The position numbers were made by a program, and so were the translations under genes. Below the pieces are notes generated by a model that had not been told where the DNA came from, searched no databases, and saw only the letters and a program-made list of their open reading frames with translations. From positions 2,970,001 through 3,002,000 of the forward strand of contig NZ_CP074694.1 in NCBI RefSeq assembly GCF_018398935.1: a stretch of 32,000 nt of DNA, written 5' to 3'. Numbering within the stretch: the stretch's first letter is position 1; each line of letters opens with the position of its first letter. Of the stretch, positions 1 through 32,000 are shown piece after piece. Origin of the DNA: Telmatocola sphagniphila (GTDB lineage: Bacteria > Planctomycetota > Planctomycetia > Gemmatales > Gemmataceae).

Positions 1-1007
<1,007 letters not shown>

Positions 1008-1011
1008 CCGG

Positions 1012-2088
1012 TCAAGTTTTCCAGAAGCGGAGGAGATCGCGCCGCAGAAAATGCCAGAGTCCCTGAATCATGAGCCGGGTCTTTGCGGCTTTTTCTTCCC
1101 GGCGAGTGAATTTTCGCCAGGCATACTCCGCCAGCTTGCAGGCCAGATGGACCGGGGCATCGAGAGTGACGACCAGTTTGTAGAGGAGAATTGAAATTCG
1201 GTTCGCCCCCGTCTTCCGGAAGAAGTGAATGTAGCCGATGACCACATTGGGAGCGGCGAAGGTCACGTTCAGGCGTGAACTGATCCGTCCGTAATGGGTG
1301 ATCTCCACTTCAGGCAGGTAGTAGACCGCCCGATTTTTTCCGACACGAACGGAAAGTTCCAAATCTTCACCGCCAAAGCGAAAATCGGGATCCCAGCCGC
1401 CGAGAGTTTTATAGATCTCGCGGGGCATCACCACGGCGGCCCCCATGAGAGCATCGACCCGTTTCAATTCGTTCGATTCAAAACTGGTTCGCCGGTAATC
1501 GTAATAGACCCGTTTCAGCAGGCCCGACCAGCGAAAGACCATCGTCCTATGAAGCAGTGCCGCCACAGTCGGTTTTCGGCGATAGCTGATTTGCAGTCGG
1601 CCTTGCGGATCCTGGATGCGCGGGCCGATCAGGCCGGCTTCCGGATGAGCTTCCGCGAAATCGACCAGCCGGGCCAGTGTTCCGGGCGGAATGATCGTAT
1701 CGTTGTTCAGGAAGAAAAGGTATTTGCCTTTGGCCCGGTCTGCCGCTTGATTGCTGGCGATGGCAAAACCGCGGTTGGTTTCATTTCGAATCAGGCGGAC
1801 TTGCGGAAACTCGTCTTCCACCATCTCGGCCGCACCATCGATCGAGGCATTATCGACGACGATGACTTCGAAGGGAACGCCCTGATCGAAGCCATGCAGG
1901 GAGGCCAGGCAGTCGGAGAGGTATTGCTTGCAGTTCCAGTTGGGTATGCAGACGGAGATAACTGCCGGGGCAATCGACTGAAGCGCGGATTGAGATACTC
2001 GATCGTGAATCGATCTAGGAAGCTTTTCGGTCGGCCAGGGAACCCGGACGTGCAATATCTGAGCCGCGTTATCGGGAGTGACTTCCAT
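1012..2088 (-). CDS. Family 2 glycosyltransferase (GT-A fold)
   Basis: 358-aa ORF with the typical GT2 N-terminal core: ISVCIPNWNCKQYLSDCLASL, FEVIVVDNASIDG, NRGFAIASNQAADRAKGKYLFFLNNDT (DxD-like NND) and a later GGEDLELS motif. Confidence 0.9.
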   Translation of the reverse strand: MEVTPDNAAQILHVRVPWPTEKLPRSIHDRVSQSALQSIAPAVISVCIPNWNCKQYLSDCLASLHGFDQGVPFEVIVVDNASIDGAAEMVEDEFPQVRLIRNETNRGFAIASNQAADRAKGKYLFFLNNDTIIPPGTLARLVDFAEAHPEAGLIGPRIQDPQGRLQISYRRKPTVAALLHRTMVFRWSGLLKRVYYDYRRTSFESNELKRVDALMGAAVVMPREIYKTLGGWDPDFRFGGEDLELSVRVGKNRAVYYLPEVEITHYGRISSRLNVTFAAPNVVIGYIHFFRKTGANRISILLYKLVVTLDAPVHLACKLAEYAWRKFTRREEKAAKTRLMIQGLWHFLRRDLLRFWKT

Positions 2089-2182
2089 GTCCTTCGACGC
2101 CGTTTCTTCAGGAGACTAAAACGACTTTGTAACCGATCGGGAAAATTCCCGCAACGGCAAGATTTTGGCGTCCTTAACTCTT

Positions 2183-3334
2183 TTAACCCGCCTTATGTCG
2201 AGCTATCCCTTGTTGCGAATAGCCATAACGGTCGATCACTTCTTTCCAGTGAACCCCGATATCGTGGGCATCTTCGGGATGGAGCTTGTACTGGTTGGTG
2301 GAATAGGAGGCGTTCTGCTGGAGGTAGGTTTTCAAACGCGGGACCAGATTTTCGAATCCATCGAGAGACAGGGTATCATAGATTTTCCGCATCTGTTCAA
2401 TCGGGCTGGCGATCAGTTCCTCGTAGCGCAGTTCGTGATATTGTCCACTTGGGATGAGCGACTTGGTCTCATCGAGCCGTTTGTAGAGATGAATAAATCG
2501 TTTGAAAACCCGCTCTTTCAGTCCAGGGTTGCAGGGAGTTTGAAAGCCGTGCTGGCGGCTGATCGTGGTCCAGAGATGCATAGTCGACGGAAATACATCA
2601 TAGGGGTTGCGAACGATGTGCACGAATTTCGCCTTGGGAAACATCTCTAGTAGCGTAGGAATCCGACAGCTGTGGGCGGGAGATTTTAAGACAAGTCGGC
2701 GAGAGTCGCGGAGCGATATAGTCTTCAGAAAATTTAAGAGGGCGGCTTTCCAGTGGGTCCGTTGCCGCGGCGTCAGATTCGTGAGATCGTATGCTTCGGG
2801 ATCGATTTCCTCGTTATTGGGAAAAGCAATCTGAAGGTAAGGCGAAGGTTGGCCCATCATGCAGAGGGCAAACTCGTCCTCCTGCGGCCGGTCCCAGCTG
2901 ACGGCCATCTGGTCCATGGGCCGTATATCGCCGATCATCCATTTGAACCACCTCTTCATAATACTGCCCGTGAGCAGGAAGTGGTTGGGATCCATGCACT
3001 GGTGGGTGGTCGGGAAGTTGTGCTGCGGATCGAGAATCATGAACTCGTGCAGCAGTGTGGTGCCGGTTCGCCAGTGGCCGATTATGAAAATCGGGTCTTC
3101 CCGGAGCCGGGTGTTCTTAATGGCCTGACCGTAGATCAGGTTTTGCAGAATTTTGAAAACGGAGTGCCCGATACTGACGGGGGTGAGTACCCCGACCATG
3201 TGTCGGTAGCCATTGTCAAACTGAAAGCGTCCTTGCAGCATCAACCGGAGCCAGGCCCACGCGTCGCACCCCAGCCAGAATCGAGGGGTAACCAGATCGC
3301 GTTGTGGCTTCCGGGCTTTGCCGTCATCGCTCAT
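2183..3334 (-). CDS. Sulfotransferase family protein (PAPS-dependent type)
   Basis: PAPS-binding loop motif IIGHWRTGTTLLHEFM, followed by LVLKSPAHSCRIPTLLEMFP and FVHIVRNPYDV (3'-phosphate-binding region). The ORF is open to 3481. I prefer the ATG at 3334 (MSDDGK...) because GGAG lies about 10 nt upstream; the start is uncertain. Confidence 0.85.
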   Translation of the reverse strand: MSDDGKARKPQRDLVTPRFWLGCDAWAWLRLMLQGRFQFDNGYRHMVGVLTPVSIGHSVFKILQNLIYGQAIKNTRLREDPIFIIGHWRTGTTLLHEFMILDPQHNFPTTHQCMDPNHFLLTGSIMKRWFKWMIGDIRPMDQMAVSWDRPQEDEFALCMMGQPSPYLQIAFPNNEEIDPEAYDLTNLTPRQRTHWKAALLNFLKTISLRDSRRLVLKSPAHSCRIPTLLEMFPKAKFVHIVRNPYDVFPSTMHLWTTISRQHGFQTPCNPGLKERVFKRFIHLYKRLDETKSLIPSGQYHELRYEELIASPIEQMRKIYDTLSLDGFENLVPRLKTYLQQNASYSTNQYKLHPEDAHDIGVHWKEVIDRYGYSQQGIARHKAG

Positions 3335-3540
3335 TGAAATAGGTCTCCAGACAGAAAGAGTTTGTATTTCTGCCGTTGGGAATGTCTTCATTCTTACTAA
3401 CTTTCTTTCCTTCCAAACAAATTCCATACCCAAAATTCTGCTAATTCCAGGAAAAGCGAGACGCCCCTTGCCCTGCTTCATAGAATCTAATTACTTGATT
3501 GAAGTTGGACGCGAATCCTTCCGAATATCAATACATAGAT

Positions 3541-3615
3541 CGCGGCGTGGAGCAGCACGGTTAGCTCGCCAGGCTCATAACCTGGAGGTCACAGGTTCAA
3601 ATCCTGTCGCCGCAA
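3541..3615 (+). tRNA. Initiator tRNA-fMet (anticodon CAT), no encoded CCA
   Basis: Hand-folded cloverleaf: acceptor CGCGGCG/CGCCGCA with a C1xA72 mismatch, D-stem GAGC/GCTC (A11:U24), anticodon arm CCAGG-CTCATAA-CCTGG, T-arm ACAGG-TTCAAAT-CCTGT, discriminator A. It is very close to the E. coli tRNA-fMet sequence pattern. Confidence 0.93.
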
Positions 3616-3626
3616 TTCCGCTAGTA

Positions 3627-3652
3627 CCCTCGGAGGTTTCTCCGAGGGTTTT
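3627..3652 (+). terminator. Rho-independent terminator after tRNA-fMet
   Basis: Perfect 9-bp stem CCCTCGGAG / CTCCGAGGG with loop GTTT, followed directly by TTTTCCATTTTC. Confidence 0.75.
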
Positions 3653-3691
3653 CCATTTTCGTCTTTGATTTTTTTGCTGCTATCGGTCACC

Positions 3692-3991
3692 ATGGCTGCC
3701 ATGACCTCCGTTTCCTCCTGGCGAACATTTCGTAACAGCCGACGAGAAGCCTGCTTCGTTTTGGCCGTGTGGCTCGCCGCCCTGCTTTGGACCTTGATCT
3801 ACTGTTCCCAGCACGCATACCAATCTCAACCGATTTTATCCAGATCAGAGCTGATCTTCGGAGTACCTAAATGGGTATTCTGGGGGATTGCGGCACCCGC
3901 TCTCGCATGTTCGGGAATCACTTTGCTCTACGGACTTTTTGGCATTCAGGACGACTTTCTGGGCGACGAACCAGAGGATACTCCGGAATGA
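3692..3991 (+). CDS. Small two-TM membrane protein (DUF997/YhdT-like) coupled to the symporter
   Basis: About 99 aa from the ATG at 3692 (track ORF begins at an upstream TTG, 3665). It has two hydrophobic helices (ACFVLAVWLAALLWTLIY, WVFWGIAAPALACSGITLLYGLF). Its TGA stop overlaps the symporter ATG (ATGA at 3988-3991), matching the yhdT-panF type arrangement. Confidence 0.6.
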   Translation: MAAMTSVSSWRTFRNSRREACFVLAVWLAALLWTLIYCSQHAYQSQPILSRSELIFGVPKWVFWGIAAPALACSGITLLYGLFGIQDDFLGDEPEDTPE

Positions 3992-5604
3992 TCTCAGCCC
4001 TTACAACCGAAAGCTGGCTCGTTCTTACAGCTTTTGCGGGCTATCTCCTGGGCGTAATCTTCCTCGGAATATGGTCGCATCGGCTCGTCAAAAAAGGCAA
4101 CTTCGTCAAAAACTATTTCGTCGGCGGCCGAAAGCTGGGCGCCTGGGTTCTCGCGCTGTCGGTAGCGGGCACGGCAATTAGCGGCGGGACATTCACGGGC
4201 TTTCCGGCCCTGATCTATACCAACGGCTGGGTCATGGCTCTCTGGATCGCCAGCTACATGGTCGTGCCCCTGACCGCCATGGCACTGATGGGAAAACGGA
4301 TCAATCAAGTCGCCCGAGTTTCGGGCTCAGTGACCGTGCCGGATGTCTTCCGGGATCGCTTCGACAGTCCCGCACTGGGTCTGACTTCCACGTTGCTGCT
4401 TTTTGGATTCCTCATTTCCAACATGGTCGCTCAGTTCAAATCGGGGGGACTGGTTCTGAAGACGGCTCTCGGCTTGCCGAAAGTGGCTGTGGAACTTCCA
4501 CTGCTGGGAATCTTTGAGGATCGCGCCTATCTCTTAGGCCTGGCGATTTTCGCAACCACTGTTGTGGCCTACACCAGTTTCGGTGGGTTCTGGGCCGTGA
4601 CCTGGACGGACGTTCTGGAAGGATTCGTCAAGATCATCGGAGTGTCGCTTTTAGCTTTCCTGGCAATCCGATCTGTGCAGGATGTGACTCTGGAGAATGG
4701 CGAGACGCTGACGGGTTTAGCGGCCGCCACGAAGCGACTGGAGATGCAGAATCCGGAATTGGTCTCGGCTCCGGGCCCGAATAACTTTCTGCCTCTGTCG
4801 CTCGCTTTTTCCTTTTTCCTCATGTGGTCGCTTTCAACGCCCGGCCAGCCTAGCGGCATGGTACGGCTGATGTCTTTCAAGGATTCGCAAAGTCTGCGGA
4901 AAGCCATGATCGTGGTTTGCGGTTATTACGCCGTCACCTATTCTTCGCTGGTCATTATTTTCATCTGCTCGCGGGCGATCTATCCAACCGAATTTCTGAC
5001 CAATGCCGACAGTGTCATGCCGGAGATGGCGCGCCGACTGGCGCCGCATCCGCTGATTGCGGGTCTACTACTCGCTTCGCCCTACGCGGCGGTGATGTCG
5101 GCTGTCGCGGCCTTTCTCCTGATGATTTCCTCGAGCCTGGTTCGCGACATTTATCAAAGAACGATCGACCCGGCGGTGCCCGATAAAGTGGTGAAGCGAC
5201 TCAGCTACACAATGACAGCTCTGGTGGGTGTTGGCGTGATGATAGCCGCGATGCGCCCGCCCGATTTTCTTCAGTATCTCATAGTGTTTGCCGGCAGCGG
5301 CCAGAGCAGTTCCTTTCTCTTCCCCATGCTCCTGAGTCTTTATTGGAAGCGGGCCACGAAACAAGGCGTACTTGGCGGCATGCTGGGAGGCGCCTGCACC
5401 ATAATGGCCCTCTATTTAACTGGTTGGATGTTTAACGACAAAACGATCTACAAAGCGATCGAACCGTATTATCTGTTCGGCTTCGATCCCCTCGTCTGGG
5501 GCTTCAGCGTTTCAGCCATTACCTCTATCGGTATCAGCCTGCTCACTCGTCCCGACCCGAGGCTGGTCGAGAAGTATTTCCCGCAAAGAACCAGCGATAG
5601 CTAA
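3988..5604 (+). CDS. Sodium:solute symporter family (SSF) transporter, PanF-like
   Basis: Multi-TM protein with the SSF N-terminus MISALTTESWLVLTAFAGYLLGVIFLGIWS..YFVGGRKLGAWVLALSVAGTAISGGTFTGFPALIY. I prefer the start at ATG 3988 (ATGA overlap with the upstream small gene) over the track start at 3871, which would overlap that gene. Confidence 0.9.
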   Translation: MISALTTESWLVLTAFAGYLLGVIFLGIWSHRLVKKGNFVKNYFVGGRKLGAWVLALSVAGTAISGGTFTGFPALIYTNGWVMALWIASYMVVPLTAMALMGKRINQVARVSGSVTVPDVFRDRFDSPALGLTSTLLLFGFLISNMVAQFKSGGLVLKTALGLPKVAVELPLLGIFEDRAYLLGLAIFATTVVAYTSFGGFWAVTWTDVLEGFVKIIGVSLLAFLAIRSVQDVTLENGETLTGLAAATKRLEMQNPELVSAPGPNNFLPLSLAFSFFLMWSLSTPGQPSGMVRLMSFKDSQSLRKAMIVVCGYYAVTYSSLVIIFICSRAIYPTEFLTNADSVMPEMARRLAPHPLIAGLLLASPYAAVMSAVAAFLLMISSSLVRDIYQRTIDPAVPDKVVKRLSYTMTALVGVGVMIAAMRPPDFLQYLIVFAGSGQSSSFLFPMLLSLYWKRATKQGVLGGMLGGACTIMALYLTGWMFNDKTIYKAIEPYYLFGFDPLVWGFSVSAITSIGISLLTRPDPRLVEKYFPQRTSDS

Positions 5605-7192
5605 GTAGGCTACCGACGTACAAAAGGCTGAGCATGCCAATCTGCATAAGGCTCAGTGCCACAACGGTGGTGGAAACGCCATAATGCATCTGGTTGAATA
5701 GTTCCTGAGAAAAAGGAGTGCAAGCCGGCGTCTCAACGATCTTCCCGGTACTCACTTCACCAAACGACAGCAAAGAAATTGCCAGGATTCCCAGAAAGAA
5801 TCCCGATCGTACCTGCGGCCAAGTGATTTTTCGCAGCCGCCAGCTTCTCGAGACTCCTTCGAGGCGGGCAGTCTCCAAGATTGCGGGAGGGATCGCGCGG
5901 TAGAGGCTGTACTGCAGGGCCAGGGCAATCGGTAAGAACTTGATGATATGCACCCATATCACCGGCAGCACGGAAGGGCCATCGTAAAGTAAAATTTGGA
6001 GCGGAGCATTCCTCCCAGCCATTCGTTCTTCCAGATCGCAGAGCCAGCTGAAGAACGCCTTCGCCGAAAATCCCAGAACCGGCCCTGGCAACGCCATGCA
6101 AAGAACCGAAATGAAAAATACCAATTTCATTCGCCTTGAGCGTTCTTCAGCTCCATTCAGTAACAGTATCGCGAAGACACAGCAGCAACCTGCAGTTAGG
6201 CAAGAATAGCCGGCACTGGAAAAAAGACTCAGGCTGTAGGTCTGCCAGACGCGCGAGAAAGTTTTACTCAACTTTACCGACTGATCGGTTTCCGCCCGGC
6301 TGTAAAACTGGTTTATCAGTTCTGCAACGGGCGCGAGTAGTAGGATTGCAAAGAAGAGTGCAAAAAGGAATATTTTCCAATTCGATCCGTTCGAAATCGG
6401 TTCATCGGCTCGGAGTACGCCGGGCTGCCAGCGAGGGAATCTCCTGGCGGTCGCGATGAAGAACCCGCCGATCAGCAAAGTCCAGGGAAGCGTCCGAATC
6501 GCTTCCTGCGCGAGATCTACCCCTAGCACTGCTTGAGTATAAACTTCCTCTGCAAAGGTCCGAACGACCATGATATCGGTTACGACGATCTCCGTCGAAA
6601 CTTGCAGTACACACCAGACGCCGGCGAATCGGATGGCCGGAATCAAGAGAGGAAGAAGAAGCCGATAGCTGGTGTTTCGCACAGTTCCCAAAAGCGAGAT
6701 TTCTTCGCGCATCGCGTCGGGGACTGATCGCAGCGACTGAACGAGAATGAACGTTGCCCAGGGAATTAGATGGACGCTGTGGATGAGGGCCGCGATCCAG
6801 ATGCCTCTCTTCCAGGGTTGCCAGATTTCGTTGCCCGGCAGCCCCAGGTGACTCATTAGGAAACGCATTAGGCCCGATTTTTCAAAACTCGATTGCCACG
6901 CGGAAGCAAGAAACGGAAGCGGCAAAAAAAGGCAGAATCCCAGAAACAGTTCGACGATTCGCCGTCGTCTTTCCGGCAAGCCGTACCATTCCAGGGCTAA
7001 AAAAACACTCAGGGGTAATGTTAAGATCAGAACGAGGCCGGCCAGTCCAAGCGTGTTGAGCAGCAGCTCAAATAGACGCGGCCATTCTGAGAATTCGAGG
7101 ACAGGGGGATTTTTGAAACACTCGTAGACCAGTGGAGAAACTGGTCCGACCACAACAAAAAGATAAATAGCGGCCAGCAGTTTTTGTGGCAT
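5543..7192 (-). CDS. Fused two-domain ABC transporter permease (FbpB/ThiP-like architecture)
   Basis: 549 aa and highly hydrophobic. It has two EAA-loop motifs: EEISLLGTVRNTSYRLLLPLLIP and ETARLEGVSRSWRLRKITWPQV. No ATPase or binding-protein gene is adjacent in this window. The 3' end overlaps the convergent symporter by 62 nt. Confidence 0.8.
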   Translation of the reverse strand: MPQKLLAAIYLFVVVGPVSPLVYECFKNPPVLEFSEWPRLFELLLNTLGLAGLVLILTLPLSVFLALEWYGLPERRRRIVELFLGFCLFLPLPFLASAWQSSFEKSGLMRFLMSHLGLPGNEIWQPWKRGIWIAALIHSVHLIPWATFILVQSLRSVPDAMREEISLLGTVRNTSYRLLLPLLIPAIRFAGVWCVLQVSTEIVVTDIMVVRTFAEEVYTQAVLGVDLAQEAIRTLPWTLLIGGFFIATARRFPRWQPGVLRADEPISNGSNWKIFLFALFFAILLLAPVAELINQFYSRAETDQSVKLSKTFSRVWQTYSLSLFSSAGYSCLTAGCCCVFAILLLNGAEERSRRMKLVFFISVLCMALPGPVLGFSAKAFFSWLCDLEERMAGRNAPLQILLYDGPSVLPVIWVHIIKFLPIALALQYSLYRAIPPAILETARLEGVSRSWRLRKITWPQVRSGFFLGILAISLLSFGEVSTGKIVETPACTPFSQELFNQMHYGVSTTVVALSLMQIGMLSLLYVGSLLSYRWFFAGNTSRPASGRDE

Positions 7193-7200
7193 GGTCTACC

Positions 7201-7227
7201 AACGAGAAAGCCCGCCTTGAGGCGGGC
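7201..7227 (-). terminator. Hairpin plus T-tract between the beta-propeller gene and the permease gene
   Basis: Minus-strand GCCCGCC-TCAA-GGCGGGC (perfect 7-bp stem) followed by TTTCTCGTT. It sits in the 44-nt gap, only about 9 nt before the permease ATG. Confidence 0.5.
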
Positions 7228-7236
7228 AATTTTAGA

Positions 7237-8829
7237 TTAATTCTTATTCGGGTCCGCGTCTTTCTTTTCCGCTTCATCCTTCTTGGCATCGTCCTTTTTG
7301 CTCTTGGGTTCCGGTGCCTTTTTCTCAGGAGGTTTGGGCATTTCCTTCTTGGGTTCCGGAACAACGAAAGTTTCGACGACTGGTTTCGGCGGTTCTTTTT
7401 TAACTCGAACGGGAACGCGAATGTCTTTATCTTCCAGACAGACAATTTTTCCATTGCTGTCCGCGAGGATCAAGCGATCATCCTGATCATTGGAGTAAGT
7501 AATGTTAAGCGTACCGAGACTGATGCTCGAGAGGTCGAGCCCGCGAAGGCGATCCACCACGTGCAGTCGATTCTTGCTATCGGCGGCATAAACATACTTG
7601 GAGTTGACGGCTAGAACTTCATCCCCTGGCACTTTGGCTAAGTTCATTCGCACGCTACCACCAGCTGGCCAGACAGTCTTGCCGGTTCTGCGATCCAACC
7701 GCCGCAACCCGGCATTCCCACCAACCACATAGATTGAATCTTCCGTCACATAAGGAGTCTTAAGAACTTCTCCCCCCGCAGGTTGCCTCCACATTAAAGC
7801 CCCGAGCTTGATGTCGTAAGCATACAAGTAGGTGTCGGCAGTAGGGATGTAAATTTCGAACTGGTCCAATCCCAGCCCGGCGGTGATTTCCGCATCGGTT
7901 TTGAAATTAAACTTGCTATCCGGACTGGTGTTCGGGGTCATGTAGATGTCCCCAACCTGGCTGGGAAGGACGATGGTATTCACCGCTTGCACGCTAATCA
8001 CAGGGAAGGTAATCCGATAGCGAACATTCCGGGTCCAGATCTTTTCGGGTTCTGTACGATCCTTGTTCTCGGAGAGATCCGACAGAGTACTAAGGTTATT
8101 CACCATTACGATAGAGGGGGTGGCATTACCACCTTCCAGGGTATAGGGTGGATAAACCTTATGGGTGACCGACAGCGACGGGCTACCGTCAATGCCTGGA
8201 ATTTTGAAAGGAGGTCGCAGACTTTGTAGCACCGAAATTGAAGGTGTTCTATTCCCCGAAGAGGCCAATTGTTCGAAAACTCCGACAGAGAGGGTTTCTT
8301 GAGTGCCGCGGGCGGCCTCTTGCGGGATATTGCGAATCGCAGTATGGCTCTTCAGATCAACGAACTTATACGCCACGACTTTATTGGTGATCAGCGGTAT
8401 GAATACCCGGTCGCTATCGGCCGTAGGCCCGGACGAAGGAATTGCTCCTAGTTCCACGTTAAAGAGCACTCGGCCGGTTGCGCGATCGAGAAAGATCAGG
8501 TTTGTGGAGTTAATGAAGAAGACGATTTTTTCGTTAACGGCCACCGGATAAATCGCTCGCCGTGGCAACGGAGGATCATAACGCCATACCTGGGATCCCG
8601 ATCGGACATCCAATTTATATAAGATGCCCGAGGCATTCTGTACGAACAGATCGTTATCGAAAAGTTGAATCTTCTGAAGGCTGTCCGATCGATTTTCGAT
8701 GGGAACGAAGGCCGTCCAATTTTGGCGGAGGTGCAAACGATCCCAATCCGCTGTTGTAGGCGTCGACTGGGCATTGACCGAAGAGAGTATGAGACAACTG
8801 GCGATAGCGCTGAGAATTAGCCGTTGCAT
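7237..8829 (-). CDS. Secreted PQQ-like (BamB-like) beta-propeller repeat protein with Lys/Pro/Glu-rich C-terminal tail
   Basis: Signal peptide MQRLILSAIASCLILSSVNAQ from the ATG at 8829 (track ORF begins at TTG 8862). Repeated blades: ILYKLDVRSGSQVWRY, LIFLDRATGRVLF, LYAYDIKLGALMWRQ, LRRLDRRTGKTVWP, LHVVDRLRG. The tail is KKEPPKPVV..PEPKKEMPKPPEKKAPEPKSKKDDAKKDEAEKKD. Confidence 0.8.
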   Translation of the reverse strand: MQRLILSAIASCLILSSVNAQSTPTTADWDRLHLRQNWTAFVPIENRSDSLQKIQLFDNDLFVQNASGILYKLDVRSGSQVWRYDPPLPRRAIYPVAVNEKIVFFINSTNLIFLDRATGRVLFNVELGAIPSSGPTADSDRVFIPLITNKVVAYKFVDLKSHTAIRNIPQEAARGTQETLSVGVFEQLASSGNRTPSISVLQSLRPPFKIPGIDGSPSLSVTHKVYPPYTLEGGNATPSIVMVNNLSTLSDLSENKDRTEPEKIWTRNVRYRITFPVISVQAVNTIVLPSQVGDIYMTPNTSPDSKFNFKTDAEITAGLGLDQFEIYIPTADTYLYAYDIKLGALMWRQPAGGEVLKTPYVTEDSIYVVGGNAGLRRLDRRTGKTVWPAGGSVRMNLAKVPGDEVLAVNSKYVYAADSKNRLHVVDRLRGLDLSSISLGTLNITYSNDQDDRLILADSNGKIVCLEDKDIRVPVRVKKEPPKPVVETFVVPEPKKEMPKPPEKKAPEPKSKKDDAKKDEAEKKDADPNKN

Positions 8830-8984
8830 GGATGCCCCTGTGCCGGGTCGGATGTCAATCAAGCGTCAACTTTCAAAGATACCCGCGATTTTGTCATAAG
8901 GGAAGCAGCATTTTTACTCAGACTATTGGAGGTCTGTCAAACGCAACGATCTTACGGTTTAGACGCTTTATCCGGCCCGCGGTT

Positions 8985-9485
8985 TCATTTTTTTCCCAGA
9001 CGGCGCTTCGATTGAAAGAAGTCGCTGAGTAGCCCGGCACAAATCTCGGACATCACATGACCGAGCACCTGACATCGATGGTTCAGTCGCGGGTCACTTG
9101 TAATTTGATAAAGAGTTTCGCAGGCTCCGGCTTTAGCATCCGCCGCTCCAAAAATGACGTGCGGAATTCGAGCCTGCACGATCGCCCCGGCACACATCGG
9201 ACAAGGTTCGAGCGTTACATAGAGCAGGCACTCATTCAAACGCCAGGAATCCAAAGTCCGGGCTGCCTGGGTGATGGCGATCATTTCCGCATGTGCCGTG
9301 GGATCCTTAAGTTGCTCGCGTTGATTGTGGGCCTGGGCGATGATGCCCCGCTCCGGATGAACGATGACGGCCCCGATGGGAACCTCGTCCTCATCGGCCG
9401 CGATTCGAGCTTCCTCGATCGCCTTTTCCATGTGGAAAACATGAAGCGGATGTCGAGGATCGCTCAAGGCAATATCGAAGATCAT
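8985..9485 (-). CDS. tadA: tRNA-specific adenosine-34 deaminase TadA
   Basis: 166 aa with the CDA zinc motifs HAEMIAI and [13 protein letters not shown] overlap (9482-9485) with the upstream gene. Confidence 0.93.
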
Positions 9486-11695
9486 TTGAGCTCATTCAGA
9501 GTGTAGTAGGCGTCTTCGTGAACCAGGGAATCGCCTTTTTCGGATTTGATATCCTTCAGATGAAAGTCATAAAGCCGGCCTTTTTTCAGATTGGGTACGC
9601 TAATGCGAACGCTCTTCCGATCCTCCGCCACCTTGACCGATTCGACCTTCTCGGCTCGCGTATCCATTTCATCGCAGCCATACGCCGAGTGATATTCGTA
9701 CGTAAAGGATTTCACACTGAAGTTTTCCGGTTTGGAAGCCGTTGCGGCATCCAGTGGTTTGGTGAAGGTGAATTCAAACCCTTCTTTGAGCAAATGAAGT
9801 TCGTGGATTTCGAATGGCAGAACACCTGTATATATCAATCGCTGGAGTCCATAGGGTTTACCGCCGACCGACCCCCAACCGCGATTGGTCTGACCGGCAA
9901 AAATGCTGCCATCTGAGGCAAATGCGAGACGATTCACGCCGCACTGGAAACCGCTGCGGAACGGATAGCAAGCTCCCTGATAGTTACCATTCACTTTTTC
10001 AAGAGTCACTCGCATAATTGTCGACTTGGTTTGATCTCCAACAAAAATCTGTCCCGTGAAAGGGCCGAATTTTCCGCCCGTCGTATCCCAGATCGGTTCG
10101 GTGACGGACTGCCCCATACGACCGTATGGAAACCAGACGCAGGGAGGCGTCAGATTCGGGAAACCCGAAGGAGCGTTGGCCGCTTTGCCCTTCTGACCAT
10201 CGTAGAGCATACCACTGGGAACTTTGTCCGAGGCATTCTTGATAAACTGAGAATCCTTCAACCAGACCAGACTTGCCTGATGGCCGTAAAATTCCCCCTT
10301 CTTCAAGTGGTGCAACTTATTGGTCGCCACCCATTCGCCCTGATTATCGGTGTAGAACAGTTCCCCTTCGGGGCTGAAGTTCACGCCGTTGGGTGAACGT
10401 AGGCCGTAAGCGTAGGGTTCCATATCGCCACTGGGCGAGACCTTCACCGCCCAGCCGCGCCAGGGAGATTTCGCCTGGTGGCCGCCGCCAAATCCAACGT
10501 TGAGCGTGATGAAGAAATTGCCGTCTTTATCGCGAGCTGGCCCGAAGACAAACTCGTGATAATCGCCCGAGCAGCCCCACTTATCGCAGATGGTCACAAA
10601 CTCATCTGCGACGCCGGTTCCACTATGGTCGATCAATTTGGTCAATTCGGGTCGCTGGCAGACATAGACGACGGAATTACTTTCCACATGGAGTCCGAGC
10701 GATTCGTGCAACCCGGTCGCAAATCGCGTCATCTTCAATTTGCTCTGGTCTTCTTCGAGAGGATTGTGAATCAACCACACTTCGCCTCGACGCGTGCAGG
10801 CCAGAAGTTTTCCATCCGGCCGGAAGCCGAGCCCACCGACTTCGAGGACGCAATCGGCCGGTTGCTGGATGGTGACCATGCGATAATGCTGGGCTTCTGC
10901 GGAAGCGGCCGAGAAATTTGCGGAGGAGGAAGCACCGAAAGCCGCCGCGAGGCGATTCTTGATCTCGCCGGGCGCGGATTTTGGCAGTTCCGGATTCACG
11001 TAAACGGCGAAATCCCCGGCGGCATTCCCCACTTTGAGCAGGAGTTGATTTTTCCCGGGCTTTAAGGCGAGTTCGACCTCATCCTGATCCGGTTGGCAAG
11101 GTCGCACATAGTCGCCGTGGAGAAGTCGCTTGCCATTCACCCACACCGAAAGAGAGTCGTCGCTACCTAGCTTCAGGGGGATCAACTCAGGATCTTTCCC
11201 TTTGAGTTCAATCTCCTGGTAGAGGTAGACAACTGTATCATCGCTATCGGGAATCAGTTTTTTCAGATCATAGACGGTTCCCAGAGGAAACTTGGAGAGT
11301 TCCTTCCACTGGATTGTCCCCTTCTTCCCTGCGTACTTTTTCGTGAGATCGATTTCCTTCTCGGGAGGATATTCTTTTTCAAATCCCTGGTTCTCGGTGT
11401 TATCGAACGGCCCGATCCAGTACCACTTGCCTTCCAGATCGGGCAGACCATTGGCTTTTAAGGTTGCCCGAATCGTCTCCTGACGGCTTGATTTGGGAAT
11501 GTATTTCCATTTTTCCTGCGAGTAAAGATTTCCGCTGAAAATCAGGAATGCGAAGGGTATTAAAAGGGAACGAAGCACGGGATGGGATCCTTCTGTAAAA
11601 CAACCAGGTTGAATGGGTAGGCTGGAAGTTACTCTTTTGCCGCTATTGGACACCACTATCGGCATAATCGCGAAAACCGGCGGGCTGATCAACAA
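9482..11695 (-). CDS. Secreted multidomain protein: N-terminal beta-sandwich, then a glucose/sorbosone-dehydrogenase-like beta-propeller, then a C-terminal beta-sandwich
   Basis: 737-aa ORF. The propeller-like region has [39 protein letters not shown] and [17 protein letters not shown]. The start is uncertain: an internal GTG at 11578 gives a canonical signal peptide (M)[20 protein letters not shown] with AGGA upstream, and an ATG at 11665 is also possible. Confidence 0.7.
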
Positions 11696-11807
11696 ATATT
11701 ATTCTAGTCACGAGAATATCCGACAACGAGGGGAATTCGCAAGTGGCGATGATTTCCGAATAACATAGTCTATTCAATGGGTTTTTTGCAAATTTGAGGG
11801 TTCAGCG

Positions 11808-13643
11808 GTGTCAGTGATCGTTCAGAAATTTGGGGGTTCGAGTGTAGCGACCGCGGAACGCATTAAAGCGGCCGCCCGACGAGCGGTACGAGCCAAACAG
11901 GCCGGGGACCAGGTAGTCATGGTCGTTTCCGCTCGGGGAGACACCACCGACGATCTCATCGCGCTGGCTCAAGAGATTACTGAACAACCACCCGCCCGGG
12001 AAATGGACATGCTCCTTTCCACCGGAGAGCAAATCTCCGTGGCCCTGATGGCCATGGCTATCCACGAAATGGGCGAACCGGCTATCAGCTTCACGGGCGT
12101 GCAGATCGGTATCCGAACTGACAGCACGCACACCAAAGCTCGCATCCGCGAGATTTCGACCGAACGTATCCGCGAGGCACTCCGCGAAGGCAAAATCGCC
12201 ATAGTGGCCGGTTTTCAGGGAGTGGACGAAAAATACGATATTACCACGTTGGGTCGGGGTGGATCCGATACGACCGCCGTGGCCTTGGCCGCCGTTTTGA
12301 AGCACGATGCCACGGCCAAGGAAGAAGAACGTCGGGTGGAATGCGAGATATACACAGACGTCGATGGCGTATACACGACCGATCCTCGTCTCGTTCCTGA
12401 AGCTCGCAAGATGGATGCAATCAGTTACGACGAAATGCTGGAACTCGCCAGCATGGGCGCGGGGGTGATGCATAGCCGAAGCATCGAATTTGCCAAGAAA
12501 TACGACGTCCCGCTCATGGTACGCAGTTCTTTCAGCGATGCCGAAGGTACCTGGATCGTTCCCGAGACGGAGTGGATGAAGCAGGTGGTTGTGTGCGGAG
12601 TAGCCATCGCCAAGGATGAAACCCGAATATTGATTGACGGTGTACCGGATAAACCTGGGGTCAGCCACCGACTCTTCTCGCTGATCGCTTCCCAGAGCAT
12701 CGCGGTCGATATGATCGGCCAGAGTTTTGGAAGTGGCGGCAAAGCCTCGATAGGCTTCACGGTCCTGCGGAACGATTTGAATCTCACACTGGCCACCTTG
12801 AAACCACTGGTCGACGAACTTGGGGCCGTGATTCGCACGGTGGAAGACGTCAGTAAAGTTTCTATTGTCGGCACGGGCATGCGAACTCACACCGGCGTTG
12901 CGGAGAAGATGTTTGCCGCTTTGGCCGCCGAAAATGTGAACATGAAAATGATCACAACTGGCGACATCAAAATTTCGGTACTCGTGGAGAAAGCCGATGG
13001 AGCAAAAGCACTGAAAGCCGTGCACAGCGCGTTCAATTTGCAGAGCCCCCGGCCGGGTGCCGGCGTCAATGGCGAGCAGATTCTAGAGGAATTCAAATCC
13101 CGCCCGGATCATCGCATTGGAGATGCGGTTCGGGATCTCGCCCAGGCTACCTCCCGATTGGCCGGGATGGAAGACATCGTCATCAGTGGCGTTTCGCTGG
13201 ATGATGAGTACGGCCGAATCACCATTTCCGGGCTGCCCGATAAGCCGGGCAACTGCTCACGGGTGTTTCAAGCGGTTGCAGCGGCCGGCATCAGCGTCGA
13301 AACGATCGTGCAAAACCTGACCGCAGTCGATCAGGCGGAAATTTCCTTTACGGTTCCCAAGAGTGATTTACGGCGGGCTTTGATTCGAACCCAGGATGTC
13401 GTTCGAGCAATCGATCCGAAGATCAGCGTGGCGGGTGACTCCGATATCGCCGTACTCTTCGTATTCGGCGTCGGTATGCGAACGCACACGGGAGTCGCCC
13501 GCACGATGTTCGGTGCCCTTGCTCAAAAGGGAATCAATATCAGCTTGATTACAACGAGCGAAGTGTGCGTCAGTGTGATGGTCGAATTAGCACGCGGGAA
13601 GGAAGCTTTGCAGTGCTTGAAAGAAGCTTTTCAAATCCCCTGA
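11808..13643 (+). CDS. lysC: Aspartate kinase, long form with four ACT domains
   Basis: GTG start with GAGGG 8 nt upstream. N-terminal kinase motifs VQKFGGSSV, VVVSARGDTTD, LGRGGSDTTA, EIYTDVDGVYTTDPR. The C-terminus has two tandem ACT pairs, with an obvious internal repeat (VGTGMRTHTGVAEKMFAALA vs FGVGMRTHTGVARTMFGALA). Confidence 0.93.
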   Translation: MSVIVQKFGGSSVATAERIKAAARRAVRAKQAGDQVVMVVSARGDTTDDLIALAQEITEQPPAREMDMLLSTGEQISVALMAMAIHEMGEPAISFTGVQIGIRTDSTHTKARIREISTERIREALREGKIAIVAGFQGVDEKYDITTLGRGGSDTTAVALAAVLKHDATAKEEERRVECEIYTDVDGVYTTDPRLVPEARKMDAISYDEMLELASMGAGVMHSRSIEFAKKYDVPLMVRSSFSDAEGTWIVPETEWMKQVVVCGVAIAKDETRILIDGVPDKPGVSHRLFSLIASQSIAVDMIGQSFGSGGKASIGFTVLRNDLNLTLATLKPLVDELGAVIRTVEDVSKVSIVGTGMRTHTGVAEKMFAALAAENVNMKMITTGDIKISVLVEKADGAKALKAVHSAFNLQSPRPGAGVNGEQILEEFKSRPDHRIGDAVRDLAQATSRLAGMEDIVISGVSLDDEYGRITISGLPDKPGNCSRVFQAVAAAGISVETIVQNLTAVDQAEISFTVPKSDLRRALIRTQDVVRAIDPKISVAGDSDIAVLFVFGVGMRTHTGVARTMFGALAQKGINISLITTSEVCVSVMVELARGKEALQCLKEAFQIP

Positions 13644-13648
13644 AAGGG

Positions 13649-14350
13649 TTACTTTTCTTCAAATTTCAGGCCTTCAAATTTCACCGTGAAGGCCTCGCTC
13701 CCTGTATTAGCCGCTGTGACCCCGACTTGAAGTTCCCCGGAAAACTCCACAACCGGGCGATCGATAGCTACCCATTCGGTATCGTTATCGGGGTCTTTAT
13801 ACTCCATGGTGATTTTCTTCCCGATTCGCTTGATCTGGAACAAGGTGACACTGTCGGCAACCATCGCTCTTCGACCGGGAGTCGTTCGTCCCTCCTGATA
13901 GGCCGTGACGCGAATGCTCGGCTTTATCGAGTTGGAACTCATAAAGCGATCCAGTCGCAGGAAGTTTTTTTCATCTTTCCAGATCAGTAGCCCGGCAGAG
14001 AAACCCGATTGAATGCGAGTTCCCCCTTCAGTACTCGTCTCTTCTTTCGGAGCACTGAATTCCTGAACTTTCACCTGAAGCTTAAAATCCCCATGGGCCG
14101 ATTGCAGTACCCGAGGAGCATTGGTGCGCGTTGAATTATATCTGAAACTGAAATCATGATTTTTGGCGGGAATAACGAGGGCAAGTATTCCCTTCTCTTC
14201 GGTGCAGCGGCAATCTTTATCTGGATCGACGAAAATACCCCATCCGCGAATGAGATTCGCGTTCGGTTTAGGAGGAGGGGGATACGCCCAAATCGGCGTA
14301 GCAACGGCGATCAAAAATACAATGGATAATCGACGCATAATTGTCTCCAT
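13649..14350 (-). CDS. Secreted concanavalin-A-like (DUF1349-like) protein
   Basis: Signal peptide MRRLSIVFLIAVATPIWA. DUF1349-type pattern TNAPRVLQSAHGDFKLQVKV and SAGLLIWKDEKNFLRLDR. The family assignment is from recalled motifs only. Confidence 0.6.
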   Translation of the reverse strand: METIMRRLSIVFLIAVATPIWAYPPPPKPNANLIRGWGIFVDPDKDCRCTEEKGILALVIPAKNHDFSFRYNSTRTNAPRVLQSAHGDFKLQVKVQEFSAPKEETSTEGGTRIQSGFSAGLLIWKDEKNFLRLDRFMSSNSIKPSIRVTAYQEGRTTPGRRAMVADSVTLFQIKRIGKKITMEYKDPDNDTEWVAIDRPVVEFSGELQVGVTAANTGSEAFTVKFEGLKFEEK

Positions 14351-14440
14351 TCAGGGCACTTGGGCTTCGCCAAGAAGCCCCGCCAACCGGCGATTGGAGT
14401 CAGCACTAACTCTCTATCCAACTGTCTGCGAAACCACTTG

Positions 14441-15391
14441 TTAGGATTTCAATTTGGAATTCAACAATTCCAGATCCTTCGCCCAATCAAGGAATCTCAA
14501 ATGCCAGGTACCAAAGGGAATTCCCTTTCTGGGGCTGATTGCCCCGCCATGCCCCCCATGGCCGTAGATGTGCAACTCCACGGGAATATTTGCTTTGAAT
14601 AATGCATCGTAAAACTCCACCGTTTGGCGGGCATGGAAAGCATCGTCGAGGCCGGCACTCGTCAAAAAAGTGGGAGGTGCATTCTTGGGAACCTTCGTCA
14701 TATCCATCTTCAGCCATCCCGCATAAATGAGCACCGAAAAATCAGGACGACAACTCTCGCGCTCCACAGGATCGGCCGCCTGAGGATTCCCGGCATCGAA
14801 CCGTAAGGTCACCCAGGCCGCCTGTTCGCCGCCCGCGGAAAACCCCATCACGCCGACGCGCTTCGGGTCGACCCCCCATTCTTTCGCACGGGATCGCACC
14901 ATACGAATGGACTGTTGCGTATCCGCCAGGGCATCCTTGGTGGAATCGTAAGGCCGCAGCCGATACCGTTCGATAAAAGCATGAATTCCCTGGCTGTTGA
15001 GCCAATCGGCAATATCGACTCCTTCATTTCCGACGTTACAAGTTTTGTTCCCACCGCCCGCGATCACTATCACGGCCGTGCCGTTCGCTTTATCAGCGGG
15101 AGCCAGATGAACTTCTATCGATGGATTGTGGATATTCTCCACCGAGTTCACTCGATTGGGATTATTCTTGGGGGTATTGAACTGTTCCGGCTTATCGTAA
15201 CCCGCCAGCGGTTTCAGCTGAGGCGACCCTTATGGCCAGAGCGTGACAACCTTCGCCCCGGGAACCAACGGTTTGGGCTCCGGGAAGTTGAGTGGCGGAT
15301 CCTCGGCAAGAAGAGATTGCGTCCAATAGGGCGACCAAAAGCTCAAAACGGCGATCAAGATTCTGGTGTCAAGCAGTCGGGGATACTTCAT
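14441..15391 (-). pseudogene. Secreted alpha/beta-hydrolase (esterase) interrupted by a single in-frame TAA
   Basis: ATG at 15391 gives MKYPRLLDTRILIAVLSFWSPYWTQSLLAEDPP...VVTLWP, then TAA (plus-strand TTA at 15230-15232). The same frame continues GSPQLKPLAGYDKPEQF...VNSVENIH into the 14441-15151 ORF. That ORF carries the oxyanion VIVIAGGG, the nucleophile elbow GFSAGG and a C-terminal HGGHG. Confidence 0.7.
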
Positions 15392-15588
15392 GAGATGTTC
15401 CAAATAAAGTAGCGGAGAGTTTCAACTATTCTGGCGTGCGGACGATCTTCTCCCTTTCATTCTAATTGAAATTGTTTGAAATCAGAAAAGTCAAAATCGC
15501 GTTTTTTTTCCCGGAGAGACTACAGCCCGAGAATTATCCGGTATTCCGATTGGGAGAGCGGACTCAATGAGTCGGCGATTCTTTATTT

Positions 15589-16317
15589 TTATCCGAGAAA
15601 AGCTTTCAAAAAAGAGCCGGCAACCGAAGCGACATTCTTGGCGGTTTTCCAGTCAAACTCACTCTTCTTCTCCTCGGCTTGTGGAGATGGCGGATAGCCG
15701 GGGAAGCTAAAATTCATTGGTGGGAAAGCGGCGGGATTGTAGCTCGGCAGAAACGGAGTCCCAACGGGAGAGAGTGTCGGAGCCGAAGTCGTGGGCAGTG
15801 GCGGATAGGGTTTCGCATTGGCTCGAATCGGCAAACTCGGCTTCCACTCCGGCTCCGCAGGAAGTGCATTCTTAGTCCAGGCGGCCAGGAGATCGGTCGC
15901 TTCCTCCGCGACGATCCCCATGCAAACCAGTAGTTGTTTTCTGGCAAGATCCACTGGAAATCCCGCGCCGCAGGGAAATGCCGCTTGAAGTGTAATGCGT
16001 CCCTGATTGTCCAACCCGAACGAAGGGAGACCCCGCGCACTGAACGCACCTTTTAAGAGAGCGCTTGCATCAGTTAGTTTAACGTTCTTAAAAGTCGTCA
16101 GCGCCACCAACCGCCCGGCTGGTGCCGAACGATGAGTCCCCTCTTTCCAGTGAGTCTGGCAGAATGCTTCTATTTCAATCTCATCGACTTTGACGAGATA
16201 ATAGCTCGAACCATCCGAGGCTACGAGCTTCTGAATGGGGACTTGCTCAGGAGTATAACTCCAACCCTGGGCCGGGTCGAAGATATCATGAAGGATTGTA
16301 CTCGGAAGAATATCCAT
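15589..16317 (-). CDS. Hypothetical protein (globular N-domain, Pro-rich linker, short amphipathic C-terminus)
   Basis: 242-aa ORF with ATG start. The N-terminal ~150 aa are non-repetitive, followed by PAEPEWKPSLPIRANAKPYPPLPTTSAPTLSPVGTPFLPSYNPAAFPPMNFSFPGYPPSP and a terminal SEFDWKTAKNVASVAGSFLKAFLG. I recognise no family with confidence. Confidence 0.55.
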   Translation of the reverse strand: MDILPSTILHDIFDPAQGWSYTPEQVPIQKLVASDGSSYYLVKVDEIEIEAFCQTHWKEGTHRSAPAGRLVALTTFKNVKLTDASALLKGAFSARGLPSFGLDNQGRITLQAAFPCGAGFPVDLARKQLLVCMGIVAEEATDLLAAWTKNALPAEPEWKPSLPIRANAKPYPPLPTTSAPTLSPVGTPFLPSYNPAAFPPMNFSFPGYPPSPQAEEKKSEFDWKTAKNVASVAGSFLKAFLG

Positions 16318-16351
16318 CGCTCAACCATCCTGGCGACGAGTGGAAACGGTA

Positions 16352-16372
16352 GGAGGGCAAAAGGTGCCCTCC
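16352..16372 (-). terminator. Stem-loop downstream of the hydrolase gene (weak terminator candidate)
   Basis: Perfect 8-bp stem GGAGGGCA / TGCCCTCC with a 5-nt loop, about 85 nt past the stop at 16455. There is no strong T-tract. Confidence 0.3.
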
Positions 16373-16454
16373 CGACTTTCACTGATCTAGAGAGCACATT
16401 CTCCATTTTCGGTCAAGATCAACCGTAAAATCGCTCTGCAAAAGTGCTAATAGC

Positions 16455-17885
16455 TTAAGGCTGGGTGCGCTTCAGAATCCATTCCCCGATCACATCGAGA
16501 ACTTCCGGGCTGAAGGTTTCCTCAATTTTGGCATACTCGCTCGGAGCCCCTTTTTGGCATTTCTGAAATAGATGGTTCAGCTGCGGAAAGCTTCGGCAAG
16601 TCACGTCGGGATTACCGGAAGCTTTCAATGCTTTTTCGATCTCGGGCAAGTTCTGTTTCGGCGATACCTGCAAATCGCGTTCACCATTGAGAGCCAGGAC
16701 CGGACATTTTACTTTCTGCAAGGTGGGTCGGGGATCGAATTTAATGAAGTATCGAAACCAGGGAGAAACCAGTTTCTTCACCCCTTTCTGGAGCTCCTTT
16801 TTGAAATCTTCGGTAACTTTCTTTCTATCTTCTTCAGAAAGAGCATTGAAAGCCTCATCCACCAGTTTCATGAGGGCCTGTTCATCCTGTCCCGCTTTGA
16901 TCGCCTGAAACAATCGGATATTCAAATCGCGGGTCACTTTTCGAAAATCTGGAGCTTGTCCCATGGCATTAGCTATTAAATCCCCTTGTTCGAGAAGAAT
17001 TTCATCACCCGGCACACCTGGACCGGCAAGCATGATGACGAACGCCACATCGGGATTCTGCGCGGCCACGGATGGACCGATCAGTCCGCCTTCACTGTGC
17101 CCTATCAATCCAATTTTTTTCGGATCGAGTTCGGGCCGGGTCTTCAAATATTCGAAACAGGCTTCGATGTCGGTGACGAAATCGGCGGTCGTTGCTTCAG
17201 AATGTTTACCTGTGGACTTGGCAACACCACGATCATCGCAGCGTAGAACCGCGATCCCTTTTCGAGTCAGAAAATCGGCAATCACGGCAAAGGGTTTATG
17301 CCCCAGAAGAGTTTCGTCCCGATCTTGTGGCCCCGAGCCTGTAATCAAAATTGCGGCGGCGAAGGGGCCCTTCTCGGGTGGCAGAGTGAGTGTTCCGGCC
17401 AGCTTCACGTCCTTGGTCTTCTTATTCTCGATCACCACCTCCACTTCCTTGTAGGGGAAGGGTTTTTTAGGGGTCTGGGGACGCCGGACTTCCAGAATCT
17501 TGTCAACGCGTTTTAAATCCAAAGGGAAATCTTTTCCCGACTGACTGAATTTTCCAGGAATGGATTTCTTGTCGACGCTCATCTTACCCGCGAATCGAAT
17601 CTTAAATTTCACCAGATCGAATTGCACTTCTCCCGCTTCGAATTTGGTCTTTTCCACCTCGAGGTTTTTCGCCCCTTGATCCGGGCTATCCATTTTTGAA
17701 ATCAACTTTCCTTCCTTTTCTTCAACAACGAACACCAGGCGTAACTCCTGCGAGCCGACTCGCAAGGGGCCTTCCCAGATGCCGACGAGATCTTTCGTTT
17801 CAGGGGGTGCATTCCCGACGTTAGTGACAGAGAAAACGAAATGGAACAGAATTGGCGACAGTAAAACGCAGTGCATGATGAGCAC
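16455..17885 (-). CDS. Secreted alpha/beta hydrolase (serine hydrolase, S9/S33-like) with N-terminal beta domain
   Basis: Signal peptide MHCVLLSPILFHFVFSVTNVGNA (ATG at 17876; track start is GTG 17885). Nucleophile elbow LIGHSEGG, acid NGERDLQV, His in PQLNHLF. Confidence 0.85.
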   Translation of the reverse strand: MLIMHCVLLSPILFHFVFSVTNVGNAPPETKDLVGIWEGPLRVGSQELRLVFVVEEKEGKLISKMDSPDQGAKNLEVEKTKFEAGEVQFDLVKFKIRFAGKMSVDKKSIPGKFSQSGKDFPLDLKRVDKILEVRRPQTPKKPFPYKEVEVVIENKKTKDVKLAGTLTLPPEKGPFAAAILITGSGPQDRDETLLGHKPFAVIADFLTRKGIAVLRCDDRGVAKSTGKHSEATTADFVTDIEACFEYLKTRPELDPKKIGLIGHSEGGLIGPSVAAQNPDVAFVIMLAGPGVPGDEILLEQGDLIANAMGQAPDFRKVTRDLNIRLFQAIKAGQDEQALMKLVDEAFNALSEEDRKKVTEDFKKELQKGVKKLVSPWFRYFIKFDPRPTLQKVKCPVLALNGERDLQVSPKQNLPEIEKALKASGNPDVTCRSFPQLNHLFQKCQKGAPSEYAKIEETFSPEVLDVIGEWILKRTQP

Positions 17886-17972
17886 TCATTGGTTTAAGAA
17901 ACTTCGTTAAATGAAGAGTATATTGCGGATTAGCCTAAAGACGAAGATTTCAGAATTGCGATCGAAGTAAGC

Positions 17973-18377
17973 TTATCCCTGGAAAATATAGAGGAAAAGG
18001 GCTCGCAATATCAAAAACCAGACGAAGAAAATGAACGCGCAGCCAGCTCGATAAAGAATTTTGGATTTGTCGGAAGCGTTAGGAGTCCATTGGTCGCGAA
18101 TGAATGAACGCCGGATTTTTTTTGCCCGAAAGAAACTCGAAGCTGCGGTAGATGTCTGCGTGGTGGAGGATACTTCCGTGAGTTGGGAGGAATTCATCAC
18201 CATCTCGCTTTGGGTATCCTGGGTATTGGACGCAGGAGCCAAATGACTGCGAACCACGCCATCCACATCGGAAACGCGAAATTTGACTCGACATTTGGGA
18301 CACGTCAGGATCTTGCCCTTCGGCGAGTGCTCCGAACGGTAAGGAAAGTAGCAGCGGGGGCAAGAAAAGTAAAACAT
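17973..18377 (-). CDS. Zinc-ribbon (MJ0042-type CxxC...CxxC) protein with C-terminal TM anchor
   Basis: N-terminus MFYFSCPRCYFPYRSEHSPKGKILTCPKCRVKFRV, a Ser/Thr-rich middle, and a C-terminal hydrophobic helix AGCAFIFFVWFLILRALFLYIF. Confidence 0.6.
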   Translation of the reverse strand: MFYFSCPRCYFPYRSEHSPKGKILTCPKCRVKFRVSDVDGVVRSHLAPASNTQDTQSEMVMNSSQLTEVSSTTQTSTAASSFFRAKKIRRSFIRDQWTPNASDKSKILYRAGCAFIFFVWFLILRALFLYIFQG

Positions 18378-18495
18378 TTAATCGAGACCCATATCGCGAT
18401 CAAAATTGGGGATAGCGACGATCTATAAATTTCGAAGAATTACTGGAATCCAGAAGAATCTTTACATGGCAAAAATGGATTAACGGCCTAATGCA

Positions 18496-18558
18496 ATCGC
18501 GGCCAGCGCCGCGATCAACTCGCAACCAGGGTCGAGTGCTACTGGAGAGCACCCGACC
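18496..18558 (-). terminator. Two tandem stem-loops just downstream of the DUF2383 gene stop
   Basis: Hairpin 18530-18558: GGTCGAGTGCT / AGCACCCGACC, 11 bp with one mismatch. Hairpin 18496-18515: ATCGCGGC-CAGC-GCCGCGAT, perfect 8 bp. Neither has a clear T-tract. Confidence 0.35.
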
Positions 18559-18568
18559 TTAAAGGACA

Positions 18569-19054
18569 TTATACCCGAGGGATCAAATGATCTAGTTCGA
18601 GAACATGCTTCCGACAGGCCGGCAAGAACTTCGATTGCAGCAGCGTTTTACAAGACTGACTGATTTCCGAATTTTCAATGGCATCCTCGTAGTCGCCGAT
18701 ACCAAGTTCTTCGCCTCGCTTCAAGGCCGCCAGAACCGTTTTTGGTCCGATGACCTTAGCCGTTTCGGTAACCGCGGAAGTAAAACTGCCCCAAGCCCCT
18801 GCACTGTCCTCAGGCTTCCCACCGAACTGCTGGATGCGCTGCTGCAACGAAGTCACCGCCTGACTGTGCTCGGCGCGAATGCGGCTCAATTCCTTCTGAA
18901 TGGCGAGGTCTTCAAACTTACTGATCGCCTGCTCATAAGCGGCCACTGCGGACAATTCCCCGCGCAGCAGCTTATTCATGCGATCCGTGTCACACTTCTG
19001 CTGATCGGTATCAATTGAAGAATCCAGGCCGGATGTCGTGATGTTCGTGGTCAT
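18569..19054 (-). CDS. DUF2383 / PA2169-like ferritin-like four-helix-bundle protein
   Basis: 161 aa, all-helical. LLRGELSAVAAYEQAISKF and GIGDYEDAIEN resemble the paired motifs of this family. The start ATG overlaps the upstream ORF's stop (ATGA at 19051-19054). Confidence 0.7.
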   Translation of the reverse strand: MTTNITTSGLDSSIDTDQQKCDTDRMNKLLRGELSAVAAYEQAISKFEDLAIQKELSRIRAEHSQAVTSLQQRIQQFGGKPEDSAGAWGSFTSAVTETAKVIGPKTVLAALKRGEELGIGDYEDAIENSEISQSCKTLLQSKFLPACRKHVLELDHLIPRV

Positions 19055-19236
19055 CTCGTTGCTTCCTCGAAAAAAATATCGTCTCGCAATTCAAGACGTA
19101 TTCCTATCAAGAGTGCAACGTCGATGCCAAAGAAGTATGCAATACCTGCATTCGAACTAGTTAAGGATTTTGACTTAAGAGTCAAACGGGAGAGGAGTTC
19201 AGAACCAAATTTAATAAGTGCTAACCGGACTTCCAT
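19051..19236 (-). CDS. Small ORF (61 aa), possibly a divergent HTH protein, translationally coupled to the DUF2383 gene
   Basis: ATG start and ATGA stop/start overlap with the downstream gene. FGSELLSRL...SLTSSNAGIAYFFGIDVALLIGIRLE loosely resembles an XRE-type HTH. No obvious Shine-Dalgarno. Confidence 0.4.
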   Translation of the reverse strand: MEVRLALIKFGSELLSRLTLKSKSLTSSNAGIAYFFGIDVALLIGIRLELRDDIFFEEATR

Positions 19237-19644
19237 AGCGATGTACTACGCGATTAGTTCGCATGCTGCCGACGAGAATGGTCCGCTTAGGTAGCAAATC
19301 CTGCAGCTTTCTTTGTACGAACTCTGCCGGGGAGAATTTTTCGCGTTCGTCCACAACAGACTCTTCTTGAGATTTGGGTGATAGAAATGGCGAAGCCTTC
19401 GTGGACATGCGTGTCGGTGACATCTTTTAATCCCCAAATACTGGGCGGACGATTAGCTTACGGCAGATCATGTGCCAAAGCAAAATTAATATCCGAATTA
19501 AATAAATATATATTTTCGACGGAGAAAACTGCGATGCGACAGCCATTTAAGATTTCTGAAGTCCGATTATTAAATGGCTAGCGCAACCCAATTCTCAACA
19601 ACGGGAAGACATCGCGCTGCTAAAAGGGCTGAATAAATGGCCGA

Positions 19645-20202
19645 TTAATGGCCGTTGCTTCCCAATTGAAGGGACTTCTGCACTAAAGTGGAGGTTAATC
19701 CCGGTTCCGCATTCTCTAACAAAGAGTAAAGCGAGGACAGCGAGCGTCGGGCGCTGCAAAGTCGAATCAACCGAATCGCCAGACGCACTTCTCCGAACAA
19801 AATCAGCTCACTGGCTCGTTCCCGCAACTTTTCACACGTCTCATTTTCCCAGCTTTTTTGTGCGACCTGATAAGCCTCTTCCACGGCATGATCTTCATCG
19901 ATTTCGTTCTGGATTTGCCCTTGGAGATTAAGAATCGTATCGCCTAACTGGAAGGCGTGCAGAATTGCTTGTTGCCCTCGTTCCGAAAGTTCAACCGCAT
20001 GCACGGGGTGGGCAGCAAATCTTTCTGCAAATACCGCAAAAGCATAGATTTCCTGACAGGCTCGGAGAAATTCCGCATTTAAACGCCCGAGAATCTCTAA
20101 TTTCGTCGGCGGAGCAGAATTGAGCGCCTCCACCCGAGACGATCGGGAAGCGGCGTTATTCCGAATTCTCTTCATGCGAGACATCGTAGCAGTACGGGAC
20201 AT
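19645..20202 (-). CDS. Hypothetical all-helical protein, last gene of the two-component operon
   Basis: The ORF is open to 20280. The ATG at 20202 (MSRTATMSRMKR...) has AGGAAG 7 nt upstream. No recognisable family motif. Confidence 0.55.
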   Translation of the reverse strand: MSRTATMSRMKRIRNNAASRSSRVEALNSAPPTKLEILGRLNAEFLRACQEIYAFAVFAERFAAHPVHAVELSERGQQAILHAFQLGDTILNLQGQIQNEIDEDHAVEEAYQVAQKSWENETCEKLRERASELILFGEVRLAIRLIRLCSARRSLSSLYSLLENAEPGLTSTLVQKSLQLGSNGH

Positions 20203-20359
20203 GGTGCATCTTCCTAAATGTGTGCTTCCATCAATTAAAACTTGGGGAAAGCCTAAAGCAGGACTTGTGCCGATCGGCATTAATAATTGATGAATTCAAT
20301 GCGAAATAGTCTGAAATGATAATTTGTATCGAAGTAATTAATTAAAAAAACGGCCCAGA

Positions 20360-21550
20360 TTAGCATTCAATTAATGGAAGCTTGACGAGTATTTCCGTTC
20401 CTTTTTCAATTCCTTCACTGCGTGCCTGAACGCTGCCGCCGTGCATCTCCACCAGCTTTTTCACCAGAGAAAGGCCTATGCCTAAACCACCTTGCGACCG
20501 ATTTAAACTGCGATCCACCTGCGTAAACAGCTCGAAGATCTGGGACACCATCTCTGGCGGAATTCCGACTCCCGTATCCTGCACGCAGATCGCTGCAAAC
20601 GAATCGCTTTGAGTGACCTTCAGACAGACTCGACCGCCGCGCTTGGTGTATTTTGCGGCATTGTTCAGCAAATTGGAAAAAACCTGCGCAAGCCGCAGCC
20701 TATCTCCCCGAACCTTGAGTTCCCGTTCGGGCATCTCCAGATCCAAAGTGATTCCCGCTTTGTCCAGGAGGGGTTGGCTGGTCTCCAGCGACAGGTCAAT
20801 TATCTCGCGAACTAGCAATAGGTCCAGATCCAGCGTCAACTTACTGCGGGTGATGCGGGAAATATCCAACAGGTCATCTATGAGGCGGATTAAGGTGTGC
20901 GTCTGCCTCTCCATGATTAAACGGGCTTTTTCAATCGTGGCAGGATTATCTGCCGCTATTCTCATGATTTCCAGAGCATTGCGAATCGGAGCGAGAGGAT
21001 TTCGCAGTTCGTGAGCGAGGGTGGCCAGGAATTCGTCCTTGCGCTTATCGGCCAGACGAAGCGCTTCATTTGCACGTGCTAGCTCTTCGGTGCGCTCGGC
21101 CACTTTCTTTTCAAGCTGGGTTTCGTATTGTCGCTGCTGCAAAGCGTAGCGGATCGTCCTATCCAGCACGGCAGCTTCCAACCGGCTCTTTTCCAGAAAA
21201 TCGGTCGCGCCGGCATCCATGGCCGCCAAGTCGATTTCCGTACTACTTTGACCTGTCAGAAGAATGATTGGCGATTTGCAACCCAAAGCGCGCGCCTCCT
21301 TGAGCAGTTCCAGGCCGCTTTTTTCTCCTAGCCGGTAGTCCAGCAGGTAGATGTCGTGCTCGCCCCGACGGATCGCCTCAAATCCCTCTTCGAACTTCCA
21401 GATCCATTGAAGATTGAAACTCGCGTGAGAGATGTCGCTCAAGACCTGCTTGGTGAGGTAGTAATCGTCCTCATCATCGTCGATCAGCAGAATCTCGATG
21501 GGACGATCAGTTACGGGAGTTGGACCGTTCATAGTGAGGCAACTCCACAA
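20360..21550 (-). CDS. Cytoplasmic hybrid protein: N-terminal receiver domain, then HisKA and HATPase_c histidine kinase domains
   Basis: REC: ILLIDDDEDDYYL..DIYLLDYRLGEKSGLELL..PIILLTG. H-box LAHELRNPLAPI. N/G boxes NLLNNAAKYT, DTGVGI, GGLGIGLSLV. No TM segments. An alternative start at 21532 (MNGPTP) is possible. Confidence 0.9.
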   Translation of the reverse strand: MWSCLTMNGPTPVTDRPIEILLIDDDEDDYYLTKQVLSDISHASFNLQWIWKFEEGFEAIRRGEHDIYLLDYRLGEKSGLELLKEARALGCKSPIILLTGQSSTEIDLAAMDAGATDFLEKSRLEAAVLDRTIRYALQQRQYETQLEKKVAERTEELARANEALRLADKRKDEFLATLAHELRNPLAPIRNALEIMRIAADNPATIEKARLIMERQTHTLIRLIDDLLDISRITRSKLTLDLDLLLVREIIDLSLETSQPLLDKAGITLDLEMPERELKVRGDRLRLAQVFSNLLNNAAKYTKRGGRVCLKVTQSDSFAAICVQDTGVGIPPEMVSQIFELFTQVDRSLNRSQGGLGIGLSLVKKLVEMHGGSVQARSEGIEKGTEILVKLPLIEC

Positions 21551-21989
21551 TCTCTAGCCAATACTTGCCCAGAACTTTGATGACTTCCACGAGCCCTTCG
21601 AAGGTCACGGGCTTCGTTATGTAAGAAGAGGCCGACAAATTGTAGGATTTTATGATGTCTTCCTCGGCCTTGGAGGTCGTCATGATCACCACGCGAAGCG
21701 TTTTCAGATGGGGATCTGCTTTTATTTCCTGCAGAGCTTCGCGGCCATCCTTGCGAGGCATATTCAGATCGAGAAGCAACAATCCCGGCATGGGGGAGGA
21801 CGCCGGGTCGCTGTATTTGCCTCTTCTATGCAAATAATCCATCAGTTCTTCACCATCATTGACAAAACGCAGATCGTTGGCAAGCCGGCTCTCTGCAAAT
21901 GCCTCCTGAGTCAATCGTCGATCATCAGGATCATCATCAGCCATAAGAATTGTCACGATTCGTTCCTTGAGCGAAGAGTTGAAAACCAA
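21507..21989 (-). CDS. Single-domain response regulator (Rcp1/CheY-like receiver)
   Basis: ILMADDDPDDRRL..LLLLDLNMPRKDGREAL..VVIMTTS..YITKP. TTG start at 21989 is preceded by AAGGAG 6 nt upstream (the SD overlaps the stop of the upstream kinase). Confidence 0.9.
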   Translation of the reverse strand: MVFNSSLKERIVTILMADDDPDDRRLTQEAFAESRLANDLRFVNDGEELMDYLHRRGKYSDPASSPMPGLLLLDLNMPRKDGREALQEIKADPHLKTLRVVIMTTSKAEEDIIKSYNLSASSYITKPVTFEGLVEVIKVLGKYWLEIVELPHYERSNSRN

Positions 21990-21999
21990 TGGACGCTCC

Positions 22000-24675
22000 T
22001 TAAATCTGAACCGAAGGGATAGTCACTTCGAAGGTCGCTCCTTGCCCCGGCTGGCTTTTCGCGGAGATCGATCCACGATGCCTTTCAACTATTTTTCGAC
22101 AGATCGCCAGCCCCACACCGGTCCCTTCATATTCATCTCGTCCATGCAGCCTTTGAAATACTTCAAAGATTCGGTCCAAATACTTTTCGTCAAAGCCTAT
22201 GCCGTTATCACTTATATCAACCCTATAGCAGGCGGGTTTAACCGAATCATTATTATCAGCACTATTTGTGCCAATCAACTGAGATGCAATGTTAACTTCA
22301 GGAGGAACACCGACTTTATGAAACTTCAAAGCATTTCCGATCAGATTTTGAAAGAGTTGTCGCATTTGTAAGGCATCTGCTTGAATTTTTGGCAACTTGC
22401 CCACGATGACTTGGCCGCCGGTCTGTAGCAAGCGGCCTTCCAAATCGGAGAGAACTTCCTGGACTAGGAGGTTCAAATCGACCATCTCGAAATTTCCCGG
22501 TTTCGTGGTAACTCGGGAGAAGGCCAGCAGGTCATCAATCAGTCGACGCATACGGGCCGAGGAATCCAGCATCCGCTCGATATAGTTTTGCCCTTCCTCA
22601 CCCAGTGTTGACTGGTATTTCTGAGTGAGTCGATTCCCAAACGCCTGAATTTTCCGAAGGGGTTCCTGGAGATCGTGGGAAGCCACATACGCAAACTTTT
22701 CCAATTCCTCGTTACTTCGCCGCAGTTCGCGTGCCTGATTCTTTTCCCGCTCCTCGGCTCGGCTTCTTTCCTCAACCTCCTCCTGAAGGGATCTATTCAA
22801 TTTCAAGAGTTCCGAAGTTCTCAACTCAACCAGACGCTCTAAGACTTCAGATTGCAGTTTCTGTTCGTGAATGTCCGTCATAGTTCCCACCCACTGAGAA
22901 ATCTCACCAGTGGTTTCTCGAAGTGCCACCGCATTCGTGAGCATCCAGCGGTAATTGGGATCACTCTTGCCGCGCAGGCGAAACTCATTGACGTAATGGT
23001 CCGAGTTGGCCTGACGGGCTTTCTCCCAAGCATCATGCATGCCTTGAAGATCCTCCGGATGCACCAACTCTCTCCAGCCGAGATTTCGCGCCAGTTCCAC
23101 GGTCACACCGGTGTGATCGATCCAGCGGCGGTTATAATAAGTGACCTGACCGCTCGCGTCAGTTGCCCAAACCATCTGAGGAATCGCCTCGGTCAGCAGG
23201 CGGAACCGTTCCAGACTTTCGCGCAATTCCACTTCAATTTTGCGATGCTCGGTAACATCCCGAGAGACGCAGACATAACGAAATGGCGTTCCGTCGGGCC
23301 CGGGAATCGGAGCAATTTGAACGTCCCAGTACTTCGGTGTTCCTTTCATCGTCGGCCGAGAACCACTGAAGCGACCAATGGACCCGCTGGTGGCGAGATC
23401 GAACGCTTTCTTCACGTCTTGCTGCTGCTCGGGAGTCCACATACTTTCCCACTGCCGACCTTTGATCTGCTCGAAGTCATCGATCTGCATGAGCTTGCGA
23501 CCCGGCGAATTCATCTCTTGAATTCGGCCTTCCCGATCGAGAATTTTGATGCAATCCGGACTGTTCTCCAGAACGCTTCGGAAAAAGGCTTCACTATCCC
23601 GAATCTGTTGTTCGGTATGTAATTGTTCCGTGATATCCAAAGCAATGACGCCCAGCCCAATTTTCTTCTGCAGATTATCGCGAACGGGAAAAATGCTCAA
23701 ACGCCAGACACGCTTCTTTCCGGATACTTCCTGTTCGATGTGCAAAATCCGATCGGGAATTCGTTCGCCGGTGGCCAGGGAGTGCTTGAAATCCTGCAGA
23801 ATTTCTTCGGGAAAATCCGATCGGAGTTCTCGCGGCGTCTTTCCCCAGTGCGCGGCCAGAGGCAGGCGGTTCATTTCTGCAATTTGGTGATTCGCTCTCA
23901 CGTACCGAAGGTTAGGATCGAAGAAGGAAATTCCCACCGGAGCGTTCTGGAGAAATGCATCGAGTTGTGCAAGAGTCTCCGCCATATCCTGACGGGAACT
24001 ATCGAGATGCTGATTCGTCTCGCGTAATTTTCGCTCCACAGTCTTGCGATGTTTCAACTCGCTATGAACTAATCGATAAGCCCCGCCGACGAGAAACAGA
24101 ATCAGAAAACCGCCGACGATATTGGTAATGGCGGCTACCAGATAGCTGTTTTCAGCCGTATTAATTCGCTGCTGGTACAAATCCTCCTCGACTCGATCCA
24201 TCGCGGAAATTTGTTTCTGCACATCGTTCATCAGGCTAAAACCGCTACCCGATTTTATAACTTTTTCTGCCTCGACCTCCCCAGAGGCCTTTCGAACGGC
24301 TATGGTCTTGCGCAGCAGATTTAATTTGTCCTGAATAAGCTCCCCAAGTTGGTTAGCGCGCTCTACCTGCTCCGGGTTGTCTTGGGTTAAATTCTTAAGT
24401 ACAGTTAACTCCAGCTCGAGCATCTTCGCGGCGCGCTCAAAAGATTCTAAATATCTATCCTGTTCGGTAATTTGATAACCTCGCTGGCTCGATTCCGCAT
24501 CTTTTACGAGCGATAGAACATCGACAAGTTCCTTCTGGACATCGCGAGTGTGGGCCACGAGTTGATCGTGTTCGCGAAGGGTCTGCATATTGGAACGAGA
24601 CGCCAGAAAGTTCAGAATCACCGCCACGAAGGCCAACAACCATACTACAAGCATTTTCTTGGACGAATTACCCAT
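22000..24675 (-). CDS. Membrane sensor histidine kinase: CHASE3 periplasmic domain, about three PAS domains, HisKA, HATPase_c
   Basis: TM1 MLVVWLLAFVAVILNFL. CHASE3-like region (HTRDVQKELVDVLSLVKDAESSQRGYQITEQDRYLESF). TM2 LVAAITNIVGGFLILFLVGGAY. PAS cores (GISFFDPNLRYVRAN, DCIKILDREGRIQEMN, MVWATDASGQVTYYNRRW). H-box SHDLQEPLRKI. ATP-lid DNGIGF, GTGVGLAIC. Confidence 0.9.
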   Translation of the reverse strand: MGNSSKKMLVVWLLAFVAVILNFLASRSNMQTLREHDQLVAHTRDVQKELVDVLSLVKDAESSQRGYQITEQDRYLESFERAAKMLELELTVLKNLTQDNPEQVERANQLGELIQDKLNLLRKTIAVRKASGEVEAEKVIKSGSGFSLMNDVQKQISAMDRVEEDLYQQRINTAENSYLVAAITNIVGGFLILFLVGGAYRLVHSELKHRKTVERKLRETNQHLDSSRQDMAETLAQLDAFLQNAPVGISFFDPNLRYVRANHQIAEMNRLPLAAHWGKTPRELRSDFPEEILQDFKHSLATGERIPDRILHIEQEVSGKKRVWRLSIFPVRDNLQKKIGLGVIALDITEQLHTEQQIRDSEAFFRSVLENSPDCIKILDREGRIQEMNSPGRKLMQIDDFEQIKGRQWESMWTPEQQQDVKKAFDLATSGSIGRFSGSRPTMKGTPKYWDVQIAPIPGPDGTPFRYVCVSRDVTEHRKIEVELRESLERFRLLTEAIPQMVWATDASGQVTYYNRRWIDHTGVTVELARNLGWRELVHPEDLQGMHDAWEKARQANSDHYVNEFRLRGKSDPNYRWMLTNAVALRETTGEISQWVGTMTDIHEQKLQSEVLERLVELRTSELLKLNRSLQEEVEERSRAEEREKNQARELRRSNEELEKFAYVASHDLQEPLRKIQAFGNRLTQKYQSTLGEEGQNYIERMLDSSARMRRLIDDLLAFSRVTTKPGNFEMVDLNLLVQEVLSDLEGRLLQTGGQVIVGKLPKIQADALQMRQLFQNLIGNALKFHKVGVPPEVNIASQLIGTNSADNNDSVKPACYRVDISDNGIGFDEKYLDRIFEVFQRLHGRDEYEGTGVGLAICRKIVERHRGSISAKSQPGQGATFEVTIPSVQI

Positions 24676-24802
24676 CCAGTAAACCCTTCGATGGAGAAAA
24701 TATTGCTGTATTCCATTTTCCTGGCGAAGTTAATGACAGTCCTTGGTAAAATAATCTATCTCTCGATTCAAACCTAGTTAATTCGAGCAACACTTTTTAA
24801 CA

Positions 24803-26251
24803 ATGACGACCGAAGTTCCTGAACCGATAACCGGCCCAAAAGAGCCTGCGATCTCTCAGCGCGTACTAGTTGTGGAAGATCTCGAGGATACAAGAGTATC
24901 GCAACAGCAATTATTATGCCTATCGCTGGGTCTGGAAGTCGATACCGCCGAGGATGGCCAGGCAGCACTGAGTATGCTGTTGGAGCGCAATTACAGTCTG
25001 GTGATAACCGATCTTCGCATGCCGAAACTCAACGGCATGAAATTGATCGAAGAAATCAATCAGCGCAAATTGCCTGTTACTGTCATTGTGACGACCGGAC
25101 ATGGGGGGGTGAATGATGCCGTAAACGCCATGCGAATGGGCGCTTACGATTTTCTCGTAAAACCCCCGAACCCGCAGCATCTTTGCATGCTGGTGCAAAG
25201 GGCACTTCGGGAAAGATCCCTACAAGATGAAGTTGCATCACTTCGTCAGGAACTCGGGCAAAGGCATTCGTTTCAGAATGTCATTTCGAAAAGTCCGCGG
25301 ATGCACGATGTTTTCGAATTGATCGGCCAAATTGCCACGACCTCCTCTACCGTTCTAGTGATTGGCGAAACCGGTAGCGGGAAAGAGCAGATCGCCCGAG
25401 CGATTCATCAAGCCTCGGCCGAGCAGAGACCAGGGGCCTTTGTGGCAATTAATTGCGCGGCACTGCCCGAAACTCTTCTGGAAAGCGAACTATTCGGACA
25501 CGAAAAAGGAGCCTTCACAGGGGCTACCACTCAGCGCAAAGGCCGTTTTGAACAGGCTCATAAGGGTACTATATTCCTGGATGAAATCGGCGATGTTCCT
25601 CTGGCGATGCAAGTAAAACTCCTGCGGGTGCTCCAAGAGAGAAAATTCGAGCGCATCGGTGGAACTGAAACCGTCGAAATTGATGTTCGAGTTGTCGCAG
25701 CGACGCACCAAGCGTTGGAAAAGCTTGTAAAAGACGGCAAGTTCCGCGAAGATTTATTTTATCGTCTGAACGTTATTCGCATCGACGTACCCCCATTGCG
25801 GGACCGGCCCGAAGATATTCCAGTTCTAGCGAGCTTCTTTGCGCAGAAATTTACTCGCACCGGCCAGACACCTCCCAAGCTCAGCCCCGAAGCCTTACAG
25901 GTACTACAAGGTTATTCCTGGCCCGGTAATGTGCGTCAGCTGGAAAATGCCTTGGAAAGAGCCTGTATCACGGCCCGAGATGGCCTCATTTTGCCCAAAC
26001 ATTTGCCTTCGGATATCAGCGGATTGATATCCTCTTCGAAACAGGCAATGCAAGTCGATCTGTCACGAAGTTTACCGGAGCAGTTGTCCGAATTGGTTGC
26101 CAGTTTTGAGAAACGCTACCTGCGCAAAGCATTGAGGCGAACACGCGGCCATGTTGGCAAGACGGCCAAGATCAGTGGATTATCGCGAAGAAGTGTTACT
26201 GAAAAAATCGGACACTATGCGATCGACAAAGCAGAATTTAAAAAGGACTGA
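24803..26251 (+). CDS. Sigma-54-dependent response regulator (NtrC-family enhancer-binding protein)
   Basis: REC (VLVVEDLEDT..LVITDLRMPKLNG..VIVTTGHG). AAA+ sigma-54 interaction domain (GETGSGKE Walker A, GAFTGA loop as EKGAFTGA, IFLDEIGD Walker B, RVVAATH). C-terminal Fis-type HTH (GHVGKTAKISGLSRRSVTEKI). Confidence 0.93.
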   Translation: MTTEVPEPITGPKEPAISQRVLVVEDLEDTRVSQQQLLCLSLGLEVDTAEDGQAALSMLLERNYSLVITDLRMPKLNGMKLIEEINQRKLPVTVIVTTGHGGVNDAVNAMRMGAYDFLVKPPNPQHLCMLVQRALRERSLQDEVASLRQELGQRHSFQNVISKSPRMHDVFELIGQIATTSSTVLVIGETGSGKEQIARAIHQASAEQRPGAFVAINCAALPETLLESELFGHEKGAFTGATTQRKGRFEQAHKGTIFLDEIGDVPLAMQVKLLRVLQERKFERIGGTETVEIDVRVVAATHQALEKLVKDGKFREDLFYRLNVIRIDVPPLRDRPEDIPVLASFFAQKFTRTGQTPPKLSPEALQVLQGYSWPGNVRQLENALERACITARDGLILPKHLPSDISGLISSSKQAMQVDLSRSLPEQLSELVASFEKRYLRKALRRTRGHVGKTAKISGLSRRSVTEKIGHYAIDKAEFKKD

Positions 26252-26262
26252 AGGATATTGAA

Positions 26263-26289
26263 GATGCGGGACTTTTTCAGTCTCGCATC
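26263..26289. terminator. Stem-loop between two convergent stops (candidate bidirectional terminator)
   Basis: GATGCGGGACT-TTTTC-AGTCTCGCATC: 11-bp stem with one G-U wobble. It lies in the centre of the 57-nt gap between the stops at 26251 and 26309. Confidence 0.5.
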
Positions 26290-26308
26290 CAGAATTGTCT
26301 GAAATCCA

Positions 26309-26632
26309 CTAGCGCCGCCAACCACGGCCACCGCTGCGGAATCCACCCCGGTAGCCGGAGCGATAAAAATTATTATACCCCCAACGGTAACTGGGCCTAT
26401 AACCCCAGTTATAATATCCACCGTTTCCTATTCCGATGGAAAAATTGGGGCCACTATAGTAGAGTCCGGGATAACTACTATAAGAATAGTAGTTATAGGG
26501 CTGATAATAGGGCGTAGAGTAGGAATATCCGTAGGTTCCAGGATCATACGTAGTAACAATCTGGGCTTTGGCCTGAGAGCCGGTCAATAGCAGCACAGCG
26601 ATTCCGGCGACTAAAACATTTTGAATCCTCAT
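26309..26632 (-). CDS. Small secreted Tyr/Gly/Ser/Asn-rich low-complexity protein with Arg/Gly-rich C-terminus
   Basis: ATG at 26632 preceded by AAGGAG 7 nt upstream (track start is an upstream TTG, 26650). Signal peptide MRIQNVLVAGIAVLLLTGSQAKA. The 84-aa mature part has 20 Tyr, 16 Gly and 8 Arg (all in the last 29 aa), and no Lys, Glu or Cys. A sigma-54 promoter match lies upstream and a hairpin downstream. Confidence 0.75.
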   Translation of the reverse strand: MRIQNVLVAGIAVLLLTGSQAKAQIVTTYDPGTYGYSYSTPYYQPYNYYSYSSYPGLYYSGPNFSIGIGNGGYYNWGYRPSYRWGYNNFYRSGYRGGFRSGGRGWRR

Positions 26633-26678
26633 GGTGATTCTCCTTATCAAAAGCCATTTGATACAGAAAGATTAAACC

Positions 26679-26693
26679 GCAATCCGAATGCCA
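26679..26693 (-). promoter_or_regulatory. Sigma-54 (-24/-12) promoter match facing the Tyr/Gly-rich gene
   Basis: Minus strand reads TGGCAT-TCGGA-TTGC, with exact consensus spacing (TGGCAC-N5-TTGC). The -12 element lies about 47 nt upstream of the ATG at 26632. Confidence 0.7.
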
Positions 26694-26787
26694 ACGATCA
26701 TACTGGTTAAATTTTTCTGGTTCTTCCGAGACACTTTTGACATGCCTGGTGCGCGAAGGTGAGAATTCGAGTTCTCTTTGTTCGTGC

Positions 26788-26810
26788 AATCACTGACTAA
26801 ATGAGTGATT
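26788..26810. promoter_or_regulatory. Perfect inverted repeat between the two sigma-54 promoters (candidate activator/UAS site)
   Basis: AATCACT-N9-AGTGATT (7-bp arms). It lies about 95 bp upstream of the minus-strand -24 element and about 20 bp upstream of the plus-strand -24 element. Confidence 0.45.
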
Positions 26811-26830
26811 TTCAACAATTCACCTTTTGA

Positions 26831-26845
26831 CGGCACATAAGTTGC
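26831..26845 (+). promoter_or_regulatory. Sigma-54 (-24/-12) promoter match facing the cyclic glucan synthase gene
   Basis: CGGCAC-ATAAG-TTGC with exact GG-N10-GC spacing. The -12 element is about 44 nt upstream of the ATG at 26889, which has GAGG 7 nt upstream. Confidence 0.65.
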
Positions 26846-26888
26846 CTGTTTGCGATGATTCTAGCTCGAAATTTATTGAGGTTTATTT

Positions 26889-29800
26889 ATGGTGGAATCG
26901 GTTCAGGTCCCTATTGCCGAGAAACCATCCAATCTAGTTGACTATCTCTCCGATTACACCCACCCCTTGCGTTTGGATGCCGCGGGCCATGAGAGTTTGT
27001 TGCAGAAAATCCGCGAATTGGCTGTCGGTTCGATTGATTCGATTGCACCGAGTTCTCGTTCCGTACTGATACGCTTTCGAGGCAACTGCGCCCGACTTAA
27101 AGAGGTGCACCGGGAGCTGGCCCTTAGAGCGGCCTTAGGGGAACAGATTCCTAGTGAATCCGAATGGTTGCTCGACAACTATTACATCATTCAGGAAGTC
27201 GTTCGAGAAATTCGCAATGATCTTCCCAAGGGTTACTATCGAGAGTTGCCCGCCCTACTCAGTGGACCTTTTGCAAGACTCCCTCGGATCTGTCCGTTTG
27301 CCTTTTCGCTGCTGGCTTATACCGATTCGGCTTTTACGGAGTCCGACATTACGGAAGCCGTGACGGAATACCAACGTGTCGCTCCGCTATCCATCGGTGA
27401 AATCTGGGCGATCCCGACGATGTTGAGGCTCGCTCTACTGGAGAATTTGAGGCGAATTGCCGATCAGATTGTTTCGACTATCAAGGAGCACCGCTCCGCG
27501 ACCGCAGCGGTATTACTCGCGAACAAGGGGAGCCAGCCGCTTCTGCCTACCCAGCCCACGGACGCTTTTGCTGTGGCCTTCTGGGAAGGATTGCGCGACG
27601 GCGATAACACGAGTGCAGTCCGAAGCGACTTAGTTCACGATTGGTTATCGGAACACATAGCCGATCCCGGAAAGATTGAACATCGCGAATACTGCCGACA
27701 GGCGGCAAATCAAGTTTCCATCGGGAACGCCATCACTAGTCTTCGCTTGCTCGGCGTCATTGACTGGATGAACTTTTTCGAATCGGTCAGCTTAGTTGAG
27801 GCCGAGCTTCGCAGAGACCCGGCGGGAATCTACGGCCGACAGGATTTTGGAACGAGAGATCGTTGTCGCCAAGCAGTGGAGAAACTTTCCCGACAATCCA
27901 AAATTTCCGAATTGGACATTGTTAAGCGGGCCAATCACCAGGCCGAACTTTCGAAATCGACCTCTCCCCTTCCCAACGCCAGCTTTTTAATCGGAGAGCA
28001 TCGTCAGGTTTTTGCGCAAAGCCTCAAGCCGATTCCCTTCTGGAAAATGAGCAGGCAGGATTGGCTCCTGGAACATCCCAATTTATTCTTTTTTGGGCTA
28101 CTCGGTTCGCTGACTGCACTTCTGGTAATTAGTGCGATTGCCCTCTCCGGAGCAAGTTCTATAAGTCTCATCGTTCTGGTGGCATTGGCTGCCTTACTTC
28201 CCGCGAGCGAACTGGCTGTCGGCTTTTCCAATTTTTTCATTACTCGTCAGCTTGCCCCTCGAGTGCTACCCAAGCTCGATTTCAAAAATGGAATTGCGAA
28301 CGGATGCGACACCTTCGTGGTGATCCCGACTCTGCTGACCAGACCGGAACAAGCCGCCGTGCTTTGCGAACGGTTGGAGTTACACTATTTATCCAACTCC
28401 GATCCCAAGCTTCGGTTTGCATTGCTTACAGACTTCCCGGATGCAGATGCAGAGCAAACGCCGAGCGACGATCCAAGTCTCCAGACGGCCTTGGAAGGCA
28501 TTCAGAAATTGAATGAACTGCACGCGGAGGAAAACTCTCCTCGCTTTTTTCTCTTTCACCGTCGAAGGCTTTGGAATCCCTCGCAAAACTGCTGGATGGG
28601 GTGGGAACGCAAACGCGGTAAACTCGAAGAATTCAACAGTTTGCTTCGCGGTGATAAGAACACCACCTACTCGATTCAATCTTCTGTCATCGATAAACTG
28701 CCGCCGATTCGCTATGTCCTTACACTCGATGGCGACACCGTTCTGCCTCGAGACGCCGCGCGGCAGATGATCGCTACATTGGCCCATCCACTTAATCAGC
28801 CGATATTATCGGAAGATAAACGCCGGGTGATTTCCGGTTTTGGACTATTACAACCCCGAGTGAGTTTCCTTTATAAAACCGGATTTCAGTCGTGGTTTGC
28901 AAGCCTTTTCGCAGGCTCTGCCGGGATCGATCCTTATTCCGCCGCGGTGTCCGATACGTACATGGATCTTTTTGCCAAGGGAACTTTCACAGGCAAAGGG
29001 CTGTACGATATCGATGCTTTTCAAGCGACCTCGGGACAAGCTTTCCCCGAAAATGCCATCTTAAGTCACGATCTGATCGAGTCAAATTATACGCGCTGTG
29101 CCCTGGCCACCGATGTCGAAGTCTTCGATGAGTTCCCTTCGCGTTATAACTCGTACGCTCGGCGCGAACATCGATGGATCCGAGGCGACTGGCAATTGCT
29201 GCCCTGGTTGAGTCGCCGAGTGCCAACTTCTTCCGGCGAAGCGATCAATATTCTGCCGGCTTTGGAACGCTGGAAGATCATCGATAATTTGCGCCGGAGT
29301 CTCGTACCGGCCAGTCTCGTTCTGCTCTTGCTTCTGGCCGCGACCATTCTGCCCGGACAATTTCTTGGCTGGTGTGGCTTTGTTATGATCCTATTCGCGT
29401 GGCCAACGATCTTTTATCTGCTCGAAACTGCGTTGTTAAAATTGCATGGCAAATCTTCGAGGAGTTTGATTGCCCGCTTACGGGCCGATCTTCCTTCAAC
29501 TCTCGGACAATCGGCCCTGCAATTCGCGTTTCTACCCAATCAAGCCTGGGTGGCCATTCATGCAATTGGTACGACGCTTTACCGTCTGAATTTTTCGCGA
29601 AAGAAATTACTGGAATGGGAGACCGCCGCAGCGGCAGAAGTCCGTTTGGGAACTCAATTCAAGGCCTTCCTCCACTCCATGTTTCCCGCCGTGATAATAT
29701 CTCTGGTCTGTTTGCTTCTTGTGGGAATATCCCACTTGAGCAATTTGATTTATTTTGCTCCGATCGGCCTGCTCTGGCTAATGTCACCCCTGATCGCCTG

Positions 29801-32000
29801 GCGAATCAGCCAACCGCGACAATTTTTGGAAAGAAGCTTAACCGAAGAAGAACGATTGGAACTCCGGCTGGTTTGTCGAAAGACCTGGAATTTCTTCGAA
29901 ACTTTTGTCGGGGATGCCGATAATCACTTGCCTCCGGACAACTACCAGGAAGATCCTTTGTCGGCAGTGGCCCACCGCACTTCCCCTACGAATATCGGTT
30001 TATATCTCCTTTCCGTTCTGGCTGCGCACGATCTGGGATACCTCACCCTGCCTCAGATGCTGGAGCGATTACGCAAAACATTTGCATCGATTCAAAAATT
30101 GGAAAAGTATCGCGGCCATCTGTTGAATTGGTACGAAACCACAACGCTAGAGACTTTACAGCCTGGCTACGTCTCCACGGTCGACAGCGGGAATTTATTA
30201 GCCTGTCTGCTGACGTTGAAGCAGGGCCTTTTAGAAAAAATGCGAACCCCGCCGCAGTCAACTCCCGAGGGACTACGAGATACCTGCGAACTGTTTCTGA
30301 AAGCCCTTTCAGAGCCAGCGCATAACGATCCCAAATTGAAACAGCAGGCTGAGGAGTTGCGAAAAGCACTTTTAACGAAATTTAAACTCACCGAGATTCA
30401 ATCTTCACTCGTTTCACTGCAATCGAAATCTCTTTCTAGTCATCCTGAGGCGGAAGTTTGGCTTTCTCGACTCTCCCAACAAGTGCAACAACAGTTGCTT
30501 TTAGATCAACAGCCTACCGAGCAAAGTGTCGGGTGCCCCAAGGAAATGGCTGAGATCGCTGAAGAGGCCGAGCGATTAGCAAAGGGCATGGATTTTCGAT
30601 TTCTTTATAATGCCGAGCGGGATCTCTTCAGCATTGGCTATAACTGCAACACGCAAAGATTAGACACTTCACATTACGATTTGCTCGCTTCAGAATCCTG
30701 CATCGCCAGTTTTCTGGCGGTCGCTCGCGGTCAAGTCCCCAGAAAGCACTGGTTTCAATTAGGTAGGCTTTCAATGTATGCCGCGGGAGAGACCGGCTTG
30801 ATCTCCTGGGGTGGTACGATGTTCGAGTATCTGATGCCCCGGATCCTTCTACCGGTACCGCAGGGAGTATTGCTCGATCGGGCACAACGCACGGCCGTCG
30901 CCCGACAGATCGAGTTTGGTGCGGAAGAGAAACTACCCTGGGGTGTTTCCGAATCCGGATTTTATCTGCTTGATGCCGGTAAAATCTATCAGTACCAATC
31001 GTTCGGGGTTCCTGGTTTGGGTTTAAAAAGGGGCCTGGAAAAAGATCGGGTCGTGGCTCCCTATGCGACTCTGATGGCTGTGGACATCGATCCCCAGAAA
31101 GCGATCGCCAACCTGAAGGAGCTGAAAAAGTGGGGCGGCGAGGGCAAATTCGGTTACTACGAAGCATTGGATTTTTCTCCCCAGCGCATCCCGGAGGGGA
31201 GTAAATGTCGTGTCGTGAAATCCTATATGGCTCATCATCAGGGTATGGGATTGCTGGCCATTCTGAATCGGTTGACCCAGGGAGCGCTCCGTCGCCGATT
31301 CCAGGCGGAACCGGTCGTCCGCTCCGCGGAATTACTACTGCAGGAGCGGATTCCCAACGATTTTCCGATCTTCGAGCCGGAGGTTGCCACCGTCGAGGAC
31401 CAGCAACTTTCGACCTTCAACGCTCCTTCGCGACGGCGAATCACCACTCCGGATACTCCCGTTCCACGCACGCATCTTTTATCCAACGGCCTTTACACCG
31501 TAATGATCACCAACTCCGGCGCGGGTTTCAGCCGCTATGGCGATATAGATATCACTTTCTTCCGCGCCGATCGGACGACCGACGACTGCGGACAGGTTAT
31601 CTATTTGCGTGACCGCCGTTCCGGAAAAATCTGGTCCGTGGGCTATCAGCCGATCCGCAAAAAAACGTCCCATTATGAAGTCATCTTTTCGCTCGATAAG
31701 GCTGATATCCGCCAGTTTGATGACGGCATTGAGACGCATCTGGAAATCACCGTTCCCCCCGATCAGAACGTCGAGATTCGGCGACTATCGATAGCCAATC
31801 AATCGGCCCGGCAAGTCCGGTTGGATGCTACCAGCTATGCCGAGATTGTGCTCAATGATCATCGCGCTGACATGGCTCACCCGGTCTTTGGAAAGCTATT
31901 TCTGGAAACGGAATGGGTCCCGCAATACTGTGCCCTTCTATGCCAACGCCGGCCCCGTACTCCCAACCAGAAGACGGGCTGGGCCATGCACTTGCTGGTA
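26889..32000 (+). CDS. Cyclic beta-1,2-glucan synthase (Cgs/NdvB/ChvB-like; GT84 domain plus start of the GH94-type region), 5' 1704 codons; continues beyond the window
   Basis: Not in the supplied ORF track because it has no stop in the window. I translated it by hand: MVESVQVPIAEKP... stays open to nt 32000. TM segments (LFFFGLLGSLTALLVISAIAL, LIVLVALAALLPASELAV). GT domain with DXD (YVLTLDGDTVLPRDA), GKGLYDIDAF, and the signature REHRWIRGDWQLLPW. Later motifs: HRTSPTNIGLYLLS, STVDSGNL, WGGTMFEYLMP, YMAHHQGM. Confidence 0.88.
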   Translation, partial: MVESVQVPIAEKPSNLVDYLSDYTHPLRLDAAGHESLLQKIRELAVGSIDSIAPSSRSVLIRFRGNCARLKEVHRELALRAALGEQIPSESEWLLDNYYIIQEVVREIRNDLPKGYYRELPALLSGPFARLPRICPFAFSLLAYTDSAFTESDITEAVTEYQRVAPLSIGEIWAIPTMLRLALLENLRRIADQIVSTIKEHRSATAAVLLANKGSQPLLPTQPTDAFAVAFWEGLRDGDNTSAVRSDLVHDWLSEHIADPGKIEHREYCRQAANQVSIGNAITSLRLLGVIDWMNFFESVSLVEAELRRDPAGIYGRQDFGTRDRCRQAVEKLSRQSKISELDIVKRANHQAELSKSTSPLPNASFLIGEHRQVFAQSLKPIPFWKMSRQDWLLEHPNLFFFGLLGSLTALLVISAIALSGASSISLIVLVALAALLPASELAVGFSNFFITRQLAPRVLPKLDFKNGIANGCDTFVVIPTLLTRPEQAAVLCERLELHYLSNSDPKLRFALLTDFPDADAEQTPSDDPSLQTALEGIQKLNELHAEENSPRFFLFHRRRLWNPSQNCWMGWERKRGKLEEFNSLLRGDKNTTYSIQSSVIDKLPPIRYVLTLDGDTVLPRDAARQMIATLAHPLNQPILSEDKRRVISGFGLLQPRVSFLYKTGFQSWFASLFAGSAGIDPYSAAVSDTYMDLFAKGTFTGKGLYDIDAFQATSGQAFPENAILSHDLIESNYTRCALATDVEVFDEFPSRYNSYARREHRWIRGDWQLLPWLSRRVPTSSGEAINILPALERWKIIDNLRRSLVPASLVLLLLLAATILPGQFLGWCGFVMILFAWPTIFYLLETALLKLHGKSSRSLIARLRADLPSTLGQSALQFAFLPNQAWVAIHAIGTTLYRLNFSRKKLLEWETAAAAEVRLGTQFKAFLHSMFPAVIISLVCLLLVGISHLSNLIYFAPIGLLWLMSPLIAWRISQPRQFLERSLTEEERLELRLVCRKTWNFFETFVGDADNHLPPDNYQEDPLSAVAHRTSPTNIGLYLLSVLAAHDLGYLTLPQMLERLRKTFASIQKLEKYRGHLLNWYETTTLETLQPGYVSTVDSGNLLACLLTLKQGLLEKMRTPPQSTPEGLRDTCELFLKALSEPAHNDPKLKQQAEELRKALLTKFKLTEIQSSLVSLQSKSLSSHPEAEVWLSRLSQQVQQQLLLDQQPTEQSVGCPKEMAEIAEEAERLAKGMDFRFLYNAERDLFSIGYNCNTQRLDTSHYDLLASESCIASFLAVARGQVPRKHWFQLGRLSMYAAGETGLISWGGTMFEYLMPRILLPVPQGVLLDRAQRTAVARQIEFGAEEKLPWGVSESGFYLLDAGKIYQYQSFGVPGLGLKRGLEKDRVVAPYATLMAVDIDPQKAIANLKELKKWGGEGKFGYYEALDFSPQRIPEGSKCRVVKSYMAHHQGMGLLAILNRLTQGALRRRFQAEPVVRSAELLLQERIPNDFPIFEPEVATVEDQQLSTFNAPSRRRITTPDTPVPRTHLLSNGLYTVMITNSGAGFSRYGDIDITFFRADRTTDDCGQVIYLRDRRSGKIWSVGYQPIRKKTSHYEVIFSLDKADIRQFDDGIETHLEITVPPDQNVEIRRLSIANQSARQVRLDATSYAEIVLNDHRADMAHPVFGKLFLETEWVPQYCALLCQRRPRTPNQKTGWAMHLLV

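Follow-up and report, generated by a model that had tools for sequence, protein, structure and literature searches.

A probable sigma-54-dependent stress and envelope island around a conserved kinase-activator cassette in a Gemmatales-like planctomycete

Introduction

In NtrB/NtrC-type systems, an activator composed of a receiver (REC), an AAA+ domain with the GAFTGA motif and a Fis-type HTH is controlled by aspartate phosphorylation and acts at -24/-12 promoters near the regulator gene. Multicomponent sigma-54 signalling is known from Caulobacter (ShkA-ShpA-TacA) and Chlamydia (CtcB-CtcC), the latter also a member of the PVC superphylum; in these systems several His-Asp components converge on one sigma-54 activator, which directs a developmental or stress programme. 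Two other systems are relevant for their gene content: the cyclic beta-1,2-glucan synthases Cgs/ChvB/NdvB of Brucella, Agrobacterium and Sinorhizobium, and the enterobacterial RpoS regulon, which includes Dps, ElaB/YqjD/YgaM (DUF883), YqjE, YtjA (DUF1328) and YjbJ (CsbD).

Here we compare these systems with one planctomycete locus. The window, by which we mean the whole 32,000-nucleotide stretch of DNA, probably covers the left half, regulatory core included, of an approximately 26-kb sigma-54-dependent stress and envelope island of a Gemmatales-like planctomycete. A preliminary description had proposed a single signal-to-output module, in which a CHASE3 phosphorelay acts through an NtrC-like activator and sigma-54 on a cyclic glucan and a Tyr-rich peptide. 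Every gene and domain that it named, and both sigma-54 matches, were found where it had placed them. Its interpretation is supported in part; the unit to which these genes belong appears larger.

Results

Signalling genes

The sensor kinase operon is divergent from the activator gene across a shared region of exactly 127 bp, as had been described.

19645-20202, minus strand: 185-aa protein encoded at the end of the kinase operon, without a family match
20360-21532, minus strand: kinase 2, 390 aa; N-terminal receiver, then HisKA and HATPase (Pfam and sequence)
21507-21956, minus strand: single-domain receiver, 149 aa, overlapping the start of the kinase 2 gene (Pfam and sequence)
22000-24675, minus strand: kinase 1, 891 aa; TM, CHASE3 (residues 38 to 171), TM, three PAS, HisKA, HATPase (Pfam and sequence)
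24676-24802, no strand: divergent control region between the kinase 1 and activator genes
24803-26251, plus strand: NtrC-class sigma-54 activator, 482 aa; REC, Sigma54_activat (AAA+), AAA_lid, HTH_8 (Pfam and motifs)

The activator carries ITDLRMP (Asp70) in its receiver, as first reported, and farther along the motifs Walker A (188), GAFTGA (236) and Walker B (257). Its nearest solved structures are those of Aquifex aeolicus NtrC1 and NtrC4 (PDB 1ny5 and 4l4u), and it is the equivalog of no named NCBIfam activator, with AtoC, NtrC, PEP-CTERM RR and others scoring below the cut-off. The domain plan is that of NtrC, but the activator has no co-directional cognate kinase; instead, a divergent three-gene operon encodes two kinases and a stand-alone receiver, and the putative targets are stress and envelope genes rather than genes of nitrogen or acetoacetate metabolism. 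Neither the sigma-54 nor the sigma-70 scan gave a match in the 127-bp region; over positions 24500 to 27000 the sigma-70 scan returned four matches, not above the shuffled chance level. The 185-aa protein had no Pfam or NCBIfam match and no homologue across all loci compared.

A Pfam scan detected no HPt domain in the signalling set, so the arrangement is better called a kinase cascade than a canonical phosphorelay; it had first been labelled a phosphorelay. The lack of an HPt protein or domain also distinguishes the set from ShkA-ShpA-TacA and CtcB-CtcC, as does the N-terminal position of the kinase 2 receiver, which makes the set look like a cascade in which one kinase activates another, with a possible phosphate sink. 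The window activator, in contrast to CtcC, still has its DNA-binding domain. In the route that we propose, the membrane sensor kinase would autophosphorylate, its input here being CHASE3 and three PAS domains, and the phosphate would go next to the neighbouring single-domain receiver, to the receiver at the N-terminus of the second, soluble kinase, or to both. One of the two kinases would phosphorylate Asp70, whereupon the AAA+ ring of the activator would assemble and its GAFTGA loops would open sigma-54 closed complexes at a series of -24/-12 promoters nearby.

Comparison across loci indicates that the genes for sensor kinase, receiver, receiver-kinase and NtrC-like activator are conserved as a set of four, in agreement with the earlier view of kinases and activator as one unit. 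The three-gene operon is divergent from an activator orthologue in 13 planctomycete loci of Gemmataceae/Isosphaeraceae (L001, L002, L006, L007, L009, L011, L013 to L016, L019, L031 and L035), and the four genes are colinear in one operon in Bdellovibrionales (L060, L070, L071 and L074). Activator orthologues at 57 to 73% identity occurred in Planctomycetota only, and kinase 2 orthologues (47 to 62% identity) were present at 12 activator loci. The single-domain receiver is the most conserved member, with 71 to 80% identity in planctomycetes and 56 to 64% in Bdellovibrionales. Orthologues of kinase 1 keep the transmitter core and exchange the sensor domains; CHASE3, the sensor named in the first proposal, is one among several interchangeable sensor modules.

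Sigma-54 promoter matches

The sigma-54 elements and the further genes of the locus are as follows.

18569-19054, minus strand: DUF2383 (ferritin-like four-helix) protein gene, 161 aa (Pfam PF09537, E = 6.5 × 10−18); leftmost island member in the window
19114-19129, minus strand: sigma-54 -24/-12 element TGGCATCGACGTTGCA, exact consensus, 60 nt before the DUF2383 start
19211-19423, minus strand: p70, a 70-aa protein of an uncharacterised cgs-associated family
19462-19477, minus strand: sigma-54-like element TGGCACATGATCTGCC, 39 nt before p70
20257-20272, minus strand: weaker sigma-54-like element CGGCACAAGTCCTGCT, preceding the 185-aa gene by 55 nt
26309-26632, minus strand: secreted basic peptide rich in Tyr and Gly, an orphan; 107 aa, 83 aa mature
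26678-26693, minus strand: peptide-gene sigma-54 -24/-12 element TGGCATTCGGATTGC (26693-26679) / TGGCATTCGGATTGCG, exact consensus, 46 nt before the ATG
26788-26810, no strand: perfect 7-bp inverted repeat AATCACT-N9-AGTGATT between the divergent sigma-54 promoters (read from sequence)
26831-26846, plus strand: cgs sigma-54 -24/-12 element CGGCACATAAGTTGC (26831-26845) / CGGCACATAAGTTGCC, one mismatch, 43 nt before the ATG
26889-32000, plus strand: cyclic beta-1,2-glucan synthase gene (cgs), first 1,704 of 2,823 codons, running off the window (Pfam)

The window holds 11 sigma-54 matches at one mismatch or fewer, compared with 3.8 ± 1.8 in shuffled sequences (0 of 100 shuffles reached 11). Of the 16 relaxed matches on the source contig, 11, spread over 26 kb, are correctly oriented and precede a start codon by 35 to 81 nt (binomial P value = 7 × 10−11). 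As cited in PMC3906078, P. limnophilus rpoN complements Salmonella, and planctomycete sigma-54 recognises canonical promoters. No rpoN gene was found in the 28 kb examined of the 81.5-kb source contig (L081).

The cgs promoter is also conserved among relatives of Gemmata. A -24/-12 element was found upstream of cgs at 40 of 83 homologous loci versus 16 of 249 control regions (Fisher P value = 3.5 × 10−16), a count that rises to 52 of 83 when p70-cgs operons are included. Positionally equivalent elements, often with the same CGGCA(C/T) -24 variant, occur in Fimbriiglobus ruber, Gemmata obscuriglobus, L084 and L166; in G. obscuriglobus the element is the sole sigma-54 match in 24.5 kb and lies 38 nt before the ATG. 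This comparative evidence supports the control of cgs by sigma-54 that had been proposed for the window, and we suggest that sigma-54 targeting of cgs is widely conserved. Our literature search found no report of a sigma-54 promoter at a cyclic-glucan synthase gene. That the -24/-12 matches arose by chance or lack a function, with transcription from sigma-70 or ECF-type promoters, could be argued from the non-consensus C at the first position of the cgs element and from a sigma-70-like TTGACA-18-GAGAAT at 26737-26766 (plus strand). The placement statistic, the conservation upstream of cgs, the recurrence of the CGGCA(C/T) variant, which extends to many metagenome loci, and the chance-level yield of the sigma-70 scan make this extremely improbable.

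The glucan synthase, p70 and the peptide

The product of cgs, whose start is the ATG at 26889 and not at 26880, resembles Cgs/ChvB/NdvB in length (about 2,800 aa) and is homologous to them over residues 65 to 1699 of the window fragment (1,103 bits against PDB 8rf0/8rf9). It shares their Glycoamylase-like cyclase region and GH94 domains; the glycosyltransferase match (PF13632) is weak and below threshold. In Gemmata an ABC exporter gene comes after cgs, as in ChvB/ChvA, but the 28 kb of this genome examined holds no counterpart of the ChvA/NdvA/Cgt exporter gene. The planctomycete genes differ further in their conserved sigma-54 promoter and in the planctomycete-specific p70. A jackhmmer search placed p70 family members at 20 of about 83 cgs loci versus 1 of 80 activator loci, and a sigma-54-like element precedes 16 of these 20. 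In G. obscuriglobus the family stands between cgs and an ABC exporter gene. The profile search gathered 331 members without a single Pfam match; the named ones were all Gemmata/Gemmataceae.

The peptide gene has an AAGGAG ribosome-binding site, and its product has a signal peptide (AKA/Q) and a mature part with 24% Tyr, 19% Gly and a net charge of +7. Promoter, ribosome-binding site and signal peptide argue for a real gene; comparative data do not. Searches of 5.8 × 10^9 and 1.84 × 10^9 proteins found no homologue, and no compositional analogue was present in 164 loci or beside any of 83 cgs genes. The peptide, part of the module first proposed, is an orphan without co-conservation, best read as a lineage-specific addition.

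These results bear on the narrow proposal that the specific output of a CHASE3-to-activator module is cyclic glucan plus Tyr-rich peptide remodelling the envelope. The two promoters are good, divergent and 137 bp apart, with the perfect inverted repeat between them, and both products are extracytoplasmic (the peptide has a signal peptide, and the glucan made by Cgs is periplasmic). However, p70 and not the peptide recurs with cgs, the equivalent slot in L112 holds an unrelated two-TM protein, CHASE3 is inconstant as input, and the pair lies among at least nine more sigma-54 promoters. The comparative data already speak against the proposal, which seems quite improbable. The inverted repeat is a candidate activator-binding site; it was not found at the other island promoters.

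The proposed island around the cassette

Rather than a dedicated glucan-plus-peptide output, at least 11 sigma-54 promoters are spread across a 26-kb stress-type island with the cassette at its centre, which we regard as the probable unit. Its sigma-54 matches front genes for DUF2383, Dps, DUF1328, Holin-X/DUF883, AI-2E transporter and CsbD-like proteins and a type III polyketide operon. The activator would thus act inside the window on cgs, the divergent peptide gene, p70 and the DUF2383 gene; just past it on Dps, the CsbD-like and DUF1328 genes, the Holin-X/DUF883 (YqjE/YqjD-like) pair, the AI-2E transporter, a lipoprotein and the type III polyketide/methyltransferase/monooxygenase operon. 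Several of these families accompany the activator elsewhere: among 34 activator-orthologue loci, AI-2E was found at 19, Holin-X and DUF883 at 8 each, and DUF1328 and CsbD-like at 7 each, and all five were absent from 46 non-orthologue activator loci. In L002 and L016 the activator orthologue has a DUF2383 homologue as a neighbour.

A link between cgs and this activator group is also supported. An activator orthologue adjoins cgs only sporadically, in the window, L112 and L128 (57 to 62% identity in the latter two), in independent and different arrangements. That of L112 resembles the window: activator, convergent small gene, divergent sigma-54 promoters and cgs. In L088 the kinase operon, and in L135 a CHASE3 kinase homologue, precedes p70-cgs.

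Many sigma-54 activators are encoded per planctomycete genome, so another one could serve cgs. The cassette might then have no targets but the small stress genes, or control something different, with cgs and the peptide gene dependent on an unlinked activator and their adjacency an accident of rearrangement. Consistent with this, cgs was found at 0 of the 34 activator-orthologue loci, most cgs loci (those of F. ruber and G. obscuriglobus among them) lack any activator nearby, the cgs promoter is conserved in genomes where activators are absent within 4 to 8 kb, and cgs shares no binding motif with the other island promoters. On the other hand, the three activator-cgs adjacencies compare with about 0.04 expected by chance (a rough estimate), the kinases recur beside cgs in L088 and L135, and in the source genome cgs is flanked on one side by the activator and on the other by conserved island genes, each of which has a -24/-12 element. 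We consider an unlinked activator unlikely, if still worth weighing. No upstream activator sequence was common to the 11 island, 60 orthologous-locus or 32 cgs promoters, so that nothing ties this particular activator to each of them and its direct control of these genes is putative.

Discussion

The regulatory logic of the proposed island is ordinary, and its wiring is undescribed in the literature that we searched. Families of the enterobacterial RpoS regulon are clustered here and beside activator orthologues. The island promoters differ from those of that regulon in being of the -24/-12 type, which need an ATP-dependent activator, so the switch would be gated by a phosphorylation signal and not by sigma-factor abundance. 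To our knowledge, RpoS is restricted to Proteobacteria. ElaB is under RpoS regulation (PMC6389858), and YqjD, ElaB and YgaM are tail-anchored ribosome-inactivating proteins (bioRxiv 10.1101/2024.08.16.608256). Pseudomonas aeruginosa offers a periplasmic cyclic-glucan gene under a stress sigma factor, the RpoS-dependent ndvB (PMC9228545), but its NdvB makes beta-1,3 glucans and is an unrelated enzyme.

A stress role is suggested by family names, many of them DUFs, and by analogy with the RpoS regulon. Because the gene set resembles the enterobacterial RpoS stationary-phase core, we interpret the island as a probable programme of protection during growth arrest, osmotic stress or desiccation, which in these planctomycetes would be wired to sigma-54.

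A two-kinase cassette is conserved together with the NtrC-class activator

The gene coordinates and descriptions in the preliminary description of this DNA hold, as does its divergent layout of a kinase operon and a sigma-54 activator gene. The genes concerned are the following.

19645-20202, minus strand: 185-aa protein without a family match, after kinase 2
20360-21532, minus strand: kinase 2, 390 aa; N-terminal receiver plus kinase
21507-21956, minus strand: stand-alone receiver, 149 aa; the 3' end of the gene overlaps the start of kinase 2
22000-24675, minus strand: kinase 1, 891 aa; TM, CHASE3, TM, three PAS, HisKA-HATPase
24676-24802: 127-bp divergent gap between kinase 1 and the activator
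24803-26251, plus strand: NtrC-class activator, 482 aa; REC, AAA+, HTH_8

The activator has an AAA+ domain (Pfam PF00158, E = 1.6e-72) with Walker A GETGSGKE at 188, GAFTGA at 236, and Walker B IFLDEI at 257, and it ends in a Fis-type HTH (PF02954, residues 433 to 471). The phospho-accepting receiver that had been read from its ITDLRMP motif is borne out: the domain (PF00072, residues 21 to 131) has Asp70 within that motif, Thr in VTTGHG, and Lys in LVKP, and all diagnostic motifs are present. With these AAA+ motifs, receiver Asp, and Fis-type HTH, the protein is predicted to be a bacterial enhancer-binding protein of the NtrC class. No named NCBIfam equivalog (NtrC, AtoC, ZraR, GlrR, PEP-CTERM RR, and others) fits it, all scores falling under the cut-off (the highest were AtoC, 488.6 versus 714, and NtrC, 439 versus 559); the closest solved structures are Aquifex NtrC1 and NtrC4. 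When one genome per species was scanned, orthologues with 57 to 73% identity came from Planctomycetota records only (Gemmataceae, Isosphaeraceae, and Fimbriiglobus), except for a metagenome bin labeled Alcaligenaceae (locus L024), and a second tier of relatives, at 40 to 49% identity, belonged to other phyla. Two close orthologue loci, L001 at 3622(+) and L002 at 4504(+), have a sigma-54 match 57 to 130 nt 5' of the activator gene, which suggests that the activator may regulate itself there; the 127-bp control region of the window holds no sigma-54 match.

On the other side of this region, the genes for kinase 1, the receiver, and kinase 2 are tightly packed in that order. Kinase 1 has a CHASE3 domain (PF05227, residues 38 to 171, E = 1.1e-32) flanked by hydrophobic stretches at about 8 to 25 and 179 to 200, ahead of the transmitter, and is accordingly annotated here as a putative CHASE3 sensor kinase. 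The operon stands divergently upstream of the activator orthologue in 13 orthologue loci, as in the window, with 71 to 80% identity for the receiver, 47 to 62% for kinase 2, and the kinase 1 transmitter kept. Four Bdellovibrionales loci (L060, L070, L071, and L074) have a co-directional operon of activator, PAS-kinase, receiver, and receiver-kinase; L071 is Pseudobdellovibrio sp. HCB154, positions 10001-14098. That two phyla share these four genes in different arrangements is strong evidence that the kinases, receiver, and activator would work as one functional unit. The 185-aa protein has a homologue in none of the fetched loci. Its longest ORF, 19645-20280(-), would encode 211 aa; on the source contig the gene was called from 20202, which puts a weak sigma-54-like element (20272-20257) 55 nt before the gene.

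CHASE3 had been taken as the input of the system. It is present in kinase 1 of the window and of homologous loci L016, L019, L035, and L135, but ETR1_N (ethylene-receptor-like) plus DUF4118 are found instead in L007, L011, L015, and L031, L009 has DUF4118 alone, and the L013 orthologue has no sensor domain. ETR1_N was matched at E = 1e-31 to 4e-36, either replacing CHASE3 or added to it (L007, 7357-9864; L011, 4101-9119; L015, 7855-9891; L016, 5858-9844; L031, 6482-9754). Sensor modules are swapped onto a constant kinase 1 transmitter, with CHASE3 as an interchangeable input. The term phosphorelay also needs changing: no HPt family match was found by Pfam in the proteins of the kinase operon or their neighbors, in the window or in L081, the source-contig locus that includes the cassette and the synthase gene. 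Kinase 2 has its receiver at the N terminus, not at the C terminus as a hybrid kinase does. Because the cassette nowhere holds the HPt of a His-Asp-His-Asp phosphorelay, it is better called a two-kinase cascade with a stand-alone receiver.

A sigma-54 element before the cyclic glucan synthase gene is conserved

The sigma-54 scan used a GG-N10-GC core within the pattern TGGCAC-N5-TTGC. At no more than one mismatch, the window has 11 matches versus 3.8 expected, and no shuffle attained 11. The two matches named in the preliminary description are real, and two more lie to the left of the cassette.

19129, minus strand: DUF2383 element, TGGCATCGACGTTGC; 60 nt before the DUF2383 gene 18569-19054
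19477, minus strand: p70 element, TGGCACATGATCTGC; 39 nt before the 70-aa ORF 19211-19423
26693-26679, minus strand: peptide element, TGGCATTCGGATTGC; 46 nt before the ATG of the Tyr-rich peptide
26831-26845, plus strand: cgs element, CGGCACATAAGTTGC; 43 nt before the cgs ATG

Of cgs, the window includes the first 1704 codons, starting at 26889; the full product (P0002) is a putative cyclic beta-1,2-glucan synthase of 2823 aa with domains PF10091, PF06165, and PF17167. It matches the solved Agrobacterium-type Cgs (8rf0/8rf9) with 1103 bits over window residues 65 to 1699 and, as a multidomain protein of about 2800 aa with homology across the N-terminal, glycosyltransferase, cyclase, and GH94 regions, is predicted to belong with Cgs/ChvB/NdvB. 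Cyclic beta-1,2-glucan synthesis is mainly known from symbionts and pathogens of the Rhizobiales. The closest relative of this synthase, from Fimbriiglobus ruber (57% identity), has CGGCACATTCATTGCT 38 nt before the cgs ATG. Matches stand at the same position before cgs in L084, a second context (CGGCACGACAGTTGCA), and in Gemmata massiliana (TGGCATTAAGTTTGCT), and in Gemmata obscuriglobus CP042911 CGGCACCCGATTTGCT, 38 nt before cgs, is the sole match in 24.5 kb.

A metagenome scan with alignment of Cgs N-termini supplied 80 further cgs loci. A -24/-12 match occurred within about 250 nt before the cgs ORF in 40 of 83 loci versus 16 of 249 controls of equal length (Fisher p = 3.5e-16), and in 19 of the 26 closest. 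This conserved element indicates that sigma-54 dependence of cgs would be a conserved trait of the clade, and predicted sigma-54 control of the gene is well supported by conservation. No ChvA/NdvA-type ABC exporter was found within 28 kb around cgs on the source contig; an ABC exporter follows cgs-p70 in G. obscuriglobus, L166, and L084.

A small-protein family travels with the synthase

The 70-aa product of 19211-19423(-) is one member of a family, p70, that is also present at L082 5334-5588, L165 16612-16809, L166 16640-16846, and L084 14646-14861. The proteins are about 65 to 72 aa long and share a core of roughly V-x-D-x-R-x3-(R/S)-P-(A/S)-(E/Q)-x-V-(E/Q)-x-K-L. We found p70 in 20 of about 83 cgs loci versus 1 of 80 activator loci, usually immediately 5' of cgs; in F. 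ruber the two genes diverge, and p70 follows cgs and precedes an NdvA/ChvA-like ABC exporter gene in Gemmata. A separate -24/-12 element precedes 16 of the 20 members, and once p70-cgs operons are counted, sigma-54-fronted cgs loci rise to 52 of 83. A profile search returned 331 members, which are all annotated "hypothetical" and lack Pfam matches; the named ones are all Gemmata or Gemmataceae. On this co-occurrence, p70, not the Tyr-rich peptide, is the predicted real small partner of cgs, and it constitutes a new small-protein family co-travelling with a 2800-aa synthase.

The Tyr-rich peptide is an orphan

The preliminary description had paired the glucan with a secreted peptide as the output of the system.

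26309-26632, minus strand: Tyr-rich peptide, 107 aa; signal peptide; AAGGAG ribosome-binding site; gene convergent with that of the activator

In the mature peptide, Tyr makes up 24%, Gly 19%, and Ser 12% of the residues and the net charge is +7; the gene has no tandem DNA repeat. Given its consensus promoter, strong ribosome-binding site, and signal peptide, it is probably expressed. In a word-indexed search of 5.8e9 proteins the peptide matched only itself, a full HMMER scan of 1.84e9 representatives gave two weak compositional matches to long repeat proteins only, and the surroundings of cgs or the activator in 164 loci contained no ORF reaching 12% Tyr. The peptide is best read as a lineage-specific passenger of the regulon and not as a conserved partner of the glucan synthase. 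It may serve as a periplasmic filler, cross-linkable or glucan-binding, or as a cationic peptide. The proposed output pair is disfavored, the peptide being an orphan and the surrounding sigma-54 promoters extending over about 26 kb.

The cassette is the probable regulatory core of a larger sigma-54 island

L081 (28.5 kb of the 81.5-kb Logan contig SRR14506984_107, found by exact-protein look-up) extends 10 kb past the end of cgs. Of its 16 relaxed -24/-12 matches, 11 lie 35 to 81 nt before a start codon on the same strand (binomial p = 7e-11), 5 of these 11 sites being inside the window. The L081 genes past cgs are listed here.

Dps/ferritin; 75-aa protein; alpha/beta hydrolase; 144-aa lipoprotein; DUF1328
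Holin-X (PF07332) and DUF883 pair; AI-2E transporter; 145-aa CsbD-like protein
Minus-strand operon: methyltransferase, FAD monooxygenase, type III polyketide synthase

Together with the elements on the left, this promoter placement indicates that what was first described would be the regulatory core and left half of an island of about 26 kb. The element is also conserved at the orthologous Holin-X, DUF1328, AI-2E, and CsbD-like genes in activator orthologue loci. The polyketide operon (L081 24822-27760(-), promoter at 27835; equivalent to about 41710-44723, past the end of the window) has a perfect sigma-54 match, TGGCATAATGATTGCT, before it, and we take it to resemble srsABC and ars, alkylresorcinol/alkylquinone operons with a membrane-strengthening role in Streptomyces and in the cysts of Azotobacter.

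No rpoN gene was found in the 28 kb of source contig examined (L081). A planctomycete rpoN is reported to complement Salmonella (PMC3906078), and canonical promoter recognition is therefore expected. There was no Rfam family within 18000-32000, and a sigma-70 and terminator scan of 24500-27000 gave no excess over chance.

We also looked into how cgs and the activator are linked across loci. The genes first grouped as one module are co-conserved in part: the four signaling genes are kept together, but cgs is present in 0 of 34 activator-orthologue loci and the peptide is without relatives. Among cgs loci, an activator orthologue lies directly upstream of cgs in L112 (57% identity) and divergent from it in L128 (62% identity), a kinase-receiver-kinase operon leads directly into p70-cgs in L088, and in L135 p70-cgs comes after a homologue of the CHASE3 kinase. 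Three activator-cgs adjacencies were seen versus about 0.04 expected in 84 loci, a rough figure that assumes one gene copy per 8-Mb genome. The physical linkage is, on these loci, sporadic but recurrent. L112 is laid out as in the window: the activator is followed by a small gene that converges on it and has a sigma-54 promoter of its own, and then by the divergent cgs promoter. The small gene in this slot, 2441-2833(-) with its promoter at 2948, encodes a 130-aa two-TM protein with a Tyr/Trp-rich membrane segment and has no homology to the Tyr-rich peptide. In L128, genes for CsbD-like, DUF3185-like, lipoprotein, p70, and cgs products crowd beside the activator.

An activator-binding site was sought by five approaches. 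Dyad enrichment over 60 promoters returned GAAC-N-GTTC only, in 5 of 60; inspection of Holin-X (n = 6) and cgs (n = 32) promoter regions revealed no shared motif; TGACT-N3-6-AGTCA, found 5' of DUF2383 and in L112, has 4 occurrences in 1.87 Mb; and a seed-match test on 10 island regions was not better than shuffles. A perfect inverted repeat, AATCACT-N9-AGTGATT, lies at 26788-26810 between the divergent peptide and cgs promoters, and a perfect palindrome, TTGACTCTTAAGTCAA, lies at 19176-19191 upstream of the DUF2383 promoter; the two have no common consensus. A similar palindrome, TGACTTGCTGAGTCA, stands beside the divergent promoters in L112. Since these approaches yielded no motif, it is by gene neighborhood only that the island promoters, and that of cgs above all, may be assigned to this activator.

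Of the single module first proposed, the logic from signal to activator to sigma-54 is well supported by conservation, as is sigma-54 control of cgs; its output would be a broad stress island.

The first 17 kb of the window were rejected as part of the unit. This stretch encodes GT2, sulfotransferase, SSF symporter, aspartokinase, and hydrolase proteins, its sigma-54-like matches have single mismatches, and it is unrelated housekeeping. At 1015-3490(-), neighboring family-2 glycosyltransferase and sulfotransferase genes, unrelated to the island, form a possible sulfated-glycan module, and the product of 11769-13640(+) is an amino-acid kinase of the aspartokinase type (624 aa) in which four ACT domains were matched versus the usual two. 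Between the hydrolase and DUF2383 genes, 17973-18377(-) encodes a protein of 134 aa that has a zinc-ribbon-like CPxC...CPxC motif at the N terminus, a hydrophobic helix at the C terminus, and only a faint match to YnfU.

Gene content parallels the RpoS core

Near the activator orthologues, AI-2E genes occur in 19 of the 34 loci, Holin-X and DUF883-like genes in 8 each, DUF1328 and CsbD-like genes in 7 each, and DUF2383 and lipoprotein genes in 2 each; DUF2171 and DUF3185-like genes are also present. Most of these flanking genes have their own -24/-12 elements, and the families occur in 0 of 46 non-orthologous activator loci. Strong sigma-54 matches are threefold denser in orthologue loci (1.23 versus 0.40 per 10 kb), a soft comparison because base composition differs.

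Dps, DUF883/ElaB-like, Holin-X/YqjE-like, DUF1328/YtjA-like, and CsbD-like proteins (Pfam, with CsbD-like being our reading of sequences for which no Pfam match was recorded) make the island gene set parallel to the enterobacterial RpoS core. ElaB is under RpoS control (PMC6389858), the DUF883 proteins ElaB, YqjD, and YgaM are tail-anchored ribosome inactivators (bioRxiv 10.1101/2024.08.16.608256), and the P. aeruginosa periplasmic cyclic-glucan gene ndvB is RpoS dependent (PMC9228545). Given this parallel in family content, the island may represent a programme, wired in this clade to sigma-54, for protection during growth arrest or under osmotic stress. RpoS is, to our knowledge, restricted to Proteobacteria. 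We put forward tentatively, as a possibility we rate at somewhat under even, that in the Gemmatales/Isosphaerales, which are without RpoS, sigma-54, the activator orthogroup, and the two-kinase input would form a stationary-phase, desiccation, or osmotic master switch with interchangeable sensors (CHASE3, ETR1_N, and DUF4118), cgs-p70-exporter as a core output, and p70 as an unrecognized partner or regulator of the synthase.

All components are of known kinds. In the literature searched, we found no description of a planctomycete sigma-54 stress regulon or of a conserved sigma-54 promoter at cgs; the sigma-54 wiring of cgs, an RpoS-like set under a dedicated activator, and the p70 family appear undescribed there. 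The promoter and gene order occur in cultured Gemmata obscuriglobus, Gemmata massiliana, and Fimbriiglobus ruber, which makes them directly testable. Planctomycete stress regulation is little described, and two kinases, a receiver, an activator, and a promoter class can now be named for a block of stress genes. An RpoS-like gene set with sigma-54 wiring would represent convergent regulon evolution, and the sigma-54 promoter conserved in free-living soil and freshwater planctomycetes would connect cyclic glucan synthesis to regulation in a new way.

Follow-up and report, generated by a model that had tools for sequence, protein, structure and literature searches.

The sulfur globule proteins SgpA, SgpB and SgpC of purple sulfur bacteria are small, Sec-exported, repetitive proteins rich in Gly and Tyr that coat a periplasmic inclusion. 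By analogy, they may be taken as the best bacterial precedent for the Tyr-rich protein considered here, whose gene lies within a 32,000-nt window (the whole stretch of DNA analysed) of the Telmatocola sphagniphila genome. The Telmatocola protein is likewise small, Gly/Tyr-rich and repetitive and carries a Sec-type signal, but it has no sequence or Pfam match to the Sgp proteins, its host is an aerobic peat heterotroph without sulfur-globule biology, and its gene partner encodes a glucan synthase. A second point of reference is the FUS family, in which Tyr stickers set in a Gly/Ser/Asn/Pro background are followed by an Arg/Gly region; the YGYSYS and SYSSYPG segments of the Telmatocola protein resemble SYSGYS and SYSSYGQS of FUS. 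FUS is, however, intracellular and joined to RNA-binding domains, whereas the Telmatocola protein bears an export signal, has roughly twice the Tyr density of FUS, contains no RRM or zinc finger detectable by Pfam and lacks multiple RGG/RG boxes.

Two animal proteins are also close in design. Behind its signal peptide, mussel foot protein 3 (Mfp-3, UniProt Q9GUX8) is a very small protein made up mainly of Tyr, Gly, Arg, Asn and Trp; like the Telmatocola protein, it is disordered and almost free of acidic residues. The composition cosine between the two is 0.87 for the whole mature protein and 0.94 for its C-terminal half (Mfp-3 sequence from PMC9287526). Mfp-3 differs in being an animal protein without homology to ours that uses Lys besides Arg, needs conversion of Tyr to DOPA and acts as an adhesive primer outside the body, while no tyrosinase or surface-export context was seen at the Telmatocola locus. 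GRP77, a Gly-rich tick cement protein of 77 aa, is secreted and disordered, and its phase separation and gel ageing are driven by Arg and aromatic residues that recur at regular intervals (PMC11794139). It shares with the Telmatocola protein secretion, disorder, a length of roughly 80 aa and an AlphaFold model in which the only helix is the signal peptide, but it has ~9% aromatics and contains Glu and Lys, in contrast to 31% aromatics and one acidic residue in Telmatocola. Given these differences in aromatic and acidic content, the Telmatocola protein is, by analogy, probably far less soluble and more solid-like than GRP77; at 31% aromatics it may simply be insoluble.

Other bacterial families compare less directly. 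Members of the YXWGXW family are small, exported and rich in Tyr, Trp, Gly and Arg, and the first-pass annotation had likened the protein to this family on account of two motifs, YNWGY and YRWGY. Both are present and partly fit the pattern, but they continue as YNWGYR and YRWGYN, so that the sixth residue is R or N rather than W, the literal repeated motif is absent, Pfam gives no match at E≤10, and the proposed kinship falls away. Curli and Fap proteins differ in their Gln/Asn-ladder repeats and adjacent secretion and nucleator genes, which were not found at the Telmatocola locus; the composition cosine to CsgA is 0.69. Our literature searches on bacterial Tyr-rich periplasmic disordered proteins, on sulfur globule protein sequences and on YXWGXW returned no direct precedent, and exported bacterial proteins with a FUS-, mussel- or tick-glue-like sticker–spacer grammar are almost undescribed.

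Anatomy of the gene and its product

The small gene starts at an ATG at position 26632 of the minus strand and comprises 107 codons (Table 1); a gene caller also predicted it on Logan contig SRR14506984_107. Direct reading divides the signal peptide into an n-region with an Arg (MRIQN), a 13-residue h-region (VLVAGIAVLLLTG) and a c-region (SQAKA), with Gly at −6 and Ala at −3 and −1, and predicted cleavage falls at AKA-Q, before Gln, which would give a mature N-terminus QIVTTYDPG, with Gln perhaps as pyro-Gln. This n/h/c organization with small residues at −3 and −1 is that expected of a Sec-dependent export signal, and the product is thus predicted to be exported. Other export or maturation classes were considered and rejected: a lipoprotein is ruled out by the lack of Cys, a Tat substrate by the absence of a twin-Arg motif, a PEP-CTERM or other sorting tag by the absence of a C-terminal hydrophobic segment, and a RiPP precursor by the absence of modifying enzymes nearby.

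Table 1 Features of the small Tyr-rich gene and its surroundings, in window positions
Feature	Position	Strand	Remarks
CHASE3-PAS histidine kinase	22000..24675	−	Divergent from regulator gene; Pfam
NtrC-type sigma-54 enhancer-binding response regulator	24803..26251	+	Convergent neighbour
Hairpin, possible bidirectional terminator	26262..26290	−	dG −19.6, z −3.4
CDS of 107-aa precursor	26309..26632	−	Stop codon 26309-26311 included; ORF list and translation
Cationic C-terminal half	26312..26419	−	About nine x-G-Y-R tetrapeptide repeats
Central IGIGNG hinge	26420..26437	−	Aligns with LGVGRG of the L005 protein
Tyr-rich N-terminal half, mature residues 1-42	26438..26563	−	Recount
Putative Sec-type signal peptide, MRIQNVLVAGIAVLLLTGSQAKA	26564..26632	−	Direct sequence reading
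Shine-Dalgarno (SD), AAGGAGAA	26638..26645	−	7-nt spacer to ATG; strong
Sigma-54-type −24/−12 element, TGGCATtcggaTTGCG	26678..26693	−	45 nt upstream of small-gene ATG
Sigma-54-type element, CGGCACataagTTGCC	26831..26846	+	42 nt upstream of cgs
5' part of cyclic beta-1,2-glucan synthase gene (cgs/ndvB/chvB-type)	26889..32000	+	Divergent neighbour

The first-pass annotation described a secreted 84-aa Tyr/Gly-rich product, and our recount agrees with it in every figure: the mature part contains 20 Tyr, 16 Gly, 10 Ser, 8 Arg, 6 Pro, 6 Asn, 3 Trp and 3 Phe, one Asp, and no Glu, Lys, Cys, His or Met, for a net charge of +7 and an aromatic content of 26/84. These residues are unevenly distributed. 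The N-terminal half holds 13 Tyr in alternating YxYxY runs, such as YGYSYS and YNYYSYSSY, and its sole charge is the single Asp, while the C-terminal half contains all 8 Arg (mature positions 56-84, the last 29 residues) and all 3 Trp, and tryptic sites are confined to the tail. The tail was initially called RGG-type, a loose description for a segment in which RGG occurs once and RG twice; more apt is a description by its tetrapeptide repeats (GYYN WGYR PSYR WGYN NFYR SGYR GGFR SGGR GWRR), whose register places Tyr at positions 51, 55, 59, 63, 67 and 71. The accompanying parallel with FUS-like [G/S]Y[G/S]-plus-RGG composition is fair as an analogy of composition, resting on Tyr/Gly, Arg and predicted disorder; there are three strict [GS]Y[GS] motifs beside the lone RGG, and 9 of the 20 Tyr follow a G or S. 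No DNA-level tandem repeat was found within the small gene, which rules out recent slippage as the origin of the repeats.

The AlphaFold2 model has a pLDDT of 45 with the signal peptide as its sole helix, and the mature protein is accordingly predicted to be intrinsically disordered. Aromatic and Arg stickers separated by polar and Gly spacers along such a chain constitute the organization of a sticker–spacer disordered protein.

No sequence homologue was found in 5.8 billion proteins, where the query retrieved only itself, and HMMER, run in full against 1.84 billion representatives, gave the query and two eukaryote-like repeat artefacts (P0002, P0003). Pfam-A hmmscan gave no match to the precursor at E≤1 or to the mature protein at E≤10, its two sub-threshold chance matches both falling in the signal-peptide region; there was likewise no match in NCBIfam, among PDB sequences at E≤10, or to plasmids by tblastn, and no Rfam family at the locus.

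The cgs locus and its Tyr-rich counterpart

The divergent neighbour had been read as a cyclic-glucan gene, and the domain architecture of its product bears this out: full-length Cgs has 2823 aa with GT2-type, glucoamylase-like and GH94 domains. Downstream (3') of cgs lie a Dps gene and a YtxH-like gene, and together with a DUF2383 gene, the CHASE3 kinase and the NtrC-type regulator (100% identical to a Telmatocola sphagniphila protein) they make the locus a stress-gene cluster. Cyclic glucans made by ndvB/chvB/cgs-type genes are classically required at low osmolarity. Telmatocola sphagniphila is an aerobic, oligotrophic chemoheterotroph whose salt tolerance lies below 0.1%, and it forms stalk-like structures and rosettes (PMC3327967).

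The small gene and cgs share a 257-bp divergent region in which two sigma-54-type elements stand back to back, 137 bp apart. Between them, at 26788-26810, lies an inverted repeat, AATCACT-N9-AGTGATT. The element facing the small gene has the −24 GG and −12 GC cores at correct spacing, and its two mismatches both fall outside these cores; it is a motif match, and one like it would be expected by chance in a ~250-nt stretch, in the same orientation, with a probability of ~0.05. On the cgs side the element is kept across Gemmatales, in at least ten related loci (L002, L003, L005-L008, L013, L016, L017 and L020), and a sigma-54-like element also precedes the DUF2383 gene. The small gene is physically linked to cgs and is probably linked to it in regulation as well. 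The first-pass annotation had credited the gene with its own SD, a sigma-54 match and a downstream hairpin and had called it real and tightly regulated. All three elements are present. The hairpin separates the stop codon of the small gene from that of the convergent regulator gene, but it does not have the T-tract of a canonical terminator, of which none was found at the locus. The gene is very probably real, as argued below, and its tight regulation is putative.

The adjacent regulator is a candidate activator of this promoter, but its orthologues elsewhere flank different genes, neither cgs nor a Tyr-rich gene. The closest orthologue, 83% identical, is in locus L095, on a contig that ends 150 nt past the regulator gene. 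Of the convergent ORF there, 15 C-terminal residues are visible (FGVGMLMGRGMSSRA); a Tyr-rich protein was considered for them and rejected, as they resemble a DUF3185-type membrane protein found at that spot in other Gemmataceae.

A counterpart in a syntenic locus, on which the first-pass annotation had staked its reading, is carried by L005, an uncharacterised Gemmataceae MAG. Its 118-aa ORF lies ~220 bp upstream of cgs and points away from it, in the slot that the small gene fills in Telmatocola, with an SD (AAGGAG) at a distance similar to that of the Telmatocola gene and a signal peptide ending ADA-Q. Of the 94 mature residues, 18 are Tyr, and Asp, Glu, Lys, His, Cys and Met are absent; Arg is confined to the C-terminal half, LGVGRG lies at the centre and an Arg/Trp tail ends in RRFWR. 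GC3 of this ORF is 0.92 against 0.58 at positions 1 and 2 (its cgs has a GC3 of 0.96), and this high GC3 gives it a clear coding signal. When stop-to-stop ORFs with a minimum of 50 codons were surveyed in 93 cgs loci (10,003 ORFs, 987 kb), it was the only one above 7 Tyr per 40 aa, with 12. Together, the gene-caller prediction, this same-slot counterpart and the rarity of Tyr-rich ORFs make it very probable that the Telmatocola ORF is a real gene for an exported protein.

Whether the two proteins share descent is less clear. Global alignment of their mature sequences beats composition-preserving shuffles (z 2.2, 51/2000), but BLASTP gives a non-significant E of 0.21 and convergence is accordingly possible. 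A two-sequence profile retrieved only its two inputs. The Cgs proteins of the two carriers are non-sister in an NJ tree, ~17 other planctomycete cgs loci are without a Tyr-rich gene, and a JGI metagenome scan with the Cgs N-terminus, whose best hit was 38% identical, revealed no Tyr-rich ORF. No sigma-54 element is recognisable upstream of the L005 small gene.

Back-to-back promoters also join cgs to small stress proteins of other kinds in L002, L003 and L020. These YtxH/LEA-like, CsbD/DUF2171 and KGG-type proteins of other Gemmatales, which are probably disordered, are small and share the slot and sigma-54 arrangement with the Telmatocola gene, but they have no signal peptide and are Lys/Ala/Glu-rich and amphipathic, whereas the Telmatocola protein carries an export signal and is aromatic and free of Lys and Glu. 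The recurrent pairing of cgs with a small disordered protein is suggestive of protein partners for cyclic glucans, in Gemmatales at any rate, and this idea offers a testable route to how cyclic glucans protect the envelope.

Proposed role and alternative readings

The ORF anatomy, composition, export signal, promoter motifs, syntenic counterpart and lack of known homologues are direct observations, and beside them we infer expression, co-regulation with cgs, periplasmic location, self-association and glucan interaction of the product. In the explanation that we favour, a lineage-restricted, fast-evolving gene of Telmatocola sphagniphila would be transcribed from its sigma-54-type promoter, back to back with that of cgs, and would yield a Sec-exported, disordered, cationic protein whose aromatic stickers (20 Tyr, 3 Trp and 3 Phe) are spaced by Gly, Ser, Asn and Pro. 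Once exported, whether to the envelope or into the periplasm, which is large in planctomycetes, the protein would associate with itself through Tyr–Tyr (π–π) and Arg–Tyr (cation–π) contacts and form a cohesive gel or a phase resembling a condensate. It would do so beside the concurrently made cyclic glucan, as one element of the envelope's response to stresses such as low osmolarity, drying or oxidation. Taken jointly, the gene's history, product, regulation and mechanism form a tentative proposal, in which stress brings about the joint expression of cyclic glucan and a periplasmic or envelope protein that associates with itself; we give it somewhat less than an even chance. Should the protein self-assemble, condensate or adhesive low-complexity chemistry would extend to the bacterial periplasm or surface, and the protein would be a short, cysteine-free, DOPA-independent biomaterial candidate.

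A more specific version, improbable on present grounds and offered as speculation, is a material of two components, cyclic beta-1,2-glucan and the Tyr/Arg sticker protein, in which Tyr side chains would stack against the glucan rings or enter them and the Arg tail would bind anionic substituents of the glucan or the envelope, giving a periplasmic or pericellular gel or adhesive. It may be likened to the trehalose-plus-IDP synergy of desiccation-tolerant animals. If true, planctomycetes in general would protect the envelope by placing cgs and a small disordered protein together under sigma-54, and the glue proteins of mussels and ticks would have their first bacterial counterpart in the Telmatocola protein.

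The product could instead be a genuine exported orphan with no functional tie to cgs, namely a fast-evolving envelope filler or a species-specific surface protein in a permissive intergenic slot. Its singleton status in every homology search and its patchy distribution agree with this, as does the filling of the slot by unrelated small genes in other lineages. Yet the one other extreme Tyr-rich ORF among 10,003 occupies exactly the same slot and the back-to-back sigma-54 layout recurs with cgs, and we consider such an orphan unlikely, if worth keeping in mind.

The main rival to the periplasmic gel is a surface adhesive or a holdfast or stalk matrix protein that crosses the outer membrane, a mussel-foot- or tick-cement-like glue perhaps hardened by Tyr oxidation (DOPA or dityrosine). 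Such a glue would help to build the stalks, rosettes and dendriform clusters that Telmatocola forms, and adjacency to cgs would be incidental or reflect a shared matrix. The compositional closeness to Mfp-3, also small, secreted and Y/G/R/N/W-rich, speaks for it, as do the adhesive ageing shown by tick GRP and the stalk-like structures and rosettes that the host makes (PMC3327967). No genes for an outer-membrane export system, tyrosinase, laccase or peroxidase were seen in ~50 kb, however, the neighbours are stress genes rather than surface-structure genes, and L005, as an uncharacterised MAG, provides no tie to morphology; we judge the adhesive role distinctly unlikely.

That the ORF is no gene at all, but a chance reading frame that one gene finder took for a gene within an intergenic region of 637 bp, would account for its absence from the NCBI-derived protein set of the Telmatocola sphagniphila genome and its lack of homologues, and its synonymous codon usage is uninformative. 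Against this stand a 120-codon stop-free stretch with 20 stop-adjacent TAY codons, a strong and correctly spaced SD, a textbook signal peptide and the unambiguous GC3 coding signature of the L005 counterpart, which together leave a chance ORF very unlikely. Reference annotation can miss small low-complexity genes, as apparently happened with the Telmatocola gene.

A cationic antimicrobial or bacteriocin-like peptide rich in Gly, aromatics and Arg, in the manner of the glycine-rich antimicrobial peptides of animals, would suit the small size, secretion, net charge of +7 and Arg/Trp-rich tail, but we find it hardly credible. No immunity, maturation or dedicated export genes and no bacteriocin-type context were found nearby, Sec export alone would deliver the peptide to the producer's own periplasm, and the uncharged Tyr-rich N-terminal half is atypical for such peptides.

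The small gene and its predicted product

Between two well-supported genes, those of the NtrC-type regulator and of the cyclic β-1,2-glucan synthase Cgs (2823 aa; GT2-type, glucoamylase-like and GH94 domains), lies an otherwise empty 637-bp gap, most of which is taken up by a minus-strand ORF whose limits, on re-reading, were those of the first-pass annotation; a 257-bp divergent region separates it from cgs. The ATG is favored over an alternative TTG start (26650) because AAGGAGAA, the Shine-Dalgarno site previously claimed for the gene, stands 7 nt ahead of it. Within the predicted 5' UTR, a 7-bp AU-rich hairpin (UAUCAAA-5 nt-UUUGAUA, 26645-26663, minus strand) abuts this sequence. The precursor begins MRIQN-VLVAGIAVLLLTG-SQAKA, followed by Gln. 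With one basic residue, a hydrophobic core of 13 residues, Gly at position -6 and Ala at both -3 and -1, this is a textbook Sec signal, predicting export with cleavage at the AKA-Q site first assigned. No twin-Arg motif is present in the N-terminus, and the signal peptide contains no Cys, which rules out a lipoprotein.

Recounting the 84 mature residues confirmed the composition originally noted and gave it in full: Y20, G16, S10, R8, P6, N6, T4, W3, F3, I3, Q2 and single V, D and L residues, with E, K, C, H, M and A absent, an aromatic share of 31% and a net charge of +7. The N-terminal half carries alternating YxYxY stretches with one Asp as its sole charge, while Arg is confined to positions 56-84. 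The tail had been described as RGG-type; one RGG is present, but the region is better described as some nine tetrapeptides built on the consensus x-G-Y-R (GYYN WGYR PSYR WGYN NFYR SGYR GGFR SGGR GWRR), with Tyr at exactly each fourth residue from 51 to 71. Tandem Repeats Finder detected no DNA-level tandem repeat in the gene, so this periodicity is held at the protein level, and recent slippage as its source is ruled out. AlphaFold2, run on a two-sequence alignment that is weak input, returned a pLDDT of 45 with the signal peptide as sole helix, consistent with intrinsic disorder.

Comparative evidence for a real gene

A search of 5.8 billion clustered proteins found no homologue of the protein; a two-sequence profile recovered nothing beyond its inputs, HMMER run in full against 1.84 billion representatives returned only two repeat artefacts, Pfam gave only two chance matches below threshold, both to the signal-peptide region, and NCBIfam, PDB and plasmid tblastn searches gave no match. 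The suggested YXWGXW relationship was rejected, because there is no HMM match and the literal motif is not satisfied; what stands of the first-pass interpretation is a probable exported low-complexity protein linked to cgs.

We scanned 80 genomic and 13 metagenomic loci with Cgs relatives in six frames (987 kb; 10,003 stop-to-stop ORFs of at least 50 codons), counting Tyr per 40-residue window. The maximum was at most 7 throughout, with one exception reaching 12, in locus L005 from a Gemmataceae MAG. This ORF, a syntenic counterpart of the kind that the first-pass annotation had proposed looking for, occupies a slot identical to that in the window, divergent from cgs and ~220 bp upstream, and has a Shine-Dalgarno sequence (AAGGAG) and a signal peptide, MKLTVLGAALALGLSLGSPTRADA, again followed by Gln. 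Its mature protein has 18 Tyr in 94 residues, lacks D, E, K, H, C and M, and limits Arg to the C-terminal half; a central LGVGRG and terminal SRRFWR stand where the window protein has IGIGNG and GRGWRR. With a GC3 of 0.92, where codon positions 1 and 2 stand at 0.58-0.59 in this 73% GC genome and its cgs has a GC3 of 0.96, the ORF has a clear coding signature.

BLASTP between the two proteins was not significant (E 0.21), and their global alignment scored modestly above composition-preserving shuffles (z 2.2, 51/2000). Architecture and location are common to both genes, and their likeness may reflect either rapid divergence or convergence. In a neighbor-joining tree of Cgs N-termini the window sequence is basal and L005 falls among L002-L004, which are without the small gene, implying losses and replacements, or independent gains.

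Within Telmatocola, the frame retains 20 TAY codons, each one transversion short of a stop, and was predicted by a gene caller on Logan contig SRR14506984_107; synonymous codon usage is uninformative at such length. When three possible start variants were looked up exactly, the protein did not appear in an NCBI-derived set that includes the same genome's neighboring regulator, and it occurs only in Logan gene calls; the gene is therefore probably unannotated in the reference genome. A spurious ORF is the less likely reading: we consider the comparative evidence decisive, and with it the window ORF is very probably a real gene.

Sigma-54-type elements around cgs

Two sigma-54-type -24/-12 elements, TGGCATtcggaTTGCG and CGGCACataagTTGCC, face outward from the divergent region, each with a chance probability of ~0.05 alone; the former is the putative small-gene promoter already proposed, and the small gene is linked to cgs physically and probably also in its regulation. 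Two inverted repeats between them, AATCACT-N9-AGTGATT (26788-26810) and GAGAAT-TCGA-GTTCTC (26757-26772, with a GAATTC palindrome at its center), are candidate activator binding sites. The cgs element is kept 24-79 nt upstream of cgs, with 0-2 mismatches, in Gemmatales and other planctomycete loci, suggesting RpoN dependence of cgs in the clade. No sigma-54 element was recognizable for the L005 small gene.

The back-to-back layout recurs in L002, L003 and L020 with differing small genes, whose products are probably disordered small stress proteins, and a DUF2171 stress protein gene lies upstream of cgs in L017. The clade's cgs thus looks like a sigma-54-dependent stress gene whose divergent slot houses small stress proteins; the occupant in Telmatocola and L005 is a Tyr-rich protein with predicted export. 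Dps/ferritin and YtxH-like genes beyond cgs make the Telmatocola locus read as a stress island. A DUF2383 gene, ~3 kb past the histidine kinase 3' end and 5.7 kb away from the regulator, is a possible member of the same regulon.

Regulator orthologues in other Gemmataceae (70-83% identity) adjoin DUF3185, DUF883 and holin-like stress genes and not cgs. A position beside both cgs and the Tyr-rich gene is peculiar to Telmatocola, and we say only that the adjacent regulator may act at the window promoters. The downstream hairpin noted earlier exists and is common to regulator and small gene, but it is no T-tract terminator.

Features of the window and of compared loci
Feature	Locus	Coordinates	Strand	Remark
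DUF2383 (ferritin-like stress) gene	window	18569-19054	minus	
Sigma-54-like element TGGCATcgacgTTGCA	window	19114-19129	minus	~60 nt upstream of DUF2383 gene
CHASE3-PAS histidine kinase	window	22000-24675	minus	
NtrC-type sigma-54 activator	window	24803-26251	plus	convergent with small gene; 100% identical to a Telmatocola sphagniphila protein
Hairpin	window	26262-26290		between convergent genes; z -3.4
Small gene CDS	window	ATG at 26632, stop codon 26309-26311	minus	107 codons
Shine-Dalgarno site AAGGAGAA	window	26638-26645	minus	7-nt spacer
Element TGGCATtcggaTTGCG	window	26693-26678	minus	45 nt ahead of small gene ATG
Element CGGCACataagTTGCC	window	26831-26846	plus	42 nt ahead of cgs ATG
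Dps/ferritin gene; 75-aa YtxH/apolipoprotein-like gene	L001 (Telmatocola)	663-1151; 350-577	minus	after cgs, past window end
Tyr-rich ORF	L005	83-439	minus	sole ORF above 7 Tyr/40
cgs element, 0 mismatches	L002; L003; L008	1543-1558; 4175-4190; 1830-1845		
cgs element, 1 mismatch	L006; L007; L013; L016; L017	4423-4438; 1922-1937; 5926-5941; 4119-4134; 5489-5504		
cgs element, 2 mismatches	L005; L020	605-620; 3272-3287		L005 version CGGCACacccgTTGCC
YtxH/apolipoprotein-like Lys/Ala-rich gene	L002	~1076-1303, element 1362-1377	minus	divergent from cgs
YtxH/apolipoprotein-like Lys/Ala-rich gene	L003	~3706-3942, element 3993-4008	minus	divergent from cgs
KGG-type gene	L020	~2829-3143, element 3223-3238	minus	divergent from cgs
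DUF3185, DUF883, holin_3_6-type (YqjD/YqjE-like) genes	L097; L100; L095 (regulator orthologues)	6507-7239; 6513-7834; 3510-3659		convergent
Sigma-54-like promoter of regulator-adjacent genes	L100	7873-7888	minus	

Proposed role of the small protein

The sequence supports a Sec-exported, disordered, cationic chain of very high sticker density, in which Arg and Tyr alternate with constant spacing. The same compositional class takes in FUS LC/RGG domains, high-Gly/Tyr keratin-associated proteins, plant cell-wall glycine-rich proteins and bacterial sulfur-globule envelope proteins. Where such sticker grammar has been studied best, the proteins are secreted or form condensates. Tick GRP77, a secreted, disordered Gly-rich protein of 77 aa, undergoes coacervation and liquid-to-gel ageing driven by periodically placed Arg and aromatic residues (PMC11794139). 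Compared by composition, mussel Mfp-3 (sequence from PMC9287526) gives a cosine of 0.87 with the mature window protein as a whole and of 0.94 with the C-terminal half of that protein, against 0.69 for the control CsgA.

Because of composition and genomic context taken together, the protein is most likely a material that would self-associate in the periplasm or envelope and be produced together with cyclic β-1,2-glucan under a sigma-54 stress programme; its aromatics may contact the glucan directly. The main rival, a surface adhesive or matrix component, suits both the composition and the morphology of T. sphagniphila, a stalked peat-bog member of the Gemmataceae and obligate oligotroph that forms rosettes and dendriform clusters and has a salt tolerance below 0.1% (PMC3327967), but ~50 kb of context showed neither outer-membrane export machinery nor an enzyme for Tyr oxidation. 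Less likely is that this cationic chain acts as an antimicrobial peptide. The protein would be of a known kind, the secreted sticker-spacer proteins rich in Tyr and Gly that serve in structures or adhesion; it lacks homologues, stands in a novel genomic partnership with cgs and has just two known carriers.

The remaining window content is ordinary chromosomal (for example, the NAD-dependent DNA ligase 3' end, a sulfotransferase, an SSF symporter and an aspartokinase), and a tRNA-Met (CAT) gene lies at 3540-3616 on the plus strand.

Follow-up and report, generated by a model that had tools for sequence, protein, structure and literature searches.

Divergent sigma-54 promoters are familiar from enterobacteria, where the DNA between the hyc/hyp (FhlA) and nifH/nifJ (NifA) promoter pairs serves as a shared enhancer region. 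The described system that most resembles the locus reported here is zraP/zraSR of E. coli and Salmonella, activated by ZraR, in which back-to-back sigma-54 promoters occupy a short intergenic region, control is exerted by an NtrC-type response regulator encoded with its sensor kinase in the same locus, and the product of one arm is a small stress protein, secreted or periplasmic (PMC4987338, which also lists the FhlA targets).

Sigma-54 is also present in planctomycetes. In a Salmonella rpoN mutant, function is restored by rpoN from a planctomycete, according to PMC3906078, which cites Leary 1998, and therefore the canonical consensus should apply. R. baltica carries rpoN (PMC2754498) and has a stress cluster with Dps and PNPOx, and sigma-54 and its activators co-occur across genomes (PMC3162934). 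Sigma-54 promoters and activators were predicted in silico in Pirellula/Rhodopirellula by Studholme and Dixon (2004), as cited in PMC2754498. The promoters described below are likewise computational predictions in a planctomycete, in Gemmatales here as against Pirellulales there.

We analysed a 32,000-nt stretch of DNA (the window) from Telmatocola sphagniphila, a planctomycete of peat bogs, in which a 256-bp intergenic region at 26633-26888 (39.5% GC) separates two divergent genes and very probably contains two divergent sigma-54 promoters. We consider it likely, from the sequence, that this region is a bidirectional sigma-54-dependent control region on which the neighbouring NtrC-type activator acts. 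The features concerned are as follows.

24803-26251, plus strand: NtrC-type sigma-54 activator, 482 aa, with receiver, AAA+ and Fis-type HTH domains
26309-26632, minus strand: orphan gene for a Tyr/Gly-rich protein of 107 aa with a Sec-type signal peptide, MRIQNVLVAGIAVLLLTGSQAKA
26678-26693, minus strand: sigma-54 promoter predicted for the Tyr/Gly-rich gene, TGGCATTCGGATTGCG, PWM score 13.1
26694-26830, no strand: inter-promoter segment of 137 bp between the back-to-back promoters, a geometry taken from the sequence
26831-26846, plus strand: sigma-54 promoter predicted for the cyclic beta-1,2-glucan synthase gene, CGGCACATAAGTTGCC, PWM score 11.9
26889-32000, plus strand: cyclic beta-1,2-glucan synthase-like gene (Cgs/NdvB/ChvB type), first 1704 codons, passing the window end

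Like zraP/zraSR, the predicted Telmatocola pair stands back to back in a short intergenic region, is proposed to be controlled by an NtrC-type response regulator encoded with a sensor kinase in the same locus, and has a small secreted protein, here an orphan, as one arm. Unlike in zraP/zraSR, the activator and kinase genes form neither arm, and the activator and the small gene run towards each other; a glucan synthase of 2823 aa makes up the other arm, and the small orphan is unrelated to ZraP. Sigma-54 dependence is a prediction here, and an activator-binding site and a signal are presumed. The hyc/hyp and nifH/nifJ pairs have defined upstream activator sequences, whereas motif searches at the Telmatocola promoters returned no recurring site. 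Divergent -24/-12 promoters near an NtrC-type activator represent a textbook mechanism, and our prediction is of a known kind.

A preliminary description of this DNA had reported two sigma-54 matches here, and both were read at the positions it gave: TGGCAT-TCGGA-TTGC at 26693-26679 on the minus strand (GG at 26692-26691, GC at 26680-26679) and CGGCAC-ATAAG-TTGC at 26831-26845 on the plus strand. At both sites, GG and GC are exactly 10 bp apart in a TGGCAC-N5-TTGC(A/T)-like context, and each site lies upstream of its gene, oriented towards it, at a plausible leader distance. C replaces T at -26 in the glucan synthase promoter, and after TTGC both promoters carry G or C, not A/T. Counted from the C of the -12 GC, the minus promoter lies 47 nt from its start codon (ATG at 26632) and the plus promoter 44 nt from its own (ATG at 26889); the predicted transcription start sites are ~26667 and ~26857, with predicted leaders of 35 and 32 nt, respectively. 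These distances match the 44-47 nt reported earlier. As ribosome-binding sites, a strong AAGGAG stands 7 nt ahead of the minus ATG and no more than GAGG 9 nt ahead of the plus ATG. The two -24 elements lie 140 bp apart, back to back, and a shared enhancer (the activator-binding site) would be expected in the segment between the promoters.

The mature part of the Tyr/Gly-rich protein comprises 83 residues, including 20 Tyr, 16 Gly, 10 Ser and 8 Arg, and ends in an RGG-like C-terminus. It had no Pfam or NCBIfam match, and no homologs were found in searches of 5.8e9 and 1.84e9 proteins; the ORF is known from one gene call only, on a Logan assembly. The divergent gene encodes, on the source contig, a full-length protein of 2823 aa and is followed by a Dps/ferritin gene. 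Its domains are Glycoamylase, GH94_b-supersand (the GH94 supersandwich) and Glyco_hydro_94, with a Glyco_trans_2_3 match at the cut-off at residues 609-838. The protein thus has an N-terminal glycosyltransferase region, a C-terminal GH94 phosphorylase-like region and a length of ~2800 aa, as do Cgs, NdvB and ChvB of Brucella, Sinorhizobium and Agrobacterium, with the Telmatocola enzyme being classed from sequence and its product predicted. JGI and NCBI name its homologs cyclic beta-1,2-glucan synthetase, with identities of only 37-54% among the matches listed. Neighbouring genes differ around the closest homologs (47-54% identity, among the matches listed), with no synteny. Because the Tyr/Gly-rich protein is an orphan and these homologs are non-syntenic, no orthologous intergenic region could be aligned.

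The preliminary description had also placed a sigma-54 activator gene close to the stop of the Tyr/Gly-rich gene, and this agrees with the coordinates: the activator gene ends at 26251 and the stop lies at 26309, with 57 nt between. The activator matched PF00072, PF00158 (Sigma54_activat, E = 1.6e-72), PF25601 (AAA_lid) and PF02954 (HTH_8), and carries DLRMP (Asp70), the Walker A motif GETGSGKE at 188, GAFTGA at 236 and the Walker B motif DEIG at 260. It therefore combines a receiver, an AAA+ domain with GAFTGA and Walker motifs, and a C-terminal Fis-type HTH, the make-up of an NtrC-type enhancer-binding protein. All comparisons with the equivalogs AtoC, NtrC and ZraR fell under the cut-off, and thus the protein is assigned to no named subfamily. 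A Telmatocola sphagniphila protein matches it with 100% identity, and Gemmataceae orthologs share 70-83% identity with it. No other activator gene was found in the 21 kb examined. Beside it lies a group of signaling genes.

22000-24675, minus strand: CHASE3-PAS histidine kinase, the presumed sensor, divergent from the activator gene
21507-21956, minus strand: single-domain response regulator, downstream of the kinase gene
20360-21532, minus strand: hybrid receiver-histidine kinase, downstream of the kinase gene

The kinase, regulator and hybrid kinase genes have the same order at related Gemmataceae loci, and the module is conserved. One further sigma-54-like site was observed on the minus strand within the activator coding sequence (24906-24921), with the kinase gene 231 nt downstream of it. 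Sites close to the start of the activator gene also occur at related loci, though their positions are not homologous to this one.

The window holds additional intergenic sigma-54-like sites.

20257-20272, minus strand: sigma-54-like site CGGCACAAGTCCTGCT, intergenic, 56 nt upstream of a gene of unknown function encoding 185 aa (19645-20202)
19462-19477, minus strand: sigma-54-like site TGGCACATGATCTGCC, 40 nt upstream of an uncalled 70-codon ORF (19211-19423)
19114-19129, minus strand: sigma-54-like site TGGCATCGACGTTGCA, the best in the window (PWM score 15.3), with a DUF2383 gene (ferritin-like four-helix bundle; 18569-19054) beginning 61 nt downstream

Two more sites on the source contig lie ahead of the Dps gene and of the gene after it. 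The divergent pair thus appears to be part of a local set of at least five (window) to seven (source contig) predicted sigma-54 promoters.

The promoter matches are far beyond chance. GGCAY-N5-TTGC occurs five times in the window against 0.52 expected, and YGGCAY-N6-TGC six times against 0.88; none of 100 shuffles reached five or six matches, respectively. All six YGGCAY-N6-TGC matches fall within 8 kb round the activator (19.1-26.9 kb) and none in the remaining 24 kb. Five of the six are intergenic, on the correct strand, with a start codon 40-61 nt downstream. On the source contig, 6 of the 10 sites scoring at least 11.9 with our PWM, an approximation of the published sigma-54 consensus, are correctly oriented and have a called start 20-120 nt downstream; positions of this kind make up 3.5% of the total (binomial P = 3.6e-7 for placement).

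Orthologous activators (~70-83% identical, with a nearly invariant HTH) sit in the same kinase/regulator module in relatives. Loci with DNA came from Zavarzinella, Frigoriglobus, Gemmata and several metagenome contigs, one of which carries a protein assigned by NCBI to Fimbriiglobus ruber. At five of these Gemmataceae loci (L086-L090), strong and well-placed -24/-12 sites flank the module, ahead of stress-type genes for a DUF883-like protein, a Phage_holin_3_6 protein, an AI-2E transporter and a small membrane protein. A divergent sigma-54-like pair is present both in L086 (1985-2000 on the minus strand, 2239-2254 on the plus strand) and in L088 (137-152 minus, 168-183 plus; 16 bp apart). The Zavarzinella locus (L084) has one weak intergenic site only, upstream of the kinase gene. 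Sites also fall within histidine kinase genes, at 22258-22273 in the window, 7060-7075 in L084 and 4323-4338 in L086. They were considered as a conserved internal promoter of the regulator gene and rejected, the L084 site being the codons of the conserved G2 box TGIGLA.

The glucan synthase arm was compared separately. At 80 other glucan-synthase homolog loci, six sites scoring at least 11.5 lie 15-150 nt upstream of the gene against 0.45 expected (P ~8e-6), and upstream of homologs in other phyla the enrichment is ~10 times the expectation. The six sites include those of the planctomycete relatives L083 (TGGCACCTGAGTTGCG) and L001 (CGGCACGATGCGTGCA). Among the four closest homologs (among the matches listed), L082 has a weak site and L091 none. 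Together with the enrichment, the placement, the complete activator, the other local sites and the orthologous modules, these homologs strongly support the central proposal of the preliminary description, namely two divergent sigma-54 promoters with an activator nearby. The motifs, their significance and placement, the intactness of the activator and the recurrence of sites round its orthologs are computed results.

The sequence between and beside the promoters contains an inverted repeat and a near-repeat.

26788-26810, no strand: perfect inverted repeat AATCACT-N9-AGTGATT, unique in the window and at chance level
26732-26741, plus strand: first copy of a near-repeat, CACTTTTGAC, containing TTGACA, the -35 hexamer of a sigma-70-like match
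26821-26831, plus strand: second copy of the near-repeat, CACCTTTTGAC, abutting the -24 element of the plus promoter

The perfect repeat had been described before and its sequence was confirmed, as were both copies of the near-repeat CTTTTGAC at 26732 and 26821. The suggestion that the inverted repeat is a dimeric activator site found no support. Its centre lies about -58 from the predicted plus start site and about -132 from the predicted minus start site. When the 137 nt between the promoters were shuffled, a perfect 7-nt inverted repeat with a spacer of up to 20 nt arose in 12% of cases (P ~0.12), and the window contains 77 of them. No second copy was found in the window or at the other local sigma-54 promoters, even with three mismatches. 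The half-site centres are 16 bp apart, ~1.5 helical turns, a spacing atypical for a dimeric HTH protein, and no upstream motif is shared. The near-repeat sequence occurs twice in the window against 1.43 expected.

Searches for an enhancer gave nothing above controls, whether with k-mers with mismatches on the Telmatocola promoters, with perfect inverted repeats on a set of 21 promoters drawn from 6 genomes or with spaced dyads on 23 promoters, although the HTH is conserved among the orthologous activators. The top dyad, CGG-N8-TTG, was rejected as an activator site, being merely the sigma-54 motif of partner promoters. Four of the 17 window copies of TTTGAC/GTCAAA lie upstream of sigma-54 sites, among them the perfect repeat TTTGACT-N4-AGTCAAA at 19169-19186, ~50 nt further upstream of the DUF2383 promoter. 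The motif was chosen post hoc and is absent from the promoters of relatives; we mention it as an activator half-site only as a lead.

In the mechanism we favour, sigma-54 RNA polymerase would sit on two back-to-back -24/-12 elements (26693-26678 minus, 26831-26846 plus), and the closed complex would persist until an ATP-hydrolysing enhancer-binding protein remodels it. Transcription would then proceed from the putative start at ~26667 into the secreted Tyr/Gly-rich orphan gene and from that at ~26857 into the gene for the 2823-aa cyclic beta-1,2-glucan synthase. The best candidate for this activator is the NtrC-type response regulator whose gene (24803-26251) lies 57 nt away, and which would be phosphorylated via the adjacent module of CHASE3-PAS kinase, response regulator and hybrid kinase in response to a presumed inducing signal, and bound at a presumed place in the region. 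We infer the presence of rpoN in T. sphagniphila because the activator with its GAFTGA motif is intact, sigma-54 and its activators co-occur, and other planctomycetes carry rpoN.

The sigma-54 promoters may be real and yet be served by a different enhancer-binding protein, or by the neighbouring one acting from outside the 137-bp segment. No recurring upstream motif ties the local promoters to one DNA-binding protein, the divergent pair of L088, 16 bp apart, leaves no room for an enhancer between its promoters, and the genes beside the activator vary between genera, so that its adjacency to cgs would be recent. We nevertheless regard this alternative as unlikely, given that all six pattern matches cluster within 8 kb of the Telmatocola activator, that the same clustering recurs round orthologs in five other Gemmataceae loci and that the 21 kb examined hold no second activator gene. 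Housekeeping-type promoters that mainly drive both genes, with the sigma-54-like elements being silent, auxiliary or polymerase-binding roadblocks, are less probable still. One sigma-70-like match is relevant here.

26737-26766, plus strand: sigma-70-like match TTGACA-18-GAGAAT, upstream of cgs

It has a perfect -35 hexamer, four of six -10 bases and an 18-nt spacing; the near-repeat carries TTGAC, and the majority of glucan-synthase homologs in other bacteria are without a sigma-54-like site. However, the sigma-70-type scan gave one match against 1.6 expected in shuffles, and because this count is below the shuffle expectation the match carries no weight. The minus gene has no comparable match, and the sigma-54 sites depart strongly from randomness in their number, their placement and their orientation. 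The same non-randomness makes it very improbable that both matches are functionless chance resemblances in an AT-rich spacer. Each match specifies only ~9-10 bases, and look-alikes do occur within genes: the kinase G2-box TGIGLA codons read TGGCATCGGACTTGCA, and others lie inside ligA and a transporter gene. Yet shuffles yield ~1.9 hits of at least 12 per 64,000 strand positions, which puts a both-strand pair in 256 bp at ~6e-5 even before the right distance to start codons is demanded; moreover, pattern counts were above all 100 shuffles and the placement statistic also counts against chance. We therefore retain bidirectional sigma-54 control as the preferred reading.

Cyclic beta-1,2-glucan functions in osmoadaptation and host interaction in Proteobacteria. 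Our literature search found no report linking sigma-54 to a cyclic glucan synthase, characterised enzymes included. Judged by its genes, the local set resembles a regulon for osmotic, oxidative or stationary-phase stress. In Gemmataceae, the genes beside the module encode Dps, YciE/DUF2383, DUF883 (ElaB/YqjD type), a YqjE-type membrane protein (Pfam Phage_holin_3_6), DUF1328 and BrkB/YihY, as well as glucan or osmoprotectant synthesis functions. This content overlaps with that of the general stress regulons of RpoS in E. coli and EcfG/PhyR in Alphaproteobacteria. Unlike these, the Telmatocola promoters have -24/-12 elements and would depend on an ATPase activator, not on an alternative sigma factor of the sigma-70 family. 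We tentatively suggest, as one possibility, that Gemmataceae run a general-stress-type response through sigma-54, not through a sigma-70-family factor, with the conserved module as master switch and genus-specific genes plugged in. The module may comprise the PAS kinase, single-domain regulator, hybrid kinase and NtrC-type activator, and the response may include Dps, DUF2383, DUF883/YqjD-like, YqjE-like, DUF1328 and BrkB proteins and glucan or osmoprotectant synthesis. In Telmatocola, the genes plugged in may be those for the cyclic glucan synthase of 2823 aa and for the secreted Tyr/Gly-rich protein, which would be newly arisen.

To our knowledge, transcription control in planctomycetes is almost unstudied, and the present proposal, if confirmed, would be among the few concrete predictions of regulation at promoter level in this phylum. 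It would also tie cyclic beta-1,2-glucan synthesis to an ATP-gated, tightly off/on sigma-54 switch and supply genetic tools with tightly regulated promoters that are ready for use. The conserved two-component/activator module of Gemmataceae, with its local stress-type regulon, offers a testable handle on stress sensing and survival.

No known RNA elements were found in the intergenic region, and hairpins in the two leaders were no better than in shuffles (z = -0.59 and -1.79). One imperfect inverted repeat was observed.

26664-26719: imperfect inverted repeat of 15 nt with 13/15 matches, CAGAAAGATTAAACC at 26664-26678 and GGTTAAATTTTTCTG at 26705-26719

Its two arms flank the core of the minus-strand promoter on both sides (P ~0.013 in shuffles).

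The 256-bp spacer at 26633-26888 (39.5% GC) lies between two diverging genes and carries two sigma-54-like -24/-12 elements, one facing each gene:

26693..26679, minus strand, sigma-54-like element TGGCAT-TCGGA-TTGC, facing the Tyr/Gly-rich gene
26831..26845, plus strand, sigma-54-like element CGGCAC-ATAAG-TTGC, facing cgs
26309-26632, minus strand, Tyr/Gly-rich gene (107 aa, Sec-type signal peptide)
26889 to beyond the window end, plus strand, cgs, cyclic beta-1,2-glucan synthase gene (2823 aa on the source contig)
24803-26251, plus strand, complete NtrC-type enhancer-binding protein gene (receiver, AAA+ sigma-54 interaction domain, Fis-type HTH)

The distance from the C of the -12 GC to the ATG is 47 nt on the minus strand and 44 nt on the plus strand, and the ribosome-binding site is strong for the minus-strand gene (AAGGAG) whereas that of cgs is weaker (GAGG). 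Both matches, together with a perfect inverted repeat (AATCACT-N9-AGTGATT, 26788-26810) and a near-repeat (CAC(C)TTTTGAC, 26732 and 26821), had been pointed out in the preliminary description, and the sequence confirms that observation in every detail. The spacer has the sequence-level features of sigma-54 promoters, and the neighbouring regulator has those of an NtrC-type activator, including GAFTGA and both Walker motifs in its AAA+ domain. A divergent sigma-54 promoter pair in this spacer is a solid prediction that can be tested experimentally.

The cgs product contains Glycoamylase, GH94 supersandwich and Glyco_hydro_94 domains plus a GT2-like region, and its homologs are named cyclic beta-1,2-glucan synthetase in the source databases. 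The mature Tyr/Gly-rich protein (83 residues: 20 Tyr, 16 Gly, 10 Ser and 8 Arg) is RGG-like at its C-terminus (RSGYRGGFRSGGRGWRR). It gave no family matches, and neither word-indexed searching of 5.8 billion proteins nor exhaustive HMMER comparison with 1.84 billion representatives turned up a homolog. The protein is known solely from the source contig, a Logan assembly (L081; window coordinate = L081 coordinate + 14802), so NCBI annotation may not call exactly the same sequence. A protein that NCBI names as from Telmatocola sphagniphila matches the activator at 100% identity, which places the window in this Gemmataceae planctomycete. In the opposite direction from the activator gene run genes for a CHASE3-PAS histidine kinase, a single-domain response regulator and a hybrid receiver-kinase. 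As previously described, the activator gene ends close to the stop of the convergent small gene, 57 nt away. This gap (26252-26308) contains a hairpin, GATGCGGGAC-TTTTTCA-GTCTCGCATC, a possible bidirectional terminator that a simple terminator scan did not report.

The promoter matches had been judged very unlikely to arise by chance, and pattern counts bear this out. For GGCAY-N5-TTGC, 0.52 matches are expected in the window and 5 are present; for the looser YGGCAY-N6-TGC, 0.88 are expected and 6 present, a number reached in 0 of 100 shuffles. All six looser matches fall within 19.1-26.9 kb, the segment with the kinase/activator module, and five, including the two in the spacer, are intergenic with a start codon 40-61 nt ahead. 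On the source contig, 6 of 10 matches scoring at least 11.9 were correctly oriented towards a called start 20-120 nt away, as 3.5% of all positions are (binomial P = 3.6e-7); the position weight matrix was modelled on the published consensus, and its scores are approximate. The spacer pair belongs to a local cluster with the first three of these sites; the last two lie beyond the window end:

19114-19129, minus strand, sigma-54-like site TGGCATCGACGTTGCA, before a DUF2383 ferritin-like gene
19462-19477, minus strand, sigma-54-like site TGGCACATGATCTGCC, before an uncalled 70-codon ORF (19211-19423)
20257-20272, minus strand, sigma-54-like site CGGCACAAGTCCTGCT, before a 185-aa gene with no assigned function
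L081 20584-20599, plus strand, sigma-54-like site CGGCATTGAAATTGCA, 81 nt 5' of the Dps/ferritin gene after cgs
L081 21185-21200, plus strand, sigma-54-like site TGGCACACAAAGTGCG, 54 nt 5' of the gene after Dps/ferritin

Several high-scoring matches inside genes proved to be coding artefacts. Codons for the histidine-kinase G2 box TGIGLA spell TGGCATCGGACTTGCA, and look-alikes lie inside histidine-kinase genes in the window (22258-22273), in the Zavarzinella locus L084 (7060-7075, where TGIGLA is encoded by ACTGGCATCGGACTTGCA) and in a second relative (L086 4323-4338). Scans for -24/-12 elements will systematically pick up such G2-box codons as false positives, and sites inside kinase genes, ligA and a transporter gene were therefore discounted. 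A further match, AGGCATAATAATTGCT (24906-24921, minus strand), lies within the receiver-domain codons of the activator and faces the kinase gene, whose start is 231 nt ahead. Sigma-54-like sites also occur near the activator start in relatives (L087 and L088 10021-10036, L086 7119-7134), at non-homologous positions; the match may be a promoter for autoregulation or a chance resemblance.

Activator orthologs (~70-83% identical, with an almost invariant HTH among those compared) were found in Zavarzinella, Frigoriglobus, Gemmata, a metagenome contig with a protein that NCBI names as Fimbriiglobus ruber, and further metagenome contigs. Gene order is kept across these loci: hybrid kinase, regulator, PAS kinase, then the divergent activator. 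Five ortholog loci (L086-L090) have strong -24/-12 sites 39-77 nt 5' of neighbouring genes, which encode DUF883/YqjD-like and Phage_holin_3_6 (YqjE-like) proteins, an AI-2E transporter fused to a B12-binding domain, small membrane or Cys-rich proteins and, in L090, the activator itself. The Zavarzinella locus is the exception, with only one intergenic site, which is weak and 5' of the kinase gene. Further divergent pairs lie beside the module in two of these loci (L086 1985-2254, L088 137-183), with spacings of ~240 bp and 16 bp, respectively, so the geometry is not conserved. In a seventh locus, considered for gene content only, the module is accompanied by DUF2383, DUF1328 and BrkB genes and by one for a glucan-branching-type enzyme. 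The AI-2E transporter/B12-binding gene contains a sigma-54 site in its final codons, TGGCACGGNNGGTGCW (L087-L089) or TGGCACGAGACGTGCT (L090), kept in these four genomes 62-71 nt 5' of a gene for a DUF883-like protein (124-155 aa).

The nearest glucan-synthase homologs are 47-54% identical and have unrelated neighbour genes, and the small protein is an orphan, so relatives bear on the spacer motifs indirectly, through the activator module and through these homologs. In a set of 80 homologous loci drawn from many phyla, 6 sites scoring at least 11.5 lie 15-150 nt 5' of the predicted start, compared with 0.45 expected from the locus-wide rate (Poisson P ~8e-6). Two of the nearest planctomycete relatives have such a site, L083 (TGGCACCTGAGTTGCG) and L001 (CGGCACGATGCGTGCA). 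Another homolog locus, L082, has no more than a weak GG-N10-GC match, and no sigma-54-like site was found upstream of the homolog in L091, possibly because of an ISL3-family element there. The transposase of that element (L091 4615-5421) lies directly 5' of this close homolog.

Complementation of a Salmonella rpoN mutant by a planctomycete rpoN gene (Leary 1998, as cited in PMC3906078) justifies use of the canonical consensus. In Rhodopirellula baltica, both rpoN and a Dps/PNPOx stress cluster are present (PMC2754498). Sigma-54 RNA polymerase would bind both elements as closed complexes, and an activated hexameric enhancer-binding protein would open them by ATP hydrolysis, its GAFTGA loops touching sigma-54, a mechanism established for the family (PMC3162934, PMC4987338). 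Transcription is predicted to start near 26667 (minus) and 26857 (plus). The neighbouring NtrC-type regulator is the best candidate activator, given its adjacency and the recurrence, across the family, of sigma-54 sites around its orthologs; it would probably be controlled by phosphorylation at Asp70 via the CHASE3-PAS kinase and the additional regulator/hybrid kinase pair. The closest described arrangement is zraP/zraSR, a divergent sigma-54 promoter pair under the NtrC-type ZraR (PMC4987338); the hyc/hyp and nifH/nifJ regions are similar. The presence of cyclic glucan synthase, Dps and DUF2383 genes, and of DUF883, YqjE-like, DUF1328 and BrkB genes in relatives, suggests a regulon for osmotic, oxidative, desiccation or stationary-phase stress. 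A general-stress-type regulon of the Gemmataceae run through sigma-54 and the conserved module goes beyond the present evidence and is less likely than not. Our literature search found no paper linking sigma-54 to cyclic glucan synthase or describing this Gemmataceae module.

The proposal that the inverted repeat AATCACT-N9-AGTGATT is the activator site was not supported. When the 137-nt inter-promoter segment is shuffled, a perfect 7-nt inverted repeat with a spacer of at most 20 nt appears 12% of the time, and the window has 77 such repeats. No second copy of AATCACT-N9-AGTGATT was found with up to three mismatches. The repeat has 16 bp between its half-site centres, and its own centre is only ~58 nt from the predicted plus-strand start site. 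Three motif searches of 6 to 23 promoter upstream regions gave no shared enhancer motif above controls, a gap that contrasts with the conserved activator HTH. A weaker lead is the perfect inverted repeat TTTGACT-N4-AGTCAAA (19169-19186, minus-strand reading), ~50 nt 5' of the DUF2383 sigma-54 site; its 11-bp half-site spacing is typical for a dimeric HTH protein, and it shares TTTGAC with both near-repeat copies, a likeness noticed post hoc. Another weak lead is a 15-nt inverted repeat (13/15; 26664-26678 / 26705-26719) that brackets the minus-strand promoter core and occurs in ~1.3% of shuffles (P ~0.013).

A third weak lead, TTGACA-18-GAGAAT (26737-26766), resembles a sigma-70 promoter for cgs but is within chance expectation. 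Rfam families gave no match in the region, and neither leader folds unusually stably. Upstream of 19 kb the window holds a tRNA gene and otherwise ordinary genes, namely the ligA 3' end and genes for a GT2 glycosyltransferase, a sulfotransferase, a sodium:solute symporter, a tRNA-adenosine-deaminase-like protein, aspartate kinase and hydrolases:

3540-3616, plus strand, tRNA-Met (CAU) gene
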